NCBI GenBank assembly: GCA_043718025.1 | Contig: JAYSWN010000069.1 | Span: forward strand, 3,698-67,697 | Direction: 5' to 3' | Origin: Pseudomonadota bacterium | GTDB lineage: Bacteria; Bdellovibrionota; FAC87; UBA2466 | Length of the DNA stretch: 64,000 nt | Shown here: piece by piece, positions 1 to 64,000 of the stretch | Layout: every line of letters starts with the position of its first letter | Position numbering within the stretch: position 1 is the stretch's first letter | Made by a program: the position numbers and the translations under genes | Notes under the pieces: generated by a model | What the model was told of the DNA's origin: nothing | Seen by the model: the letters and a program-made list of their open reading frames with translations, nothing else | Databases searched by the model: none

Positions 1-501
1 AGGCCTTTCGCCATTCCCACCAGACTCATTTGTTCATCCGCAGAAATCTCTTTCTTACCCATGTGCACGACGTCGAACAAACAGTCATGCTTTCTTACCA
101 GCACCAGGGTCAGGAAGATATCCCGGCTACCCTCTCGCGCCCGCGCCTTAGTGAGCAACCCTTCGCCGCCGGCCACCGCAATTGGTTCCTGAGTCAGCAC
201 TTTAACTTCACGATTGCCGATCAATAATTGCTTTGCCATTACCGTTAGTGGCGCCCTCACCCAACGACGACAGGACGAGGAAACGGCCACGCGGCTTCCC
301 GAGGGCAATTCGAACGCGCGATCGGCGTCACGGTTTTTCATCGCCCGCCACTCTTTTGGTGTTTCAACGGAGAATTTTTCGGCCCGATCAATCTCGGCGC
401 CCCCGCCCATGAGGGAACAACGACCGTGCAAAAAAAGCATGCCCAAACACACCGCAGTGGTAAGAAGCAAGCGTATTGAGGTTTTGCGGGAATAGACCAT
501 T
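1..501 (-). CDS. Hypothetical lipoprotein, 5'-partial at the window edge. It is not in the supplied ORF track because its stop codon lies outside the window.
   Basis: Manual minus-strand translation from an ATG at 499-501 runs with no stop down to position 1. The N-terminus is MVYSRKTSIRLLLTTAVCLGMLFLHGRCSL, a signal peptide with a Cys lipobox. The plus-strand ORFs 30..227 and 214..495 are antisense to it. Confidence 0.45.
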
Positions 502-593
502 TTCAACTTAATTGAGTTCGTTTCATTGCCTCTTCTTATCGGCAGAATGGGCGGAACTTTCTCATCAAATTGCAAACAATCATGCGCAGCGCG

Positions 594-1118
594 CTACAAA
601 AGTACGATGGCTCCAAAGCCAATAAACTCGTGACTCAACTCAGCGCGTAAACTCACCATCTCAAACAGACCCCATAGTGCGCCGATGCCGAAGCGGGGGT
701 AAAAGAGCGAAGAAGCACTGCTGGGGCCCGCGGGAATCGGGCTGTAAGAGGTGCCGGTGACAACTCCGCCTAGGCCGCCCAAGCCATAAAATGTCCAATC
801 CAAGTCTTTGATAAAATCCCATCGCAGGTGACAGCTATATTGGAACGCCGCTCCGCCAGCGATAAATAACGGACCGAACTGACCTTCGATGAAAAGCTGA
901 TTATTGATGTCATCGGCGAAGCCGCGGTCCAACACCTTTACGGCGGCGGTGGCCTGAAACGAAGCCCCCACTCGGCTATCGACGACGCCAATACCACCCA
1001 TCGCCCCCAAGTGGAATTTTTGCGTCGGGGCCTCGCCCTTAAACGCTTTTTCGAGCGCAAAGGCTTTTGTTCCCAAGAGTAAAGTGACCACCACCAGGTT
1101 TTGAAAAGTGCGCCTCAT
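594..1118 (-). CDS. Small outer-membrane beta-barrel (porin-family) protein
   Basis: N-terminal signal peptide (LVVVTLLLGTKAFA). The rest is Gly/aromatic-rich with the alternating pattern typical of roughly 170-aa OMP beta-barrels. Confidence 0.5.
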   Translation of the reverse strand: MRRTFQNLVVVTLLLGTKAFALEKAFKGEAPTQKFHLGAMGGIGVVDSRVGASFQATAAVKVLDRGFADDINNQLFIEGQFGPLFIAGGAAFQYSCHLRWDFIKDLDWTFYGLGGLGGVVTGTSYSPIPAGPSSASSLFYPRFGIGALWGLFEMVSLRAELSHEFIGFGAIVLL

Positions 1119-1121
1119 TTA

Positions 1122-1664
1122 TTATTCCTCCATGGAAAAGATGCCGTCTAAATTGCGATAACGTTCGGCCAAATCCAGGCCATATCCCACCAAAAACTTA
1201 TCTTCGACCTCTAGCCCCACGTAATCGACCGCCACGTGAATTTCACGACGTGAAGGCTTGCTAAGCAATGCCGCAATCTTCACGGTGCGCGGTTGCTGCG
1301 AACGAATGCGCTTTGCCAAAAAGTCGAGTGTTCTGCCAGAATCTACAATTTCGTCGAGCAACAGTACATGGCGACCTTCGGGACTGCATTCAATGTCCTT
1401 CAAAATTCGTACCTGGCCGCTAGTCTGCGTGCCCGCCCCGTAACTGGTCAGGCGCACAAAATCTAATTCCATTGGAATCGTGATGTGGCGCAGCAGATCG
1501 GCGCCGAAAAACATGGCCCCCTTTAGGGTAACCACGGCCAGCACCGATTCATCGGCCTCTAATATTTTTTTGAAATCGTCGGAAATTTTTTTTCCGAGTT
1601 CTGCGTTAATCTCTTCGATTTTTTTTCGGTCGAGAAAGGGGACCAGACGCCGAGGTTGGTTCAT
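1122..1664 (-). CDS. hpt: Hypoxanthine-guanine phosphoribosyltransferase
   Basis: PRPP-binding motif VLLLDEIVDSGRTL. Length of 180 aa and overall similarity fit HGPRT. Confidence 0.9.
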   Translation of the reverse strand: MNQPRRLVPFLDRKKIEEINAELGKKISDDFKKILEADESVLAVVTLKGAMFFGADLLRHITIPMELDFVRLTSYGAGTQTSGQVRILKDIECSPEGRHVLLLDEIVDSGRTLDFLAKRIRSQQPRTVKIAALLSKPSRREIHVAVDYVGLEVEDKFLVGYGLDLAERYRNLDGIFSMEE

Positions 1665-1665
1665 A

Positions 1666-2127
1666 TTATTTACTCCGTAAATTTTCGATGGCCGCCTTGA
1701 TCTTTCCCATTCCGGAAAGCCCCTTAGAAGCCAAAAATTGAGTCACTTTTTTACCGCCCAAAGGCAAAATCCCCAGGTAGCCATTTCGTAAAAAACCAAA
1801 GATACCCACGTGAAGTTTGGTCCTAATCTTTAAAAGCGGGTCGCTATTAGCCATGAGCTTTAGCAGACCAACGCCGATATCCCCGACATCGTCGGCCTGC
1901 ATTGAGGCCAGCGCTTCAATGCTGGCCTCCCCTAAAAATACGGATACGTCAGGAGCTTGCGGAGGGGCCGCACAAATTTCGACTCCGATAGAGATCTTTT
2001 TCAGGGTGAGGATGGTGGCGTCGGGCAATACAATTTTAACTTCGACCCCGGTGCGTAGCGGGCCCACGGCCTCGCGACAAAGCGGACGATCGAAAAAAGC
2101 TTGAAGTCTCTCTAGCTCTGCGGCCAT
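1666..2127 (-). CDS. SCP2 (sterol-carrier-like) domain protein
   Basis: C-terminal QFLASKGLSGMGKIKAAIENL resembles the SCP2 family signature (QGKLKITGNMGLAMKL). Confidence 0.4.
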   Translation of the reverse strand: MAAELERLQAFFDRPLCREAVGPLRTGVEVKIVLPDATILTLKKISIGVEICAAPPQAPDVSVFLGEASIEALASMQADDVGDIGVGLLKLMANSDPLLKIRTKLHVGIFGFLRNGYLGILPLGGKKVTQFLASKGLSGMGKIKAAIENLRSK

Positions 2128-2167
2128 GACCCGAAGGTATAGCCTCGAAACAGAAGCCCTTCAATTT

Positions 2168-2623
2168 TTATTCGGGAATGGGTAGTTCACACTTAGCACT
2201 TAGGGTCGGAACTTGCTGGAGGAAAGCAGTACCCGTGTTGTCGGTAGGGGTGAGCCAAAGCGTCGAAAATTTTTCTAGCTCTTCTAGAGTAAGCTTGCCC
2301 ACCACAAACCCGCTACCAATCTTGAGTAGCTCAACCGCGTGATCTAGGGCCTTAACTTCTGGAGCCTGGCTGACAACGTGCACCTGAATAGTCGATGTGG
2401 TGCTGACGGTAGTTGCGGGAAGAACTGCCACTTCGAAAATATTTTTGGTTTCAGTCTCCAAAACCAGCACCTCGAAAGTTCCGAGGCTTCCTACGCAAAC
2501 GGTTTGGCCGGTTCGGGCCTCCGATGCCAACGGCATAACGCCGCTAGCCACTTTACCGTTCATTTTGGCGCAAGAAGCGAAGGTGAGAAGTAGAAACCAG
2601 AAAAAGGGGGAAAATCGCTGCAT
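2168..2623 (-). CDS. Hypothetical lipoprotein
   Basis: Signal peptide with lipobox (LLLTFASC). No recognisable domain. Confidence 0.5.
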   Translation of the reverse strand: MQRFSPFFWFLLLTFASCAKMNGKVASGVMPLASEARTGQTVCVGSLGTFEVLVLETETKNIFEVAVLPATTVSTTSTIQVHVVSQAPEVKALDHAVELLKIGSGFVVGKLTLEELEKFSTLWLTPTDNTGTAFLQQVPTLSAKCELPIPE

Positions 2624-2836
2624 GCCCCTAACTAGAGCAGGGGCTATGCCAGCGCCTACGGCCTCAATTTTACTTGCCGCCTTGTGAGCCTTGAAAACGA
2701 GTTAATCACGAACCGCTGGAAAAATTAAATTCAACTGTTAATACAGATAGTTAATTAGCTGTATACCGTTAGTGCACAGACCGCAGAATCGTATGCTTTT
2801 TCAACAATTTTTAGGCTCAAATTTAGCGCACTAAAC

Positions 2837-4243
2837 TTAGACAGCTTTTTTGATCGGGTCCGTGGCCTCTTTACCAGCCTGACCCCGCCGAGTTTGGTAG
2901 GTGAGCTCTTCGCTGCCAAGCACCATACGGTCCGACCACTCCACACCTTGCATAAAAGAGTGATCTTGGTTGGACACTTCGTATTTCCACGCGCCAAAAC
3001 GGCCACGGCTATAAAGACCGTGTTTTTCCAACTCTGGCTGGACGCGGTTCAAAATCGAGTCACGCTCAAGCGATGGCACCGGGTATCCGTACGGCGCGCG
3101 AAATTGAAATTGGCTGACAATCTCATCGCGCGACGAGATTAGGCCGGTAGTGCGGCAACCTTCGATTGTTTCCTGGATCAAAGTGTTGGGGTCAACCGGT
3201 TTGTACTTCGATTCTGAAACCTCAAGCATCAAAGACCACTGGTTTTTAGGATCGGGAACGTTGTTCGGCGAATAGTGGGAAAAAACCGTAACCCGATAAA
3301 ACGGACAATTTGCTTCGGGAAAGTACATCCAGCATTTTTTGGAAAGAGCGGCGGGAATTTTCCCTTTAAGCCCCAGTCCAATCACATTCGTTGACGAATG
3401 AAAAAGCTGGTTCGCCATTTTAGTCACCTGTGGATCCAGCCCCTTCACCTTTTCGCAAAACTGGTCGAGCGGCATGGTGTTAAGCAGTTCGGTGTAACCA
3501 ATGGTGCGGCCATCTTTTAAAGAAACCAACTTGGCTTTTGGATCGATACCGGTAACCACCGAGCCGGTAAGAATGCGATCGCGCCCCACTCGATTCGCCA
3601 CGCTTTCCCAAATCGAACCGGTGCCGCCATTTTTTGGAAAATGAAACGTGTTGTTCGGGCCCCACGAGACGTCGGCCTTTTGCTGAATAATATTTCCCAA
3701 AATCCGTTTCACATCCGGAACGCTGACTCTTTGACCAATCCAGCCATAAGACATGAGTTCGGGCGGCGTGGCCCACACTTTAAAATTGTAGGGCAACATA
3801 AAAATATCGGCGACCCCTTGCCCGAAAGAGGCCAGAATCCATTCCCTAAAATTGGCCGGCTTTTCGGCGCCGGGCTTGATGGTAAGTAATGGCTCCACGC
3901 ACTTCCAGGTGTCTTCCTGAGGGAGGTAGCGCAAATTATTTTGGAACGGATAGGGCACAAAGCGATCTTTGACCCAAACCCAGCTCTCCCGTTCGTGGTG
4001 AAGCCATTCTTTCCGCGGAACGGCCGTTTCCATTGCCTCATCAAAGTAGGTGTAGTGCGAAAACTGGACGTGACCACCGATGTCCCACACAAACCCTTTC
4101 TTATCGGTAATGCTTTTTGCGAGGCCGCCGACCTGAGGATCACTTTCTAAAATCACAAAATCGGTGATGCCGTGGTCAAGTAGGCGAATGGCGGCGCCCA
4201 GGCCAGTGGGTCCGGCGCCGATGATTACGTAGTTTTTTTTCAT
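2837..4243 (-). CDS. glf: FAD-dependent UDP-galactopyranose mutase, eukaryote-type (long ~470-510 aa form)
   Basis: N-terminal Rossmann motif VIIGAGPTGLGAA. Blocks that I recall as conserved in Aspergillus/Leishmania UGM are present: DIGGHVQFSHYTYFDE, PYPFQNNL, MLPYNFKVWA, KCWMYFPEANCPFYRVTVFSHYSP and SRGRFGAWKYEVSNQDHSF. Confidence 0.75.
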   Translation of the reverse strand: MKKNYVIIGAGPTGLGAAIRLLDHGITDFVILESDPQVGGLAKSITDKKGFVWDIGGHVQFSHYTYFDEAMETAVPRKEWLHHERESWVWVKDRFVPYPFQNNLRYLPQEDTWKCVEPLLTIKPGAEKPANFREWILASFGQGVADIFMLPYNFKVWATPPELMSYGWIGQRVSVPDVKRILGNIIQQKADVSWGPNNTFHFPKNGGTGSIWESVANRVGRDRILTGSVVTGIDPKAKLVSLKDGRTIGYTELLNTMPLDQFCEKVKGLDPQVTKMANQLFHSSTNVIGLGLKGKIPAALSKKCWMYFPEANCPFYRVTVFSHYSPNNVPDPKNQWSLMLEVSESKYKPVDPNTLIQETIEGCRTTGLISSRDEIVSQFQFRAPYGYPVPSLERDSILNRVQPELEKHGLYSRGRFGAWKYEVSNQDHSFMQGVEWSDRMVLGSEELTYQTRRGQAGKEATDPIKKAV

Positions 4244-4256
4244 GAACAGGTTTCTG

Positions 4257-5045
4257 TTAGGCAGAGGCTTTTTCAGCCCGCTCGGTATTTTTAGGAATAG
4301 GGAGTTCCGCTAAATGCTTTTTCCACACCGGTGCAGCACGACGAAAGGCCCGAATCTCACTAAAGCACCGGTTGCACACATCGAACAGACGTCGGTTAAG
4401 GGTGACCACCCCGGTTCGGCGTTCCCGGTGTGAAACGGGCATTTCCAGAAGGGTGCCCTTCGACTTAGCGGCCAAGATCGATAAGAAAATGTTAGGAATA
4501 AATACCCCGCGCGGCACCAGCGTCAAAAGACCGGCAAGAAAACGAGACTGCATCAAGCGAAACGGCACATTGGCATCGCGAATTTCAGCGCCAAAAAATA
4601 CGAGCAATAAGACCGCATTGAGTCTTGAAATCACTATCCGCACCAAGGGGTCATGGCGCACTTGACGGTACCCGAGAATAAAAGGGGCTTCGTACCGGGC
4701 ATCCCACAGCTTGCCAAAATCTTCGTGGTTAAATTGATCGTCACTATCGGTTTGAAAAACAAACTCGGGCCCGAGTCGCAACGCCTGCTCGTAGCCATTT
4801 CGCACCGCCTTGCCGTGGCCGGCGTTCTCCTGATGAACCACTTTTAAGCGGTGTTCCTTACGCGCCATCGCGTTCAAGACTTCGGCGGTATTATCGCGGG
4901 AGCCATCGTTGACGATGAGAAGTATCCCGTCGTAGGCCGACGCCACGCTTAACCAAGCGCGGGCAACCTTCTCAATGCACGCCGCTTCGTTGTAGGCCGG
5001 CATGACGATCACTAGATTTGGCGCGTTATTTTCTTGAAGTTTCAT
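4257..5045 (-). CDS. Family 2 glycosyltransferase of the polyprenol-phosphate sugar synthase type (Dpm1/GtrB/ArnC-like)
   Basis: GT-A fold N-terminus: VIVMPAYNEA, then the DGSRD (DxD-like) motif and the QTDSDDQ acidic motif. It lies immediately upstream of glf in a probable two-gene operon. Confidence 0.8.
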   Translation of the reverse strand: MKLQENNAPNLVIVMPAYNEAACIEKVARAWLSVASAYDGILLIVNDGSRDNTAEVLNAMARKEHRLKVVHQENAGHGKAVRNGYEQALRLGPEFVFQTDSDDQFNHEDFGKLWDARYEAPFILGYRQVRHDPLVRIVISRLNAVLLLVFFGAEIRDANVPFRLMQSRFLAGLLTLVPRGVFIPNIFLSILAAKSKGTLLEMPVSHRERRTGVVTLNRRLFDVCNRCFSEIRAFRRAAPVWKKHLAELPIPKNTERAEKASA

Positions 5046-5141
5046 TACGTTTATCGCTCCGTAAAATCTCGTAACGTTCCTAAGTTTATTGCAGAAACAT
5101 TCCGTTAAGTAAGAAACGAACCTCGGTAAAATAAAACCCTT

Positions 5142-7112
5142 ATGCAGTCCTTAACTCCGCATTCCGAACTCCCTACAAATCCAGCGGCATCGTTGCTGAG
5201 ACCCAAGCAGGGGCTAAAAGCGCTTGCCCTATTGATTCTATTTTTGGGAATTGGATTGCGAAGTGTGAATCTTGGAGTTCGTCCGTTACACCACGACGAG
5301 TCAATCCATGCGACGTTCAGCGCTCAGTGGGCCGAATCTCCAGATCGATCATTCTACAAGTACGACCCCACGTATCACGGGCCGTTTTTATATTGTATCA
5401 CCCGTTGGATTTTTCCACTCGTTGGCATCGGCACCGCCGAGGCCCGGCTGTTTCCCCTTTTGTTTGGTCTCTTAAGCTTGTTCTCGTCGTTGCTATTCTG
5501 CCGCTGGATCGGCGTGGCGGGAGCGGCGGTAACCTTTTCACTTCTCGCACTCAGCCCACTGATGGTCTACTACTCACGCTTTCTTGCTCACGACATGCCG
5601 AGCCTCTTTTTTGCCTCGCTCATGGCTTACGGCGTTCTTCGATTCTACGATGGCGTCGCAAACAAAAATTTTCGTGAGGTTCGTAATGCATTTCTGCTGA
5701 CGGCGGTGGCGCTCGGAGTGCTCTTTTCAGTAAAGACCGTGGCCGTACTCTATGCGTTTATCTTTCTCACTTTTTTTGGCTTCGAACTGGCTTTACGTAA
5801 GTGGAGCCAACAAACTGCATTCTGGCCAATTGAGTGGAAAGCTTTTTCCCTCTGGGCAATGCCGGCCATCCTCGGCATTTTAAGCTTTTCAGTGGCATAC
5901 GGAATTTTTCAAACTTCATTCTTCAATAATCCGGCGGCCTTTTTCGACGGCATCCTCGGAAAAAATTTATCCTACTGGTGGAATCAGCATAAAATTGAAC
6001 GACTGGTGGGACCCACCACTTTTCACCTTAGAAGTTTACTGCTGCACGAATTCCCCGCGTGCTTGATCCTAAGCATCGCCCTATTCCGTATCACCCTGCG
6101 TTGGCGGCATGGAAAATGGGCGTTAGCGGCGCTATTCGTTCTTTTTTTGGCCACCGTACCTTTTTCTTGGAGTCTAGAGCGCGACCTTCCCGGCTTTTTG
6201 CTCTCTTTATTCAAAGCGGCAAAGATGAAATCGTCGCCCGCCATTTTTCTCTACTCAATGTGTTTTGTGTTTGGAATTTTGGGCAGCTATCAACTGTGGA
6301 AAGAAAAACGCTTGCCGACCGCATTTTTAAACTATTGGACCTTCGCTTCGCTAGCCATTTACAGTTACGCCGGCGAAAAAGCGCCTTGGCTTACTCTGCA
6401 CGTTGCCTTTCCGGCGGTACTATTGTGCGGAGGCCTCCTTTCTCAACGCTTCACCGAAATGGCCGCCGCATTTAGACTATCGTGGCGGCTTCCGCTCGCT
6501 AGGCGCGTTGTGGCCGCCTCCTTTTTACTTTTACTTCTGTACCAAACACGCCTGGCCTATTTCGTTTCGCACGTGACCGCGGGCAAACCTACCGATCTTT
6601 TAAGTCAGGTGCACAACAGCGAAGATGTAAATCGCGTTTTAAATTGGATGCAACGCGAAGCCTTTGAGTCTGGCGAAAAAAATGAAGGCCTCACCATCGC
6701 CCTTGCTGGCAATGTAACCTGGGCGTTCTATTTCAAGTTCATTGAATTTGGATTCAAAAAGTTCGTTCTCGACGCTAAACAGGTAACCGGCAACGAGCGC
6801 TTTATTGTTAGTGACGAAGAAAACTCCAAGGCACTATCGGCCAAACTAGAGCCGTTGGGTTACCAAAAGATCCAGTACACCCACTCCGGATGGTGGGTAC
6901 CCGAACATAGTAAAGTGGGCTGGGGTGATTGGGTTGAATATGCCCTGTTTCGAAAACCAACGGGGGCGGTGGGAACCACAAAAATGTTTGTTTTTCACAA
7001 GCCAGCCGTCCATCCGACGCTTGCGCCCGTTCCGGCCTCCTCCCCGGGGGTTACCACGATTACCGGCCCACTGCGCGACACGGCCGCCAAAACCGTTTTG
7101 CCCACAAAATGA
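5142..7112 (+). CDS. Polytopic membrane protein resembling GT-C glycosyltransferases (PMT_2/ArnT-like N-terminus; resembles the TIGR03663 family)
   Basis: More than ten predicted TM helices. The first periplasmic loop carries HHDESIHA (the DE dipeptide) and TYHGPFLY (the HGP tripeptide), the hallmarks I recall for TIGR03663. Its stop overlaps the start of the next gene (ATGA). Confidence 0.65.
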   Translation: MQSLTPHSELPTNPAASLLRPKQGLKALALLILFLGIGLRSVNLGVRPLHHDESIHATFSAQWAESPDRSFYKYDPTYHGPFLYCITRWIFPLVGIGTAEARLFPLLFGLLSLFSSLLFCRWIGVAGAAVTFSLLALSPLMVYYSRFLAHDMPSLFFASLMAYGVLRFYDGVANKNFREVRNAFLLTAVALGVLFSVKTVAVLYAFIFLTFFGFELALRKWSQQTAFWPIEWKAFSLWAMPAILGILSFSVAYGIFQTSFFNNPAAFFDGILGKNLSYWWNQHKIERLVGPTTFHLRSLLLHEFPACLILSIALFRITLRWRHGKWALAALFVLFLATVPFSWSLERDLPGFLLSLFKAAKMKSSPAIFLYSMCFVFGILGSYQLWKEKRLPTAFLNYWTFASLAIYSYAGEKAPWLTLHVAFPAVLLCGGLLSQRFTEMAAAFRLSWRLPLARRVVAASFLLLLLYQTRLAYFVSHVTAGKPTDLLSQVHNSEDVNRVLNWMQREAFESGEKNEGLTIALAGNVTWAFYFKFIEFGFKKFVLDAKQVTGNERFIVSDEENSKALSAKLEPLGYQKIQYTHSGWWVPEHSKVGWGDWVEYALFRKPTGAVGTTKMFVFHKPAVHPTLAPVPASSPGVTTITGPLRDTAAKTVLPTK

Positions 7113-9238
7113 ACGCCATTTTTCAACACCTCTTCGGCATTCTGGGTTGGTCGGCGTTATCGCTTATTTTTGGCGCCGCCTGGTTTCCCTTGTTTGCGGC
7201 ACGCCTCTCACCTGACTTAGCCTGGCCGCTGTGCCGGTTGAGTGCCACCATTCTAGTTACCAGCTTTCATCTGTGGCCTGCCTTTTTGGGACGCGTTGCG
7301 CTTACTCCCTGGATTACGCTAGCTATCGTGGCGGTCATCGCCATCGGCACTCATTCATTCACGCGAATAACCGTAAAAGAAAATCTAAAACGTTTTTTTT
7401 CGAAAGAGAATTTGCGGCACGAAGGCTTTATTCTTGGTGTTTGTTTTCTGTTTTTACTGATCGTGCTGTTCATCCCCAACGTCGCGAGCTCGGGCGAGCG
7501 ACTGCGCGATACCGGTTATTGGGTTGCGCTCAACACCCAGAAGAAATTTCCGCTCCTTGACCCCTGGCTATCCGGAGTGAGCGTTCCTTACTATCTGCTG
7601 GGATACTTGGCCGACTTGGAAGTGTTTCAATTTTTGCCGGTCTCAACCCTTATCCAATATAACTTAGGATTGATTGTCGCCCCCGCGCTCTACGCGTTTG
7701 CCTTACGCATGTTTTTTCGTTTGGTCTGGCCGGGCTCCAGGCTGGCCGGAGCGGCAGCGATGTGCCTACTGCTGGCCTGCAATTTTCGTAGCGTGGAGCA
7801 GGCCATCTCCCATATTTTTAGAAATGCCCCCTTTCAGTTCTGGGACTCTTCACGCGTTATTCCGGGAACGATCAACGAGTTCCCTCTCTGGACTGCTTCT
7901 TTGGGAGACTTACACGCCCATCTAATGAGTTTGTGGATTTTGCCAACCCTATTAGCGGTAGGAATCTACTTCCTATTCTTGAAACAGAAAGAAAGGGGAC
8001 TCCCTCAAGGTTTCTCCTTAGCTGAGCTAAGCATTTTTTCCTTTTTGACTTCGTGGTCCTACGGCATGAACACCTGGGAATTTCCGATTATCATTGCGGT
8101 GAGTCTTATTTCTATCGTGGGTAGCAGCCGTAATCAGGGTAAAAAACAGATCCTAAAATATTTGGCGTTCTTCGGGCTGGCCACGATGGTGCTTTGTCTA
8201 CCCTACGCCCTAACTTCGGCTAGCGGCCCCACCTCATTTTCATTCGTTAACCAAAGAACAAGCGCCTGGCCGATGTTTCAGGTCTTTGGTCTTTTCTTTA
8301 TCCCGCTCATGACTTTGAGCGCGAAAAGAGCCTACGACTCCGGAAAGAGAGAGTTGTTGGCGGCAATGGGACTGGCGGTGACTTTAATCTTCATTCTAGA
8401 CTCAGGGCTGGCCATGGTTACTACGGTTAGCTTCTTTCTCGGTACGACGCTTCTTTGGCGTCGGGAGAGTGAACGGATATTGGCGTTAATGGCCTACGGC
8501 GGGCTCTTACTCGTTGGATTTTGCGAGGTGGCCCACCTAAAAGATGCCTTCGGCGGTGATCTGGCCCGCATGAACACGGTGTTCAAATTTTACGTTCCCG
8601 CATTTACGTTGTTGGGAGTTTCGGCATTGCTGGCCTGGAAAGAGCTGCTGCCTTTATTTTCGACAACTCGGTTACAATGGTGCGCATTCGGCGGTTTAGC
8701 GTTTTGGTTAGTGGCCAGCAGTTCATATTTGGCCTTCGGATTGCGAAGCCGCACCAACGGTTTCCGGGTGCCGGCAAACTTCGATGGCTATGGCGAGCTG
8801 CGCAACTATTCCCCCGACGACGCCGTCGTGATCAACTGGATGGCCGAAGAAGTAAGACGGGGCGAGCTGAAGGGGACTTTGCTTGAGGTTATTGGCGGGG
8901 CCTACAGTTGGACCGGTCGGGCCGCCTCATTTACTGGTCTTGAAACGTACGCCGCGTGGGAAGGTTATAGCTACTGGTCTCACACCGGAAACGACGGTTT
9001 AATGCGAAGTCGCAGCAAAACAGCAAAAATGATTTTTGACGGCAGTTACTTCAACGCCGCGCCGTCCTGTGGCGATTTCACCGAAAAACTCCGCCAGTTG
9101 AAAATCAATTACGTCTTCGTGGGCAAAGAAATGAAGACTAACGTTGCTCCCTATACGAGAGATAAAATGGACACGTGCCTACTCCCTCTTCGGCGCCAAG
9201 GCATCGCCGCCCTGTACTCCGTTCCCGCGACCCGTTAA
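7109..9238 (+). CDS. Large polytopic membrane protein, 'YYY-domain' type (resembles TIGR03662/DUF2298), partner of the upstream GT-C-like protein
   Basis: 709 aa, highly hydrophobic with many TM segments. VPYYLLGY tyrosine motif, plus the conserved-looking INEFPLWTASLGDLHAHL loop. It is translationally coupled to the preceding gene. Confidence 0.55.
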   Translation: MNAIFQHLFGILGWSALSLIFGAAWFPLFAARLSPDLAWPLCRLSATILVTSFHLWPAFLGRVALTPWITLAIVAVIAIGTHSFTRITVKENLKRFFSKENLRHEGFILGVCFLFLLIVLFIPNVASSGERLRDTGYWVALNTQKKFPLLDPWLSGVSVPYYLLGYLADLEVFQFLPVSTLIQYNLGLIVAPALYAFALRMFFRLVWPGSRLAGAAAMCLLLACNFRSVEQAISHIFRNAPFQFWDSSRVIPGTINEFPLWTASLGDLHAHLMSLWILPTLLAVGIYFLFLKQKERGLPQGFSLAELSIFSFLTSWSYGMNTWEFPIIIAVSLISIVGSSRNQGKKQILKYLAFFGLATMVLCLPYALTSASGPTSFSFVNQRTSAWPMFQVFGLFFIPLMTLSAKRAYDSGKRELLAAMGLAVTLIFILDSGLAMVTTVSFFLGTTLLWRRESERILALMAYGGLLLVGFCEVAHLKDAFGGDLARMNTVFKFYVPAFTLLGVSALLAWKELLPLFSTTRLQWCAFGGLAFWLVASSSYLAFGLRSRTNGFRVPANFDGYGELRNYSPDDAVVINWMAEEVRRGELKGTLLEVIGGAYSWTGRAASFTGLETYAAWEGYSYWSHTGNDGLMRSRSKTAKMIFDGSYFNAAPSCGDFTEKLRQLKINYVFVGKEMKTNVAPYTRDKMDTCLLPLRRQGIAALYSVPATR

Positions 9239-9309
9239 GAAACGCCCCACTTTCTTCATTTAGCGCACTTGGCGCAGGAGCTATGACAAGGATAGAATAG
9301 AAAACCACC

Positions 9310-10659
9310 ATGCGATCTCTCATCAAGACAATAGCCGGTTGGGGTAACTTTCCTGCCTATCCGTGCCGCCTTTTTCGTGCCGAACGGCTTCGCGAACAAA
9401 AAGAGATTCTTTGCACTCCAAACGAAAGTTTCATCGCCCGCGGTTTGGGCCGGGCCTACGGCGATGCCGCCATCAATGCGGATCATGGCGTCGTACTGCA
9501 AGAACGCTTCAACCGTTTCCTTGCTTTTGATCAAGCCAGCGGAATGCTGGAATGTGAAGCCGGGGTTTCCTTTGAAGATCTGCTTCAAACTTTTGTGCCC
9601 CGTGGCTTTTTTCCGCCGACCACGCCGGGAACCAAGTTTATCACCGTGGGTGGCGCCGTTGCCGCCGACGTTCACGGCAAAAACCACCACTGCGATGGCA
9701 GTTTTTCCAAATCAGTTGATAGTTTTCGCTTGATGCTGGCCAATGGCGACGTAGTCACGGCGTCGCGCACCGACCATGCCGATCTCTTCTGGGCCACCAT
9801 CGGCGGCATGGGACTTACCGGGATTCTTACCTCGGTAAAATTTCGCCTGAGCAAAATCCCCTCCTCACGCCTCAATGTGCATTTTGAAAAAACCAAGAGC
9901 CTAGACGAAACATTGGCGCGTTTCACTACCACCGATGCGCAATTCGCCAATTCTGTGTGCTGGTTAGATACCGTGGCGTCCGGCAGCAAGCTGGGTCGAG
10001 CCGTGATGATGTTAGGAAATTTCGCCACGCCGGCTGAGTTGGGCGGAATGAAACGATTGAACGAAGTGTCTTTTTCAAAAAAGCGCAATGTTCCCTTTTT
10101 TCTTCCGGAGTTTGTTTTGAATTCGCTTAGCGTCAGCCTTTTTAACCGGGCTTACTACGCTCACTTTTCAAACGGCAGCAATAAAGTACAGACCATCGAC
10201 CAATACTTTTACCCGCTCGACGCGATCGACAACTGGAACCGTGGCTACGGCAAGTCGGGTTTTTTGCAATTTCAAGCGGTGTGGCCCAATGAGCAATCGG
10301 CCGCGGCACTGAAGAAGACCTTAGAAGAGATTCAGAAAGCGGGAGCCAACGCCTTTCTCGCGGTTTTAAAAACGATGGGGGCCAAGAGCGAAGGCATGCT
10401 GTCCTTTCCAATCGCTGGCCACACCTTAGCGCTCGACATTCCTTATCGCGGTAAAAAAACGGAAGCGTTGGCAAAACGTTTGAATGCCCTCACGTTAGAT
10501 TTTGGCGGAAGAGTTTATTTAGCTAAAGACGCTTTTCTTACCCGCGAGCAGACCCAGAAAATGTATCCCGACTTCGATAAGTTTTTAGCCGTGAAACACA
10601 AGTACGATCCTAACGGCCGCTTCGCCTCATCGCTTTCGAAAAGACTGGGTCTGGTGTAA
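9310..10659 (+). CDS. dprE1: Decaprenylphosphoryl-beta-D-ribose 2'-oxidase homologue (FAD-binding, DprE1 family)
   Basis: Matches my memory of M. tuberculosis DprE1 along its length: RGLGRAYGD, ITVGGAVAADVHGKNHHCDGSF, LFWATIGGMGLTGI, KLGRA, QYFYPLD..WNRGYG..GFLQFQ, LSFPIAG, LDFGGRVYLAKD, RFASSLSKRLGL. Confidence 0.85.
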   Translation: MRSLIKTIAGWGNFPAYPCRLFRAERLREQKEILCTPNESFIARGLGRAYGDAAINADHGVVLQERFNRFLAFDQASGMLECEAGVSFEDLLQTFVPRGFFPPTTPGTKFITVGGAVAADVHGKNHHCDGSFSKSVDSFRLMLANGDVVTASRTDHADLFWATIGGMGLTGILTSVKFRLSKIPSSRLNVHFEKTKSLDETLARFTTTDAQFANSVCWLDTVASGSKLGRAVMMLGNFATPAELGGMKRLNEVSFSKKRNVPFFLPEFVLNSLSVSLFNRAYYAHFSNGSNKVQTIDQYFYPLDAIDNWNRGYGKSGFLQFQAVWPNEQSAAALKKTLEEIQKAGANAFLAVLKTMGAKSEGMLSFPIAGHTLALDIPYRGKKTEALAKRLNALTLDFGGRVYLAKDAFLTREQTQKMYPDFDKFLAVKHKYDPNGRFASSLSKRLGLV

Positions 10660-11402
10660 TGGGAAACGATTCAAACTTTGTCATGGTGGTCGGCGCTACT
10701 TCGGGAATGGGCCAGGCCGTAGCACGAGCGTTTGCAGCCCAAAAGAGAAACCTTTTTTTGCTCGGCCGCGACATGCTTGCGCTCGAGACAATGGTAACGG
10801 ATCTCACTATACGATACGACGTCGTGGTGAAGGCGTTCTCCTTTGAAGCTACTGATTTCCAAGCCCACGGGGCACTACTAAATGACGAGCTCTTGGGGCA
10901 GGTTCAGGGCGCGGTACTTTGCCAAGGTTACCTTAATGATAACGCCGCCTCGCGTGTGGACTTTTTCGAATGGAAGACCACGCTCGACGTAAATTTCACG
11001 TCGGTGGTCTCCTGCCTTACGCCCATGGCCAATTTTTTTGAAAAGAGAAAAAGCGGGTTTCTCTGCGTAGTTGGCTCGGTGGCGGGGGTGCGCGGACGCC
11101 AAAGCAATTACGTATATGGTTCGGCTAAGGCCGCGGTTTCTATTTTTTTAGAGGGTCTCCGCCATCGGCTATTTAAGTCTAATGTTTCGGTCACCGAAAT
11201 ACGGCCCGGATTCGTCGACACCAGTATGACGTTTGGTATGCCCGGCCTATTCCTTGTGGCTTCACCGGAAAAAGTGGCCGCCGATATTTTGAAGGCCATC
11301 GAGAAAAAAAGCGCGGTTCGCTATACGCCCTTCTTTTGGTTGGGCATTTTAACGATCATCCGCTGCCTTCCCCGCTTCCTCTTCCACCGCTCAAAACTCT
11401 AA
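10659..11402 (+). CDS. dprE2: Decaprenylphosphoryl-2-keto-pentofuranose reductase homologue (SDR, DprE2 family)
   Basis: SDR Gly motif VVGATSGMGQAV and catalytic YGSAKAA. The C-terminal half aligns with Mtb DprE2 (NYVYGS.KA....F.EGL......V.V.EIRPG.V.T.M). The start overlaps the dprE1 stop (TAATG). Confidence 0.8.
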   Translation: MGNDSNFVMVVGATSGMGQAVARAFAAQKRNLFLLGRDMLALETMVTDLTIRYDVVVKAFSFEATDFQAHGALLNDELLGQVQGAVLCQGYLNDNAASRVDFFEWKTTLDVNFTSVVSCLTPMANFFEKRKSGFLCVVGSVAGVRGRQSNYVYGSAKAAVSIFLEGLRHRLFKSNVSVTEIRPGFVDTSMTFGMPGLFLVASPEKVAADILKAIEKKSAVRYTPFFWLGILTIIRCLPRFLFHRSKL

Positions 11403-11456
11403 GTGGATCGCAGCGATTTCCCCCGACATGCCCTTAAATTAGGCTTTTAACCCGGT

Positions 11457-11517
11457 AAATGGAATCCAACGCCCTTCGCCCCCGGAGGGAGGGGGGCCCA
11501 AAATCCAAGTGCGGTAG
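11457..11517. repeat. 61-bp GC-hairpin dispersed element, copy 1
   Basis: The sequence aaatggaatccaacgcccttcgcccccggagggaggggggcccaaaatccaagtgcggtag recurs at 33898-33960 with about 56/61 identical positions. It contains a C5/G6 stem. It sits between the convergent dprE2 and aldehyde dehydrogenase genes. Confidence 0.7.
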
Positions 11518-11541
11518 CTAACCCGTGAACGTCGTAAACCC

Positions 11542-12948
11542 TCACCCCATTATTCTGCGCAGCCACCCGAAGTTCTTTTCGTACGGAGGGTAACGAAGAG
11601 GCAGATCAAACCAGGTGGCGCGACTCAGCACACTCTTACGGTGAGAGAAAGTTTCGAAAGAAAACCAGCCGTGGTATCCACCCATGCCACTGGCGCCAAC
11701 GCCGCCGAAAGGCAAACGCGGGTTGCTCAAATGCACGAGAGTATCGTTCATGCAGCCGCCACCAAATGAAACAGAATTTACGGCCTTGGCCCGATGCTCA
11801 GGATTTGTGCCAAAATAATAAAATGCCAACGGCTTTTCGCGTTCGTTTACAAAACGAATAGCCTCGTCAAAATTCTCGTACTCGATCAACGGCAGGAGAG
11901 GACCAAAAATCTCTTCGGTCATCAATGGCATATCGAGGCGGGGTTGTCCGACGACCGTGGGCGAAATAAATCGCGCGCCCTTGTCGGTTTTTCCACCGAG
12001 CAAAATGTTTCCCTGTCCCAGCAACCCTTCTAAGCGCTGAAAGTGACGATCGGTGATGATGCGCGAGTACTCCGGGCTAGCTTGAATATCCGAAGTAAAA
12101 AACCGGTCTAGATTTGCCGAGATGCGTTCGACCACCCTTTTCTGCCAGCCCTTGGGGATGAGCAAATAGTCGGGCGCCACGCACGTCTGCCCGGCGTTAA
12201 AATACTTACCCCAGGTGATTCGTCGCATGGCGACGTCGAGATCGGCATCGGTATCTAAAAGGCAGGGGCTCTTTCCCCCCAGCTCCAAAGTCACCGGAGT
12301 TAAATGATTGGCCGCCGCCTGCATTACAATTTTTCCAACGTTGGTGCTGCCAGTATAAAAAATGTGATCCCAGCGTTCTTTGAGTAGCGCCGTCGAAATA
12401 TCCACCGCCCCCTCAATTGCCCACACAAATTCAGGATCGAACGTTTTTGCGATAATCTCGGCCACCACCTTCGATGTTTCCGGAGCCAACTCCGAGGGCT
12501 TCACCACCGCGCAGTTTCCGGCGCAAATGGCGCCCACCAGCGGCGCCATCGCCAACTGAAAAGGGTAATTCCAAGGAGAGATAATTAGAGTCGTGCCGAG
12601 TGGTTCGTAGTGAATGTGGCTTTTTCCCACCGCCAGGGTCATTGGCGTGGCCACCCGCTTGGGCTTCATCCAACTTTTTAGGTGTTTTTTGGTGAAGCGA
12701 ATCTCTTCGTACAGAAAACCCACCTCGCCCAAAAAACTCTCGGCCATCGACTTACCCAAGTCCGCTTTCAAAGCCTTAAAAATCTGCGGCTCCGCCGCCC
12801 GAATGGCGTGCATCAGCCTATCGAGCTGGGCCATGCGAAACTCGTAAGATTTGGTCTTCTGACTTAGGAAAAAGGCACGCTGTTTAGCGAGCCTCTCAGG
12901 AATCGAATTTGCCGTTACCATGCTGACCTCACGAAAAGATGATACCAC
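11542..12948 (-). CDS. NAD(P)-dependent aldehyde dehydrogenase (class 3-like)
   Basis: ALDH motifs ELGGKSP, EEIFGP and the catalytic-Cys region GQTCVAPDY. 468 aa. Confidence 0.9.
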   Translation of the reverse strand: MVSSFREVSMVTANSIPERLAKQRAFFLSQKTKSYEFRMAQLDRLMHAIRAAEPQIFKALKADLGKSMAESFLGEVGFLYEEIRFTKKHLKSWMKPKRVATPMTLAVGKSHIHYEPLGTTLIISPWNYPFQLAMAPLVGAICAGNCAVVKPSELAPETSKVVAEIIAKTFDPEFVWAIEGAVDISTALLKERWDHIFYTGSTNVGKIVMQAAANHLTPVTLELGGKSPCLLDTDADLDVAMRRITWGKYFNAGQTCVAPDYLLIPKGWQKRVVERISANLDRFFTSDIQASPEYSRIITDRHFQRLEGLLGQGNILLGGKTDKGARFISPTVVGQPRLDMPLMTEEIFGPLLPLIEYENFDEAIRFVNEREKPLAFYYFGTNPEHRAKAVNSVSFGGGCMNDTLVHLSNPRLPFGGVGASGMGGYHGWFSFETFSHRKSVLSRATWFDLPLRYPPYEKNFGWLRRIMG

Positions 12949-13007
12949 CCTAACCGGCTTGCGGAGCCCTTGTTTTAGCCCCAGGTTTAGGCTAAAAACG
13001 CCCCACT

Positions 13008-13982
13008 ATGGCAGACAAAACTATCTCTAAGTTCATTGAGCACCATTTCCGACATTTCAACGCTGCGGCGTTGGTTGATGCCGCAAAGGGGTACCAAAAG
13101 CATTTAGACGCCGGCGGCACCATGTTTATGACCTTAGCGGGGGCCATGAGCACCGGGGAGTTGGGTCTGTCGCTGGCCGAGATGATTCGCAAAGGAAAAG
13201 TGCACGCCATTTGTTGCACCGGCGCGAACCTAGAAGAGGATGTTTTTAACCTCGTCGCCCATAAATCTTACAAACGCATTCCTCATTACCGCGACCTCAC
13301 GCCGGCCGATGAAACCGAGTTGTTAAGCCATCATTTAAATAGGGTAACCGACACCTGTATTCCCGAAGAAGAGGCGATTCGCAAACTTGAGCACGTCATC
13401 ATTGAAGAGTGGACCAACGCCTCTGAAAGGGGTGAGCGGTATTTACCGCACGAGTACTTCTACAAGGTCTTGCTTTCGGGAAAACTAAAGTCCGAATACG
13501 AAATTGACCCGGCTAACAGCTGGATGCTGGCCGCCGCCGAACGTAATTTGCCAATCATTGTTCCGGGCTGGGAAGACTCAACGTTAGGAAACATTTTTGC
13601 GGCGCGCTGCATGGAAGGCAAACTCAAGGTCAATGCCATGAAATCAGGCATTGAGTACATGATGCAGATGTCAGCCTATTACTTAGAAAACTGCCGTAAG
13701 GGCAAAGGCATCGGTTTTTTTCAAATTGGTGGCGGCATCGCCGGCGATTTTCCGATCTGCGTGGTGCCGATGCTGAATCAAGATCTGCTTAAAGACGTGC
13801 CGGTATGGGCGTACTTTTGCCAAATTAGCGACTCGACCACGAGCTACGGCTCTTACTCGGGCGCGGTGCCCAATGAAAAGATTACCTGGGGCAAGCTCGA
13901 CATCGACACCCCAAAATTTATCATTGAATCGGATGCGTCCATCGTTGCGCCCTTGATCTTTGCCCATGTGTTGGGATGGTAG
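13008..13982 (+). CDS. Deoxyhypusine synthase-like protein (DHS/homospermidine-synthase family)
   Basis: The C-terminal block IGGGIAGDFPI...SYGSYSGAVPNEKITWGKLDID...ESDASIVAPLIFA aligns with the human DHPS segment GGGVVKHHI...DGSDSGARPDEAVSWGKIR...ADASLVFPLLVA. Confidence 0.8.
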   Translation: MADKTISKFIEHHFRHFNAAALVDAAKGYQKHLDAGGTMFMTLAGAMSTGELGLSLAEMIRKGKVHAICCTGANLEEDVFNLVAHKSYKRIPHYRDLTPADETELLSHHLNRVTDTCIPEEEAIRKLEHVIIEEWTNASERGERYLPHEYFYKVLLSGKLKSEYEIDPANSWMLAAAERNLPIIVPGWEDSTLGNIFAARCMEGKLKVNAMKSGIEYMMQMSAYYLENCRKGKGIGFFQIGGGIAGDFPICVVPMLNQDLLKDVPVWAYFCQISDSTTSYGSYSGAVPNEKITWGKLDIDTPKFIIESDASIVAPLIFAHVLGW

Positions 13983-14779
13983 GCCCGGCCCTAGTAGTAA
14001 AAGACCTCATTAAACATTATAAGGGGCGCCAAAAAGTAGAGGCGGTAAATGGCGTTTCGTTTACGGTTAACCCTGGCCAATGCTTTGGGCTTTTGGGTCC
14101 AAATGGCGCCGGTAAATCTACCACCATCAATTGCCTCATCGGCTTTTTTCCGCCCACGTCGGGCTCGGTGCAGGTGATGGGATTCGATGTTCATCACGAA
14201 CCCAAAAAAGCACGACAGCTTTTGGGCGTTTGCCCGCAAGAAGACACCCTAGATACTGACTTTACGGTGCGCGATCAGCTGATCCGTCATGCCACTTTTT
14301 TCCGGATGCCCGCCGCCGACGCCAAACGCCGCGCCGACGAGCTACTTGAGCGATTCGGCCTCAGCGGTAAGGGTAAGGAGTTGGTCGAACGGCTCTCCGG
14401 TGGAATGCGCCGCCGCCTACAAGTGGCGCGGGCATTAATCTCCAGCCCAAAAGTTCTAGTGCTGGATGAACCTACCACCGGCCTAGATCCCGACGCCCGT
14501 CGCACGTTGTGGGACATTTTAGAAGAGTACCGCGCCAAGGGGCTCGCGATCTTACTTACCACCCATTACATGGAAGAGGCCGAGCGCCTCTGCGATCGCA
14601 TTGCCTTGATTAAAGACGGAAAAATTTTAGACGAAAACTCGCCGCGCGCCCTGATCGACAGGCACGTCGCCAAAGAGTGGGTTGAAGAGGAGATCCGCCC
14701 CGGCGTCAAATGGAAACGCCCCGCAAACCTCGAAGACGTCTATTTAACCATTACCGGCAGTAAACTGGCGGAGGCATAA
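13976..14779 (+). CDS. ABC transporter ATP-binding protein (ABC-2 exporter type)
   Basis: Walker A GPNGAGKST, signature LSGGMRRRLQ, Walker B VLVLDEPTTGLD. Overlaps the DHS-like gene by 7 bp. Confidence 0.9.
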   Translation: MVGPALVVKDLIKHYKGRQKVEAVNGVSFTVNPGQCFGLLGPNGAGKSTTINCLIGFFPPTSGSVQVMGFDVHHEPKKARQLLGVCPQEDTLDTDFTVRDQLIRHATFFRMPAADAKRRADELLERFGLSGKGKELVERLSGGMRRRLQVARALISSPKVLVLDEPTTGLDPDARRTLWDILEEYRAKGLAILLTTHYMEEAERLCDRIALIKDGKILDENSPRALIDRHVAKEWVEEEIRPGVKWKRPANLEDVYLTITGSKLAEA

Positions 14780-14781
14780 AA

Positions 14782-15552
14782 ATGGGCGACACTTTTTGGG
14801 CCATTCGGTGCGTGTACTTTCGCTACCTGGCGGTCTTCCGTAAAAATGTTTTATACAGTTTGATGACCACCATCGTGGAACCCCTGCTCTATGTCCTCTC
14901 GTTCGGCTTTGGTCTAGCCACCATGATTCATGAAGTGGGTGTCGGAGACAAAACCATCGGCTACCGCGCCTTTGTGCTCTCGGGCTTCGTCGGCCAGAGC
15001 GTACTTTTTCAGGGTTTTTTCGAGGCGGCCTACGGCGGCTTTGTGCGCATGTACTACCAAAAGATTTTTAAAGCCATGGCCACGACGCCGGTGACGATCG
15101 AAGAGGTCTTGTGGGGAGAGTTAACCTGGGACGCCACTAAGGGTACTCTATCCGCCGGCATGGTTTTGCTCATTGGCAGCCTGCTCGGCGATTTTTCTCC
15201 GTGGGGCGCCGTCGTGCTCTTTCCCCTGTGCTACATTTTTTGCTTTATCTTTGCCGGTCTTGGCCTTTGGGTGTCGTCGCTAGCCACCACGATTGATCAA
15301 CTGGCGTACCCGCAATACCTTTTTGTTTTTCCCATGTTCCTATTCGGCGGTGTTTACTTCCCCATCGATAAGCTGCCCTCATTCGTAAGCAAAGCGGCGT
15401 GGTTTCTCCCGCTTACGCCTTGCTTAGAGATCACGCGAGGACTGCTCTTTGAGGTTTCCATCGCCTGGTATGCCTGGGTGCTGGTGGCCTTTTGGGCCGT
15501 ACTGCTACCTGTCACCTCACACGCGGCGATGAAACGCCGGCTAGTGAAGTAG
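14782..15552 (+). CDS. ABC-2 family transporter permease
   Basis: Six hydrophobic segments. Immediately downstream of the ABC ATPase. Confidence 0.7.
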   Translation: MGDTFWAIRCVYFRYLAVFRKNVLYSLMTTIVEPLLYVLSFGFGLATMIHEVGVGDKTIGYRAFVLSGFVGQSVLFQGFFEAAYGGFVRMYYQKIFKAMATTPVTIEEVLWGELTWDATKGTLSAGMVLLIGSLLGDFSPWGAVVLFPLCYIFCFIFAGLGLWVSSLATTIDQLAYPQYLFVFPMFLFGGVYFPIDKLPSFVSKAAWFLPLTPCLEITRGLLFEVSIAWYAWVLVAFWAVLLPVTSHAAMKRRLVK

Positions 15553-15606
15553 CCCTTTCGGGGCGGCCATCGTCATCAACGCCTTTAACTGATAAACTTT
15601 TTTTCA

Positions 15607-17106
15607 ATGATCGTTGCGAAGGATTTTAAAATCTCACCTGAGTTCATTGCCACGGTGGATGCTCATATTCGCGCGGGAGAATTTGAAAAGGCGCGCCGGG
15701 CGTTGCGAAGTTTGAAGCGGGCCAAAATAGGTTTTACTTTCGTTGAACCGATCGCCGCCCTTTGCCGGCGAGCCGGGCTCGCCGAATTGGCCGTTCACGT
15801 CTTAAACCCCCACTTCTCAAACACTCAAGAGCGGGCAAAAAAACCCAGCGATTCACTGGTCATTGAATACGCATCGAGCCTTTCACAAATTGGGGCCGCC
15901 GAAGAGGCGTTTCTTCTTTTGCAAAAACTTGATGATAAAAATTCGCCCCGCGCGCTTTTCGCCATGGTGACCAGTTTAGTGCCACAGTGGGATTACGAAG
16001 GCACCATTGCCTACCTAAAGTCTTTCTTGAATATTGAGAAGAAGGACGCCTACATGCGACTGGTGGCCGAAATCAACCTGGCGGCGGCCTACGTAGCGAC
16101 CGAACGGTACGAAGAGGCCGGGCGAGAGTTAAAAGTGATTCACAATGAAGCCGCCCGTACCAAATCAAAATTGATTCAGGCCAATGCCCTGCAGCTATCG
16201 GCGCAGTGCGCAATACTAAATGGCGATTGGCGCGGGGGCGAAGAGGCTTTAAATCAATCGGCCAAGCTATTTGAAAAAACCCACGATACGCGAATTGGCC
16301 TGTTCGTTGAGAAATGGCGCACCTTTCTTTTGCTTCGGCGAAACGGCTACTCAAAAAATGTAGGCCGACAACTTGAAGGGGTGCGAACCAAAGCCCGAAA
16401 AGTCGGCCATTGGGAGACCCTTCGAGAGTGTGATCGCTACCAAGCCGACGCCCAAGATAACCTTGAGCTGGCCACCCACCTCTATTTTGGCACCCGCTGG
16501 CCCAAGTACCGCGATCGCATTAGAAAGCGTTTTTCGCTCCCCACTCACTATGAATGGAAACCCGAGGGAGAATCGGAAAAAGTGTTTGAACTATCGACCG
16601 GAAAATACGATGGCCGCACCACCCACTTGAAGTTGGGCCAACTTCCGCACGCCATATTAAACGCCTTGTGCGGCGATTTTTACCGGCCGCTGCGCCTGGC
16701 CACATTTCATCATCTGGTTTTTCCGAACCAGAGCTTCAATCCCGTTCATTCGGCCAATTGCCTGCATCGAGCGCTGTCGCGTTTTCGCGCGTGGACCAAA
16801 ACAAACCGACTCCCCTTCGGCGTTGCCTATGAAGAGGGGCTTTACCGGATTGAGCTCAAAAAGCCCGTCGGTTTTCTGTTAAGGGAAGGCGTGCCGCGGG
16901 AACGCAAAGACTGGCAGTTAACCCAATTGCGCCGGCGCCTTGCGGCGGCTGAGTTTCGGTTAACCCAAGTGACCACCTTGCTGACGGTCTCGGCGTCAAA
17001 CGCACGCCGACTTATGCAAAATGCGGTGAGTATAGGAGTGATAGAAAAAATTGGCGGCGGTCGCGGGTCACGCTATCGCTTCGTTAGAGATCCCGATATT
17101 TCCTAA
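15607..17106 (+). CDS. Hypothetical helical (TPR-like) protein with a C-terminal winged-HTH-like segment
   Basis: Largely alpha-helical repeat-like sequence. The C-terminus LTQVTTLLTVSASNARRLMQNAVSIGVIEKIGGGRGSRYRF resembles an HTH. No confident family assignment. Confidence 0.45.
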   Translation: MIVAKDFKISPEFIATVDAHIRAGEFEKARRALRSLKRAKIGFTFVEPIAALCRRAGLAELAVHVLNPHFSNTQERAKKPSDSLVIEYASSLSQIGAAEEAFLLLQKLDDKNSPRALFAMVTSLVPQWDYEGTIAYLKSFLNIEKKDAYMRLVAEINLAAAYVATERYEEAGRELKVIHNEAARTKSKLIQANALQLSAQCAILNGDWRGGEEALNQSAKLFEKTHDTRIGLFVEKWRTFLLLRRNGYSKNVGRQLEGVRTKARKVGHWETLRECDRYQADAQDNLELATHLYFGTRWPKYRDRIRKRFSLPTHYEWKPEGESEKVFELSTGKYDGRTTHLKLGQLPHAILNALCGDFYRPLRLATFHHLVFPNQSFNPVHSANCLHRALSRFRAWTKTNRLPFGVAYEEGLYRIELKKPVGFLLREGVPRERKDWQLTQLRRRLAAAEFRLTQVTTLLTVSASNARRLMQNAVSIGVIEKIGGGRGSRYRFVRDPDIS

Positions 17107-17818
17107 GTAGCGGTGCTTGCTCGTAATGGTAAGTGGCGGGACCAACGATATCGCCGGTCAATACACAGGGCGCGCCTTCGGTTTGGGACATATTTACGTA
17201 TATCGTCTCTCCCCCGGCAAAAGTGGTTTGGTGGTGGCGAATGCCGTACTCAATAAAGAGACTAGAGAGTTGAAACGGGATCTCAACCACTTCGCCCGTG
17301 GGCAGAGTTAGGCTAAATCCCATGTAGTAAAGCGGAGCCGCGCTGGAACTCGGCACATATTCTTCGAGCACGATTAGGTTGGTAATTGGATTTGAATTTC
17401 CGGCCGTGGCCGTTCCAAAACAGGCTTCTACGATGACCTGCGTGTTCGGTGTTCCTTCACCGGCCACAAAGACTTCATTGCGACTTTTGAACGCTAGAGC
17501 TTTATAAGCACCTACCGTAAAGGAGAGAAATTCGTTGAGCGGAACGGCAACCTTAAAATCAACGGAGCCGTCGCGTTTGTAATAGACGGCCTCGGTCGGA
17601 GACCCCGCCGGTTTATCGAGCAGCTTAAAGATTTCGCCGCGAACCGATTTCAAATAATTGTGGTCATACAGAGTCGCGATTTTCACGCTGCCAACGCCTA
17701 AAATGGCGTCGCCGTTTCCGCCACCCAATGATCTGCCCTTCGAAAGCACCTGCGTGCACGCGGGCAAGGCCAACAGCAGCGTGAGGCCAATCAAGATCAA
17801 ATGAGAGATAAGTTTCAT
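17084..17818 (-). CDS. Hypothetical lipoprotein
   Basis: Signal peptide with lipobox LLLALPAC. Confidence 0.5.
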   Translation of the reverse strand: MKLISHLILIGLTLLLALPACTQVLSKGRSLGGGNGDAILGVGSVKIATLYDHNYLKSVRGEIFKLLDKPAGSPTEAVYYKRDGSVDFKVAVPLNEFLSFTVGAYKALAFKSRNEVFVAGEGTPNTQVIVEACFGTATAGNSNPITNLIVLEEYVPSSSAAPLYYMGFSLTLPTGEVVEIPFQLSSLFIEYGIRHHQTTFAGGETIYVNMSQTEGAPCVLTGDIVGPATYHYEQAPLLRKYRDL

Positions 17819-18134
17819 ATCTTTGTAAGTGGGAACCGCGAGCGGAAAGGGCGTATCTATAGTTTAGCTAAACGAAAGTGTTCACTCTAGGGAGCATTTT
17901 TCGGGCCACCACAATTCCGGATAGACAAAATTGGTGAGGGGCCTAAAAAAAGGGTCGGCCGCTGGCCCCTTGGAAAAGCCTGCGACCGACCGGTTTATTT
18001 CGACGCCTTAATCATCTTTCACCAAAAGAGGGATTAAACCCACATACTTTTTTGGCTCATTTACCGGGACTAACCTACGGCGTAACGATGCAGAAAAGCT
18101 GGTCTGTTCCCGGGGCAAATAATTAGGAGAGTCT

Positions 18135-18584
18135 TTAGGGCTGCGCGTTGATCGATTTGGCCTGTGGCAAACAGGCTTGGTACGACGATAAGTAAACGGT
18201 CGATATAGTTTTCATCTCCCCTTTTTCATTGATCGTATTTTTACTCAAATAGCCGTTGTTGTCGCACAGAGCATAAAGCATCAAGCCATAAGCCTTCGAC
18301 TTGGTCTGACGCAGCCGATTTGCCTGCTCTTCGCACTGGGCAGGAGTGCTCAAGTATTTACTGTCTGCTTTTGATTCGCCGGTTGAGGTCAGCGTTTCTA
18401 TTTTGAGATAACCGTTGTTATCGCAAAGGTAGGTAACGATTACCGGCGCAACCCCGCCGCCGCCGCCATTTTCAAGGCGACTCGATAGTTCTTGCAAGAT
18501 TTGATGATTAGACGCCGCAGAAAGTTCAATCGCCGAAGCGTTTAGACTCAAGGCCAAAACAAGAAATGAAAATACGATCTTCAT
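18135..18584 (-). CDS. Secreted protein with a tandem Cys-containing repeat (Y.LCDNNGYL x2)
   Basis: Probable start at MKIVFSFLVLALSLNASA (signal peptide). An internal unit of about 45 aa is repeated twice. Confidence 0.5.
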   Translation of the reverse strand: MKIVFSFLVLALSLNASAIELSAASNHQILQELSSRLENGGGGGVAPVIVTYLCDNNGYLKIETLTSTGESKADSKYLSTPAQCEEQANRLRQTKSKAYGLMLYALCDNNGYLSKNTINEKGEMKTISTVYLSSYQACLPQAKSINAQP

Positions 18585-18655
18585 GATATCCCCCAAATAA
18601 CCCACCGAGCCCAACCATCCAGGCCCAGCCTAACCCTTAACAAAGGGAGGCTGAC

Positions 18656-19708
18656 TCACAAAGTCGAATTATGCAGCAAGGGGGTCATCATCTTAACAAC
18701 CGTTTCCGCCCACACCGCCGAGCCGTTGAGCGAGGGGACCAAGAACAGATCTTCACCGCCGTGCTCACGAAACTCTTCAAGCCCGCGAATTGAAATCTCT
18801 TCGAGCGTTTCTAAACAATCCGCAACGAACGAAGGGCTTAGCACGGCAAGCCGCTTCACCCCTTGGGCGGGAAGCTGACGGTAAAACTCGTCGGAGTGCG
18901 GCCTAATCCAAGGCGTTCGCCCCAATCGCGACTGAAAGCCCACCAGGTATTGCTCTTTAGTTAACCCTAGTTTAGTTGCCAGCGATCGCGCAGTGGCGTA
19001 GCTCTGCGCTCGGTAACAATTTGCGTTGGCGGCCACGACGGCATCGCAGCAGTTTTCGTATTGAAGGCAATGTTTTCCGGTAGCGTCGGTCTTACGCACT
19101 TGCCGCTCGGGTAGCCCGTGAAAACTGAACAGCACTTTGTCCCATGGTTTTCTAAGGTGCGGCGCCGATACCTGCGCCACCGCATCGAGGTAAAGATCAT
19201 GATTGTAGAAGGCCGGAAAAAAAGTGACCGTTCCGGCAAACTTCCGCTGCCGCACCACTTGATTCACTTTATCAATCGCAGTTTGTGTAGCGGCCAGTGA
19301 GAACTGGGGATAGAGCGGCAACACTTTGATCGACTTCACTCCGTGCGCCATCAAGGTGGCAATGGCGTGATCGAGGCTGGGGTTGCCATACCTCATCCCC
19401 AGCTCCACCACCACCGAGTCACCAAATGTCGCGGCGCAAATTTGCCGCACTTTCTTGGTATGCTCGCGCGAAAAAACCAAGAGCGGAGATCCTTCCGGGG
19501 TCCATACTTTTTTATAGAGTTTCGCCGAGGCGTGTTGGCGACGGGGGACGATAAGCACGTTGACCAGCAGCCAGCGCAATGGGGCGGCAATGTCGATTAC
19601 GTAAGGGTCGCTAAGAAATTCTTTGAGATAGCGGCCAACGTCATCGGGTTCGGGAGAGGCGGGCGTGCCCAGGTTCACCAGTAAGAGTCCAACTTTATCA
19701 ACTGACAT
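18656..19708 (-). CDS. hemH: Ferrochelatase
   Basis: N-terminal GLLLVNLGTP and overall ferrochelatase similarity. 350 aa. Confidence 0.9.
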   Translation of the reverse strand: MSVDKVGLLLVNLGTPASPEPDDVGRYLKEFLSDPYVIDIAAPLRWLLVNVLIVPRRQHASAKLYKKVWTPEGSPLLVFSREHTKKVRQICAATFGDSVVVELGMRYGNPSLDHAIATLMAHGVKSIKVLPLYPQFSLAATQTAIDKVNQVVRQRKFAGTVTFFPAFYNHDLYLDAVAQVSAPHLRKPWDKVLFSFHGLPERQVRKTDATGKHCLQYENCCDAVVAANANCYRAQSYATARSLATKLGLTKEQYLVGFQSRLGRTPWIRPHSDEFYRQLPAQGVKRLAVLSPSFVADCLETLEEISIRGLEEFREHGGEDLFLVPSLNGSAVWAETVVKMMTPLLHNSTL

Positions 19709-19735
19709 GCTGCGGTGTTACCCGAAATTCTTGGC

Positions 19736-20818
19736 CTAGTCAGCATGAAGACAGCGCAGACCATCGGTCGCGCATCTAACCGCCGCGGCGGCATCCACTT
19801 GCCCACCGGATATGGTTTTGCCTTCAAGCTCCGGCAACAATTTTACGGTGCGGCTGATGACCTCTACGACTTGAGCGGCGGTAAGACCCGGATTGGCCGA
19901 ACGAACCAAGCCCGCCAGGCCCGATACGATTGCGGCGGCGTCCGACGTGCCGCTGCCGCTGTCGTAACCATCTTTTCCAGCTTTCCAGATACTGACGACG
20001 TCTTCAGCAGGAGCCGCCACGTGCACCGATTTTTTTCCCCAGTTTGAATGCTTCCACAGGTAATGCTCAGCGTTGACGGCGGCTACGGTAATTAGGTTCG
20101 GCAACTTAAACTTGGCGGGGTAAATATTCTGCTTATCGAGATCTGTCCCATCGTTGCTGGCCGCCGCCACCACTACAATGTCGGCCTCACCGGCGGCTTC
20201 AAGCACTTTAAACAACTTTTTATCGTACCCTTCGCCCGAAAAAGAAACATTGATAATCTTGGCCTTCATCAAAATCGAATACTGAATCGCCCTAATGGCA
20301 TCGTCGTCGTCGCCAAAACCATCCCGGTTGATGAATTTTGCCGCCATTACTGAGCAGCGCGGACAGACTCCGGCCGATCCCACGCCATTACCCTCTACCG
20401 CCACCGCAAGCCCAGCCAAAAAGGTGCCGTGGCCACCACCGTCCCACGGCAAATAGTGGTTACGGGTAAAATCGAAGCCGATTACGTCGTCTTTAAAGCC
20501 ATTCTGGTCTTTATCCGTGCCATCGCAAGGCCACTCCGCCTTATTCCAGGCCAAATTAGGGGCCAAATCGGGATGTAAATAATTGATGCCACTGTCGACG
20601 AAAGAGATCACCACGTCGCGGCTACCCTTGGTCGTCTTCCAGGCTTCAAACGTATTCATTTCGGTAAGGTGCCAAGCTTTGGCAAGAAGCGGATCGCCTT
20701 TTCCGGAGGCCGGTTCGATGGGAAGTTCAAGGGCTGGCTCGCCGCCGGCCAATAGCGGCGTTGGGATCGTAAAGATAGAAAATAGGCAGACAAAAAGAAG
20801 CGTTAGTTTATTGCCCAC
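19736..20818 (-). CDS. Secreted subtilisin-like serine protease (peptidase S8)
   Basis: Signal peptide and a catalytic triad in blocks: VVISFVDSGI (Asp), GHGTFLAG (His), GTSDAAAIVSG (Ser). Confidence 0.85.
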   Translation of the reverse strand: MGNKLTLLFVCLFSIFTIPTPLLAGGEPALELPIEPASGKGDPLLAKAWHLTEMNTFEAWKTTKGSRDVVISFVDSGINYLHPDLAPNLAWNKAEWPCDGTDKDQNGFKDDVIGFDFTRNHYLPWDGGGHGTFLAGLAVAVEGNGVGSAGVCPRCSVMAAKFINRDGFGDDDDAIRAIQYSILMKAKIINVSFSGEGYDKKLFKVLEAAGEADIVVVAAASNDGTDLDKQNIYPAKFKLPNLITVAAVNAEHYLWKHSNWGKKSVHVAAPAEDVVSIWKAGKDGYDSGSGTSDAAAIVSGLAGLVRSANPGLTAAQVVEVISRTVKLLPELEGKTISGGQVDAAAAVRCATDGLRCLHAD

Positions 20819-20877
20819 ATTCCCCCGATGCAGTTTATTTCTGAATAGTTAAATTTTTGAGAATTTTTAGGATTCGG

Positions 20878-21825
20878 TCAAGGACGATTTCGGCGGATCC
20901 ACCCTTTTTTGGCGAACCAGAAGAAGATGGTCGAAGCGGTGCTGAGCATCACGACCCAAACCAGGGGGTAGCCGTACTTCCATTTCAACTCCGGCATGTG
21001 CTCGAAATTCATGCCATAAACCCCAACGATAAAATTCAGAGGAAGGAAAAACACGGAGAATACCGTGAGAACTTTTACAACCTCGTTGGTGCGGTTGGAG
21101 GCTTCGGTCATCTTATGGGTCGATAGCGATAGCTGAATATTGAGTAGGGCATTGAGATCGTCCAGCAAACTATCGGCGAAAAATAGCAAGCCATCGATGC
21201 GCTCGATCAAGTCTTGACGCAGCGGTAGGTTGGCTTGTGATTGCGGAACAAACTTTTTGGCGGTGTCGACTGAATGCCACAAAATCCGTTTTATGATCGA
21301 AAGGCGGCATTTGGTGCGAAACACCTCTTCCCAACTTGCCATGGTCTCCTGATTTTTCAAGATGGCCGTCTCTAGTTGGTGAATTTTTTCTTCCATTTGT
21401 TCCAAAGGATCGTGATAAGTGCTGACCGCCGCCATTAAGATTTCGAGCAGGGCCACTTGCAGGTAGATAGTCTCCCCATTTTTCTGTGCATAAAGCGCAC
21501 GCACGGGGGTTAAAAACTTAGGATCGGTGCGGTGCACCGTAATCAAAAACCGGTGACCCAAAAACACGGCCAATTTACGCGTCATCGTTTGCACCGAATC
21601 GTGCTCTTCTGTGCAACGCTCGTCGTAATGGCGAAGAATAAGAAAGGTGAGATCGCCATAGGTCTCGTGTTTGGGCAGGTGCTGCGGCTCCATGCAGTCC
21701 TTCACCAACTCGGGATGCAAGTGATACTGAACCGCCAGCTCTTTTAGCTCCTTCTTCGAAGGATCTACCACGTCCAGCCAAACCGGTACCGGCGGGTTAC
21801 CTTCGCTCACAATCGCATTGATCAA
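20878..21825 (-). CDS. corA: CorA-family magnesium/cobalt transporter
   Basis: YGMNF (GMN motif) followed by two C-terminal TM helices. 315 aa. Confidence 0.85.
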   Translation of the reverse strand: MINAIVSEGNPPVPVWLDVVDPSKKELKELAVQYHLHPELVKDCMEPQHLPKHETYGDLTFLILRHYDERCTEEHDSVQTMTRKLAVFLGHRFLITVHRTDPKFLTPVRALYAQKNGETIYLQVALLEILMAAVSTYHDPLEQMEEKIHQLETAILKNQETMASWEEVFRTKCRLSIIKRILWHSVDTAKKFVPQSQANLPLRQDLIERIDGLLFFADSLLDDLNALLNIQLSLSTHKMTEASNRTNEVVKVLTVFSVFFLPLNFIVGVYGMNFEHMPELKWKYGYPLVWVVMLSTASTIFFWFAKKGWIRRNRP

Positions 21826-21881
21826 AAAACCCTCCTTTACGCAAAGCAGGCCACCCTACCCCGCGGAATGAGACTAGACGA

Positions 21882-24713
21882 TCACTTTTCGGCCGGTAAA
21901 AATCGCCGGAATTTTTCAAGCGGCGGTCGCGGGGCTGGTTGCACCTCCTGCATCCGAATGGCTTCGAGCACCAGCATACGAAATTCTTTGGGATCCAGCC
22001 CCAGCTCTTTAAAGTGCTCAATCGCATCAACCGCAAATTGAGTGCCGTTTACCGATCCGTCTTCATTCTTCCACGCGGCCACCTGAGCGGCCGTGAAATG
22101 GGCTTTCAACTTTACGGTGCCCGGGGCATTGAGCGCTTGATTGAGCAACGCCCTAACGTATTTCACCTGCAACGCTGCCATATACTCGTCAGTGGGCGCA
22201 TCGAACAGCCTGAACTCCAGCCGGTCTTTGCCCTTGCCGCCAAACGCGGGAAACCATTTCACCGCTGGATCTTTGATGTCGATGGTCTTCTGGTACGCCT
22301 TAGGAATTGCCCCCGACATCAATGCTGTGGCGTTGAGCTGCGCGTATCCCGGCTTACGGGTGATGTAGGGATTAAAGTACCGCTGCTCGTAGAGCAGGGT
22401 ACCAAGCTCATTCCACTCACCGCTAAACGAATTTAGCCCGGCAACGAGTTCGGGCGTCTGCTCAACGGCAAGAGCGGCGCGCACCCGAAACGGGTGCTGC
22501 CATAAAAACTGAATCATGTCGCGGTTTGACTCAAAGTACGCAATCAAGTTCGCCGCTTTTCGCGCCCCTTGCCGTGGCCCCAGGGCCACTAGCGGCGCTA
22601 GATCAATATTCACATGCGCGCCACCGGCCCCGCGCCTAGGCACTTGCCCCAGTTCGCGCATCGCCAAATACAAGGCCCTCACCTCTTCCGGATCGGCCGG
22701 AGATTTTTTGGGCGACGGCACTTCGATGTGGCCAGATCGCGACCGCTTAACCCCGTCGTCGGTGTAAGAGCGATTAATGCCGTCCCATTCGATGCGCCAA
22801 ATCTCGCCATTGGCCCGCGTGTACCGGTAACGAATTCCCAAATTATGGCCATGCCCCGTAGAGTCTAGCTCTTCGAGCAAGCCGGGTGCGGTGCCGATGG
22901 GATCTATCGCTTCGAAATATTTTTTAACCATCTCGGCGGTGCTTTTCAGCCGCTCGTTGGCGCGATCGCGCGATAACGGCCGGTCCGGAAAACGGAAACT
23001 ATATTCAATTCCCAAATCAATGAGATTAGGATTGATCTTGCCGTCGTACGGCACGGTGATGGTGGGTAGGGTTCCCGTGGGCCGCGGAATAAGATAGCGC
23101 TCGAAATCTTCTTCGAGTGAAACACGGCGGGCAAATTGGTATTGAAACTGTTCGAGCTTGCCCACCATTTCAGATCGGAGTTCGCCCAAGGCAACGTTGT
23201 GTTCAACTTTTTCGTATTTTCGCAAATATTCCTTCGCCACTTCAAAAAGCTGAATGGCGTAGCGTTCTTGCGCCGCCCGTAAAATATCTACTTTCGCAAA
23301 TGAGGGAATTCTTAGATCCCACCGAAACAGCGGCGCCAAAAGCTTGTTTCGCATGTGGTTATGGGCTAAGCCGTGCGCCGACCACCTGAGCTGCGGAAGC
23401 TTCTGTTCGAACTCTTCCACCACCGCCAGCTGCTTCTCGCTGAGAAAACGGAGTGCGTGTTCGCGTATAGATCGCGATGGATCAAACTCATCGCGGTGCT
23501 GGTGGTAACTTTGCACCCCATTGTAGTCGCCACTCCACAGCCGGGCCTCAATTAAGTCTTCGACGAATTCACGTTTGATCCCTTTGTTTCCCGATCGCAT
23601 CTCCCAATCGACCACCTGGCCACCCTCAGTCTGCCCAGGCAAAGAGGGATCCATGGAAAAATTTCGGGCTCCGACCATGCGAAATTTATTATTAAACTTT
23701 TTAGGGTCGTCTTCGTTCATGGCGGCTTCAAGGCGGTTTAACGCCGCGTTGGAATAAACCCCCAAATAGCGGTGGCCCAAAATAGAATCGGCCTCGTTGG
23801 GGCTACGGCGGGCTTGGCGCCAATAGAGCATCCACGATAGCGAATCGATGAGCTCAATGTATTGGGGCGCAATACGCGCGCGCTCAACTGCCGAGGTGGG
23901 CCAGGCGTGCACAAAGTGCTGATGGCCGATCAACCCTTCCAGGTAGGCTTCAAACAGAACGCGTTGTTCAAAGTACTGGGTGCGATCGGCTTCACCTCGC
24001 GCCGATCTCAGCTCGTACGAGCCATTCACGTCGTCGCCCACTTCAACAAAGGCAGGAGCTTCTTGCGACGGTTTCAGCCAAGAGAAATAGAGCAGCCGAA
24101 GGGCAAACAGCTCGTCGCGACCCGCTGGGTTGATAACGTCAAAAGGATTTTCACGACTGGACAAATAATCAACCTGCTCTTCGGGAGTCAGCTTCACCCA
24201 CTCGCTGGGCTTTAGGCTGACGGCCGGAATGCGGTAGCGCGTAGGATAATCAGACAACCAGCGCAGCAGCGCGCGGTGCGCGGCCTCACCATATTTTGAG
24301 GCAATTTCTCCAGCCGGGAAAATGTCTTTCAAAACGTTAGTGAGGGCGTTTCTAAATTCCACTGGATCGATGCGGTCGAACCAGGTGGCGATGTCGCTGT
24401 AAAACAGGCCCTCTTTTTCCATCGCGTGGGCAATGGGAACCGTCGACCCCTTCATCGAAATGTAGAGGGGCCTGTTGGTGCCGCGGGCCCCGGGAACTTG
24501 TAGTTTGTACCAACGTAAATCTACCAGCGCTTGGTGACACGATGCTGGCGGCGCCGTGAGTTTGACGGCCGTGTCTTTGGCCAGGGCAGACGGTAAAAAA
24601 ACCGGCGTCGACAGCAGTGAGAGGACTAAAAACGAAGTGAAGAAACTATGACCCCAAAACTCAACGCGCGCGCGAGCACGCGTAGTCCAGCCCATCCCCA
24701 AGTTCACACCCAC
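21882..24713 (-). CDS. Large (943 aa) secreted protein of unknown function. The C-terminal third has carboxylate-amine-ligase-like motifs.
   Basis: Signal peptide. No family recognised. Motifs RSGHIEV, GGAHVNIDL and LEFRLFDAPTD resemble the G.H.H.G and E.R..D blocks of the GCS2/amidoligase superfamily. Confidence 0.55.
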   Translation of the reverse strand: MGVNLGMGWTTRARARVEFWGHSFFTSFLVLSLLSTPVFLPSALAKDTAVKLTAPPASCHQALVDLRWYKLQVPGARGTNRPLYISMKGSTVPIAHAMEKEGLFYSDIATWFDRIDPVEFRNALTNVLKDIFPAGEIASKYGEAAHRALLRWLSDYPTRYRIPAVSLKPSEWVKLTPEEQVDYLSSRENPFDVINPAGRDELFALRLLYFSWLKPSQEAPAFVEVGDDVNGSYELRSARGEADRTQYFEQRVLFEAYLEGLIGHQHFVHAWPTSAVERARIAPQYIELIDSLSWMLYWRQARRSPNEADSILGHRYLGVYSNAALNRLEAAMNEDDPKKFNNKFRMVGARNFSMDPSLPGQTEGGQVVDWEMRSGNKGIKREFVEDLIEARLWSGDYNGVQSYHQHRDEFDPSRSIREHALRFLSEKQLAVVEEFEQKLPQLRWSAHGLAHNHMRNKLLAPLFRWDLRIPSFAKVDILRAAQERYAIQLFEVAKEYLRKYEKVEHNVALGELRSEMVGKLEQFQYQFARRVSLEEDFERYLIPRPTGTLPTITVPYDGKINPNLIDLGIEYSFRFPDRPLSRDRANERLKSTAEMVKKYFEAIDPIGTAPGLLEELDSTGHGHNLGIRYRYTRANGEIWRIEWDGINRSYTDDGVKRSRSGHIEVPSPKKSPADPEEVRALYLAMRELGQVPRRGAGGAHVNIDLAPLVALGPRQGARKAANLIAYFESNRDMIQFLWQHPFRVRAALAVEQTPELVAGLNSFSGEWNELGTLLYEQRYFNPYITRKPGYAQLNATALMSGAIPKAYQKTIDIKDPAVKWFPAFGGKGKDRLEFRLFDAPTDEYMAALQVKYVRALLNQALNAPGTVKLKAHFTAAQVAAWKNEDGSVNGTQFAVDAIEHFKELGLDPKEFRMLVLEAIRMQEVQPAPRPPLEKFRRFLPAEK

Positions 24714-24949
24714 CCCACTTTAAACCACGCAAAAACGACCCATCGCGTTTGCGTTTTCCCCTGTGCTTTCCGGGATAACGTGGGGCGGTAGGGCGCGACA
24801 ATGCGCGTTAGCAAGATGCGTTAGCAAAAGGCGTCAACGAAACTGACAACCACTAAAAAATATACGATATTTTTAATCCGGTATATTTTTTTAATTAATA
24901 AATTCGAACACTTAAATTGAATACCGGCGGTATTGATCTTGCTGTATGA
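24714..24949. promoter_or_regulatory. Divergent AT-rich intergenic region with candidate operator palindromes
   Basis: A perfect 6-1-6 palindrome ataccgGcggtat at 24921-24933, about 20 bp upstream of the 24950 start. Its half-site ccggtat is also present at 24878-24884. A direct repeat gcgttagcaa occurs twice (24805-24827). Confidence 0.35.
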
Positions 24950-25498
24950 ATGACTATGCGCGTTATCAAAATGATCACTCTATGCCTCTGTTTGGGATGG
25001 GGACCGGTCTCGGTTCTGCCGGCCGCAAGCCCGCCCGCTCCCGCAAAACAGTTTAAGAATGTGGATGCTGAAGGCATTGAGGAAGAGCGCCTGGAAACTG
25101 AAAGGTTAAAAAATTATTACCGCGGCGTCGCCGTGAATCCGAGTGACCCCATTTCGCCAAACCCAGTGCCGCTGGCCGTTGGCGCCGCTGAACTCTACGC
25201 CAAGGAACGCGCGCAGCCTTCGCAATCAAAAGAGGCTTACGTTGACGCACAAAACAATTACATTCGCGAAGCCAATCGCGAACTCGATGAAGGGGGAAAC
25301 GTAGGTAAATGTTACAAATACGTCGGCGGGTCGCTGCAAGAGATTGCGTGCGTGCACGAACAAATTAATCAGGGGCCGGGCCAATACGTCGGCACTCGTT
25401 ACGATCGCGATCTAAAAACATTGGACGGGCAGACCGGCGAAAAGACCTGGCGCGACGGCGGCGACAACCCACAAAACCGCCCCAAAATTGGCCCCTAG
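24950..25498 (+). CDS. Hypothetical secreted protein
   Basis: Signal peptide LCLCLGWGPVSVLPAAS. No recognisable domain. Confidence 0.5.
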   Translation: MTMRVIKMITLCLCLGWGPVSVLPAASPPAPAKQFKNVDAEGIEEERLETERLKNYYRGVAVNPSDPISPNPVPLAVGAAELYAKERAQPSQSKEAYVDAQNNYIREANRELDEGGNVGKCYKYVGGSLQEIACVHEQINQGPGQYVGTRYDRDLKTLDGQTGEKTWRDGGDNPQNRPKIGP

Positions 25499-25586
25499 TC
25501 AGGAAACCAGTTTTCTATTCACTAAGTGCTTTACTCCCTCAACTTGTAGTTGCCGTTCTGCATTGGCGCGTTAGTCTCCGTGCCCT

Positions 25587-27446
25587 ATGGCAAATGTGAT
25601 CATCGATGAACGGGGCAAAAATAAAGAAGAGATCGAGGCAATGGAAGTTGCCGAGGCGGCGCGGGAAGATAGCTGGCAACACCCGAGCTTTGTTGCCGAT
25701 CTCTTCATGGGCAAAATTCAGTGGGACTCTCTAATCCCTTTTCCCGAACAACCCGAAGCCGATCGCATCGCGGGCGAGCCCTTTCTTAAAGCACTCAAAG
25801 AATTTTTTGAAACCCAAGTCGACGCCGACAAGATTGACGCCGACGGACTGATTCCGCAGTCCGTTTTAGATGGCCTAGCCAAACTCGGCGCCATGGGAAT
25901 AAAAATTCCTAAAGAGTACGGAGGCCTGGGTTTAAGCCAAACCAACTACGCCCGCGCCATGGCATTGATGGCCGGCTATTGCGGATCTACTACCGTAACT
26001 ATTTCGGCGCACCAGAGCATCGGCGTGCCGCAGCCGCTTTTGATGTTCGGCACCGATGAACAAAAAACCCGTTTTCTACCGCGTTTTGCCAAGGGAGAAA
26101 TTTCGGCGTTTGCACTAACCGAACCCGAAGTGGGATCGGACCCGGCCCGCCTTTCAACCACGGCGGTACCAACCGAAGATGGCAATCATTACATTTTAAA
26201 CGGCACCAAATTGTGGTGCACCAACGGGGCCATTGCCGACATTATGGTGGTGATGGTGCAAACCCCCGCGGTCGTTAGCAAGGGGAAGGAACGTAAACAG
26301 ATTTCGGCTTTCATCGTCGAAAAGAACATGCCCGGCTTTGAAGTGCTACACCGTTGCCGCTTCATGGGCCTAAATGGAATTCAAAACGCTCTGCTCAAAT
26401 TTACCAATGTAAAGGTGCCCAAGGAGAACCTGATCTGGGGCTTGGGCAAAGGGCTAAAACTGGCGTTAATCACCCTGAATGCCGGTCGATTAAGCCTTCC
26501 CGCCGGTTGTGTGGGGGTCGGCCGCAAGATGATTGAGAGCGCGCGCGAATGGGGAACTGAGCGAGTGCAATGGGGTGCTCCGATCGGTAAGCATGAGTTT
26601 GGCGCGGCCAAGGTGGCCAGCTTAGTCGCCAACGAATTTGCGATGGAGGCCATTACCTGGTTGTCGTGTCATTGGAGCGACGCTCACGATCGCGACATCC
26701 GGTTAGAAGCCGCAATGTCAAAGTTGCATTGTACCGTACGATCCGAGGTGATGGTTCAAGAGACATTGCAGCTACGCGGTGGACGCGGTTACGAAACCGG
26801 TCCGAGCTTAGCCGCCCGGGGCGAAAAGAATGTTCCCGTCGAACGTTGGCTGCGTGATTCGCGCATCAACCAGATTGTCGAAGGCACCAACGAAATTCTA
26901 AAACTGTTCATCGCGCGCGAAGCCCTCGACGGCCACCTAAAGGTCGCGGGCGACGTGCTAAATCCCAAACTATCGATCGGCACAAGGATAATTGCGGCGG
27001 TAAAAGCGTTTGGTTTCTACGCCATCTGGTATCCAAAACAATGGCTCGGGGCAATTCCCCTGCCCACCGGACTAGGTTTGCCGGCGAAACTTCAGGGCCA
27101 CGCCGGCTACATTCGCACCACTTCACACCGTCTAGCCCGCAGCACTTTTCACTTGATGGCGCAGCACGGGCCAAAGCTTGAGAAAAAACAGATGCAGTTG
27201 GGCCGCATTGTGGATATTGCCACCGATCTGTTCGCGATGGCGGCGGCGGTGGGTTACGCTGGCGGCAGAAAAACCAAAGTGCTCCCCGAAGGCACCATCG
27301 AATCGGCAGACTACTTTTGCCGTGAAGCCCGCGATCGCATTGAGACTAACTTTCAACGCTTGAGCTGCAATCACGATAGCGCCGCCAACCGCTTGGCGGC
27401 TAAGGTGACCGAAGGTAAAATGCAGTGGCAGGAAAAGACTCTATAG
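25587..27446 (+). CDS. Acyl-CoA dehydrogenase, long (about 600 aa) form
   Basis: ACAD signature region FALTEPEVGSDPARL. An N-terminal and C-terminal extended architecture. Confidence 0.85.
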   Translation: MANVIIDERGKNKEEIEAMEVAEAAREDSWQHPSFVADLFMGKIQWDSLIPFPEQPEADRIAGEPFLKALKEFFETQVDADKIDADGLIPQSVLDGLAKLGAMGIKIPKEYGGLGLSQTNYARAMALMAGYCGSTTVTISAHQSIGVPQPLLMFGTDEQKTRFLPRFAKGEISAFALTEPEVGSDPARLSTTAVPTEDGNHYILNGTKLWCTNGAIADIMVVMVQTPAVVSKGKERKQISAFIVEKNMPGFEVLHRCRFMGLNGIQNALLKFTNVKVPKENLIWGLGKGLKLALITLNAGRLSLPAGCVGVGRKMIESAREWGTERVQWGAPIGKHEFGAAKVASLVANEFAMEAITWLSCHWSDAHDRDIRLEAAMSKLHCTVRSEVMVQETLQLRGGRGYETGPSLAARGEKNVPVERWLRDSRINQIVEGTNEILKLFIAREALDGHLKVAGDVLNPKLSIGTRIIAAVKAFGFYAIWYPKQWLGAIPLPTGLGLPAKLQGHAGYIRTTSHRLARSTFHLMAQHGPKLEKKQMQLGRIVDIATDLFAMAAAVGYAGGRKTKVLPEGTIESADYFCREARDRIETNFQRLSCNHDSAANRLAAKVTEGKMQWQEKTL

Positions 27447-27472
27447 AGTGCCGGCCACACGAAAGCAGAGCG

Positions 27473-28615
27473 ATGACGAAACTTATGGCCGCCCCGTTCG
27501 CCGTTGCGCCCGGTCTTAAAAGATTTCCTCATGATCCGAAACAACTGCTGCAGGCGTGGGATAGTGCTGACGAACTTATATTGAAGCACTTGAGTGAGAA
27601 CGCCGACACGCACCTAAAAAATAAGCGGGTTTTGATCGTCAACGATCACTTTGGTGCCTTAAGCTGTGCACTCGATGGCTTTAACTCTAGTACCTATACC
27701 GATTCTTTTGTTAGCTATAAAGCCATCCAGCTCAACAGCCAGGGGCGAACTCAAGCATTCAACTCATTGCCGGAGCTTTCTGGAGTTTACGATCTGGTCT
27801 TGATCCGAATTCCGAAAAACATGTCGTTCTTCGAAGACGTACTCTGCCATTTGAGCGGTCACCTAAATTCGGACTCTAAAATCATTTGCGGCTACATGCT
27901 TAAGCACGAGGCAAAAGCGAGCTATGGGCTGCTTAGCAAATACATCGGTGTGACCACCACTAGCCTGGCGCAAAAAAAAGCGCGGCTTATCTTTGCCACC
28001 TTTCAACGGGCACCTTTTCTTTCGCCCTATCCTAAAGCGGTTACCCTCGACGGGTTTGAGATTCCGTTTACCCATCACTCGAACCTGTTCAGCCGCGAGC
28101 GCTTAGATATTGGCACACGGTTTCTGCTAAGCCACATTCCGCAAGGAGACTATAAGGCCATTTTAGATCTAGGTTGCGCCAACGGCGTGGTGGGAATTAT
28201 GGCCAAACAAGTTAACCCTGCGGCGAAGTTGATCTTTAGCGACGAATCGAACATGGCCATTCAAAGCGCTCGGGCTAACTATAAAAAGTACTTCCCCGAC
28301 CAGTCTGATTCGGCTGAATTCCACTGGATAAATTGCTACGAAGATCAAAAGTCCGGCGCGGTGGATTTGGTGATCTGCAATCCGCCGTTTCATCAAGGCA
28401 GCACTCAAGGTGATCACATCGCCTGGCAAATGTTTGTAGATTCGCGCCGGGCCTTAGTTGCCGGCGGAACCCTTCGCGTGATTGGCAATACCCACCTTGG
28501 TTACCAGGCCACGCTCAAAAGGCTATTCGGAAATAGCCAAGTTGTGGCCGCAAACCAAAAGTTTATGATTGTCGACGCAGTATTAAACTCCGTGCTCACG
28601 AGCGCTCTGAAATGA
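27473..28615 (+). CDS. rlmG: rRNA (guanine-N2)-methyltransferase, RlmG/RsmC family
   Basis: C-terminal class I MTase with ILDLGCANG and NPPFH motifs, and a duplicated MTase-like N-domain. The start is trimmed to MTKLM, downstream of the acyl-CoA dehydrogenase stop. Confidence 0.7.
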   Translation: MTKLMAAPFAVAPGLKRFPHDPKQLLQAWDSADELILKHLSENADTHLKNKRVLIVNDHFGALSCALDGFNSSTYTDSFVSYKAIQLNSQGRTQAFNSLPELSGVYDLVLIRIPKNMSFFEDVLCHLSGHLNSDSKIICGYMLKHEAKASYGLLSKYIGVTTTSLAQKKARLIFATFQRAPFLSPYPKAVTLDGFEIPFTHHSNLFSRERLDIGTRFLLSHIPQGDYKAILDLGCANGVVGIMAKQVNPAAKLIFSDESNMAIQSARANYKKYFPDQSDSAEFHWINCYEDQKSGAVDLVICNPPFHQGSTQGDHIAWQMFVDSRRALVAGGTLRVIGNTHLGYQATLKRLFGNSQVVAANQKFMIVDAVLNSVLTSALK

Positions 28616-28766
28616 CCTTCGATAACAGAGGTTGCCGAAACCACCTACTTCCGGCCAAGGGAAACTGGAGTTCAGCCCCCTTTTTTGGTAGAACTGAAAA
28701 GAAATACCCCATTGGTATTTCTCTTTAACGAACCAGCCCAATGCAACAGGCTGCTATAATTAGTCC

Positions 28767-30602
28767 ATGAAAAAGACTTTGCTTCTATCCCACCTGATCT
28801 TAGGCCTAGCCTTCGCAGAGTTACCTGACCCTCATCAGGCGGCCAACTCCAAGGACGAATCAGCGACAACGCGAAAACTTGGCGCTGCGCCGCCAAAATG
28901 CACGCTGAATTACATCACCGACTTTTGCAGAGCTTTTGATCCGACGAAGGGTGAATTTTTGCCGATGGAAGGGGGCGCTCGCCTTCCCGTGGATCGGGTG
29001 CGGTCCAATCGATGGAAACTGAGCGCCGAAGAATTGATTGAGCGTGATACCGAGCAAAAGAAGCTAGACAACGAATATGAGTTAAAAATCGGCCGCAAAA
29101 AGCTCACGGTAAGACGCGACATGGAAAAAATACTGGACGGCATCTCGGGTCTTTCTTCGGATTTCAGAACTTTCTTTAAAGGCGAAACGGGTGCCCAGGG
29201 TGGCAGTGCGATTCTTTTTAGCGATGAGTTCGTCGATGCCACGATAATTCTTCCCTGGCCGCTAGACCAGGAAGACGCCCCACTTGCCGAAGTGCCAGTT
29301 AAATCGGTGGGGGCGGCTTTCGGCAAAGTTGTTGCCGCTGACGAATTGAAAGATCTACGGCAAAAGCAAGATGAATTACTCCTCCTGCAGCGCACCAGAC
29401 CCGACGAAGCCCAAACTAAAACCACCGCAATCGCCTCTAAAGCTCAGGAAGAGGAGCTGAAGGTGATTAAATCGCGCGCGGCCGCCTTGGGCCCACTGGT
29501 AGAAAAGGTGCGCGAAAAGGTGATCGAAACCATTGCACGTGGGCGCGCCGAAAATGAGCTTTCCGAAAATGAAAAACGGCTAATCGAAAGGATTACGACC
29601 ATTCGTATGACAAAGCAGGACGACCCGAAGTTGTTAAACGAATGCGCCAAGGGTGCGACCTCTGCGCTTAACGCTCACTACAGTAGCGCCGATCACACAA
29701 TCAATATTTGTCCAACCATGAACCTATTCCCAGACGAATCATTGGCAATGGTCATTGGGCACGAAATCGCCCATGCGATTGATCCGTGTAACGCCCAGTT
29801 TAATTTGGTTAGTTTGAATCAGGATGCGCTCTACAACCAATTCACCGATGCGGCGACGAGCAGCCTAAAACCCGAGGTGCTAAGTAATCCCTCCCGGACC
29901 CGCCTTTTTCGCTTTCTACAGTTGGTGGGACAAAACACTCCGCCGCCGCATTTGACAGGATATCCCTTTGGATTGGACTACGACGACGACGATTATAAAT
30001 TGTTTTCGATGCGGTCTCCCGCGGTGCTTGAAATCAATGTGGCGGCGGTTCCCTTTAAAGATCATCCGCTGGCCTCGGTATTTGCTTGCTTGACCAAACC
30101 GGCGGTTGGCTTTGAAACGTCGGCCGGAAAGAATCCGGAACTTCGCATCCAAAAAATTTTGAAGTTGCGTGCGAAACATGGGGCGGTGGGCAAAGAAGAT
30201 GACAAAGAGATACGAGCCGCCATCAACGCCTATCCCGAATGCGGGGTTGGCGGTGAACACACTCAGGTAACCGAAGCCTTCGCTGATTGGGTGGGTACCG
30301 AGGTCGTCGCCAAGATAGTCGGTACCAAGAAGTTTGAGACAGCAGAAAAACAACTCGCCCCCACCGGTTGGCTGGCACAATCTGCTTGCCGCGATCAAGC
30401 CAAATACCGCGAGCGTAAGGGCAGCTCGGTAAACGCTACGCTAAAGAATTTTTACGAAGACGATGCCGTGAGCAATGATGTGCATCCCTTGGCGGTGGAC
30501 CGACTTGAAAAGATTGTTTTACAGAACCCGGTGCTTCGAGAAGCCTTTGGATGCGAAAAAGCCACGCTCTACTGTCCCCATCCGTTGGAGGAAAAGAAGT
30601 AA
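28767..30602 (+). CDS. Secreted 611-aa protein with a single HExxH motif (possible zinc metallopeptidase)
   Basis: Signal peptide. VIGHEIAHAID motif. Otherwise no recognisable family. Confidence 0.5.
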   Translation: MKKTLLLSHLILGLAFAELPDPHQAANSKDESATTRKLGAAPPKCTLNYITDFCRAFDPTKGEFLPMEGGARLPVDRVRSNRWKLSAEELIERDTEQKKLDNEYELKIGRKKLTVRRDMEKILDGISGLSSDFRTFFKGETGAQGGSAILFSDEFVDATIILPWPLDQEDAPLAEVPVKSVGAAFGKVVAADELKDLRQKQDELLLLQRTRPDEAQTKTTAIASKAQEEELKVIKSRAAALGPLVEKVREKVIETIARGRAENELSENEKRLIERITTIRMTKQDDPKLLNECAKGATSALNAHYSSADHTINICPTMNLFPDESLAMVIGHEIAHAIDPCNAQFNLVSLNQDALYNQFTDAATSSLKPEVLSNPSRTRLFRFLQLVGQNTPPPHLTGYPFGLDYDDDDYKLFSMRSPAVLEINVAAVPFKDHPLASVFACLTKPAVGFETSAGKNPELRIQKILKLRAKHGAVGKEDDKEIRAAINAYPECGVGGEHTQVTEAFADWVGTEVVAKIVGTKKFETAEKQLAPTGWLAQSACRDQAKYRERKGSSVNATLKNFYEDDAVSNDVHPLAVDRLEKIVLQNPVLREAFGCEKATLYCPHPLEEKK

Positions 30603-31084
30603 TGAAAACATCATTCATTTTATTCGCTTTGTGGTCCAGTTTGGCCACGGCTACGTGGGACAGCAGAAAGGTGCTTTTGAGTAAAAATCACACTCTTCGC
30701 ATTAACCTTGGCTCTGCTCGAGCCTACCGCGGCCTGGTAATGCTAAAGCGAACCGACGACGAATTGGCCCGCTATTTTTACGCGGAATTTTCCGACGCCG
30801 GTCAAATGAAACCAACTTCGCTAGAATCGCTGGAGTTTTCTAAACGCTACACGGAATTTCGATCGTGGTTCGAAAAAATGGTTGGGATTTATCCCACCGA
30901 TGGGCATTGCCAAACCAAACTAGCCATACGCGTATCCGTAGAAAAAAGAGAGGTTCACGCGGCCTCTTTTTGTTACGACCTTGTCGCCGAAGAAGACGCA
31001 AAGTTTCTTAGCCGCTGGCTCAGCGATTTTAATAATGAGCTGGGCGCGTTAAAAAAAAAGAATGGAACGAAGCACTTCAAATAG
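30602..31084 (+). CDS. Hypothetical secreted protein
   Basis: Start trimmed to MKTSFILFALWSSLATA (signal peptide). TAATG overlap with the upstream gene. Confidence 0.45.
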   Translation: MKTSFILFALWSSLATATWDSRKVLLSKNHTLRINLGSARAYRGLVMLKRTDDELARYFYAEFSDAGQMKPTSLESLEFSKRYTEFRSWFEKMVGIYPTDGHCQTKLAIRVSVEKREVHAASFCYDLVAEEDAKFLSRWLSDFNNELGALKKKNGTKHFK

Positions 31085-31116
31085 TGGCGCGGCGGTAATG
31101 GTAGAATTGAAAAGAT

Positions 31117-31728
31117 ATGCCCAGCCCACTTGCCCATTCGATTGTTTCGATCTCGATTCCCCTAGCCACGCTTTCTCACCTCAGATCAAGGCTGCGGCCG
31201 AAAGAATGGGTGGCGCTATTTCTTCTCTGTCTTGGATTGGGAAACAGCCCTGACTTAGATCTTGTTCCCGTCTTATTCGACCACTCGCTTTGGGATACAG
31301 TTCACCGCTGGCTGGGGCACAACTTATTTGCCTACTTCCTATTTTTCCTAGTTGGCATTTGGCTGATGAAACTATTTGTACCAACTTTAACCCTGCGAGA
31401 GCGCCGATTCACTTCCGCATTTTTGGTAGGCAGTCACCTCTTTCTCGACAGCATGGTCTCGCCGCCCGTTACCGTGACCGGAGTTCCTCTGTTTTGGCCG
31501 CTTACCAAACAGGTCGTTCACTTTCCCGTCGCCATTTTCCCAGGACTTTCTTATAAAAAGGGGGTTCACGAAGGGCTCTCTTTCTTTACCGACGCTGGCA
31601 ATTGGCGAAATGTATTCGCGCCAGAATTAATGATGTCACTCACGCTCTCCGTCTTATTGATTTTGATGGGACGTCTAATTTCACACTGCAGATACCTAAG
31701 AGACTTTAGATATAAATCGCAAAAGTAA
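31117..31728 (+). CDS. Membrane-bound metal-dependent hydrolase-like protein (YdjM/DUF457-like)
   Basis: Several TM segments with conserved His residues (PLAHS, HRWLGHN, SHLFLD). Confidence 0.45.
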   Translation: MPSPLAHSIVSISIPLATLSHLRSRLRPKEWVALFLLCLGLGNSPDLDLVPVLFDHSLWDTVHRWLGHNLFAYFLFFLVGIWLMKLFVPTLTLRERRFTSAFLVGSHLFLDSMVSPPVTVTGVPLFWPLTKQVVHFPVAIFPGLSYKKGVHEGLSFFTDAGNWRNVFAPELMMSLTLSVLLILMGRLISHCRYLRDFRYKSQK

Positions 31729-31800
31729 GGGTGGGGCGGCAACTGGCAAACATTTTTGCGCCAGAACTAATAATTTGAGAATGGCGCCCAAAAGTGCGGT

Positions 31801-32268
31801 ATGAGATGGCTTCTGGTCCCCTTCAGAGGTGAGTTTATGAAGAACAAAATAGCGCTTATTATGTTCGTACCTGGCCTTGTTTTCGCAGAAACCTGCGCCC
31901 AAAGTTTGTCGAATTACCAAGTGGATCAATTTGGGGAGACCATTTGGTTCGACGCGGAAAGCGAAGCCCGAGCCGAGCAAAAACGAACCCGCTTTGAACT
32001 CGCTACTAGGTTTATTCAAACCCTTGACGATGATTCGATAGAAAAGGGAATGCTAGAAAGGTTAGAGGGCCGCACACCGGTAAATGACGGCCTGGACACT
32101 TCCCGCAATTTAACTATTCGTAACCATCTAATGAGGGCCTACGACTTTGGTATCGACGTAGACGGGCTGCAGCGCGAGCTAAAATCGGGAACCGACGGGC
32201 CCATTACCTCTCAGTATAGAGAGCGTTTCCAAAGTAGCGTTAAAGAACAGGCCGAAGCCCTAAATTAG
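31801..32268 (+). CDS. Hypothetical secreted protein
   Basis: Signal peptide (IALIMFVPGLVFA). Confidence 0.4.
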   Translation: MRWLLVPFRGEFMKNKIALIMFVPGLVFAETCAQSLSNYQVDQFGETIWFDAESEARAEQKRTRFELATRFIQTLDDDSIEKGMLERLEGRTPVNDGLDTSRNLTIRNHLMRAYDFGIDVDGLQRELKSGTDGPITSQYRERFQSSVKEQAEALN

Positions 32269-32319
32269 GTCGGCTTAGCTCTAAGTCCCCGGTTGATCAA
32301 CGGCGGATAATACGGCGAC

Positions 32320-32781
32320 TCACTTTCGCTGCGTCGCGCGGCGAGATTTGTCGGCCAGGGCAAACAGCGCCGAGAATAAAAATACGGCGACCACAGACCA
32401 AGAGATCACAATTTTACTCAACTGCCAGGCAAGGGCGCGTTTGCTGAGCTCTATGACTTCAAAAGAATTGCCTTTTCTTTCGATGGTAAAGGCAGACCAC
32501 TTGCCGTCTTTGGTTCCGGTCAAAAGACGCGCGCCGGCAAACTCGGCCGTCGCATGCACTTCATCGTGGGGAAGCGAAAAAGCTTCGGGTTCGTCTTTGG
32601 CCTCGAGCGTGCCCGTAGGCGTCGTGAGCAGGACCCCGGTAGTCCCCGGGGGCATCGATAGCGTCACCGAAGGTTCGATAATCTTCGCGCCAAGTCGGTT
32701 GGTGATGCCCAGCAATAGAAAAACGAATGCGGTAAAAAATTTGAGGCGTTTGGCGGTCATAGGTAACAGAAAGATCTGCAT
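32320..32781 (-). CDS. Hypothetical membrane-anchored protein
   Basis: N-terminal signal/anchor and a C-terminal TM segment. Confidence 0.4.
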   Translation of the reverse strand: MQIFLLPMTAKRLKFFTAFVFLLLGITNRLGAKIIEPSVTLSMPPGTTGVLLTTPTGTLEAKDEPEAFSLPHDEVHATAEFAGARLLTGTKDGKWSAFTIERKGNSFEVIELSKRALAWQLSKIVISWSVVAVFLFSALFALADKSRRATQRK

Positions 32782-33165
32782 ACCACCGGCCAGTTTATTT
32801 AACGCGATGGAAGCCGGCGTATACTCAGTGAATTCGCCTTTTTAACCGATTTTCTTTGTCTAAAAATTGGGTTCGAAATGGGCACCTCCCCGGGCTATCC
32901 CATTAACTTCACAATGATTCTTTCAAAAAACTCGAAAAATGGGGCGTCATCCGGAACGACAAACTCGGCCAAACCATTGAATTAAAAGATGAAAAACTGG
33001 GGCTTCGGTTAGTGGTGAAAAAAAGTTCGTCACCTGGCAAAGGGTTATTCAGCCGTATGAAACCTGGTCTTTGCTTTGCACCATAAGTTTGGATTCGACA
33101 GGGGTTCCGGGGTTAAAGATTCAATCCTTTTTGAATTTCTTCCGATACTGAATTTAGGAGGCGCG

Positions 33166-33732
33166 ATGAAGGTCCTTCAGGTGATTTTTTCAATTTTCTT
33201 GTTCTCTGTGGTGGCAAGTGCTGACCCGGTAGAAGTGGTGCTGTCGACCACGATATCTGGCGTGAAAGACGCCAAGAGCTTACAGAATTACGTTCTTAAG
33301 GGAAACAAGGCGCGGGTGTACGCCAAAGTACAAATCCACGCTAAGGGTTACTCTAACCAAGGCCTACGCCAGTGGTTAGAGCGCCGGCTTCCCGGTAACG
33401 TAGACGGCTTTTTCGAGCGCGAAGACAAAGACAGTGGGCTAAGCGTTCGCTACAAACCGGTAGCGTTCAAGCTTCGTAAAGCCGAAATTTTTTGCACCGG
33501 CGGTTCAACGCCCGAGTACGAAGTGTGCCACGCTGATTACGCCGTCTCTAACGCCAACGCGGTGGACATACCGAGCGGCGAAGGTGGCGAGCACATGGTG
33601 ACCTTGCAGATGCTACCGCCGTCTAACGACTTTCGCGTGAAGATGGCCAAGGGAGCCACGAAGAACTACTTCGTGCTCGCCGGCGATCCAAAGCTTTCCC
33701 GGTTCGGCTTTGCCGGTGGTTCCGACCACTAG
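33166..33732 (+). CDS. Hypothetical secreted protein
   Basis: Start trimmed to MKVLQVIFSIFLFSVVASA, which has a strong RBS (aggagg). Signal peptide. Confidence 0.5.
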   Translation: MKVLQVIFSIFLFSVVASADPVEVVLSTTISGVKDAKSLQNYVLKGNKARVYAKVQIHAKGYSNQGLRQWLERRLPGNVDGFFEREDKDSGLSVRYKPVAFKLRKAEIFCTGGSTPEYEVCHADYAVSNANAVDIPSGEGGEHMVTLQMLPPSNDFRVKMAKGATKNYFVLAGDPKLSRFGFAGGSDH

Positions 33733-33761
33733 CACCGAAACGGGGTATGGGTTTAATTAAA

Positions 33762-33795
33762 GGCCTCGGCTGATTCAGCCGAGGCTTTATTTTTG
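33762..33795 (+). terminator. Rho-independent terminator
   Basis: Perfect stem gcctcggctga/tcagccgaggc followed by tttattttt. Confidence 0.8.
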
Positions 33796-33897
33796 CCCCC
33801 TTCCCCGAATTGAAGTCCCCGAACAAGAAACAGTTACTGTTCGTGCTGCGATTGCGGCGACTTTACACTCGCTTTCGTTAATCAAATAAAAAACCAC

Positions 33898-33960
33898 GAA
33901 AATGGAATCCAACCCCGTTCGCCTCCGAAGGGAGGGGGGCCCAAAATCCAAATGCGGTAG
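33898..33960. repeat. 61-bp GC-hairpin dispersed element, copy 2
   Basis: Second copy of the 61-bp element at 11457-11517 (about 92% identical). It lies about 110 bp upstream of the porin gene, followed by the hairpin gcgcacgcacaacgcagtgcgc. Confidence 0.7.
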
Positions 33961-34067
33961 GCGGCCGCGCACGCACAACGCAGTGCGCCCTGCCCGTTTC
34001 TTGCCCCCACCGAAAGACCGCGATATTCTTGTCTTATTCCAAACCCTCCGCACATTAAGGACGCCCC

Positions 34068-35312
34068 ATGATGAAGGGAAAAAACCTTTTCGTTTTTGCC
34101 GCCCTCTTTAGTTCACTTTCGTTTGCCGAAACCAATTGGACCGGTGGGGTTCGGCCCGGGGGAAACGGTTTTTATCTCTCTGCCCCTGACCAAGGCTTCA
34201 ATTTAAATTTTTTGGGCTACGGTCAATTCGTTGGCACCGTTCTCGATGAAAAATACAACTCGGTTCGCAGCGATACCCCTTTTGGATTCAACATTCGCCG
34301 CGCCCGCCTCACCACGTTAGCCACCGTTCAGCGTAACGCGGAATTCATGATCGAAATGGGAACGCCAACCATGCGTCCCATTCCCCTCGCCACCAATTTC
34401 CCTTCGAGCGCGGCGGCGGTGGCGGCGGGCACCGTAGATCCCACCACGCTCACTCACGCCGCCAGCCATAGCGCCACCGATTTTGGTCTGGTGGAAGCGC
34501 GCGTGTCGCTAAACCTTTTCGAAGATTGGCTACAGCTGCGCATTGGTAAATTTACGGGGCCGTTCTCGCGCGAAAACTCTCGCTCTTCGCGCCAGCTCGA
34601 CTTTATTGAACGCTCAAACGTAATGAGCTCAATGCTGCTCTCCCCCGCGCTCGACACGCAAATCGGCGCCATGCTGTTTGGCCGGTTTGCCGACGGCATC
34701 TTAAATTATTATTTTGGCGTTTTTAACGGCAATAGTGACTCGATCGGCACACTGGGCGACAACGACGGCGGCAAAGAGATTCAATTGAAACTTGAAATCC
34801 ACCCGCACAAAAATTTTATGGTGGGGTTGGGCTGGGACACCGATTACGTCAGCAAAGCCCGCCCGCTTTCCTTGGTGGATCACGCCTTAACCCCGGTGGT
34901 CTCTTCCGCCGTGGCCGGACGCCGTCACGGCTTTTCGCTCGACTGGGATTGGCTCTATAACTTCTTTAGCTGGAAATCTGAATTTCTCTACTTCTCGTTT
35001 CCTGACAATACTGGCACCGCAAACTATGCACGTTTTCTCATCGGCGGTTTTACTCAAATCGGATTTCAAGTGGCGGGGGATACTAACAGCGGGCTGCAAA
35101 TCTTGTTGCGCTATGAGTACGCCAAGTTACTGACGACGCAAAATTACGATCTCCACTCAGGAATTTTGGGTTTCAACATTTTCATCAATTCCAATCTGAC
35201 CAATACCATCAATTACATTCTTGAATACGGCGGTAACAACGTCGGCTCGGGCCACTACGCCCAAAACGGCTACCACCACGCCTTCATGAATCAGCTGCAA
35301 GTTAAGTTCTAA
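34068..35312 (+). CDS. Outer-membrane beta-barrel porin (possibly OprO/P-like)
   Basis: Signal peptide, beta-strand-rich aromatic pattern, and a C-terminal ...QLQVKF with terminal Phe. Confidence 0.55.
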   Translation: MMKGKNLFVFAALFSSLSFAETNWTGGVRPGGNGFYLSAPDQGFNLNFLGYGQFVGTVLDEKYNSVRSDTPFGFNIRRARLTTLATVQRNAEFMIEMGTPTMRPIPLATNFPSSAAAVAAGTVDPTTLTHAASHSATDFGLVEARVSLNLFEDWLQLRIGKFTGPFSRENSRSSRQLDFIERSNVMSSMLLSPALDTQIGAMLFGRFADGILNYYFGVFNGNSDSIGTLGDNDGGKEIQLKLEIHPHKNFMVGLGWDTDYVSKARPLSLVDHALTPVVSSAVAGRRHGFSLDWDWLYNFFSWKSEFLYFSFPDNTGTANYARFLIGGFTQIGFQVAGDTNSGLQILLRYEYAKLLTTQNYDLHSGILGFNIFINSNLTNTINYILEYGGNNVGSGHYAQNGYHHAFMNQLQVKF

Positions 35313-35396
35313 GGCGGGGTTCAAGAGGACGGTACAAAGCAAAGAGAAATTATCACCCCGTTGCCACGTGCCTAAGTTTCCGCTCTAATTCACGGC

Positions 35397-36359
35397 ATGC
35401 AAAATAGAGATCCGTTTCACTGGCGTTATCCCGAAATAGAGCCCTACCGAACCGGTATGTTAAAAGTGTCTCCGCTGCACGAACTTTATTTTGAAGAATC
35501 GGGCAATCCTAAGGGAAAACCCGCACTTTTCGTCCACGGCGGACCCGGCGGCGGCACCGACGCCAAGCACCGCACTTTTTTTGACCCTAAAAAATACCGA
35601 ATCATTCTCTTTGATCAGCGCGGCTGCGGAAAGAGCAAGCCTTTCGCCAGCCTCGAAGACAACACCACCTGGCATCTGGTGCAAGACATGGAAACGCTAC
35701 GCCAGCATCTGAGGATTGAAAAATGGCAGGTTTTTGGGGGCAGCTGGGGCAGCACTCTGGCGTTGGCCTACGCCGAAACTCACCCCGAGCGCGTGACCGA
35801 GCTAGTTCTACGCGGCATCTTTTTACTCCGAAAAAAGGAGATCGATTGGTTTTATCAGGGCGGGGCTAATGAGATCTACCCTGACGCCTGGGAACCTTAC
35901 TGGGACCATATCCCCGAAAACGAACGGCACGATATGGTGGCGGCGTACTACAAGCGGCTCACTTGCCCCGAAAAAAGCGTGCAGCTAGAGGCCGCAAAGG
36001 CTTGGAGTGTCTGGGAGGGGTCTACCAGCCGCCTCTTTCCCGATACCGAAATGATGACCGACTACGGCGCCGACGATTTTGCCACCGCCTTTGCCCGGAT
36101 CGAATGCCATTATTTCACCCACCGGGGGTTTTTCGAGCATGAAGATCATCTACTTAATCATGTGAGTAAAATTCGACACATCCCCGCCGTCATCGTACAG
36201 GGGCGGTATGACGTGGTTTGCCCTATGGACAGCGCCTGGGCGTTACACAAAGTTTGGCCCGAATCTGAGCTGATTGTGGTGCCCGATGCCGGCCATTCGG
36301 CCTATGAAAACGGCAACTCGCGGGCCCTGGTCGCGGCCACCGATCGCTACGCGCACTAG
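35397..36359 (+). CDS. pip: Proline iminopeptidase (peptidase S33)
   Basis: YPEIEPY...HGGPGGG at the N-terminus and the GGSWGSTLALAYA nucleophile elbow. Confidence 0.9.
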   Translation: MQNRDPFHWRYPEIEPYRTGMLKVSPLHELYFEESGNPKGKPALFVHGGPGGGTDAKHRTFFDPKKYRIILFDQRGCGKSKPFASLEDNTTWHLVQDMETLRQHLRIEKWQVFGGSWGSTLALAYAETHPERVTELVLRGIFLLRKKEIDWFYQGGANEIYPDAWEPYWDHIPENERHDMVAAYYKRLTCPEKSVQLEAAKAWSVWEGSTSRLFPDTEMMTDYGADDFATAFARIECHYFTHRGFFEHEDHLLNHVSKIRHIPAVIVQGRYDVVCPMDSAWALHKVWPESELIVVPDAGHSAYENGNSRALVAATDRYAH

Positions 36360-36451
36360 CGACAATCGGCAGCAAGTTGGTCATTACCGAAAAAAATCAT
36401 GGAATTAGTGACATTTATTGGCTAAAACATTCTCTTTAAAGAGGAGACCTA

Positions 36452-36652
36452 GTGGGAGAATACAGAGTCGGCGTAAGGGTTCGAGATGGTGAGCCCTTTG
36501 ATATCGCCTTGAGAAGATTCAAAAAAGACTGCGAGAAGGCCGGCATTCTCTCGGACATTCGTAAGCATGAGAATTACGAAAAACCTTCTGTCCGCAAAAA
36601 GAAAAAGTCGATCGCCGCCCGCAAACGGGCCCTTAAAAAGCGCGAAAGATAG
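36452..36652 (+). CDS. rpsU: 30S ribosomal protein S21
   Basis: [34 protein letters not shown] matches S21. GTG start with RBS gaggag. Confidence 0.9.
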
Positions 36653-36682
36653 AATCTTAGCCACCAAAATATAAATTTAATT

Positions 36683-36720
36683 GGCCAAGCCCGTCATCGG
36701 AGCTTGGCCTTTTTATTTTC
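36683..36720 (+). terminator. Rho-independent terminator of rpsU
   Basis: Stem ggccaagc...gcttggcc followed by tttttatttt. Confidence 0.8.
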
Positions 36721-37029
36721 TATCCCGTCATGAGACCAAGGATTGCCGCGCCACTTCGTGGCTCGCAAGGACGGGTGGGGCGCGTACCGCCAACTTTTAA
36801 GGGAAAGAGCCGAAGTAGTGTCGATTCTCCTTTCAAGGACCATCGTATGACGACAGTCGGTGGCGCGAATCGGTAAGTGCCTGATAATTATATATTATTT
36901 TGTGCACGTGCGGGTGAAGACAAGAAAGCGAGTCTGTGTCTACATCAGCCTAAGTTCTTCAATTCAGCTAAAAAAACCGGGCATGCCTCCTGCACTAACT
37001 AAGCTCGCTAGTGTTCTCGGGGGGGATCC

Positions 37030-37698
37030 ATGCCAAGTCTTAGGCTCACGTTATTCGTTATTTCATTTCTACATTCCGCCGTCGTTTTTTCGGAAACCAG
37101 CCCAATCCACGCGGCCTTTGGTCCAATCAACCGCCTGGCACGCGTCACCGAATGCGTAAACGATGAAAAAGAGTACACAAACCTTAGGGTGGGACCGCGC
37201 GCCGATTTGCTTAATGAATTGGTGGAAACCTTAGAAACAGAATTTAACCTTCTTCGCAAAATGGCTGATCCTAAAATATCCGACGAAAAAATTGCCCAAG
37301 GGATCATCGATAGTAGCCCTGAGACTTTTTATTTAATTTTTCGGAATCGGCTTTCCTTCAAAGAAACCGAAGAGCTTTTCAAGCGTTGGAACGACAAGTT
37401 CTTGCACGGGGCCTCGAAAACCTCGTTAGGCAAAGCTGATTTCAAACGAAATTTGGCCCAGGCTTTCACCAACACTTACGAATTTCCTTTTCTAATCGAC
37501 AAGGTGGCGCGCTTTAAAAAGGCATTACTGGATGAGAGTGCCATACGCGAACAGATGATTCGCAATCGCATCAACGGCGAAAATATCGACATCAAAAAGA
37601 TCGAACTTTCGATTACAAAATCCGAAAACCTGCAGCGGGATTTAAATGATTTTAAAAATAACAGCGCGGTTAGCGCTTGGCTCGAAAGAAAAAAATAA
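37030..37698 (+). CDS. Hypothetical secreted protein
   Basis: Signal peptide. Helical and charged. Confidence 0.5.
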   Translation: MPSLRLTLFVISFLHSAVVFSETSPIHAAFGPINRLARVTECVNDEKEYTNLRVGPRADLLNELVETLETEFNLLRKMADPKISDEKIAQGIIDSSPETFYLIFRNRLSFKETEELFKRWNDKFLHGASKTSLGKADFKRNLAQAFTNTYEFPFLIDKVARFKKALLDESAIREQMIRNRINGENIDIKKIELSITKSENLQRDLNDFKNNSAVSAWLERKK

Positions 37699-37699
37699 A

Positions 37700-38620
37700 C
37701 TAGCGCCGTTTTCGGTAGGCTTCAGCCGACAACCGGGTAATTCGATCGGCCAGGTAAAAACCCACCCCAACCCAGATAAGGGTAAAAGCAAGTAGCCGTG
37801 TGTTGTCTAAAGGCTCTTGATAAACCAAGTAGCCCACTAAGAACTGTAACGTTGGCGCCACAAACTGCATCATCCCCAACAAACTGTAAGGTAGAGACTG
37901 CGCGGCCACCGAAAATAGATAAAGTGGTAACCCGGTAACCACTCCGGAGCCAATCAGCAACGCCACGTAGTAGGGGGTTAAGGCCACGTCGCTATGCGAA
38001 CGCAAATAAATTGCCGCAATCAGCGCCGGCACCACGCCCGCCGCCCCTTCCATCGCCGATCCTAAGCTTGGTTCCACGGCGATCACTTTTTTAACCACGC
38101 CATAAGCGCAAAACGAAGACGCCAGGGTCAGGGCAATCCACGGAAATTGGCTCGCCATGCCGATCTGAATCAAGATACCCGCCGCCGCAAAGGTGAGCGC
38201 CAGTTTCAGTGGCCAAGGAAACGATTCTTTAAAAAAGATCACTCCTACCGCCACGCTCATCAACGGGTTTAAAAAATAGGCGAGACTGGTTTCCAGTACC
38301 CTCCCCGAATTCACGCCGTAGATATAAATGCCCCAGTTCATGGCAATGAGTGCCGCCGCCAGAATCGATAGGCGAATTTGTCGGGTGGTTAGGGGTAGTC
38401 GAGCCGTTCCCCGCCGGTAGCGCACGTAAAGATAAACGAAGCTGTAAAAAACAAACGACCAGAGCACCCGGTGGGCCAAAATCTCAACCGCCGGCAAGGC
38501 CTTAAGCAACTTCCAGTAAATGGGAAAGAAGCCCCATAGAAAATAAGAGGTTAAAGCAATATAGACGGCGCGATTTGACGTAGGGTTCATTGAAAGTGCT
38601 GCCGAACGTAGTCGAGTCAC
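37700..38620 (-). CDS. rarD: EamA/RarD-family transporter
   Basis: Ten TM helices. N-terminal LTSYFLWGFFPIYWKLL is typical of RarD. Confidence 0.75.
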   Translation of the reverse strand: MTRLRSAALSMNPTSNRAVYIALTSYFLWGFFPIYWKLLKALPAVEILAHRVLWSFVFYSFVYLYVRYRRGTARLPLTTRQIRLSILAAALIAMNWGIYIYGVNSGRVLETSLAYFLNPLMSVAVGVIFFKESFPWPLKLALTFAAAGILIQIGMASQFPWIALTLASSFCAYGVVKKVIAVEPSLGSAMEGAAGVVPALIAAIYLRSHSDVALTPYYVALLIGSGVVTGLPLYLFSVAAQSLPYSLLGMMQFVAPTLQFLVGYLVYQEPLDNTRLLAFTLIWVGVGFYLADRITRLSAEAYRKRR

Positions 38621-38718
38621 TAAACGCGATCAACTGGGAAGTACAAAAGCCAACATCAATCATTGCTTAGCCGCATCCCCGGGTAGACGCCCCCCTTTTC
38701 CGACACTACACTGCCAAG

Positions 38719-40035
38719 GTGGCCAAAAAGATTCCCACCACTATTTTAGGCCGAACGGCCAGTCTGCTCGGTAGCGCCAGTAAAATCGTAGGGCGCGAAA
38801 TTGCCGCGACCATTTCCGAAACATTTAAAGATCGCCCCGAGTTCAAAAAGGCGCAAACCCGGGTAAAGCAGGCCCAAGACTTGGTCGAAAGCTTGTCCCA
38901 CCTAAAAGGCGCGGCCATGAAGGTGGGCCAGCTGCTTAGTCTTGAAATGAGCGACCTGCTTCCCCCCGACGTGGTGGAAGTGCTGCGCACGCTACACGAC
39001 AACGCCACTTTCCTACCGGCGCCCGAAGTGGTCAAAATTTTAAGGCGCGAACTGGGCCCCGAAAAATTAAAGCACATCAAAAACCTGAGCCCCGAACCCA
39101 TTGCCGCTGCAAGCATCGGGCAAGTTCACCGCGCCCAGATCCACGGGCAAGAGGTGGTGTTGAAGGTGCAGTACCCTGGGGTGGCCGAGAGCATCGACAC
39201 CGACATTGCGATGCTAAAAAAGCTGATTAACAGCATTCTCACGCTGCGGGGTCGTAAAATTTCGTTCGATTCCGTCTTTGCGGAATTGGCCGAAGGGTTA
39301 AAGATTGAAACCGATTACGGGCAAGAGGCCGACGCCATTGGCAAGTACGCGTCGGTTTTTGCCGATTACCCGCAGTACATCATTCCCAAAACGGTGCCCG
39401 ACTTTTGCACCAAAAAAGTTTTAACCCTGTCTTACGAAGAGGGCGATAAGCTTAATCTGTGGATCAAGCGACCGTGGGGCGACGCGGTTAAAGACCGCTT
39501 TGCGGGGCGCGTTTTAGATCTATTGCTACACGAGTTTTTTACCTTCGGCCTGGTTCAAACCGACCCCAATTATGGCAACTTTTTGGTGCGCGACGACGGC
39601 GACAAGTTAGTGCTGCTCGACTTTGGCGCCGTTCGCGAATACCCGCAAAAATTCAGAACCGATCTGTATTCTCTGTTGGCCTGCGCGATCACCTGCGATC
39701 GTGATAAAATTTCGGCGAGGGCGATTGAATTGGGCTTTTTGGATCCGCGCGAATCCGTAGCCACCAAAGATCTGTTTTTCACCTTGATGGAACTCATCGC
39801 CTCGATGTTTAAAGACGAAAATCAGCCTTTTTCTTTTGCGAGCGAAGTGTATTTAAAGAATATTCGCGAAACCTCAATGGAATTTGCCAACCAAGTTCAA
39901 TTCACCAGCCCGGCCCACCAGATCATTTTCTTAAATCGAAAATTGGGCGGCATGTACCACCTGCTTAAAGACGCCAACTGCAAAGTAGATCTGTCTCGTT
40001 ATTGGAAATCGCTTAAAACGGATCAACCAACATAA
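38719..40035 (+). CDS. ABC1/UbiB-family atypical protein kinase
   Basis: Kinase-like core: AAASIGQVHRA, LVQTDPNYGNFLV, DFGAVRE. Confidence 0.8.
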   Translation: MAKKIPTTILGRTASLLGSASKIVGREIAATISETFKDRPEFKKAQTRVKQAQDLVESLSHLKGAAMKVGQLLSLEMSDLLPPDVVEVLRTLHDNATFLPAPEVVKILRRELGPEKLKHIKNLSPEPIAAASIGQVHRAQIHGQEVVLKVQYPGVAESIDTDIAMLKKLINSILTLRGRKISFDSVFAELAEGLKIETDYGQEADAIGKYASVFADYPQYIIPKTVPDFCTKKVLTLSYEEGDKLNLWIKRPWGDAVKDRFAGRVLDLLLHEFFTFGLVQTDPNYGNFLVRDDGDKLVLLDFGAVREYPQKFRTDLYSLLACAITCDRDKISARAIELGFLDPRESVATKDLFFTLMELIASMFKDENQPFSFASEVYLKNIRETSMEFANQVQFTSPAHQIIFLNRKLGGMYHLLKDANCKVDLSRYWKSLKTDQPT

Positions 40036-40771
40036 AGCGGCCGGTTTGCGGATCGTAAATGGTATTAGCGTGGCCCGCGATGTCGAGCGGCCCGGTACCG
40101 TTGGGCAAAGTGATTTGGAAAGTTTTAAGGGTAGGATGGTTCAACTCTTTGGCCGCGGTCTCGACCTTCATCCCGGCAGCACGCAAATCACCCACAAAAA
40201 CCGCCACCCGTTGATTGTACTGCGCAACCAGCGCAGCATACTTTACGGCGTCTTGCCCCTTCATAAAATCTAGCACGTCAATTAGGGCAAAGCCTTTGAA
40301 GTCGGCCAACTTAACCGTGAGATTTTTTTGATCTACTTTGCCGATCTTAATCACCTCTATGGTCTCGGTAGCTTGGTGACCGGAGACCTCGTGGCCGGTG
40401 GCTTTGGCGAACCACTCCAAATAGTGAAGATCGCGTTGGTACTTTTGCGCGAGTTCAGTGGTGTTAGGAGTGTGTTCGGTGCTTACGTAACGCTTAAAAA
40501 CATAAGCGGCCCCGCTCGGCAGCGTGATGCGAAATACCATCGCGGTACTTCCCGAACCCAGTCGGGTCACTTTGCTTCCTTCTTTAAGTTTCAATCCGGT
40601 GAGGCCGTATTCCGAAAATTGCGCTGGATCCACCGCAACCCCCTTGTGATAGAGCCCTCGCCCCCAGACCGTCAGCTCGGGGTAGATTTCTACACAGGGG
40701 ACAACCTGCCGCTTGGCGTAAATGGGCACGGCCAGAACAACCAGAAGGCTAAATAAACAAAGTCGTGTCAC
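40013..40771 (-). CDS. Hypothetical secreted protein
   Basis: Signal peptide LLVVLAVPIYA. Confidence 0.5.
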   Translation of the reverse strand: MTRLCLFSLLVVLAVPIYAKRQVVPCVEIYPELTVWGRGLYHKGVAVDPAQFSEYGLTGLKLKEGSKVTRLGSGSTAMVFRITLPSGAAYVFKRYVSTEHTPNTTELAQKYQRDLHYLEWFAKATGHEVSGHQATETIEVIKIGKVDQKNLTVKLADFKGFALIDVLDFMKGQDAVKYAALVAQYNQRVAVFVGDLRAAGMKVETAAKELNHPTLKTFQITLPNGTGPLDIAGHANTIYDPQTGRFMLVDPF

Positions 40772-40809
40772 CGCAATGATTTTAGCAAATTCAGTGCTAC
40801 GTTGTCCGA

Positions 40810-41115
40810 ATGAGTGATGAGTTCAATCAGCTTACCGACGACGAAGGGCATGCATTAAATAGCCGCCCGCAAAGGCAAAAGCCGACCCCAATCGAAGAAA
40901 ATGGGGTGGAGGTGCCCTGGGAACAGTTGGATCCAGAAACCCTGGTACAGCTAATTAAAGGCTTCATTCTGCGCGAAGGCACCGATTACGGCGTACACGA
41001 AGCCCAGCTAACAAGCAAAATCGAACAAATTCAAAACCAGTTAAAACGCGGTGAAGTGAAATTTGTTTTTGACCTCACCACCGAAACGGGTTCGTTTGTT
41101 TCTAAAAAGCGCTAG
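40810..41115 (+). CDS. yheU: YheU-family protein (UPF0270)
   Basis: PWEQLDPETLVQLIKGFILREGTDYG matches the YheU consensus. Confidence 0.6.
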   Translation: MSDEFNQLTDDEGHALNSRPQRQKPTPIEENGVEVPWEQLDPETLVQLIKGFILREGTDYGVHEAQLTSKIEQIQNQLKRGEVKFVFDLTTETGSFVSKKR

Positions 41116-41116
41116 C

Positions 41117-42202
41117 TCACTTGCGCAGATCATTAATTCGTAAAATTTGAATGCCGTGGACAGAAGGTAGCAAAAGACAGAGGCGCAGGTAGTTGGCAAG
41201 CGGCACGGCTTTGGTCTTAAGGCCGCCGGATAGGCTGACGTGAATAAAGTAAGGCGTTCCCCTTTTGCGAAACACCAACCCCTGATGCGAGATCAATAAT
41301 CGCGTACCGGGAATACTGTAGTTGGGGCGAACAAAATTGACTAAAGCGCCCGACGGAATCTCCTTTAAAAAACGTTCGTCTACTTGGGCATCTATGATCA
41401 AGTAGTTTAGCTTAGCATCCAAAATGGCTTTGTGAATTGAGTCATGACGCTTGGCCTGCTCTTCGGCGGAGGTGGCGGGCGGCGTGGTGTCTTCAAGGTG
41501 CTTTTTTTGCACTTCCTCTTCTTGGATTCGACGATTGAGTTCAGCTTCGGGCACCTCCCTTTTGTTGATTAGCCGATCAAAGGGAATGAATTTTAAAGAG
41601 ACGGGCTGTGGAGGCAATCGCGCCGCCTCTTTCTGGAGCTCGGCATAGCGCTCGTTCCTAAGGGTGGAGTCTGCGCCAAATAAACGAACCACATCAAGAG
41701 GCAACTTTCCCACCCACTCTTTTTTTGTCTCTAACGCCGAGGCATCTCTAGTGCCCAAGGGACCGGCAAGCCCTTCGGTAATATCGGTCAAAAAGCCATT
41801 ACGCGAGTTATTGGGAACCCAGTCGCCGCACGGCAAGTGGTTACGACTCAAGAAATCAATTTTTCCATTTTTATACCGGATCTTTCTCATCCACGATGGA
41901 AACTCTTTGGCAGTGCGCGAGTGGGCAAGTGAGATCAAGGTTTCCACCAGCGTAGTGCAATCGAAACCATCGAAGCGAAAAAGTGGCCCCTGGTCAATTC
42001 GCCCGTCCGCGCCCTCGCCAAGTGGCTTAACCATGAATGGCGTGCCCAAAAACTTTTCGGCAAATGCCTCCAGACGTTCGGTAAAACCGGTCACCTTAAC
42101 GCTTCGCAGTAGATCCTCAACGTTATCCGACGCCCTGGTTGGCGCGTCTGCGCCCCACGCAAAGAATGAGGCAAAAACGGTTAGAATGAAGGCGTACGAC
42201 AT
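41117..42202 (-). CDS. Hypothetical secreted protein
   Basis: Signal peptide. No confident domain. Confidence 0.5.
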   Translation of the reverse strand: MSYAFILTVFASFFAWGADAPTRASDNVEDLLRSVKVTGFTERLEAFAEKFLGTPFMVKPLGEGADGRIDQGPLFRFDGFDCTTLVETLISLAHSRTAKEFPSWMRKIRYKNGKIDFLSRNHLPCGDWVPNNSRNGFLTDITEGLAGPLGTRDASALETKKEWVGKLPLDVVRLFGADSTLRNERYAELQKEAARLPPQPVSLKFIPFDRLINKREVPEAELNRRIQEEEVQKKHLEDTTPPATSAEEQAKRHDSIHKAILDAKLNYLIIDAQVDERFLKEIPSGALVNFVRPNYSIPGTRLLISHQGLVFRKRGTPYFIHVSLSGGLKTKAVPLANYLRLCLLLPSVHGIQILRINDLRK

Positions 42203-42273
42203 CTCTAACTCTTCGGCTTATACGCTTTATTGGCTTCGCCGTTTTCTTAGCTAAGTGGTAAATCACAGTTTCT

Positions 42274-44376
42274 ATGGGAGATTTTATGGCTCAACGCTTT
42301 GCATCTTTTTTTGTTTTCACCCTTCTTAGCTTGCCCCTCGCCTTCAGCGCCGTTGAGGATCCGAACCAGTGGTTAGAAGAGATCGAATCGCCTCAGGCGT
42401 TGGATTGGGCACGGGCGCATAACGACAAGACCATCCCTTTTCTTACCGGACTTTCGATTCACCAACAGATCGAGCCCGAGATTCGCAAAATTGTTCTCGC
42501 CACCGATCGCATTCCCTCGCCGACGCTGATGGGAAATTTTGTTTACAATTTTTGGCAAGATACCAAAAATGTTCGTGGCCTCTGGCGACGGGCCACCCTA
42601 GAAAGTTACTCGACTGCCCAGATTTCTTGGGAAACGGTTCTCGATCTGGACGCCTTAGCCTCGGCAGAAAAAGAGAACTGGGTCTGGAAAGGGGCCGATT
42701 GCTTGGCGCCCCATTATCAGAAATGTTTACTCCAGCTCTCTAACGGTGGAAAAGACGCGGTGACCGTACGCGAATGGGACACGCAAGCGAAGGCCTTTGT
42801 GGCCGGCGGCTTTACGCTGGCCGAAGCCAAATCACGGGTGGCTTGGCTGGACAACGAAACCTTGCTCTTAGGAACTGATTTTGGCCCGGGTAGCCTAACT
42901 CTCTCCGGATACCCACGTGTAGTAAAAGCGTGGAAACGCGGCACCAAATTGGAAACCGCCACCACTTTGTACGAAGGTAAAACCGATGACATGATGGTCA
43001 ACGCCCAAACGTTTCACGGCGTAAACGGCGCCTTCGCTTTTATTTCTCGCCGCGTCGCCTTCTTCGAGCAGGAACTTTTTCGCGTTGGTGAGCAGAATAA
43101 AATCACGCCCCTGCCCCTTCCTCTAGACGTCGAGATTCATGGAGTTGTCGAAGGGCGCCTGTTGTTCAGCAACAAGAAGGTTATTGGGCGCGGAAAACAG
43201 AGTTACGTGGCCGGTTCATTGCTAGCTTTACCGCTCACCAAAATGAAACCCGACGCTGCGTTTGAAGTTCTCTACGCGCCAACGGCACACACTTCAGTTA
43301 GTCAGGTGACTATCACCGGTCAGACAGTGCTCGTGAACCTTCTCGATGACGTGAAGGGAAAGCTCATTCGCTTGCAAAGGGGTACTCAGCGGTGGAAAGC
43401 GCAGAACGTTGCTTTCCCGCTGGATGGCACTTTAAACGTCGTTGCCGCCGACGAGGTCTCTGAAAATGCTTTCGTCAGCTACGAAAGTTTTCTTACGCCG
43501 CCATCGCTTTACTTACTCGTCAAGCAGGAGCCGACGCTCACCAAACAGCTGCCGGCACGTTTCGAGGCCAGCGCCTTTGAAACCAAGCAGCAATGGGCGA
43601 AGAGTAAAGACGGGGTTAACGTTCCCTATTTCGTAGTTCAAAAAAAGGGGCTCAAGCTCGACGGCAGCCATCCAACGTTGCTGTACGGATACGGTGGTTT
43701 TCTACTAGCCCAAAAACCAAGTTATCTCTCGGCCACCGGAAAGGTGTGGCTAGAGCGCGGAGGCGTTTACGCCTTAGCTAACATAAGAGGCGGCAATGAA
43801 TTTGGCCCGGGCTGGCACCAAGCCGCGTTAAGAGAAAAGCGGCAAAGTGCATTCAATGATTTCATCGCGGTGGCCGAAGATTTGATTGCGAAGAAAATAA
43901 CGTCACCGGCGAAGTTGGGCATTCGCGGCGGAAGCAACGGCGGCTTGCTGATGGGGGCCATGCTTACCCAACGCCCGGAACTATTCGGCGCCATAGTTTG
44001 CCAAGTGCCGTTGCTCGACATGCTGCGATTTCATAAGCTGCTGGCCGGTCATAGCTGGACCGCCGAGTACGGAAACCCCGATAACGCAAAAGACGCTGAG
44101 TACATAGCCAAATACTCACCGTACCAAAATGTAAAAGCCGGGGTGAAGTACCCAAAAATGTTCGTGCTCACGTCGACCAAAGACGATCGCGTGCATCCGG
44201 GGCACGCCAGAAAAATGGTGGCAAAGCTAGAAACTCTAAGCCAACCCGTTCTATATTACGAAAACATTGAGGGTGGTCACGGCGGGGCGGCAAACTTAGA
44301 GCAGACCATTCGCAATACCGCTCTGTACTTTAGTTACCTGTGGGATCAGTTGGGTACCGTCAACTCGGTGAAGTGA
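42274..44376 (+). CDS. Prolyl oligopeptidase family serine peptidase (S9)
   Basis: Signal peptide, an N-terminal beta-propeller region, and the C-terminal GGSNGGLLMGA nucleophile with Asp/His downstream. Confidence 0.85.
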   Translation: MGDFMAQRFASFFVFTLLSLPLAFSAVEDPNQWLEEIESPQALDWARAHNDKTIPFLTGLSIHQQIEPEIRKIVLATDRIPSPTLMGNFVYNFWQDTKNVRGLWRRATLESYSTAQISWETVLDLDALASAEKENWVWKGADCLAPHYQKCLLQLSNGGKDAVTVREWDTQAKAFVAGGFTLAEAKSRVAWLDNETLLLGTDFGPGSLTLSGYPRVVKAWKRGTKLETATTLYEGKTDDMMVNAQTFHGVNGAFAFISRRVAFFEQELFRVGEQNKITPLPLPLDVEIHGVVEGRLLFSNKKVIGRGKQSYVAGSLLALPLTKMKPDAAFEVLYAPTAHTSVSQVTITGQTVLVNLLDDVKGKLIRLQRGTQRWKAQNVAFPLDGTLNVVAADEVSENAFVSYESFLTPPSLYLLVKQEPTLTKQLPARFEASAFETKQQWAKSKDGVNVPYFVVQKKGLKLDGSHPTLLYGYGGFLLAQKPSYLSATGKVWLERGGVYALANIRGGNEFGPGWHQAALREKRQSAFNDFIAVAEDLIAKKITSPAKLGIRGGSNGGLLMGAMLTQRPELFGAIVCQVPLLDMLRFHKLLAGHSWTAEYGNPDNAKDAEYIAKYSPYQNVKAGVKYPKMFVLTSTKDDRVHPGHARKMVAKLETLSQPVLYYENIEGGHGGAANLEQTIRNTALYFSYLWDQLGTVNSVK

Positions 44377-44383
44377 TGTTGAA

Positions 44384-45652
44384 TTAATTACGCGAAAAGA
44401 CGCCCACCACTTCCACGTGGTGCGACCAGACAAATTGGTCGATGAGTTGAAGCGAGTTTAGTTGATAACCACCGTCGCACAATATGCGGGCATCGCGGGC
44501 AAACGACATGGGATTACAAGAGATCGCCACTAAAGTGGAAATTCTTGATGACGCCAGCGCCTCCGCTTGGCGCTCACAACCCGCCCGCGGCGGGTCAAAA
44601 ACCACGGCGTCGTATCGTCTGAGATCTTCACGCCGTAAAGGATTCTTAAATAAATCGCGCCGAATGGCCTTTAACGGAAATCGGCCCGCGGCTTTTCCCA
44701 ACGCCTTAACCGCCGCCGGTGACATTTCAAACGCGTCTACCGTTCCTTTGGCGAGCATTGGCCCCGAAAAAGTGCCGCAGCCCGAAAACAGATCCGCAAA
44801 ATTGCCCTTGGCCGGTAAAGCGTCCATTACCGCTTTTACTAGCGCCCTTTCCCCCTCGCGCGTGGGTTGCATAAAGGCGGCGGGAGGAAGCGCCACCGTA
44901 AGCTCGCCAAATTTAGCCAACAATTGCCCGCTGCCCAACAGCCCGTGAACCGCCGAATCCTCATTAGTTCGCCAACTCAAGCGGGCCACCTTTTTGCTGG
45001 TGAAAAGCGGCATCAGCGCGTCGACCACAAACTTATCGGGCTCATCAAACTTACCGAGCGGTCCAGTAATCACGACTTCCGCATTTTCTCCAACCAGCTG
45101 AATAAAAATATCCACCGCTTTGCCTTCGGTGAGAATTCGGCCCAGTAGCGGCTTAACCGCATCCCGAATGGCCAATATTTTCGGATCGGCCACCAGGCAG
45201 GTATTGATATCGGAAATCTGGCGTGATCGGCGGCGGTAGTAGCCTAAAATCACTTGCCCCTTTTGGCGTAGGGCAGAAAACGTGGCTCGCCGCCGGGTCT
45301 GAGCCGGCACGAACACCGGCGGCAATAGCCGGCGTGGGCTTACGCGCACTTTACGAAGTGCGTCTTTGACCATCTCGACTTTCCAATCGCGATAATACTT
45401 TTCGTTAAGGTGCTGGAGGCTGCAATTTCCGCACACGTCATAATGGCGGCAGGGCGCCGGCTGGCGAAAGGGAGATGGCTTCACCAGGTTTACCACTTCG
45501 GCCCGAATGATACCTTGGCCGTCGCGCTGGATTTTGGCTTTGATGCGGTCGCCGGGCAGCCCGCGATCCACAAACACCCGGCCGCGGGGGCCAAAGTGAA
45601 TGCCGTCGCCCTGGGGGCCCAGTTGTTGAATAGTGAGATCGGCAAACGCCAT
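44384..45652 (-). CDS. rlmD: 23S rRNA (uracil-C5)-methyltransferase, RlmD/RumA family
   Basis: TRAM domain N-terminus, Fe-S Cys cluster CRHYDVCGNCSLQH, and C-terminal MTase motif DPPRAGC. Confidence 0.8.
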   Translation of the reverse strand: MAFADLTIQQLGPQGDGIHFGPRGRVFVDRGLPGDRIKAKIQRDGQGIIRAEVVNLVKPSPFRQPAPCRHYDVCGNCSLQHLNEKYYRDWKVEMVKDALRKVRVSPRRLLPPVFVPAQTRRRATFSALRQKGQVILGYYRRRSRQISDINTCLVADPKILAIRDAVKPLLGRILTEGKAVDIFIQLVGENAEVVITGPLGKFDEPDKFVVDALMPLFTSKKVARLSWRTNEDSAVHGLLGSGQLLAKFGELTVALPPAAFMQPTREGERALVKAVMDALPAKGNFADLFSGCGTFSGPMLAKGTVDAFEMSPAAVKALGKAAGRFPLKAIRRDLFKNPLRREDLRRYDAVVFDPPRAGCERQAEALASSRISTLVAISCNPMSFARDARILCDGGYQLNSLQLIDQFVWSHHVEVVGVFSRN

Positions 45653-45736
45653 GGCGGGCTATTAACCACAATTTAAGGCGTGATTGCCAATGAAAAGGCG
45701 CTTAACGCGTCTAACTACTCCTGGTGATGCCCGATT

Positions 45737-46126
45737 CTAGTCTAGCGGCGCACCCATCTGAGCAAACAGGGTGGCCTTATCCCAGTACCCTCGCTGGGTT
45801 TTGATTTTGCCGTCCACGATGTGAAAAAAACCACTGCCCCTAAGCGCAAACGGCTTTCCATTGGGCTTAAAGGTACCGCCGCTCGACCACTCCAGCCCAA
45901 CCCAATCGCCATCTTCTAAAAAATTTTCTTCGCGGGTGAAATGGTCAGGTATCGAGGCAAAGAACTCGGCATAGTCTTCGTGAATTGCCTTTTTTCCGCA
46001 AAGCGGTTCGCCCACCGCAATCTGTAAGTTTACCGCGTCATCATGATATAGCGCAGCCAGGCCATCGGCATTGCCGCTGTTCATGCAACTGATCCACTCT
46101 TTAAGCACTTGTTTGGGTGTTTTCAA
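45737..46126 (-). CDS. SnoaL/NTF2-like small protein
   Basis: 129 aa with the cone-shaped fold pattern (alpha+beta). Confidence 0.55.
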   Translation of the reverse strand: MKTPKQVLKEWISCMNSGNADGLAALYHDDAVNLQIAVGEPLCGKKAIHEDYAEFFASIPDHFTREENFLEDGDWVGLEWSSGGTFKPNGKPFALRGSGFFHIVDGKIKTQRGYWDKATLFAQMGAPLD

Positions 46127-46147
46127 AAACGCCTCCGCTAGCAGCGG

Positions 46148-46975
46148 TCACTTTACCAGGCGAATGCCCTCTTTTTCAAAGGTGATGCGTCCTTGTTTCA
46201 AAAGGCCACCCACCGCCATTTTGTACTTTTTCTTACTCACCCCGAGTAGGTCGGAGATCTCTTCGGGGGTGGACTTATCGTTAATGGCGAGAAAACCGCC
46301 GACTCTGGCCAGGAGCGAAATAATCTGCTCGCCGATATCTCCGGCCGCTTCAAAACCTGCGGGCGTCAGGCTGAGATCAATTTTTGAGTCTTCGCGCACT
46401 TTCTTAATGTAGCCAATTCTGCGATCCCCCGTTTCGACAGGTGAAAAGATCTCATTCTGATAAATCACACCCGCGTGGCGGTGATTGATGATCGCGTTAA
46501 AACCTAAATCACTCTGACGGGTGATGAGCAGACTCACCTTTTGGCCAACAAAATAATCCCCCGGAGTCTTGTCAAAAAAATCGTCTTCGCGCATCGAGGC
46601 GGTGATCCGGCCGCGGTTGTCTAAAAAAGCGAAGACGATCACCCCTTGTCCCTTTTGCACGCTCTGGGAAAACTCGCGCGCCGGCAGAAACAGATCTTTA
46701 TCCAAACCCCAATCGAGAAAGGCACCGCTGTCGGTGACCCCTAAAACTTCGAGCCAGGCAAACTCCCCCACCATGATGTAGGGGCGATCGGTGGTTGCCA
46801 CCAGCTGCTCGGAAGCATCGTAATACAGAAACACGTTGATCGTCTGTCCCTCACGGCACTCTTTGGGGGCCAGAGCGAGAGCGAGTGGAATCTCACCAAA
46901 TTCAGCGCCATCTAAAAGCACGGCCTGCGGGGTGACTTCGAGCACGGTTAGGTTATTTAGGCGGCCGATCTGCAT
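46148..46975 (-). CDS. cvfB: CvfB/YitL-family S1-like RNA-binding protein
   Basis: Tandem S1-like repeats and a C-terminal winged helix. The start is trimmed to MQIGRLN to avoid overlap with the upstream protease gene. Confidence 0.7.
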   Translation of the reverse strand: MQIGRLNNLTVLEVTPQAVLLDGAEFGEIPLALALAPKECREGQTINVFLYYDASEQLVATTDRPYIMVGEFAWLEVLGVTDSGAFLDWGLDKDLFLPAREFSQSVQKGQGVIVFAFLDNRGRITASMREDDFFDKTPGDYFVGQKVSLLITRQSDLGFNAIINHRHAGVIYQNEIFSPVETGDRRIGYIKKVREDSKIDLSLTPAGFEAAGDIGEQIISLLARVGGFLAINDKSTPEEISDLLGVSKKKYKMAVGGLLKQGRITFEKEGIRLVK

Positions 46976-47081
46976 GGCTGGAGTGTTTACAGCAACTGCA
47001 TGAAAAAAGGTAGGGTGGTTTCGATCGGGGAGAGCAGCAGAGCGATCCCCCGAAAAATTCGGAGGACCGCCGCGTGTTGAA

Positions 47082-47939
47082 TTACTTAGGTAATTTGCAG
47101 TTTTCAAGCGTGAGGTCGATTTTGTTATCGGCCCCCATGCAATCGTAAACCCAAGAAATTTGCTGGCCGTAGCTCAAGCCTTTCTTGAAGGTGATTTTGC
47201 CGTCTTTGTCCTCTTCGCATGGGTTGTTCAACGTGCACTCCTGGCCGCTTTCATTGCCAGTGTTATTCACGCCGACCACGGTTTTAGAACCCGCGGCAAT
47301 TACCGGCGAACCTGAAGTTCCAGGAATGGTTTCGCATCCGGGTTGCGAATAGCGAACTGACTGCTCCCAAGTCCAGCCGCCCTCTTTCAATTTGTGAACC
47401 GTATCGCTAACCGCACAGGAGTAGCCGCGTTTCCAATAGCCCGACAACACTTCGATGGGCGCTTGCGAAACCACCCGCTCCGAAGCCAGCGTTAGCGGCG
47501 CCACGCTAAATTCACTTTTAATTTCATCATAAGTTTTTTCCACCTGGTACAAAGCCATGTCGGTGAGGGTCATGGTGCCGTAGAGAATCTGTTTCGCGGT
47601 GACTCGGCCCGCGGATTTTGCGGCCTTGTTTAAAAGCGTGAAGCTACGGGTCGAGGCTTTGTTCAGCACGAACTGGCCCGGCTTCATAAAGCCGCCTTCG
47701 AGGCAATGGCCGTTGGTCAAAACCATGGCGGCATCGCTATCGGAAGAGGTTTCAAAGCGAACCAAACTCCCGGAGCAGTTATTAAGCGCCACGATGCCCT
47801 CAAAGTCGTGGTCGTCGGAAAAGGTGTCGGGCATTAAGCCGCCATCCAAAAGTTCCAAAGACTGGTTAAGGTGAAGTGGCAAGGCGTTAGCTTGAAACGC
47901 AAGCACCGCCGTAAATACGAACGCAAGAGTTTTTGTCAT
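47082..47939 (-). CDS. Secreted trypsin-like serine protease (S1)
   Basis: Start trimmed to MTKTLAFVFTAVLAFQANA (signal peptide). TNGHC (His) and GTSGSPV (Ser) motifs. Confidence 0.7.
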   Translation of the reverse strand: MTKTLAFVFTAVLAFQANALPLHLNQSLELLDGGLMPDTFSDDHDFEGIVALNNCSGSLVRFETSSDSDAAMVLTNGHCLEGGFMKPGQFVLNKASTRSFTLLNKAAKSAGRVTAKQILYGTMTLTDMALYQVEKTYDEIKSEFSVAPLTLASERVVSQAPIEVLSGYWKRGYSCAVSDTVHKLKEGGWTWEQSVRYSQPGCETIPGTSGSPVIAAGSKTVVGVNNTGNESGQECTLNNPCEEDKDGKITFKKGLSYGQQISWVYDCMGADNKIDLTLENCKLPK

Positions 47940-48095
47940 TAGTCCCCCAAAGACGAATTGCAGATTTAAGTGAAATCTATACGAAAAAAAAACAATGCAA
48001 ACGCGCGTGGTGTCAGCGGCGTTTCGCCAAGCATTCAAAACGTGAGTTTTGATTGCGACGCTTTGCGGCGACTGTTTCGCAAATTAGAGGGACAA

Positions 48096-48698
48096 TTATT
48101 TTTTCAGGGCGCTGATTACGGCGCCAATCAGGTCTACATTTTCGGGAATATTATGTTTTCCGTAGGCGTCACGGGGAGCAATAAAGACCACGCCCTTTTT
48201 CTGAAGCTGCTTCACATTCTCTTCGAAAATACTATTGTGCATGTCGCCGTGCATGGTCGGCGCCACCAAAATTTTAGTTTTGCCCCGTTCCATCAGGCCC
48301 AAGGCCGAAGCCAAAGTGGTGGTGAGCACGCCATCGGCCACGCCGATCGCAAATTTATTGATCGTGTTGTAGGTCGCCGGAGCAAGCAAATACGCATCGA
48401 ATGGCTGATCTTTGTGCAGATGCTCGGAGGCCGAGGTTAGCTCGCTTACTACGGAGTTGGTGGTCGCCCACTCCAGCGCCATTTTGGTGGTGTAGTTTAG
48501 CGCGTCTTTAGAAACGTAGGCGGTAACGTTAGCGCCGTGGCGACGAAGATCACGCGCCAACATTGGCGCCCGTATGGCGGCAATTCCGCCGCTTATCAAC
48601 AGGGCAAGGTTTCTCCCCTTCAGTTCCACTCCTAGTTGAGGAACGTCATGATCACCCATTTTAGATTCGGTTGGCGGACGTACAGACCACATAGGCAA
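48096..48698 (-). CDS. Flavoprotein of the HFCD family (CoaC/phosphopantothenoylcysteine-decarboxylase-like)
   Basis: N-terminal LLISGGIAAIRAPMLARDLRRHGANV is typical of the Flavoprotein fold. Confidence 0.6.
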   Translation of the reverse strand: MPMWSVRPPTESKMGDHDVPQLGVELKGRNLALLISGGIAAIRAPMLARDLRRHGANVTAYVSKDALNYTTKMALEWATTNSVVSELTSASEHLHKDQPFDAYLLAPATYNTINKFAIGVADGVLTTTLASALGLMERGKTKILVAPTMHGDMHNSIFEENVKQLQKKGVVFIAPRDAYGKHNIPENVDLIGAVISALKK

Positions 48699-48821
48699 TC
48701 TTATGGAGGAAATCAGAATCTATGGCAAGGTTGTCGATTCGGTTGGAAAAAGGCAGCTATCGGGGGGCGCCGTCACTTTGCCCCCTTGCCGGGGTTTCGG
48801 GCGGTGGCATAAAACTACGCA

Positions 48822-49013
48822 ATGGAATCGGAAGTGTCTGAATTGATGAATGAGCTGCGCAAGCTCGAACGCCAGGCCAAAGGGCTGATCTATAAGATGG
48901 AACGGTTGCAAAAAGAGTGGAACGGCGTGAAGCGCGAGCTGGGTGAAAAGGGCAAAGAGGTCTCGCACGAGCTTGGCGATGTGCTGAATGGTTGGAGCAA
49001 AAAGAGCTTCTAG
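48822..49013 (+). CDS. Small coiled-coil protein (63 aa), a tentative gene in a 390-bp gap
   Basis: Charged heptad-like sequence MESEVSELMNELRKLERQAKGLIYKMERLQKEW. The overlapping minus-strand ORFs are low-complexity and look spurious. Confidence 0.3.
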   Translation: MESEVSELMNELRKLERQAKGLIYKMERLQKEWNGVKRELGEKGKEVSHELGDVLNGWSKKSF

Positions 49014-49088
49014 AGACCAAGCGGGCTGGAGAGATTAGATACAGCAAGGTGGCCACCCGCCATTCGGCGAGGCAGCCACCTTGATAAA

Positions 49089-49820
49089 TTACTTAGTTTC
49101 GAGCTCTTCCATCTTATTCACGGCCTTGCCGTTCATCGATCGGACGTGAAGCAGAAAGTTACCCTTCGGCAGGTTTGTGAGTGCCTGCTTAAATTCGAAG
49201 CGCGGGCGAGCGGCTAATAGCGCATCTTCGGCGTCCGCACTTTTGCTTACCTCAACGATCGGCTGCACCACCACCACATCGTGGTAATTGAGCACGCGCA
49301 CCTCTTTAATCTTCATGCGCTTACTCGGAAAATTGCCGGTGAGATAAAGGGTGGGCCCTTTGCCACCGCGCTCTTCGAGAATCATTGCCTCTTCAACCGG
49401 CGCGTAGACAAAATCATCTGCGACGGGAGTTACCGCCGTTACCACCGGAAGATTACCCAAATATTTTCCGCTATTGGTGTCTTGTACTTCATAATTTGAG
49501 GAAGGGAGCCGGTCGAGATCCACCACCTGATTAAAGGGCACAATCATATCAAGGCAAACCCCGGAATCGCGGTACGCGGCTTGGGTTACCTCAATTTTTG
49601 CGGCGGTTACTTTGGCCGTAACCGGCCCCAATTTGTAACAAGAATCGGGAAACTCTCCGGTGACAACCAACTGCACGTGGTCGTTATCGTCAAAGCCGGT
49701 CGGAATGTAAGCCTTTTTGAGTGGCACCGAAATCAACTCAGCATCGGCCGCCGTTGCGCTAGGAACCCCAACCGAAGCCGCAACAAAAAAAGAAACTACG
49801 AACCATGAAAAATAACTCAT
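49089..49820 (-). CDS. Hypothetical secreted protein
   Basis: Signal peptide VVSFFVAASVGVPSATA. Confidence 0.5.
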   Translation of the reverse strand: MSYFSWFVVSFFVAASVGVPSATAADAELISVPLKKAYIPTGFDDNDHVQLVVTGEFPDSCYKLGPVTAKVTAAKIEVTQAAYRDSGVCLDMIVPFNQVVDLDRLPSSNYEVQDTNSGKYLGNLPVVTAVTPVADDFVYAPVEEAMILEERGGKGPTLYLTGNFPSKRMKIKEVRVLNYHDVVVVQPIVEVSKSADAEDALLAARPRFEFKQALTNLPKGNFLLHVRSMNGKAVNKMEELETK

Positions 49821-49926
49821 TTATAGAACCCCCTTTATGTATTCATGATTTAGCCTCACATTGCTCACACCTAAAGACGCACCCCGTCGCTCGCCTTCGC
49901 GTGAAAAACGCGCTACCTTGCGCAAC

Positions 49927-50229
49927 ATGGCAAAAATAACCTTAACCTTTGCAGACCCCGCCTTTGCCCCGCTAGAAGTGGAAAAAGGATCGCCTTTAAC
50001 CGACGTGTTGGATGGACCGCATTCGCCCGTTTTTTTTGGCTGCCGGAGCGGAAATTGTGGAACGTGTTTGATTGAACTCGATGCGGATTCGGCGCGTTTG
50101 GCGCCCGCTCCCGAGGATCTTGAGAGAGAGTATTTGGAGTTTGCTACGCCAACCAATCCGAATGCGCGCCTAGCGTGTCAGCTAACCGCGGAAGTGAACA
50201 TGAAAATAAAATACTTACCGGCCGAGTGA
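49927..50229 (+). CDS. 2Fe-2S ferredoxin
   Basis: Cys ligand pattern CRSGNCGTC...LACQ. Start trimmed to MAKITLTF. Confidence 0.8.
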   Translation: MAKITLTFADPAFAPLEVEKGSPLTDVLDGPHSPVFFGCRSGNCGTCLIELDADSARLAPAPEDLEREYLEFATPTNPNARLACQLTAEVNMKIKYLPAE

Positions 50230-50263
50230 TCCGCCAATTTTGATTTGCCTCTACTATTCCAGG

Positions 50264-50299
50264 CAAAAAAAAAGGGCACCCCAATGGGGCGCCCTTTTC
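50264..50299. terminator. Bidirectional rho-independent terminator between the ferredoxin and ahcY genes
   Basis: An A10 run, then the hairpin gggcacccc-aat-ggggcgccc, then tttt. Confidence 0.75.
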
Positions 50300-50319
50300 A
50301 AAACAAAAATGATTAAGGC

Positions 50320-51681
50320 CTAGTACTTATATTCGTCCAACTTATAGGGCCCTTCGACCTTCACGTTGATGTACTTTGCTTGTTGAGCGGTAAGCTGGGT
50401 CATCACCCCGCCAAATCCTTCAACCATGTTACGCGCCACTTCTTCGTCCAATTTCTTGGGAAGCACTCGCACAAACACCGGTTCGGATTTTTTGTCGGCC
50501 CACTTCAAGGCAAACAGATGCATCTGCGCCAACACTTGGTTGGTGAAAGACCCGTCCATGATGCGCGAAGGGTGGCCGGTGCCGTTGCCTAAGTTTACCA
50601 AGCGGCCTTCGGAGAGGAGGATAAGAAAATTATCTTCGTTCTTCGGGTCACGGTGAATCTTATGCACCTGAGGCTTAATCTCTTGCCACTCGTACTTCTC
50701 GCGCAAGAACTTGGTGTCGATCTCGCTGTCAAAATGGCCAATATTACAAACTACCGCGCCCGATTTTAGCGTGGCCAGCATGTACTTATCGCACACGTCA
50801 AAATTTCCCGTAGCCGTAACCACGAGATCTAACGTTCCCATCAACGCCTTATCGACGCCGTCTTCTTTGCCGGTGTTAATGCCGTTTTTGTAGGGCGAAA
50901 CCACCTCGTAACCGTCCATACACGCTTGCATGGCGCAGATGGGATCAATTTCGGTGACTTTTACGATCATGCCTTCTTGGCGAAGGCTTTGGGCTGAGCC
51001 TTTGCCCACATCGCCGTAACCCACCACCAGAGCTTTTTTGCCCGCCAGCAGCATGTCGGTTCCGCGTTTTATGGCGTCATTTAAGCTATGTCGACAACCA
51101 TATTTGTTGTCGTTCTTAGACTTGGTAACCGAATCATTTACGTTGATTGCCGGCACCTTAAGCTCGCCCCGCGCCATCATCTCCATCAAGCGGTGCACGC
51201 CCGTGGTCGTTTCTTCAGTAATGCCGTGAATCGAATTCAGCATCTGCGGGTATTTGTTGTGCACCATTTCGGTGAGGTCGCCGCCGTCGTCGAGCAACAT
51301 GTTGGCTTCCCACGGCTTACCATTCTTCAGAATGGTCTGTTCGATACACCAGCTGGCCTCTTCGTTAGTTTGGCCCTTCCACGCGTAAACGGCGACACCG
51401 ATTGCCGCCATGGCGGCCGCGGCGTGATCTTGGGTGGAAAAAATGTTGCACGATGACCAACGCACTTCCGCGCCCAAATCGACCAGCGTTTCAATCAGAA
51501 CCGCGGTTTGAATGGTCATGTGAATGCAGCCGATCACCTTTGCCCCCTTAAGGGGTTTGGTGGCACCGTGCTTTTTGCGCAGGGCCATGAGGGCCGGCAT
51601 TTCTCGCTCGGCGAGCTTGATCTCGCGGCGGCCGTAGTCGGCCAAACTTATGTCTTTAACTTTGTAATCTTGATTCGCCAC
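50320..51681 (-). CDS. ahcY: Adenosylhomocysteinase
   Basis: Full-length AhcY similarity (NAD-binding GYGDVGKG and other blocks). The start is reassigned to the GTG at 51681, which is preceded by aaggag. The longer track ORF would overlap the upstream regulator. Confidence 0.93.
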
Positions 51682-51709
51682 TTGTTTCTCCTTCTGACTT
51701 TTCTTATTT

Positions 51710-52708
51710 TTATTCTTTGCAAAACAGCCGAAGCTGAATTTGAAAACCATTTTTCAATCCTAGGTAAGAGCTTTGCTCTTCGACAAACCCAGAGCTTTCT
51801 GCCCAATGTTTGAGCTCTTCGGGATCAAACCCCAACCACACATCGCCGCAAGAGGACTTAGTCCACTCTTGATTGTGGGCGCTTAAATCGGCCACCAGCA
51901 CGTAACCACCGCGAACCACGATTCGCGCCAATTTTTGAAACGCCCGCGCCGGCGACGGCATGTGGTGCAGCACCATATTTAAAACCACTGCAGAAAATGC
52001 CGCGGGGTCGGGAGAATAAGCCTCTAGCGATGAATTCACAAATTCAATTTTGGGGTTGCCCTTAAGGCGACCGCGGGTGAGGTCGAGCATCTTCCCTGAG
52101 TTATCGAGCGCCACCAAATGCCGAAAGCGTTTCGCTAGCTCTTGTAACAACCGGCCCTGACCGGGCCCCACTTCCATCACTTGGCTGCTCTTGGGCAGTT
52201 CCATTAAATCGAGCAGCTCTTTTAAATTGGTGAAGTACTGATCGGGTTCACACAATAGCCCCTGCTTCTCCTCGAAGCGGCCCGCGTTTTTTTGAAAATA
52301 TTGCTGCGACTGGAGCGAACGTTCTTTGTAAACGGTGGCAATTCTTTTAGCACTCTGTGCACTTATCGCAACTGAGTCGATGGTAGCGTAAAGCGTGGCT
52401 TGAAAATCATCTAAACCACTCTCGCCCATGAGCACCGCCCGGCGATAAAAAATGGAGTTGCCTTCACGGCGTGTCACCAACAGCCCACATTGTGACAAGA
52501 TTTTTAAGTGATGACTCATGCCGGGCTGGGGCATTGAAAAAATGGCCGCAAGCTCCTGCACCCCGAATGAGTCGTGGCTAAGCACCCGTAAAATATCCAA
52601 GCGAAGCGAATCGGCGGCGGCTTTACAAAGCGCAACCAACGAACGTTGAGTTGAAACCAACGGGCTCTTTTCGGCCTCTTTTTGATTTGCGAGTTGAGAC
52701 ACCGGCAC
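51710..52708 (-). CDS. sahR: ArsR-family HTH fused to a SAM-MTase-like domain (SahR-type regulator of the SAM cycle)
   Basis: N-terminal ArsR HTH (LRLDILRVL...[21 protein letters not shown]). The C-terminal class I MTase fold has VMEVGPGQG. It lies immediately upstream of ahcY, as described for SahR. Confidence 0.75.
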
Positions 52709-52796
52709 ACCTTAATGGGTAATCGGCCACTTTCAAAACTATATTAACATTTATTTATATAGATAATTATGAATATTGATAACTAATTGTATTTAC

Positions 52797-52821
52797 GATG
52801 ATGATCATGGTGATCATGACT
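52797..52821. promoter_or_regulatory. Candidate operator: tandem self-complementary atgatcat/tgatca sites upstream of sahR
   Basis: gatgATGATCATggTGATCATgac lies at the 5' edge of the AT-rich sahR upstream region. atgatcat is its own reverse complement. Confidence 0.3.
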
Positions 52822-53449
52822 TTAAAGTGACTACGCCCCAAGCAATATGGGCGGTAGCGGAGACTCCACAGGCCCGCAAATTGAGAAGGTTAACCCCGCG
52901 CGGCTTGGTTACCCAGAGAGTTTGACCGGCCAAGATTTGGCCGGTTTGTTCGGTATTCGGATCTAGAAACTCAACCACCCCATCCATGGCAAAGACAAAA
53001 TGCTCGTCACCCTGGTAGGGCAACTGCACCTCTTCTTTTGCGCGAAAGCGGGCAACGTGCAGACTTGCGCTCGCCGTTAGCCGTTCGCAAAAGAGATTTA
53101 GGTCGCAGCAGGGCTGCTTCAAAATCGCGTGGTGCTCCACATCGCCGGAGAACGAGTACACCTCACGCTGAGGCAAAAGCCTGGTATCTCCCCCTTTTGC
53201 GGTCAATGAAATAGGGCCTCCCTCTACCACCACGAACTTTCGATCGTATCCGGGATAAAGCGAAAAGGGGCTGGAGGAGGCGATTTGAGCGGTGCTAAGC
53301 CTCCAGCGAAAGGGGGCGGCGCTATCGACGGCAATCTCCTGGGTTTCACCCAGACCATTTTTCCACTTCATGTTGCGGTAGTCGCTAGGGCTCAGAAGGC
53401 GAATCGTGGGCTGAGGTAATTTAGTTCGGAGCATGGCGTTTTCTACCAA
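52814..53449 (-). CDS. HutD/Ves-family protein
   Basis: YRNMKWKNGLGETQEI matches the HutD N-terminal signature (MPWKNGGG.T.EI). Confidence 0.6.
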   Translation of the reverse strand: MVENAMLRTKLPQPTIRLLSPSDYRNMKWKNGLGETQEIAVDSAAPFRWRLSTAQIASSSPFSLYPGYDRKFVVVEGGPISLTAKGGDTRLLPQREVYSFSGDVEHHAILKQPCCDLNLFCERLTASASLHVARFRAKEEVQLPYQGDEHFVFAMDGVVEFLDPNTEQTGQILAGQTLWVTKPRGVNLLNLRACGVSATAHIAWGVVTLKS

Positions 53450-53452
53450 TGC

Positions 53453-54505
53453 TTAGCGGCGAAACACAATTCGAATCACTCGGCCCTTATCGTTCTTGAA
53501 GGCGAAACTCGGATAGGAACCCGGTACCTGCGTAATCGGTAAAGGAGTAAAACCAAAATCCTCGAAACTGTGCCTTAGTTCGCCGCGAACTTCGGAGCCA
53601 TACTCTGCGGCCTTTTCCTCGCCTTCGGCCAGCAATTCGCTAAGCGTTGCGTGCTTACCCCGCATTCGATCTTTATTGGCGATTTGGAGATCAAGGTAGG
53701 TCAGCGGCATAATGACTTCAACCGTGACCTCCTTAGCCTTGGTATTATTCGCAATGCTGACGATCGTCGAAGCCAGACAATAGTCCATGGCTCCGCCCGC
53801 AATGACTACGTTCTCCGCGGCGGAGAGCTTAAAATTGAATTCACCACCGACGGAATGATTAACCAATCTAGCTTCGGCAACGTGTTCGGTTTTTAGGGGG
53901 TGTGAAGACTCAGCGCCCACCAACCAAACCGCCCGCACCCCTTTTAAATCGGGATATTTCCCAATCACCTCATCCGTCTTGTCTTGCAGCGGCGTGGTCT
54001 GATGCGTAAAAATTAAAACCTTCTTTTCACCCTTCAGCTCTTCGATCACTTTAGCGGCGGTTTTTCCATCGTACTCAACTTTTTTGATCTCTTTTTCCAG
54101 CAGAGCGTCGACTGCGGCGCGTACGATTTCACTTTTGCCTCTGTACCACTCGAAGTTGAGTCTCCCTTCTGCTTCGGAAAAGAAGAAATTGTTCTTCATT
54201 TGCTCGGGGTTTTTTTGGCCGAGAAGATACAACGCGACTTCACGAACGTGGGTTTCAAACTCCAAAATGGTAAGCGGTACCGGCTTGTTGTCCTTACCGC
54301 GAAGCTCTTTGAGCACGCTGGCTAAGAGTTGGGGGTCGGTATTGCCCACCGCTGCGGCTTTGCCCTTTCGCGGCTTCACCTCAGCGAGCAGGCGCGCACA
54401 ACTGACTCGGTCGCCGATAGCACCATTGGTTTCTTTGCTGCCGTCTGCCCAGGTGAACCCGGGCGAAAGAAGCGCCAACAGGAAAATGAGATTGCGAAAA
54501 CGCAT
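53453..54505 (-). CDS. Hypothetical secreted protein
   Basis: Signal peptide IFLLALLSPGFTWA. Confidence 0.5.
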   Translation of the reverse strand: MRFRNLIFLLALLSPGFTWADGSKETNGAIGDRVSCARLLAEVKPRKGKAAAVGNTDPQLLASVLKELRGKDNKPVPLTILEFETHVREVALYLLGQKNPEQMKNNFFFSEAEGRLNFEWYRGKSEIVRAAVDALLEKEIKKVEYDGKTAAKVIEELKGEKKVLIFTHQTTPLQDKTDEVIGKYPDLKGVRAVWLVGAESSHPLKTEHVAEARLVNHSVGGEFNFKLSAAENVVIAGGAMDYCLASTIVSIANNTKAKEVTVEVIMPLTYLDLQIANKDRMRGKHATLSELLAEGEEKAAEYGSEVRGELRHSFEDFGFTPLPITQVPGSYPSFAFKNDKGRVIRIVFRR

Positions 54506-54609
54506 GCCGACATCTTAGCAGAAATAGGAGCGCTTTCGGGGAGATAACTCGTCGCATCGCGACAGTCCGGGACGCAAAAAAAAGAGCGGTGTTTTCAAAG
54601 TGTTAGCGT

Positions 54610-55308
54610 TTACCCGCCGCACGACATAGCGCCTTCGAGGGTATTTGAGATTTCACCACTGTCGGGATGAAAGGAGATCTGTTTGGCGGGGTAGCTTCCC
54701 GGGGCGCCCGGCTTTTCGCCGCGTGAAGTGGGGTATTGCCAATGCACTTCGGAGTCGGTGACCGCTTTCACCGGAGCATAAATGGCCGCCTCATTAGGGC
54801 GACGGCATGAAACGAAATCGGCTACGCTTAAGACTTTACGGGATTTTTTGGTGCTAACCGTCCAGGCCGATAGCTGATTCGGTTTGGTAAAATAAAATAC
54901 CGATTGAGAATTTGCGCTCCAAGCCGGACTTACCCCTTTGAAACGGCCGATGTCTTTCCCCGCCGAAGTGAAAACGTGAACGGAGCCGTCACGATATCCA
55001 CCGGTAACCCAGAACCAACGGCAATCAGGGCTGAACATCGCCATGCCCCCGGAGGCAATTGTCATCACCGGGTTTCCCCCGCGCTCCAAGCAGAGCGCTG
55101 ACTTGGCTGACCCAGGCGTTAACCAAAAGAGTTCAATCCCTGGGCAACTCTGGCCGGAAGGGTTTCCGGCAATGCCCATGTGGTGATTGTTTGATGAGGT
55201 GGTGGGCCGTTCGCTGGTCGCCGCACAAGGGTTATTGCTTTGATCTGCGTGAGAAACCGCGCTGGCAAATAGAAAGAAGGCGAACCCTAATACCAATTTT
55301 TTTTTCAT
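54610..55308 (-). CDS. Hypothetical secreted or lipoprotein
   Basis: Signal peptide LGFAFFLFASAVSHA. Confidence 0.5.
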   Translation of the reverse strand: MKKKLVLGFAFFLFASAVSHADQSNNPCAATSERPTTSSNNHHMGIAGNPSGQSCPGIELFWLTPGSAKSALCLERGGNPVMTIASGGMAMFSPDCRWFWVTGGYRDGSVHVFTSAGKDIGRFKGVSPAWSANSQSVFYFTKPNQLSAWTVSTKKSRKVLSVADFVSCRRPNEAAIYAPVKAVTDSEVHWQYPTSRGEKPGAPGSYPAKQISFHPDSGEISNTLEGAMSCGG

Positions 55309-55352
55309 AGTTTTCTATTGTATTCTCCTCCCCCCAATTCCACTCTTAAAAT

Positions 55353-55967
55353 ATGAGCACACCGCTAATCGTCTACTCTTTTCGCCGCTGCCCGTTTGCG
55401 ATGCGGGTGCGACTAACCCTTCACGAGAAGGGACTCACTTTTGAAACCATAGAAGAAGACTTAAAAAACTTTTCGCCCGAGCTACTCCGCTTGCATCCCG
55501 AAGCCAAGGTACCGGTTTTGGTACACGGAAGCGTAGCGCTGTATGAGTCAGCGATCATTACCGAGTATCTTGAAGAGGCTTTTCCAGCATCGCTAAAACT
55601 CATGCCCCAATCCGCCGTAGCGCGCGCCCAAGTGCGACTATGGACGCATTGGTGCGATACTCAATTTAAGCCCACCATCGATCGGCTAAAGTACGGGGTC
55701 AGTCGCTTTAGCGTAGAGGAGTGCGCGGGCAGCGAAAACCGCATTCAGAGCCACCTGCAAAAGCTGGAAGACCGACTAGCGCAGGCGGCATGGCTGGTTG
55801 AAGGGTCTTATTCTTTGGCCGACGTGCATCTGTTTCCCTTTTGCCGGCAACTTTTCCAGATGACGCCGCCGCCCAGTTTCTTCGCCAATTATCCGGCGGT
55901 AAATCGTTGGGCCGACGCCATTTCGCTAAGACCGGCATTCTTGAAGACGATGGAGAAAGGCCGTTAA
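55353..55967 (+). CDS. Glutathione S-transferase
   Basis: N-terminal thioredoxin-like GST domain (YSFRRCPFAMRVRL..., PVLVHGSVALYESAIITEYL) plus a helical C-domain. Confidence 0.8.
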   Translation: MSTPLIVYSFRRCPFAMRVRLTLHEKGLTFETIEEDLKNFSPELLRLHPEAKVPVLVHGSVALYESAIITEYLEEAFPASLKLMPQSAVARAQVRLWTHWCDTQFKPTIDRLKYGVSRFSVEECAGSENRIQSHLQKLEDRLAQAAWLVEGSYSLADVHLFPFCRQLFQMTPPPSFFANYPAVNRWADAISLRPAFLKTMEKGR

Positions 55968-56053
55968 CAGTCCGTTTTACTCATCCGCTGATCGCGTTGC
56001 CCCTAGGCCACTAATCTGGAATACCGAATGATGGAGTTTGTTATTTAAAGGGG

Positions 56054-56695
56054 TTGTTGATGAAATTTCAGGTTTGGTTTTTTGCGGCGGTCTTATCGCT
56101 GTCCAGCTTCGCAGACTGGACCAAACTGGGACCTTCCTCTTTTAAAATGGCCGATCCTCCTGAAGTGGGAAGCGAGGCCGATGAAAAAGACTACGAAGAA
56201 TTACACCGCCTTCAAGAAAACCGAACGAAAGGTGACTGCCAAGAAGGTCGCGAACAGCTTAGCCACACGTTCGAAAACTTTTTTGGGCCCGAGAGCGGCC
56301 AGCTTACTCAAAAACAGTTTGATCGTTACGAAGATCTCTTCGCCAGAGTCTTTAAACTCACTTCGCGAATCGGCGGGTATTTTAAAGATCACTACGAACG
56401 GCCACGTCCCTACATCGCCGATGAAACGCTAAAACCCTGCATTCCTAAACCGGGAGCCAGCCGCTCCTACCCCAGCACCCACGCCGCATTGGGAACCGTG
56501 GCGGGCTGCCTTTTGGCGCAAGCCTTGCCCGTTAAAGCTGAAAAATTGCAATCACACGGAAAACGAATTGGAGACTTGCGCATGATTGTAGGCGTCCATC
56601 ACCCTACCGACGTTAAGGCCGGGCAAAAATTAGGGCGCCAAATCTGCGAACGGTTGATGACCGATGCTGAGTTTACCGAGGAGCTAGGGCTCTAA
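56054..56695 (+). CDS. Secreted PAP2-family (class A acid) phosphatase
   Basis: Signal peptide. PAP2 motifs KDHYERPRP, PSTHAA and GVHHPTDVKAG. Confidence 0.6.
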   Translation: MLMKFQVWFFAAVLSLSSFADWTKLGPSSFKMADPPEVGSEADEKDYEELHRLQENRTKGDCQEGREQLSHTFENFFGPESGQLTQKQFDRYEDLFARVFKLTSRIGGYFKDHYERPRPYIADETLKPCIPKPGASRSYPSTHAALGTVAGCLLAQALPVKAEKLQSHGKRIGDLRMIVGVHHPTDVKAGQKLGRQICERLMTDAEFTEELGL

Positions 56696-56795
56696 AACCG
56701 GCGTTTTCCCGGCGCGCAAAATGTCACCCATTTTGCCCTTCAAACCAAAACCCCAAAATGGTAAACCCCTGCCCCAAAGCAATAGGGGAATACTG

Positions 56796-58292
56796 ATGAA
56801 AGTCTGCGCACTCGCCTTTTCGACCGCTATTTTTTTGCTATTTGGCTGCGGCGGTTCTGAGCCGCTCACGCTAGAGGTTCCCCAGTACGCCGAGATGAGA
56901 AACATTGGTGAGTCTCCCGCGGCGATTCAAAAAGCGGCGCGGGCCATTGTGCGAATCGACGTTACCGGTAGCCACGGCACCGGTACCTTTATTTCAGCCG
57001 ATGGTTTACTGCTCACCAACAACCATGTGCTCGGAGTCGACAACCACGCTTGTGCCGCAGAAGGCTGCTACCTGCACATTGCGGTCAATTATCAAATTGG
57101 CGTTAAATACCAGCCTCCGGTCAAGGTTTTTGCCAAGCCCGTTGGCGTTAGCCCCGAATGGGATGCTTCGCTTTTTCAACTATGGACCGACGCCAGCGAA
57201 ACTAAAAGATTCGCAGCCCCCCACCACCTTGAAATTGAGTCACAAAGCGGAAGTGATCTGCTTGAAAAAACGGTTTACGTGGTTGGCCACCCGCTGGCCA
57301 GCGTGAAGAAGTGGACCTCGGGACGGGTCTATCGGCAAAATGCCAAATGGATTTCCTCTACCAATTTTAGCCTGCCCGGAAACAGCGGATCGCCCTTTCT
57401 CAACGCGGACGGTAAAATTGTCGGTCTGGTCCACCGCGCCTCGATGGGCAATGATGAAATCACGCGCAAATCGGTTTTAACCAGTTCCACGGGCACACCG
57501 AGCTCACACCTACTTGAATTTAAGAATGGCGCACCTCGCCTCGGCCTTTTTTACTCTGTAAAAGCCGAACACAAAGTGGATGAAGCGATTAAGCATCAAG
57601 ACGCGTACTACATGAATCAGCAAGGGGATGTAATGTTACCGGGCGGCGCCCGCCAGCATATGCTGGATTTACTGGCGACCAGTTGCGATGAAGCCTTACT
57701 CGGAAGTGAGCAACCCTCCCCCGAGGCGTTGATGACCCTTCTGTCGCCGTGTTCTAAAGCCCGTAACTGGATCAACTGTCTTCATCCAAAAGACGATCGG
57801 GCAATGAAAAAATGCCCAGTGGGAGCCGACAAAACTAATTGGAGCGTTCGCTTTGCCAAAGCCGCTCAGCTAATGGAGCAGTACAACGCTCAGCAGTTCA
57901 TGGATTTTCTATTGGTTTCCTCTCAGCTTGAAACCTCTCAAGCAACCGCCTTGCCAGTGCTTCAAGCGCAGTTGGCGGGTTACGTTACACGCACGGCGAG
58001 ACCCCTGTCTTTTGAACTTGCCGTTCAATGGCTGGACGCCTTCGGCACAACAACATCTTACCAGGGCGTAGACGTGGCGCAGTTCCTCGTCGATTACAAA
58101 AAGCAGACTCATTACGAATATTATTTTGGCTCCATCATCGAAGGCCATGCGTTGATGCTGAACTCCGGAATTATTACCGGCCAAGAACTGCTGCGAGCCT
58201 ACGGCGAGTTCTTTCAAGATGAAAAGTTAGATCTGGGAAATAAATTAGAGCTAGAAAGCACCTGTTACCAAGTGCACCTTTTCCCCTATTAG
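56796..58292 (+). CDS. Trypsin-like serine protease lipoprotein (S1) with a C-terminal extension
   Basis: Start trimmed to MKVCALAFSTAIFLLFGC (lipobox). LLTNNHVL (His) and GNSGSPF (Ser) motifs. Confidence 0.7.
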   Translation: MKVCALAFSTAIFLLFGCGGSEPLTLEVPQYAEMRNIGESPAAIQKAARAIVRIDVTGSHGTGTFISADGLLLTNNHVLGVDNHACAAEGCYLHIAVNYQIGVKYQPPVKVFAKPVGVSPEWDASLFQLWTDASETKRFAAPHHLEIESQSGSDLLEKTVYVVGHPLASVKKWTSGRVYRQNAKWISSTNFSLPGNSGSPFLNADGKIVGLVHRASMGNDEITRKSVLTSSTGTPSSHLLEFKNGAPRLGLFYSVKAEHKVDEAIKHQDAYYMNQQGDVMLPGGARQHMLDLLATSCDEALLGSEQPSPEALMTLLSPCSKARNWINCLHPKDDRAMKKCPVGADKTNWSVRFAKAAQLMEQYNAQQFMDFLLVSSQLETSQATALPVLQAQLAGYVTRTARPLSFELAVQWLDAFGTTTSYQGVDVAQFLVDYKKQTHYEYYFGSIIEGHALMLNSGIITGQELLRAYGEFFQDEKLDLGNKLELESTCYQVHLFPY

Positions 58293-58391
58293 CAGTCATT
58301 CTCCAAGCCCTAGCCAAGTTAAAAAAAAGGGCCCGCCTCAAAGAGACGCGCCCTTGATTAAATTTTGCGTCGTGTCACCCAAAAACGTTTT

Positions 58392-59132
58392 TTAGTCGTT
58401 ATAGAGATCGGCTTTGATCGCCGCCAGCGCCTCTTTATCGATAATACGATCGAGATGGCCGTCCGCATAAATGCCAGCATCCATCAGCACTTTTTGCCCA
58501 CAGTTTGAGCAATGCTTCTGAATGTTTTTCAACATGATCAACGCTGACCCGTAAGAACCATAAGGAGTGATGTCGCAAGAAGGACGGCCCGCCAACTTGG
58601 CGCCGGTCCAGATGCTGGTAACGTCTTCTCCCTTTTCATTTTTGAACTCTTTTGGGCAACGAGAGTGTGACCAGTTGCCGTTGTCGACTTCGGTATGACG
58701 CGCCTCGTGATAAAGCACGCTTACCTTGGCGATCATCGGGTGGTCCAATTCCGTATAGTTCTTGGTGAGCCAAATCTTAGAGGCGCCGAGAAACGGAATG
58801 ACGCAAGCAACGGCTTTGCCATCGCTACCACAGTCGTTTAGTCCGATGCGCGTGATGCGCGACTCCAACCATTCGATGTAGTTTTTGCCTTCTAGCTCGC
58901 CAAAGATCTCTTTGTGCAGAGCCGAGGTGGCGTTGCTTTTAAAACCGCTGACGGTTTTTAAATCTTGCGTAACCTGATTCCTAATTTTTTCCGGAACCTC
59001 TTCCCCAAATTCGTAGCCAAAAGAAAGTGCCGAGCAGACCAGTGCCAATAACGTGATGAACTTATTTTTATTCATTTCCCCCCCAACGTTTGTCATGTCA
59101 TGTGATAGACAAGGCGACAATACGAGGGGCAA
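58392..59132 (-). CDS. Secreted protein with an HExxH motif (HEARH)
   Basis: Signal peptide. A single HExxH motif. Cys-rich. Confidence 0.45.
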   Translation of the reverse strand: MPLVLSPCLSHDMTNVGGEMNKNKFITLLALVCSALSFGYEFGEEVPEKIRNQVTQDLKTVSGFKSNATSALHKEIFGELEGKNYIEWLESRITRIGLNDCGSDGKAVACVIPFLGASKIWLTKNYTELDHPMIAKVSVLYHEARHTEVDNGNWSHSRCPKEFKNEKGEDVTSIWTGAKLAGRPSCDITPYGSYGSALIMLKNIQKHCSNCGQKVLMDAGIYADGHLDRIIDKEALAAIKADLYND

Positions 59133-59202
59133 AGCGGCGTTAACGAAGCGCTACAAACACCCTAAATGCTTACGTTTTCTGATATAATTTTTACAACCCT
59201 CT

Positions 59203-59832
59203 ATGACGCTACGGGCAAACCATTTCTATTTTCTGACCTTTGCATTTCTTACGACGCCGCAATTTTTAGCGGCCATTAAACCGATCGTAAAAAGCTGCGG
59301 TGAAATTGCCGCGCTGGCGAAAAACCCAACCGAGAAGAGCGAAACTTTTTATCGAGAGAGCGATCCGAATTTTCCCGATTTTCACTTCACCGGAACTTTA
59401 ACTGCCGATGGCACCCTTAAAATTTCGACTTACCGTGGCCTTTCCGACGGCATTCAATCAACAATCAACCCGAAGCTGGCAACGCAGGCGATGCTGGCGC
59501 ACTTTGGAAAGAAAGTGAAACGAGTAGAATTAGGACTGAGCCAACTCGAGAATATTGACGACAGAAATTGGTCTAAAGAACCGCTGCTCGATGATTTCAA
59601 CCGAAGTTGGAATGAAGCTAGTCGCGACCCAAAGCTGGTTGATCTGGAACGCATGGTGGGCAAAGCAGAAGCCAAACGAGATGAGCAAATTCTTAGCCGC
59701 GCGGCCTTGGGCACGTCAGTTGGCACCACGCTAATGTTGAGCGGAGGAATGACCAAAGTAACCATGACGTCTGCTTTGGGAAAAAGACGGGGCGAATGGA
59801 TCTCGATTGTACTTATGTTTGAACCGCGTTAG
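59203..59832 (+). CDS. Hypothetical secreted protein
   Basis: Signal peptide. Confidence 0.45.
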   Translation: MTLRANHFYFLTFAFLTTPQFLAAIKPIVKSCGEIAALAKNPTEKSETFYRESDPNFPDFHFTGTLTADGTLKISTYRGLSDGIQSTINPKLATQAMLAHFGKKVKRVELGLSQLENIDDRNWSKEPLLDDFNRSWNEASRDPKLVDLERMVGKAEAKRDEQILSRAALGTSVGTTLMLSGGMTKVTMTSALGKRRGEWISIVLMFEPR

Positions 59833-59841
59833 CCAATTGCT

Positions 59842-60297
59842 TCACTCGCCCACCAAAAGCTGCCTAAGAAAAAGACTGGCCTCATCGTAAGCGTTGATAA
59901 CTTCACTGGGCTTAGGGCCGGAGACATTGAGCACTTTGGTATTAAATTTTGTTGCCCAGGCTTCGGCGTCTTCGATTTTCGGATTTTTTTTTAGGTCGGC
60001 GTAAAACACCGGACGCTTCATTCGCGCGGCAATGGCCACCACTTTCAAATTGCTGCCGGCCAGTTCGCCCCACCCCAACAGCAAAGTGCCGTCAGAATCG
60101 CGCACGTTTAACTCGATCACTTTTGTGGCGCTTGGGGAATCGCACTCCACCACGGGGTATTTTTCTTCCACCACCCCATCTTCGGCGCGTCGCCCTTTCG
60201 GGCACCAGCCGCCGCAAGCGATATCATTTTGCAAAGCAACATCTAGCGCGGCACGTTCTACCCCGGCCTGACCACTACTCACGATTTTTATCACCAT
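59842..60297 (-). CDS. YpsA/putative molybdenum-carrier (SLOG) family protein
   Basis: [35 protein letters not shown] matches the MoCo_carrier family N-terminus. Confidence 0.6.
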   Translation of the reverse strand: [151 protein letters not shown]

Positions 60298-60344
60298 AGC
60301 TGCAATGTAATAGAGCCGCGGCTTAAGTGGTATAATTTTGCCGC

Positions 60345-61541
60345 ATGCACAGACTCGCTCTCATTGCTGGGGCCGGCGCCCTTATTTGCCTAGGCAGCTG
60401 CAGTCTGTCGACCTATCCGCACCGAGTCACGTTGTCTCTGGCAGTATCGCCACCGTCGACAAATGCCTTGCCCGTTGACACCCAACACGACGCAACTCAG
60501 CGTTCGGGTCCCGAGCTTTCTGCCATGAAATGCTACGGACTCATCGTAAAAGGAGCTCCCGGTGCGCTTACCAGCGCGCAATTGGGCTACCGATCGCCTA
60601 GTTGCTTGGGGATGGCGGGTACCTTTTTTGGACCCTACACCTACGCAGAAATTACCAAGGGCGTTTCGATAAACCTGTCCGCCGCCACTTATGAATTCTC
60701 TATCGTCGGTTTTCATGGGGTCACCAGTTGCGGGGCCAGCGGCGTCGGCTCGTTGTACGGAGGGGCCACCCCAGCCGAGAACTACGAAATAGGAAGCGCG
60801 GTGACGGCAAACCTCGCCACCGAAACCAAAGTTGCGATCAATGCCACGGCTTACACTGCCGCCTCGGCAGTCAATCGAACGCCAAGTTGCCAATCGGCGA
60901 ATTTGGACTGCAGTTCGATTGTTTCTGCCTTCTGCGACTCATTTACCGATCCGGATGGCACGACCTTAGCGACTCACTTTAGAGACAGCTCCCAGTACGG
61001 CTGGACGGTCTTTCGGTCCATCAATCCCACCATTGAATCGAATGCCCTGAATGCGACTCCGGACAATGCCGTCGGACAGCACGCCCTATTTGTGGCAACG
61101 GCCGCCGCGGTGACCGATACCATCAACGTCGTGGGCACGATGGGCGAAATGATTGGCCCTCACGGAATTGGCGCAGCCCTGTTAGTCGGCGCCATCGCCG
61201 ACTCCGATTATGCGTTGGGGGAAATCGTAAAAAGCTCAATTACGGGTAGTTGTTCTCTGCAAATCAGCGAGAGGATCGCAGGTGCCACCATCTTGCGGAA
61301 AAGCCTGTTGTTGGGCAATTATAGCTATTGTCCCGCTGACGAACTTATCCAACTCGATTTCCGCACCACGGGCGGCCAACTTTCACTCACCGCCAAGGGG
61401 CAAACGATTCAGCACTCACCCATTTCAGGCGCTCTGAACGGAGTTAAAGCTGGCGTAACCATGTTACGAAACGGTAACGCATCCAAATACTCGACCATTG
61501 ATTTTGTTCGCGCGATGGACGCCACGCGTAACGAAAAGTAA
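60345..61541 (+). CDS. Ala/Gly/Thr/Ser-rich lipoprotein of unknown function
   Basis: Lipobox LICLGSCS. Confidence 0.5.
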   Translation: MHRLALIAGAGALICLGSCSLSTYPHRVTLSLAVSPPSTNALPVDTQHDATQRSGPELSAMKCYGLIVKGAPGALTSAQLGYRSPSCLGMAGTFFGPYTYAEITKGVSINLSAATYEFSIVGFHGVTSCGASGVGSLYGGATPAENYEIGSAVTANLATETKVAINATAYTAASAVNRTPSCQSANLDCSSIVSAFCDSFTDPDGTTLATHFRDSSQYGWTVFRSINPTIESNALNATPDNAVGQHALFVATAAAVTDTINVVGTMGEMIGPHGIGAALLVGAIADSDYALGEIVKSSITGSCSLQISERIAGATILRKSLLLGNYSYCPADELIQLDFRTTGGQLSLTAKGQTIQHSPISGALNGVKAGVTMLRNGNASKYSTIDFVRAMDATRNEK

Positions 61542-61794
61542 CCCTGCCTTTGCGTTAAGTGCCGCTTGGTGTTTTGAGCCACGATCCAAAAAAGGTGCCG
61601 TTAATTCAGAGTAAACTTGGTTGTCATTCCCGGTGAATAACGATCGTGACCCAAAACACAAAGCAGCCTGGAAAATAAAGTGAAGAGAATAGACTTAACC
61701 CCGCCAACCACTGCTTAAAAAACTAAATCGAAGGGCGTAAATAAAACTAATCAACCGACCCGTCAACGTTACTGGGTAGCAGTTTGAAGAATTT

Positions 61795-62442
61795 CTACTT
61801 TTTTAAGGCCGCATTGATCGCGTCGCGCAGCTCTTGCGCCCCAAGTCGGTCAAGCATCTTGCCATTGGCAAAAAAGGTGGGAGTGCGAGTGATGCCGAGA
61901 GTTTTGGCATCGGCTTCATCTTGCTTAATTCTGCCCTGCACTTCGACATCGCTCATCGCCGTTTTGAGTTGGTTCATGTCCAGACCCAAGGTTTGCAAAT
62001 AGACCAAAATTAATTCAGGTTTAGGATGATGATGGTCGCCCCACTCTGGCTGCTTGGCAAAGAGCAGATCAAGGGCTTCAAAATACTTGCCCTGCTTACG
62101 GGCCGCCTCCAGCGCCGACGCCGCGTAGGCGGCATTGGGATGAAAAGGGGCATACCGAATTACCAGCCTAACTCTACCGCCGAATTCTTTTACCGCCTCT
62201 TTGGCCAAGGGATGGAACAGGCGACAAGACTCACATTCGGGATCCATGAATTCTACTAATGTTACCGGCGCGTCGGCAGGCCCTACCGTGGGACTATAAG
62301 CACGGACTAGAGCTTCGCTGTTTACCTGGGTGTTGGCGTCGATTTTTGCCACTTCGGTTTTTTTGTACCACCATGCTGCTCCAACAAACACCGTCACCAG
62401 CAACGCAACCACTCCCACCAGCAACCATTTGTCGATTTTCAT
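61795..62442 (-). CDS. dsbA: DsbA-family thiol:disulfide oxidoreductase (BdbD-like)
   Basis: N-terminal anchor. CESC active site inside a thioredoxin fold. Confidence 0.75.
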   Translation of the reverse strand: MKIDKWLLVGVVALLVTVFVGAAWWYKKTEVAKIDANTQVNSEALVRAYSPTVGPADAPVTLVEFMDPECESCRLFHPLAKEAVKEFGGRVRLVIRYAPFHPNAAYAASALEAARKQGKYFEALDLLFAKQPEWGDHHHPKPELILVYLQTLGLDMNQLKTAMSDVEVQGRIKQDEADAKTLGITRTPTFFANGKMLDRLGAQELRDAINAALKK

Positions 62443-62885
62443 TCTATCCTCGTCATTTTATGTCCAGCCGTTTTTTGAAAAACACCGAGCAGCACCGTGA
62501 TCGCCATAAACCCGGCAAAAGACAATAGCGGAATGGTGATAAAACCAAACCATTCAATTTGCTTCGTCGAACAAGACACCCCTTGGGTGCAGGGGGCAAT
62601 GCTTTCGGGAATGACTTTGTAATAAATTCCCACGTGGTAAACCGCACAGGCCAAACCAAAACCCAAAACCGGCCAGGCGTAGCGGACCACATTGCGATCG
62701 CGGTATAAAAGACCCACCGCAAAAATCGCAACCAGCGGGTAGAGGCCGATACGCTGGTACCAGCACATCGCACAAGGGGGGAACTTCATCACTTCGCTAA
62801 AAAATAGGCTGCCCAACGTTCCGATTAGGCTCACCAGCCAAGCCAGAAACAGCGGCACCCATTGCGAATCTTGGTTAGCTTTCAT
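62439..62885 (-). CDS. dsbB: Disulfide bond formation protein B (BdbC/DsbB)
   Basis: Four TM helices. CAMCWYQR redox pair. Overlaps dsbA by 4 bp. Confidence 0.75.
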   Translation of the reverse strand: MKANQDSQWVPLFLAWLVSLIGTLGSLFFSEVMKFPPCAMCWYQRIGLYPLVAIFAVGLLYRDRNVVRYAWPVLGFGLACAVYHVGIYYKVIPESIAPCTQGVSCSTKQIEWFGFITIPLLSFAGFMAITVLLGVFQKTAGHKMTRIE

Positions 62886-62965
62886 TGAGGTTGAGCTATC
62901 AAAATAAAAAAAAGGTGGCGAGGCGAAAAGCCCGGCCACCCCCTATTTTTGTAAATTAATTGGCG

Positions 62966-63823
62966 TTAGAAGTGGCAACCTTTGATCTGGGGCCGAACCG
63001 GCACGACGCTTGTGCGGGTGTCAATTATGATTTGAGCGTCCACGTACGGAAAGCCCGCGGTGCGAACCAAATCAATCACGCGTCCGTAAATGAAGTTCGA
63101 CGGCGCGACGCCGCGAACCACGACTACCCGCTTGTCTTTCTTGGATACCGAGAGTGAAAAGCGGTCGAAGTACGGCGCCACATCAAGGTCCGAAGCAAAA
63201 TTCCACGTGGCCCGATCGAAAGGCACTTTTGGCTCGGGACGGTAACCGTTAGGTACCGAGGCCAAGGCCCCCAATAGCCAGGCGTTGGCTTCGGCAAATT
63301 CGCGGCGGAAAACGCCATAACTCACTTCCGCACTATATCGTTTGAAAACCGGCGCGCTATCGATGCGCGGGCCCCACGTGATCGAAAATGCGGGTAACTT
63401 ATCCACGGGCTTTTGCAAGTCATTCCAAGCCTCGAGTCTATGGCACAGGCCGGTGGGCGGATTACCTGCCGTTTTAGCGGCGTCGTTTACCGGGCAAACG
63501 AATTTTGTGTCGGTGACTTGAAAGAACACCTGATTGGTTTGCGGATGAAACACGGTCATCTGGGCGAGCCCCTTAGCCACGTCTTTCCCGAAGGCGATTT
63601 GGGCTACCACCATTCCATTGGCGATGAGGGTGGAACGGCCGGCCGGAAGTCCGGGCACGGTGTGCGAAGCACCTAAAAAAGTAAGGTTGGTCTCGGCGGC
63701 CTGATAGGCCAGCTGGTCATATAGGTAAGCGGGCTGATACGCCGCATAGCTGCAGGGCTCTGCGTTAACGTTGGCCGATAGAAATCCAAAAATCACCGGT
63801 AACAAGAACATAATTTTTTTCAC
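62966..63823 (-). CDS. Hypothetical secreted protein
   Basis: Signal peptide MFLLPVIFGFLSANVNA. Confidence 0.5.
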   Translation of the reverse strand: MKKIMFLLPVIFGFLSANVNAEPCSYAAYQPAYLYDQLAYQAAETNLTFLGASHTVPGLPAGRSTLIANGMVVAQIAFGKDVAKGLAQMTVFHPQTNQVFFQVTDTKFVCPVNDAAKTAGNPPTGLCHRLEAWNDLQKPVDKLPAFSITWGPRIDSAPVFKRYSAEVSYGVFRREFAEANAWLLGALASVPNGYRPEPKVPFDRATWNFASDLDVAPYFDRFSLSVSKKDKRVVVVRGVAPSNFIYGRVIDLVRTAGFPYVDAQIIIDTRTSVVPVRPQIKGCHF

Positions 63824-64000
63824 TGATAGTCCCCCTTAGTTAGGCCTTGGTCTTACTGTAAAAGGGGCACGTCGAAACTGCGCAACGCGTGAAGAAGTTA
63901 TTTACTCACTTTCTAAAAGAGCCGAATCCCCTTTTTTAATTTATAAGTACTTAATGTTGCGCTCTCATTTCGCTTTGCTTTTTTTCATCACCACGGCAGC

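Follow-up and report, generated by a model that had tools for sequence, protein, structure and literature searches.

The DprE1/DprE2-type gene pair

Two adjacent genes at positions 9310 to 11402 resemble the mycobacterial genes for decaprenyl-P-ribose 2'-epimerase (Rv3790/Rv3791). They raise the question of whether this is a DprE1/DprE2-type pair outside the mycolata and, if so, where its lipid-linked substrate would come from. A sequence-only reading of the 64 kb stretch of DNA analysed here (the window) had proposed such a pair, with an adjacent family 2 glycosyltransferase (GT2) as the probable supplier of the substrate.

The first gene (9310..10659, plus strand) encodes a DprE1-like FAD-dependent polyprenyl-phospho-sugar 2'-oxidase of 449 aa, identified by phmmer searches against PDB and by Pfam. 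Residues 39 to 448 matched the DprE1 proteins of M. smegmatis and M. tuberculosis (Mtb) at E values of 3e-85 and 7e-83, in agreement with the alignment over most of the length proposed earlier. Identity to mycobacterial DprE1 was about 35%, and Pfam detected the two-domain make-up of DprE1 (FAD_binding_4 and ALO). In NCBIfam, the DprE1 equivalog NF053785 scored 429.4 bits, which is under its cut-off of 500, and the second-ranked family reached only 71 bits. The catalytic residues, on which the earlier reading had made its assignment depend, are all present: nine of nine active-site positions (Y60, H132, K134, W230, Q334, Q336, K367, Y415, and K418 in Mtb numbering) are kept. Lys418, His132, Lys134, Tyr60, Gln334/336, Lys367, and Trp230 are also kept in all 67 other aligned homologues. 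Clade-specific changes at otherwise conserved columns were limited to A229C and D404N (Mtb numbering). As the active-site residues are kept and just two such changes occur, nothing in the DprE1 sequence appears to point to an altered sugar specificity. Specificity-determining residues were considered as an argument for a changed substrate and dropped, two positions being too few. In a neighbour-joining tree, the window DprE1 clade was nested among UbiA-linked DprE1 clades.

The second gene (10659..11402, plus strand) encodes a DprE2-like short-chain dehydrogenase/reductase (SDR) of 247 aa, identified by Pfam (adh_short, 2.5e-29) and by a PDB match. Residues 7 to 244 aligned with residues 11 to 251 of the 254 in Mtb DprE2 (21gq_C). 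The alignment over most of the length that had been claimed is thus near full length, but its E value was just 1.5e-15, and Mtb DprE2 was only the fourth-best PDB match, the top matches being generic reductases. The DprE2 equivalog NF053786 scored 139.5 bits, under its cut-off of 250, and the best NCBIfam family, PRK07102, was also under its own (256.6 against 267 bits). The SDR catalytic set is complete, with the NAD(P)-binding motif GATSGMG, N112, S140, and Y153-x3-K157; the YxxxK residues had been a further point on which the assignment was to stand or fall. The hydrophobic C-terminal tail described earlier is present (FFWLGILTIIRCLPRFLF). By BLAST, the SDR clustered with SDRs adjoining DprE1 homologues in 43 other loci, and its partners included DprE2 genes of UbiA-linked loci.

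The junction of the two genes (10657..10661, plus strand) was read directly from the sequence as gtgTAATGgga. The TAA stop codon of dprE1 (10657-10659) and the ATG start codon of dprE2 (10659-10661) have one base in common, exactly as had been noted. DprE2 lies immediately downstream of dprE1 in the window and in most homologous loci, and the junction was overlapping in 33 of the 73 loci with a downstream DprE2. The stop/start overlap is generic in the family.

The host is a non-mycolate bacterium of the diderm type: genes for MlaDEF and a phosphate-selective porin lie on the contig, and Planctomycetota, Hydrogenedentota, and similar groups supply the nearest homologues. The two genes are a true DprE1/DprE2-type pair in a non-mycolate bacterium. 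The occurrence of such a pair outside the mycolata is real but not new: we found more than 7,900 DprE1 homologues and surveyed 141 of their loci, and examples exist in the literature. DprE1/DprE2 were already described in the pilin D-Araf cluster of P. aeruginosa (bioRxiv 10.1101/2020.04.19.049825).

The benzothiazinone cysteine

Cys387 is the site of covalent benzothiazinone attachment in DprE1 of drug-sensitive mycolata and is dispensable for catalysis. The earlier reading had placed the corresponding region at AFLAVLKT and had seen no cysteine there. That placement was wrong, since AFLAVLKT (residues 348-355) aligns with Mtb residues 361-368 (SFLNVFKL). The counterpart of Cys387 in the alignment is Ala374, within GHTLALD, and the absence of the benzothiazinone-binding cysteine was thus correctly predicted. 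None of the 67 aligned non-mycolata homologues has a cysteine at this site. As Ala or Thr is the rule there, the lack of cysteine is no special feature of the window protein but the default state of the family. This default is relevant for judging the spectrum of the drug.

Partner genes in the window

We searched for the genes that would make or move a substrate for the pair. The 63 ORFs of at least 90 aa in the 64 kb window gave no Pfam match to UbiA (PF01040) or GtrA (PF04138). From the UbiA, GtrA, and HAD genes found beside DprE1 homologues in other loci we built profile HMMs, and these detected nothing in the six-frame translation of the window. Both searches bear out the absence of UbiA and GtrA reported earlier. 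A UbiA-type synthase just outside the window had been named as an outcome that would change the picture; the 2.9 kb upstream (contig L081) contained no UbiA, GtrA, or HAD partner. No UbiA, HAD, or PAP2-type partner was found over 12 kb on the upstream side of the pair or over 52 kb on the downstream side, and the sole PAP2 gene in the region is 45 kb distant. The cluster gave no Pfam match to a dedicated flippase (MATE, SMR, or GtrA). Rfam detected no RNA genes in the window, and a promoter/terminator scan performed no better than chance.

Upstream membrane proteins

Two membrane protein genes lie upstream of the pair on the plus strand. The first (5142..7112) encodes a TIGR03663 (Agl23-family) protein of 656 aa with an ArnT/PMT-like HHDE loop motif, and the second (7109..9238) a DUF2298/TIGR03662 ('chlor_Arch_YYY') protein of 709 aa. 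The second gene starts 4 nt inside the first, and its end is separated from dprE1 by 71 nt. By prediction, both proteins have a GT-C fold. For the TIGR03663 protein the assignment is based on a profile search together with AlphaFold and Foldseek, and for the DUF2298 protein on the fold alone.

The TIGR03663 protein scored 241.9 bits against its NCBIfam model, over the cut-off of 126. It gave no PDB match by single sequence and no PMT match in Pfam at E values up to 5. The family profile matched ArnT (5ezm) across its N-terminal 170 residues, with an E value of 1.5e-10. In the HHDE motif, which aligns with the DE loop of ArnT, H50 and E53 are invariant in the family and H51 and D52 nearly so. 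The AlphaFold2 model (pLDDT 88.8) had only GT-C proteins among its top 32 Foldseek matches, including ArnT (1.6e-9), AglB, STT3, Pmt4, ALG9/12, AftA, and Emb. Flippase activity was reported for the archaeal prototype of the Agl23 family (PMC11182771). Transferase chemistry, and not just flipping, is suggested for the window protein by its HHDE loop and by the likeness of its model to ArnT. The earlier statement that no flippase is visible holds for GtrA, but it overlooked this protein, the sole flippase candidate in the cluster.

The DUF2298 protein matched its Pfam family at 4.9e-61 and TIGR03662 at 280.9 bits, under the NCBIfam cut-off of 300.25. No PDB match was obtained by single sequence or by profile. 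The AlphaFold2 model (pLDDT 87.5, pTM 0.90) gave six best Foldseek PDB matches that were all GT-C: two to DPY19 (4e-5 and 1.5e-4), one to STT3 (2e-4), one to PglB, and two to ArnT. A literature search for DUF2298 gave only unrelated papers. The gene order TIGR03663 then TIGR03662/DUF2298 was also found in contigs L083, L170, and L171, and in L170 the GT-C pair occurred without the other modules.

GT2 and UDP-galactopyranose mutase

A GT2 gene (4257..5045, minus strand; 262 aa) is transcribed divergently from the GT-C genes. Pfam assigned Glycos_transf_2, and the single sequence matched ArnC at 1e-9 over residues 11-213. The family profile matched ArnC (2.5e-23, positions 4-224 of 251), GtrB (1.3e-13), and DPMS (1.3e-11) over nearly the full length; other GT2 enzymes matched over the first ~105 residues alone. 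Residues 100-104 are DSDDQ, a DxD(x)Q motif. The sequence identifies the protein as a putative ArnC/GtrB/DPMS-type polyprenyl-phosphate glycosyltransferase, so the possibility, raised earlier, that the GT2 would prove unrelated did not materialise. We found no C-terminal hydrophobic segment or transmembrane hairpin in the 262 aa. Polyprenyl-phosphate GT2 members without transmembrane segments exist, for example human DPM1 and Mtb PpgS.

The next gene, 13 nt downstream of the GT2 gene (2837..4243, minus strand; 468 aa), received only Amino_oxidase and NAD_binding_8 from Pfam. The label 'amine oxidase' was rejected, and the product was reassigned as a eukaryote-type UDP-galactopyranose mutase. 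By PDB phmmer, residues 5-451 matched the UGM of T. cruzi (4dsg) at 2.2e-143, and that of A. fumigatus matched at ~1e-136. The motifs GGHVxFSH and RFGAWxYEVxNQDHS aligned with T. cruzi UGM.

Related clusters

UbiA was adjacent in 92 of the 141 DprE1-homologue loci, DprE2 in 85, GtrA in 26, and HAD in 16. Polyprenyl-P-ribose is thus the usual substrate of the family. Three contigs (L082, L083, and L085) belong to the same clade as the window and likewise carry no UbiA, GtrA, or HAD gene. The GT2 and mutase genes are kept beside dprE1/dprE2 in the window, L082, and L083 despite several rearrangements, and in L085 a different GT2, of GtrB length, adjoins the pair. The four clade contigs share downstream synteny (an aldehyde dehydrogenase, a deoxyhypusine synthase-like gene, and an ABC transporter), so their agreement is not independent evidence. 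A metagenome scan for further members returned homologues of at most 48% identity, all of which fall outside the window clade. In L115, a further DprE1 homologue is accompanied by a related GT2 but by no UbiA. We also compared UbiA-less and UbiA-linked DprE1 loci for enrichment of GT2 genes. These were rare in both classes (6/48 and 7/92), the window clade itself accounted for four of the six, and enrichment was rejected.

In L086, in L168, and in the OPKC contig, the GT2 and mutase genes are accompanied by GT-C or membrane proteins of other kinds, and dprE1/dprE2 are absent. A related cluster in L171 has the layout of the window, with a mutase (68% identity), a GT2 (48%), an Agl23-like protein (45%), and a DUF2298 protein (33%). 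L171 also carries a UbiA, whose score with the HMM of UbiAs adjoining DprE1 was 335 bits. On this fragment of 7.7 kb no DprE1/DprE2 is visible, and the link between UbiA and the cluster comes from this one contig.

Comparison with known systems

The window resembles the mycobacterial Rv3790/Rv3791 system in its adjacent FAD oxidase and SDR genes, the full-length alignment, the catalytic residues, the hydrophobic C-terminus of the SDR, and the GT-C transferases encoded nearby. It differs in the sequence of its DprE1 (about 35% identity), in having Ala in place of Cys387, and in its diderm-type host. The region lacks equivalents of UbiA (Rv3806c), the PAP2 phosphatase (Rv3807c), and GtrA (Rv3789), and its mutase is of the eukaryotic and not the bacterial Glf type.

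In the three-component pentofuranose systems of Gram-negative bacteria, DprE1/DprE2 homologues are auxiliary epimerases for Araf (Kelly et al. 2024, PMC11127046). These systems and the P. aeruginosa pilin system share with the proposed pathway a lipid-linked Ribf-to-Araf conversion for an extracytoplasmic GT-C transferase, and most of the 141 loci are so arranged. Of the three components, the window cluster contains GT-C proteins (two with the fold) but no UbiA-type synthase (PPPRS) or MATE/SMR/GtrA flippase; an adjacent phosphatase is also lacking. It has TIGR03663 and TIGR03662 proteins instead of a GT136-type enzyme, with the GT2 and mutase added.

The cluster also recalls the GtrA/GtrB/Gtr* and ArnC/ArnT types, in which the donor used by a GT-C enzyme is the product of a polyprenyl-phosphate GT2. 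The GT2 matches ArnC/GtrB/DPMS over the whole catalytic domain, and the TIGR03663 protein resembles ArnT in sequence and fold. Unlike those systems, the window has a GT2 that lacks the C-terminal hairpin and is paired with a mutase, has no GtrA, and has an epimerase pair attached. The pairing with UDP-galactopyranose mutase implies a furanose donor. With haloarchaeal Agl22/Agl23 (dolichyl-P-hexose synthase and flippase-associated protein), the window shares a protein passing the TIGR03663 cut-off, a TIGR03662/DUF2298 protein next to it, and an adjacent GT2. It differs in its bacterial host, the HHDE motif with an ArnT-like fold, and the association with DprE1/DprE2, which is confined to a small clade.

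Origin of the epimerase substrate

The explanation we favour as probable is ordinary epimerisation of Ribf to Araf, with UbiA encoded at another place in the genome, because in L171 the mutase, the GT2, and the GT-C pair recur beside a UbiA of the DprE1-linked type. dprE1 and dprE2 would encode a working epimerase: the FAD enzyme would oxidise the 2'-OH of a polyprenyl-phospho-beta-D-furanose to a 2'-keto sugar, and the SDR would reduce this from the opposite face. The most likely conversion is that of polyprenyl-P-ribofuranose to polyprenyl-P-arabinofuranose, the substrate being made by a UbiA-type phosphoribosyltransferase and a 5'-phosphatase encoded outside the region. The mutase and the polyprenyl-phosphate GT2 would make a second lipid-linked donor, presumably polyprenyl-P-Galf. 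GT-C enzymes use polyprenyl-P-sugar donors, and those of the cluster would transfer the furanoses to an envelope acceptor on the periplasmic side, and the Agl23-family protein may assist in flipping the donors as well. The pair is directly downstream of the two GT-C genes and may share their transcript, but it could also be transcribed separately, since dprE1 is preceded by a promoter-like site (9269-9298) that is itself no better than chance. In this scheme the identities of the genes, the catalytic residues, the folds, and the neighbourhoods are observed, and the substrates, donors, acceptor, topology, and co-transcription are inferred. Counted against the favoured explanation are the scores of both proteins under the NCBIfam equivalog cut-offs and the lack of UbiA, HAD, and PAP2 genes near the pair, in the window and in its clade relatives alike.

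A different origin of the substrate, in line with the earlier proposal, is that the GT2 and mutase make polyprenyl-P-beta-D-Galf (or that another GT2-made lipid sugar is used) and DprE1/DprE2 epimerise it at C-2, with no need for UbiA. With Galf as the substrate, this route would yield lipid-linked D-talofuranose. The GT2 belongs to the polyprenyl-phosphate glycosyltransferases, beta-D-Galf-P and beta-D-Ribf-P have an identical C1/C2 configuration, and GT2 and mutase stay with the pair through rearrangements in the window, L082, and L083, another GT2 taking their place beside it in L085. UbiA, GtrA, and HAD are missing from four of four clade contigs, UbiA being present in 65% of the other loci, and L115 also combines a DprE1 homologue and a related GT2 with no UbiA. 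However, the clade contigs are not independent, as noted above, and the DprE1 active site is the same as in UbiA-linked enzymes. The GT2-mutase pair works on its own, as the three loci named above (L086, L168, and OPKC) have it without dprE1/dprE2. The GT2 is thus better read as the fixed partner of the mutase than as the supplier of the epimerase, and L171, where a DprE1-type UbiA joins the GT2, mutase, and GT-C genes, weakens the supplier role further. D-talofuranose is, to our knowledge, unknown in glycans. We therefore regard a GT2-made Galf lipid as an unlikely substrate, less likely than polyprenyl-P-ribose. The complete scheme, a UbiA-independent route recruited in this clade in which a mutase-fed GT2 makes polyprenyl-P-Galf, C-2 inversion gives D-talofuranose, and the TIGR03663 and DUF2298 GT-C proteins install it, is if anything less likely still.

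Lineage-specific synteny might also account for the juxtaposition, with polyprenyl-P-Araf made for a pathway unrelated to the GT2, mutase, and GT-C neighbours. This agrees with the 71-nt gap and the promoter-like site ahead of dprE1 and with the occurrence of each module alone (the GT-C pair in L170, GT2-mutase in L086 and L168, and DprE1/DprE2 with UbiA in most loci). We consider it quite improbable, because the modules stay together in the window, L082, and L083 despite their different gene orders, GT-C enzymes are the expected users of the DprE1/DprE2 product (PMC11127046), and in L171 the enzyme that starts the pentofuranose pathway is linked to this set of GT-C, GT2, and mutase genes. Action of a VAO-family oxidase and a generic SDR on a soluble, non-lipid-linked substrate, such as a sugar lactone or alditol, is highly improbable. 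The scores under both equivalog cut-offs, the ALO (arabinono-lactone oxidase) C-terminal domain, and the generic reductases heading the PDB matches of the SDR would fit it. The DprE1 model nevertheless scored ~360 bits above the next family, Lys418, His132, and Lys134 are kept, and the SDR groups with DprE2 genes and ends in a hydrophobic stretch like that of DprE2, in a gene context made up wholly of lipid-linked glycosylation functions.

Implications

If the favoured Ribf-to-Araf explanation is right, the locus adds one more lineage to the lipid-linked arabinofuranose pathways outside mycobacteria, with TIGR03663 and DUF2298 as new GT-C partners, and two poorly understood membrane families gain a testable role. 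The recurrent module of GT2, eukaryote-type mutase, and GT-C protein predicts a lipid-linked Galf donor for extracytoplasmic galactofuranosylation; we found no paper describing such a donor in the searchable literature. This module is the more valuable lead. Its implication of a Galf donor would hold even if the epimerase was not recruited to it.

Identification of the DprE1/DprE2-like pair

The dprE1-like ORF (9310–10659, + strand, 449 aa) contains the Pfam domains FAD_binding_4 and ALO, and the dprE2-like ORF (10659–11402, + strand, 247 aa) is a classical SDR according to Pfam. Their junction, gtgTAATGgga, has a one-base overlap of the TAA stop with the ATG start; overlapping stop and start codons were found at the dprE1-dprE2 junction in 33 of 73 loci. 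Residues 39–448 of the window DprE1 aligned with the solved DprE1 proteins of M. smegmatis (E = 3e-85) and M. tuberculosis (7e-83). These results confirmed the two-gene pair with its one-base TAATG overlap that the sequence-only reading had described. The NCBIfam DprE1 model scored 429 bits, about 360 bits over the next family and under the equivalog cut-off of 500 bits. For the SDR, the top NCBIfam model was PRK07102 (256.6 bits, cut-off 267), and the DprE2 model gave 139.5 bits, under its cut-off of 250. M. tuberculosis DprE2 aligned over the full length of the SDR (E = 1.5e-15) and ranked only fourth among PDB matches. The SDR has the motifs GATSGMG, N112, S140, and Y153-x3-K157, and its C-terminus (FFWLGILTIIRCLPRFLF) is the hydrophobic tail that had been claimed for it. 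Judged from sequence, the pair is predicted to be a real DprE1/DprE2-type epimerase acting on a polyprenyl-phospho-furanose.

Active site and the Cys387 position

We aligned 72 DprE1 homologues with the M. tuberculosis sequence, whose first 48 residues are provisional; among the residues cited, only Gly17 is affected. Y60, H132, K134, W230, Q334, Q336, K367, Y415, and K418 were invariant, including in the window DprE1. The DprE1 catalytic residues and the YxxxK residues of the SDR, whose loss would have been counted against the epimerase, are all conserved. At otherwise conserved columns, only two changes, A229C and D404N (M. tuberculosis numbering), were specific to the clade formed by the window DprE1 and its homologues on contigs L082, L083, and L085.

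The sequence-only reading had placed AFLAVLKT at the position of Cys387. In the HMMER alignment, this motif (residues 348–355) lies opposite M. tuberculosis residues 361–368 (SFLNVFKL), and Cys387 (GWNICVD) is opposite Ala374 (GHTLALD), so that the true counterpart indeed lacks Cys. Position 387 was Ala or Thr in nearly all aligned sequences, and Cys was found in none of the 67 homologues outside the clade. Insensitivity of the window DprE1 to benzothiazinones is therefore a reasonable prediction, but one generic to the family. Among mycobacteria, M. avium is the natural exception at this position (PMC3035642).

Mutase, GT2, and GT-C neighbors

The gene at 2837–4243 (− strand) encodes a eukaryote-type UDP-galactopyranose mutase, as its PDB matches include the enzymes of T. 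cruzi (E = 2.2e-143, residues 5–451) and A. fumigatus (about 1e-136). Pfam detects only an amine-oxidase fold, and the labels from Pfam and NCBIfam go no further than amine oxidase or PRK07208 "hypothetical"; we rejected the amine oxidase label because of the close full-length T. cruzi match. The occurrence of this type of mutase in a bacterium suggests either that a bacterial UGM family has been under-annotated or that the gene moved between domains of life long ago.

A 262-aa GT2 (4257–5045, − strand) lies 13 nt upstream of the mutase gene. Its family profile matched the three solved polyprenyl-phosphate glycosyltransferases, ArnC (2.5e-23), GtrB (1.3e-13), and DPMS (1.3e-11) across almost the whole catalytic domain, whereas other GT2 enzymes matched the first ~105 residues only. 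The DSDDQ motif is present and the C-terminal transmembrane hairpin is absent. A polyprenyl-phosphate-type GT2 of about 250 aa adjoins the mutase in seven of nine loci examined, counting the window, and a GT-C protein is a frequent neighbor of the two. The recurrent pairing predicts a lipid-linked galactofuranose donor, of which we found no description in full-text searches of non-subscription literature.

Two membrane proteins are encoded on the + strand between the GT2 and dprE1. The first (5142–7112) scores above the cut-off of TIGR03663 (Agl23). A profile of its family matches ArnT (1.5e-10) over the loop bearing the HHDE motif, where H50 and E53 never vary and H51 and D52 rarely do. The best 32 Foldseek matches of its AlphaFold2 model (pLDDT 88.8) were all GT-C enzymes. 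The second (7109–9238) is a DUF2298/TIGR03662 protein by Pfam and NCBIfam, and its model (pLDDT 87.5, pTM 0.90) best matched DPY19, STT3, PglB, and ArnT. A 71-nt gap, holding a promoter-like site of chance level, precedes dprE1. The prototype, Agl23 of Haloarcula, reportedly acts as a hexose-P-dolichol flippase and can flip lipid-linked glycans when placed in proteoliposomes (PMC11182771); thus, the Agl23-family protein could cover the flippase role without GtrA.

Search for UbiA, GtrA, and HAD partners

Pfam detected neither UbiA nor GtrA in the 63 non-overlapping window ORFs of at least 90 aa. Profile HMMs built on genes that resemble UbiA, GtrA, or HAD and flank DprE1 homologues in other genomes found nothing better than E = 0.35 when the entire window was searched in six-frame translation. 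The reported absence of UbiA and GtrA from the 64 kb thus holds. A UbiA gene just outside the window had been named as contrary evidence; a Logan contig overlapping the start of the window extends the sequence by 2.9 kb upstream, and this part encodes MlaDEF and a sigma-54 activator but no UbiA. None of the four clade contigs carries UbiA, GtrA, or HAD, and the sole PAP2 gene of the window (56054–56695) is 45 kb off. No Rfam family, including tRNA, reached the gathering score across 1–64000, and three large ORFs (21882–24713, −, 943 aa; 28767–30602, +, 611 aa; 60345–61541, +, 398 aa) matched no Pfam family at a threshold of E = 0.001.

Distribution and context of DprE1 homologues

Occurrence outside the mycolata is no novelty: the family gave more than 7,900 matches, is widespread outside Actinobacteria (named sources in Planctomycetota, Abditibacteriota, Gemmatimonadota, and Firmicutes), and has already been reported in Gram-negative Araf pathways (PMC11127046), including in a P. 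aeruginosa TfpW preprint (bioRxiv 10.1101/2020.04.19.049825). We collected 80 DprE1 loci in a genome scan and another 80 in a metagenome scan, and grouped the ORFs of the retrieved loci by clustering. A protein of ~300–500 aa with the UbiA motif NDxxDxxxD adjoins DprE1 in 52 of 72 loci; next in frequency are a DprE2-like SDR, a GtrA-like protein of 140 aa, and a HAD protein. With metagenome loci included, the counts were 92 (UbiA), 85 (DprE2), 26 (GtrA), and 16 (HAD) of 141. Many of the adjacent UbiA proteins (those of L002, L004, L006, L029, L030, L033, and others, ORF cluster C1) are 430–540 aa long rather than ~300 aa. Phosphatase-PPPRS fusions are reportedly represented by Citrobacter ORF15, and the longer proteins would fit this kind.

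In a neighbor-joining tree, the window DprE1 and those of L083 (70% identity), L082 (63%), and L085 (61%) form a small clade nested among UbiA-linked clades. In L083, the GT2-mutase, TIGR03663-DUF2298, and epimerase modules are all present but rearranged, and an ABC-2 transporter has been inserted; L082 retains GT2, mutase, and DprE1/E2, and the GT-C pair is absent from its contig. A Wzm/Wzt-like ABC-2 pair is divergent from dprE1 in L082 (7283–8709), L083 (5561–6990), and L085 (1661–3123) and missing from that position in the window; it hints that the acceptor may be an ABC-exported polymer, as is mycobacterial galactan. Downstream of dprE2, the window (11542–15552) and L085 (5609–9723) share an aldehyde dehydrogenase, a deoxyhypusine synthase-like gene, and an ABC-2 transporter pair.

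Each module also occurs alone. A mutase of this type comes directly after GT2 in L168 (8001–10111), on the OPKC contig, and in L086 (8001–13193), where the mutase is 59% identical and precedes a GT87/PMT_2 GT-C protein of 1017 aa. L087 and L169 have a GT2 homologue beside an acyltransferase without the mutase, and L170 has the TIGR03663-DUF2298 pair without DprE1/E2.

Proposed function of the cluster

The pair is predicted to be part of an extracytoplasmic furanosylation cluster. DprE1/DprE2 would convert lipid-linked Ribf to Araf with substrate from a UbiA encoded elsewhere in the genome, GT2 and the mutase would supply polyprenyl-P-Galf as a second donor, and both GT-C proteins would take their sugars from the lipid-linked donors. 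We consider the Ribf-to-Araf conversion probable and best supported, because the enzyme has kept its active site, its clade is nested within UbiA-linked DprE1 proteins, the GT2-mutase pair works without the epimerase elsewhere, and a sister cluster, L171, carries UbiA. Of the related contigs, L171 is the most informative. It has the window layout, with a mutase fragment (68% identity) and GT2 (48%) at 3–1077, then the TIGR03663 (45%) and DUF2298 (33%) proteins, a 306-aa UbiA, and a second DUF2298-like gene. This UbiA scored 335 bits against the HMM of DprE1-adjacent UbiAs, to which it is 44–47% identical; the link between UbiA and a window-type cluster comes from this one short contig.

The observations of the sequence-only reading were largely correct, and its interpretation was supported in part. 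Its proposal that the adjacent GT2 supplies the epimerase substrate is possible, as beta-D-Galf-P has the same C1/C2 stereochemistry as beta-D-Ribf-P and UbiA is consistently absent from the clade. Further, in L115 (9860–15541) a DprE1 homologue (41% identity) precedes a DegT-type aminotransferase of 540 aa, a GMC-like oxidoreductase, and a related GT2 of 251 aa, and neither DprE2 nor UbiA is present; such a gene set might yield a lipid-linked 2-amino sugar via oxidation then transamination. However, the resulting sugar in the window would be an unknown one, and the agreement among the four clade contigs does not count as independent evidence, because they are also syntenic downstream. With the UbiA of L171 and the GT2-mutase pairs that stand alone, we regard this proposal as unlikely and favor the Ribf-to-Araf conversion. 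The cluster is of moderate interest, mainly for the GT2-mutase-GT-C module neighboring the epimerase.
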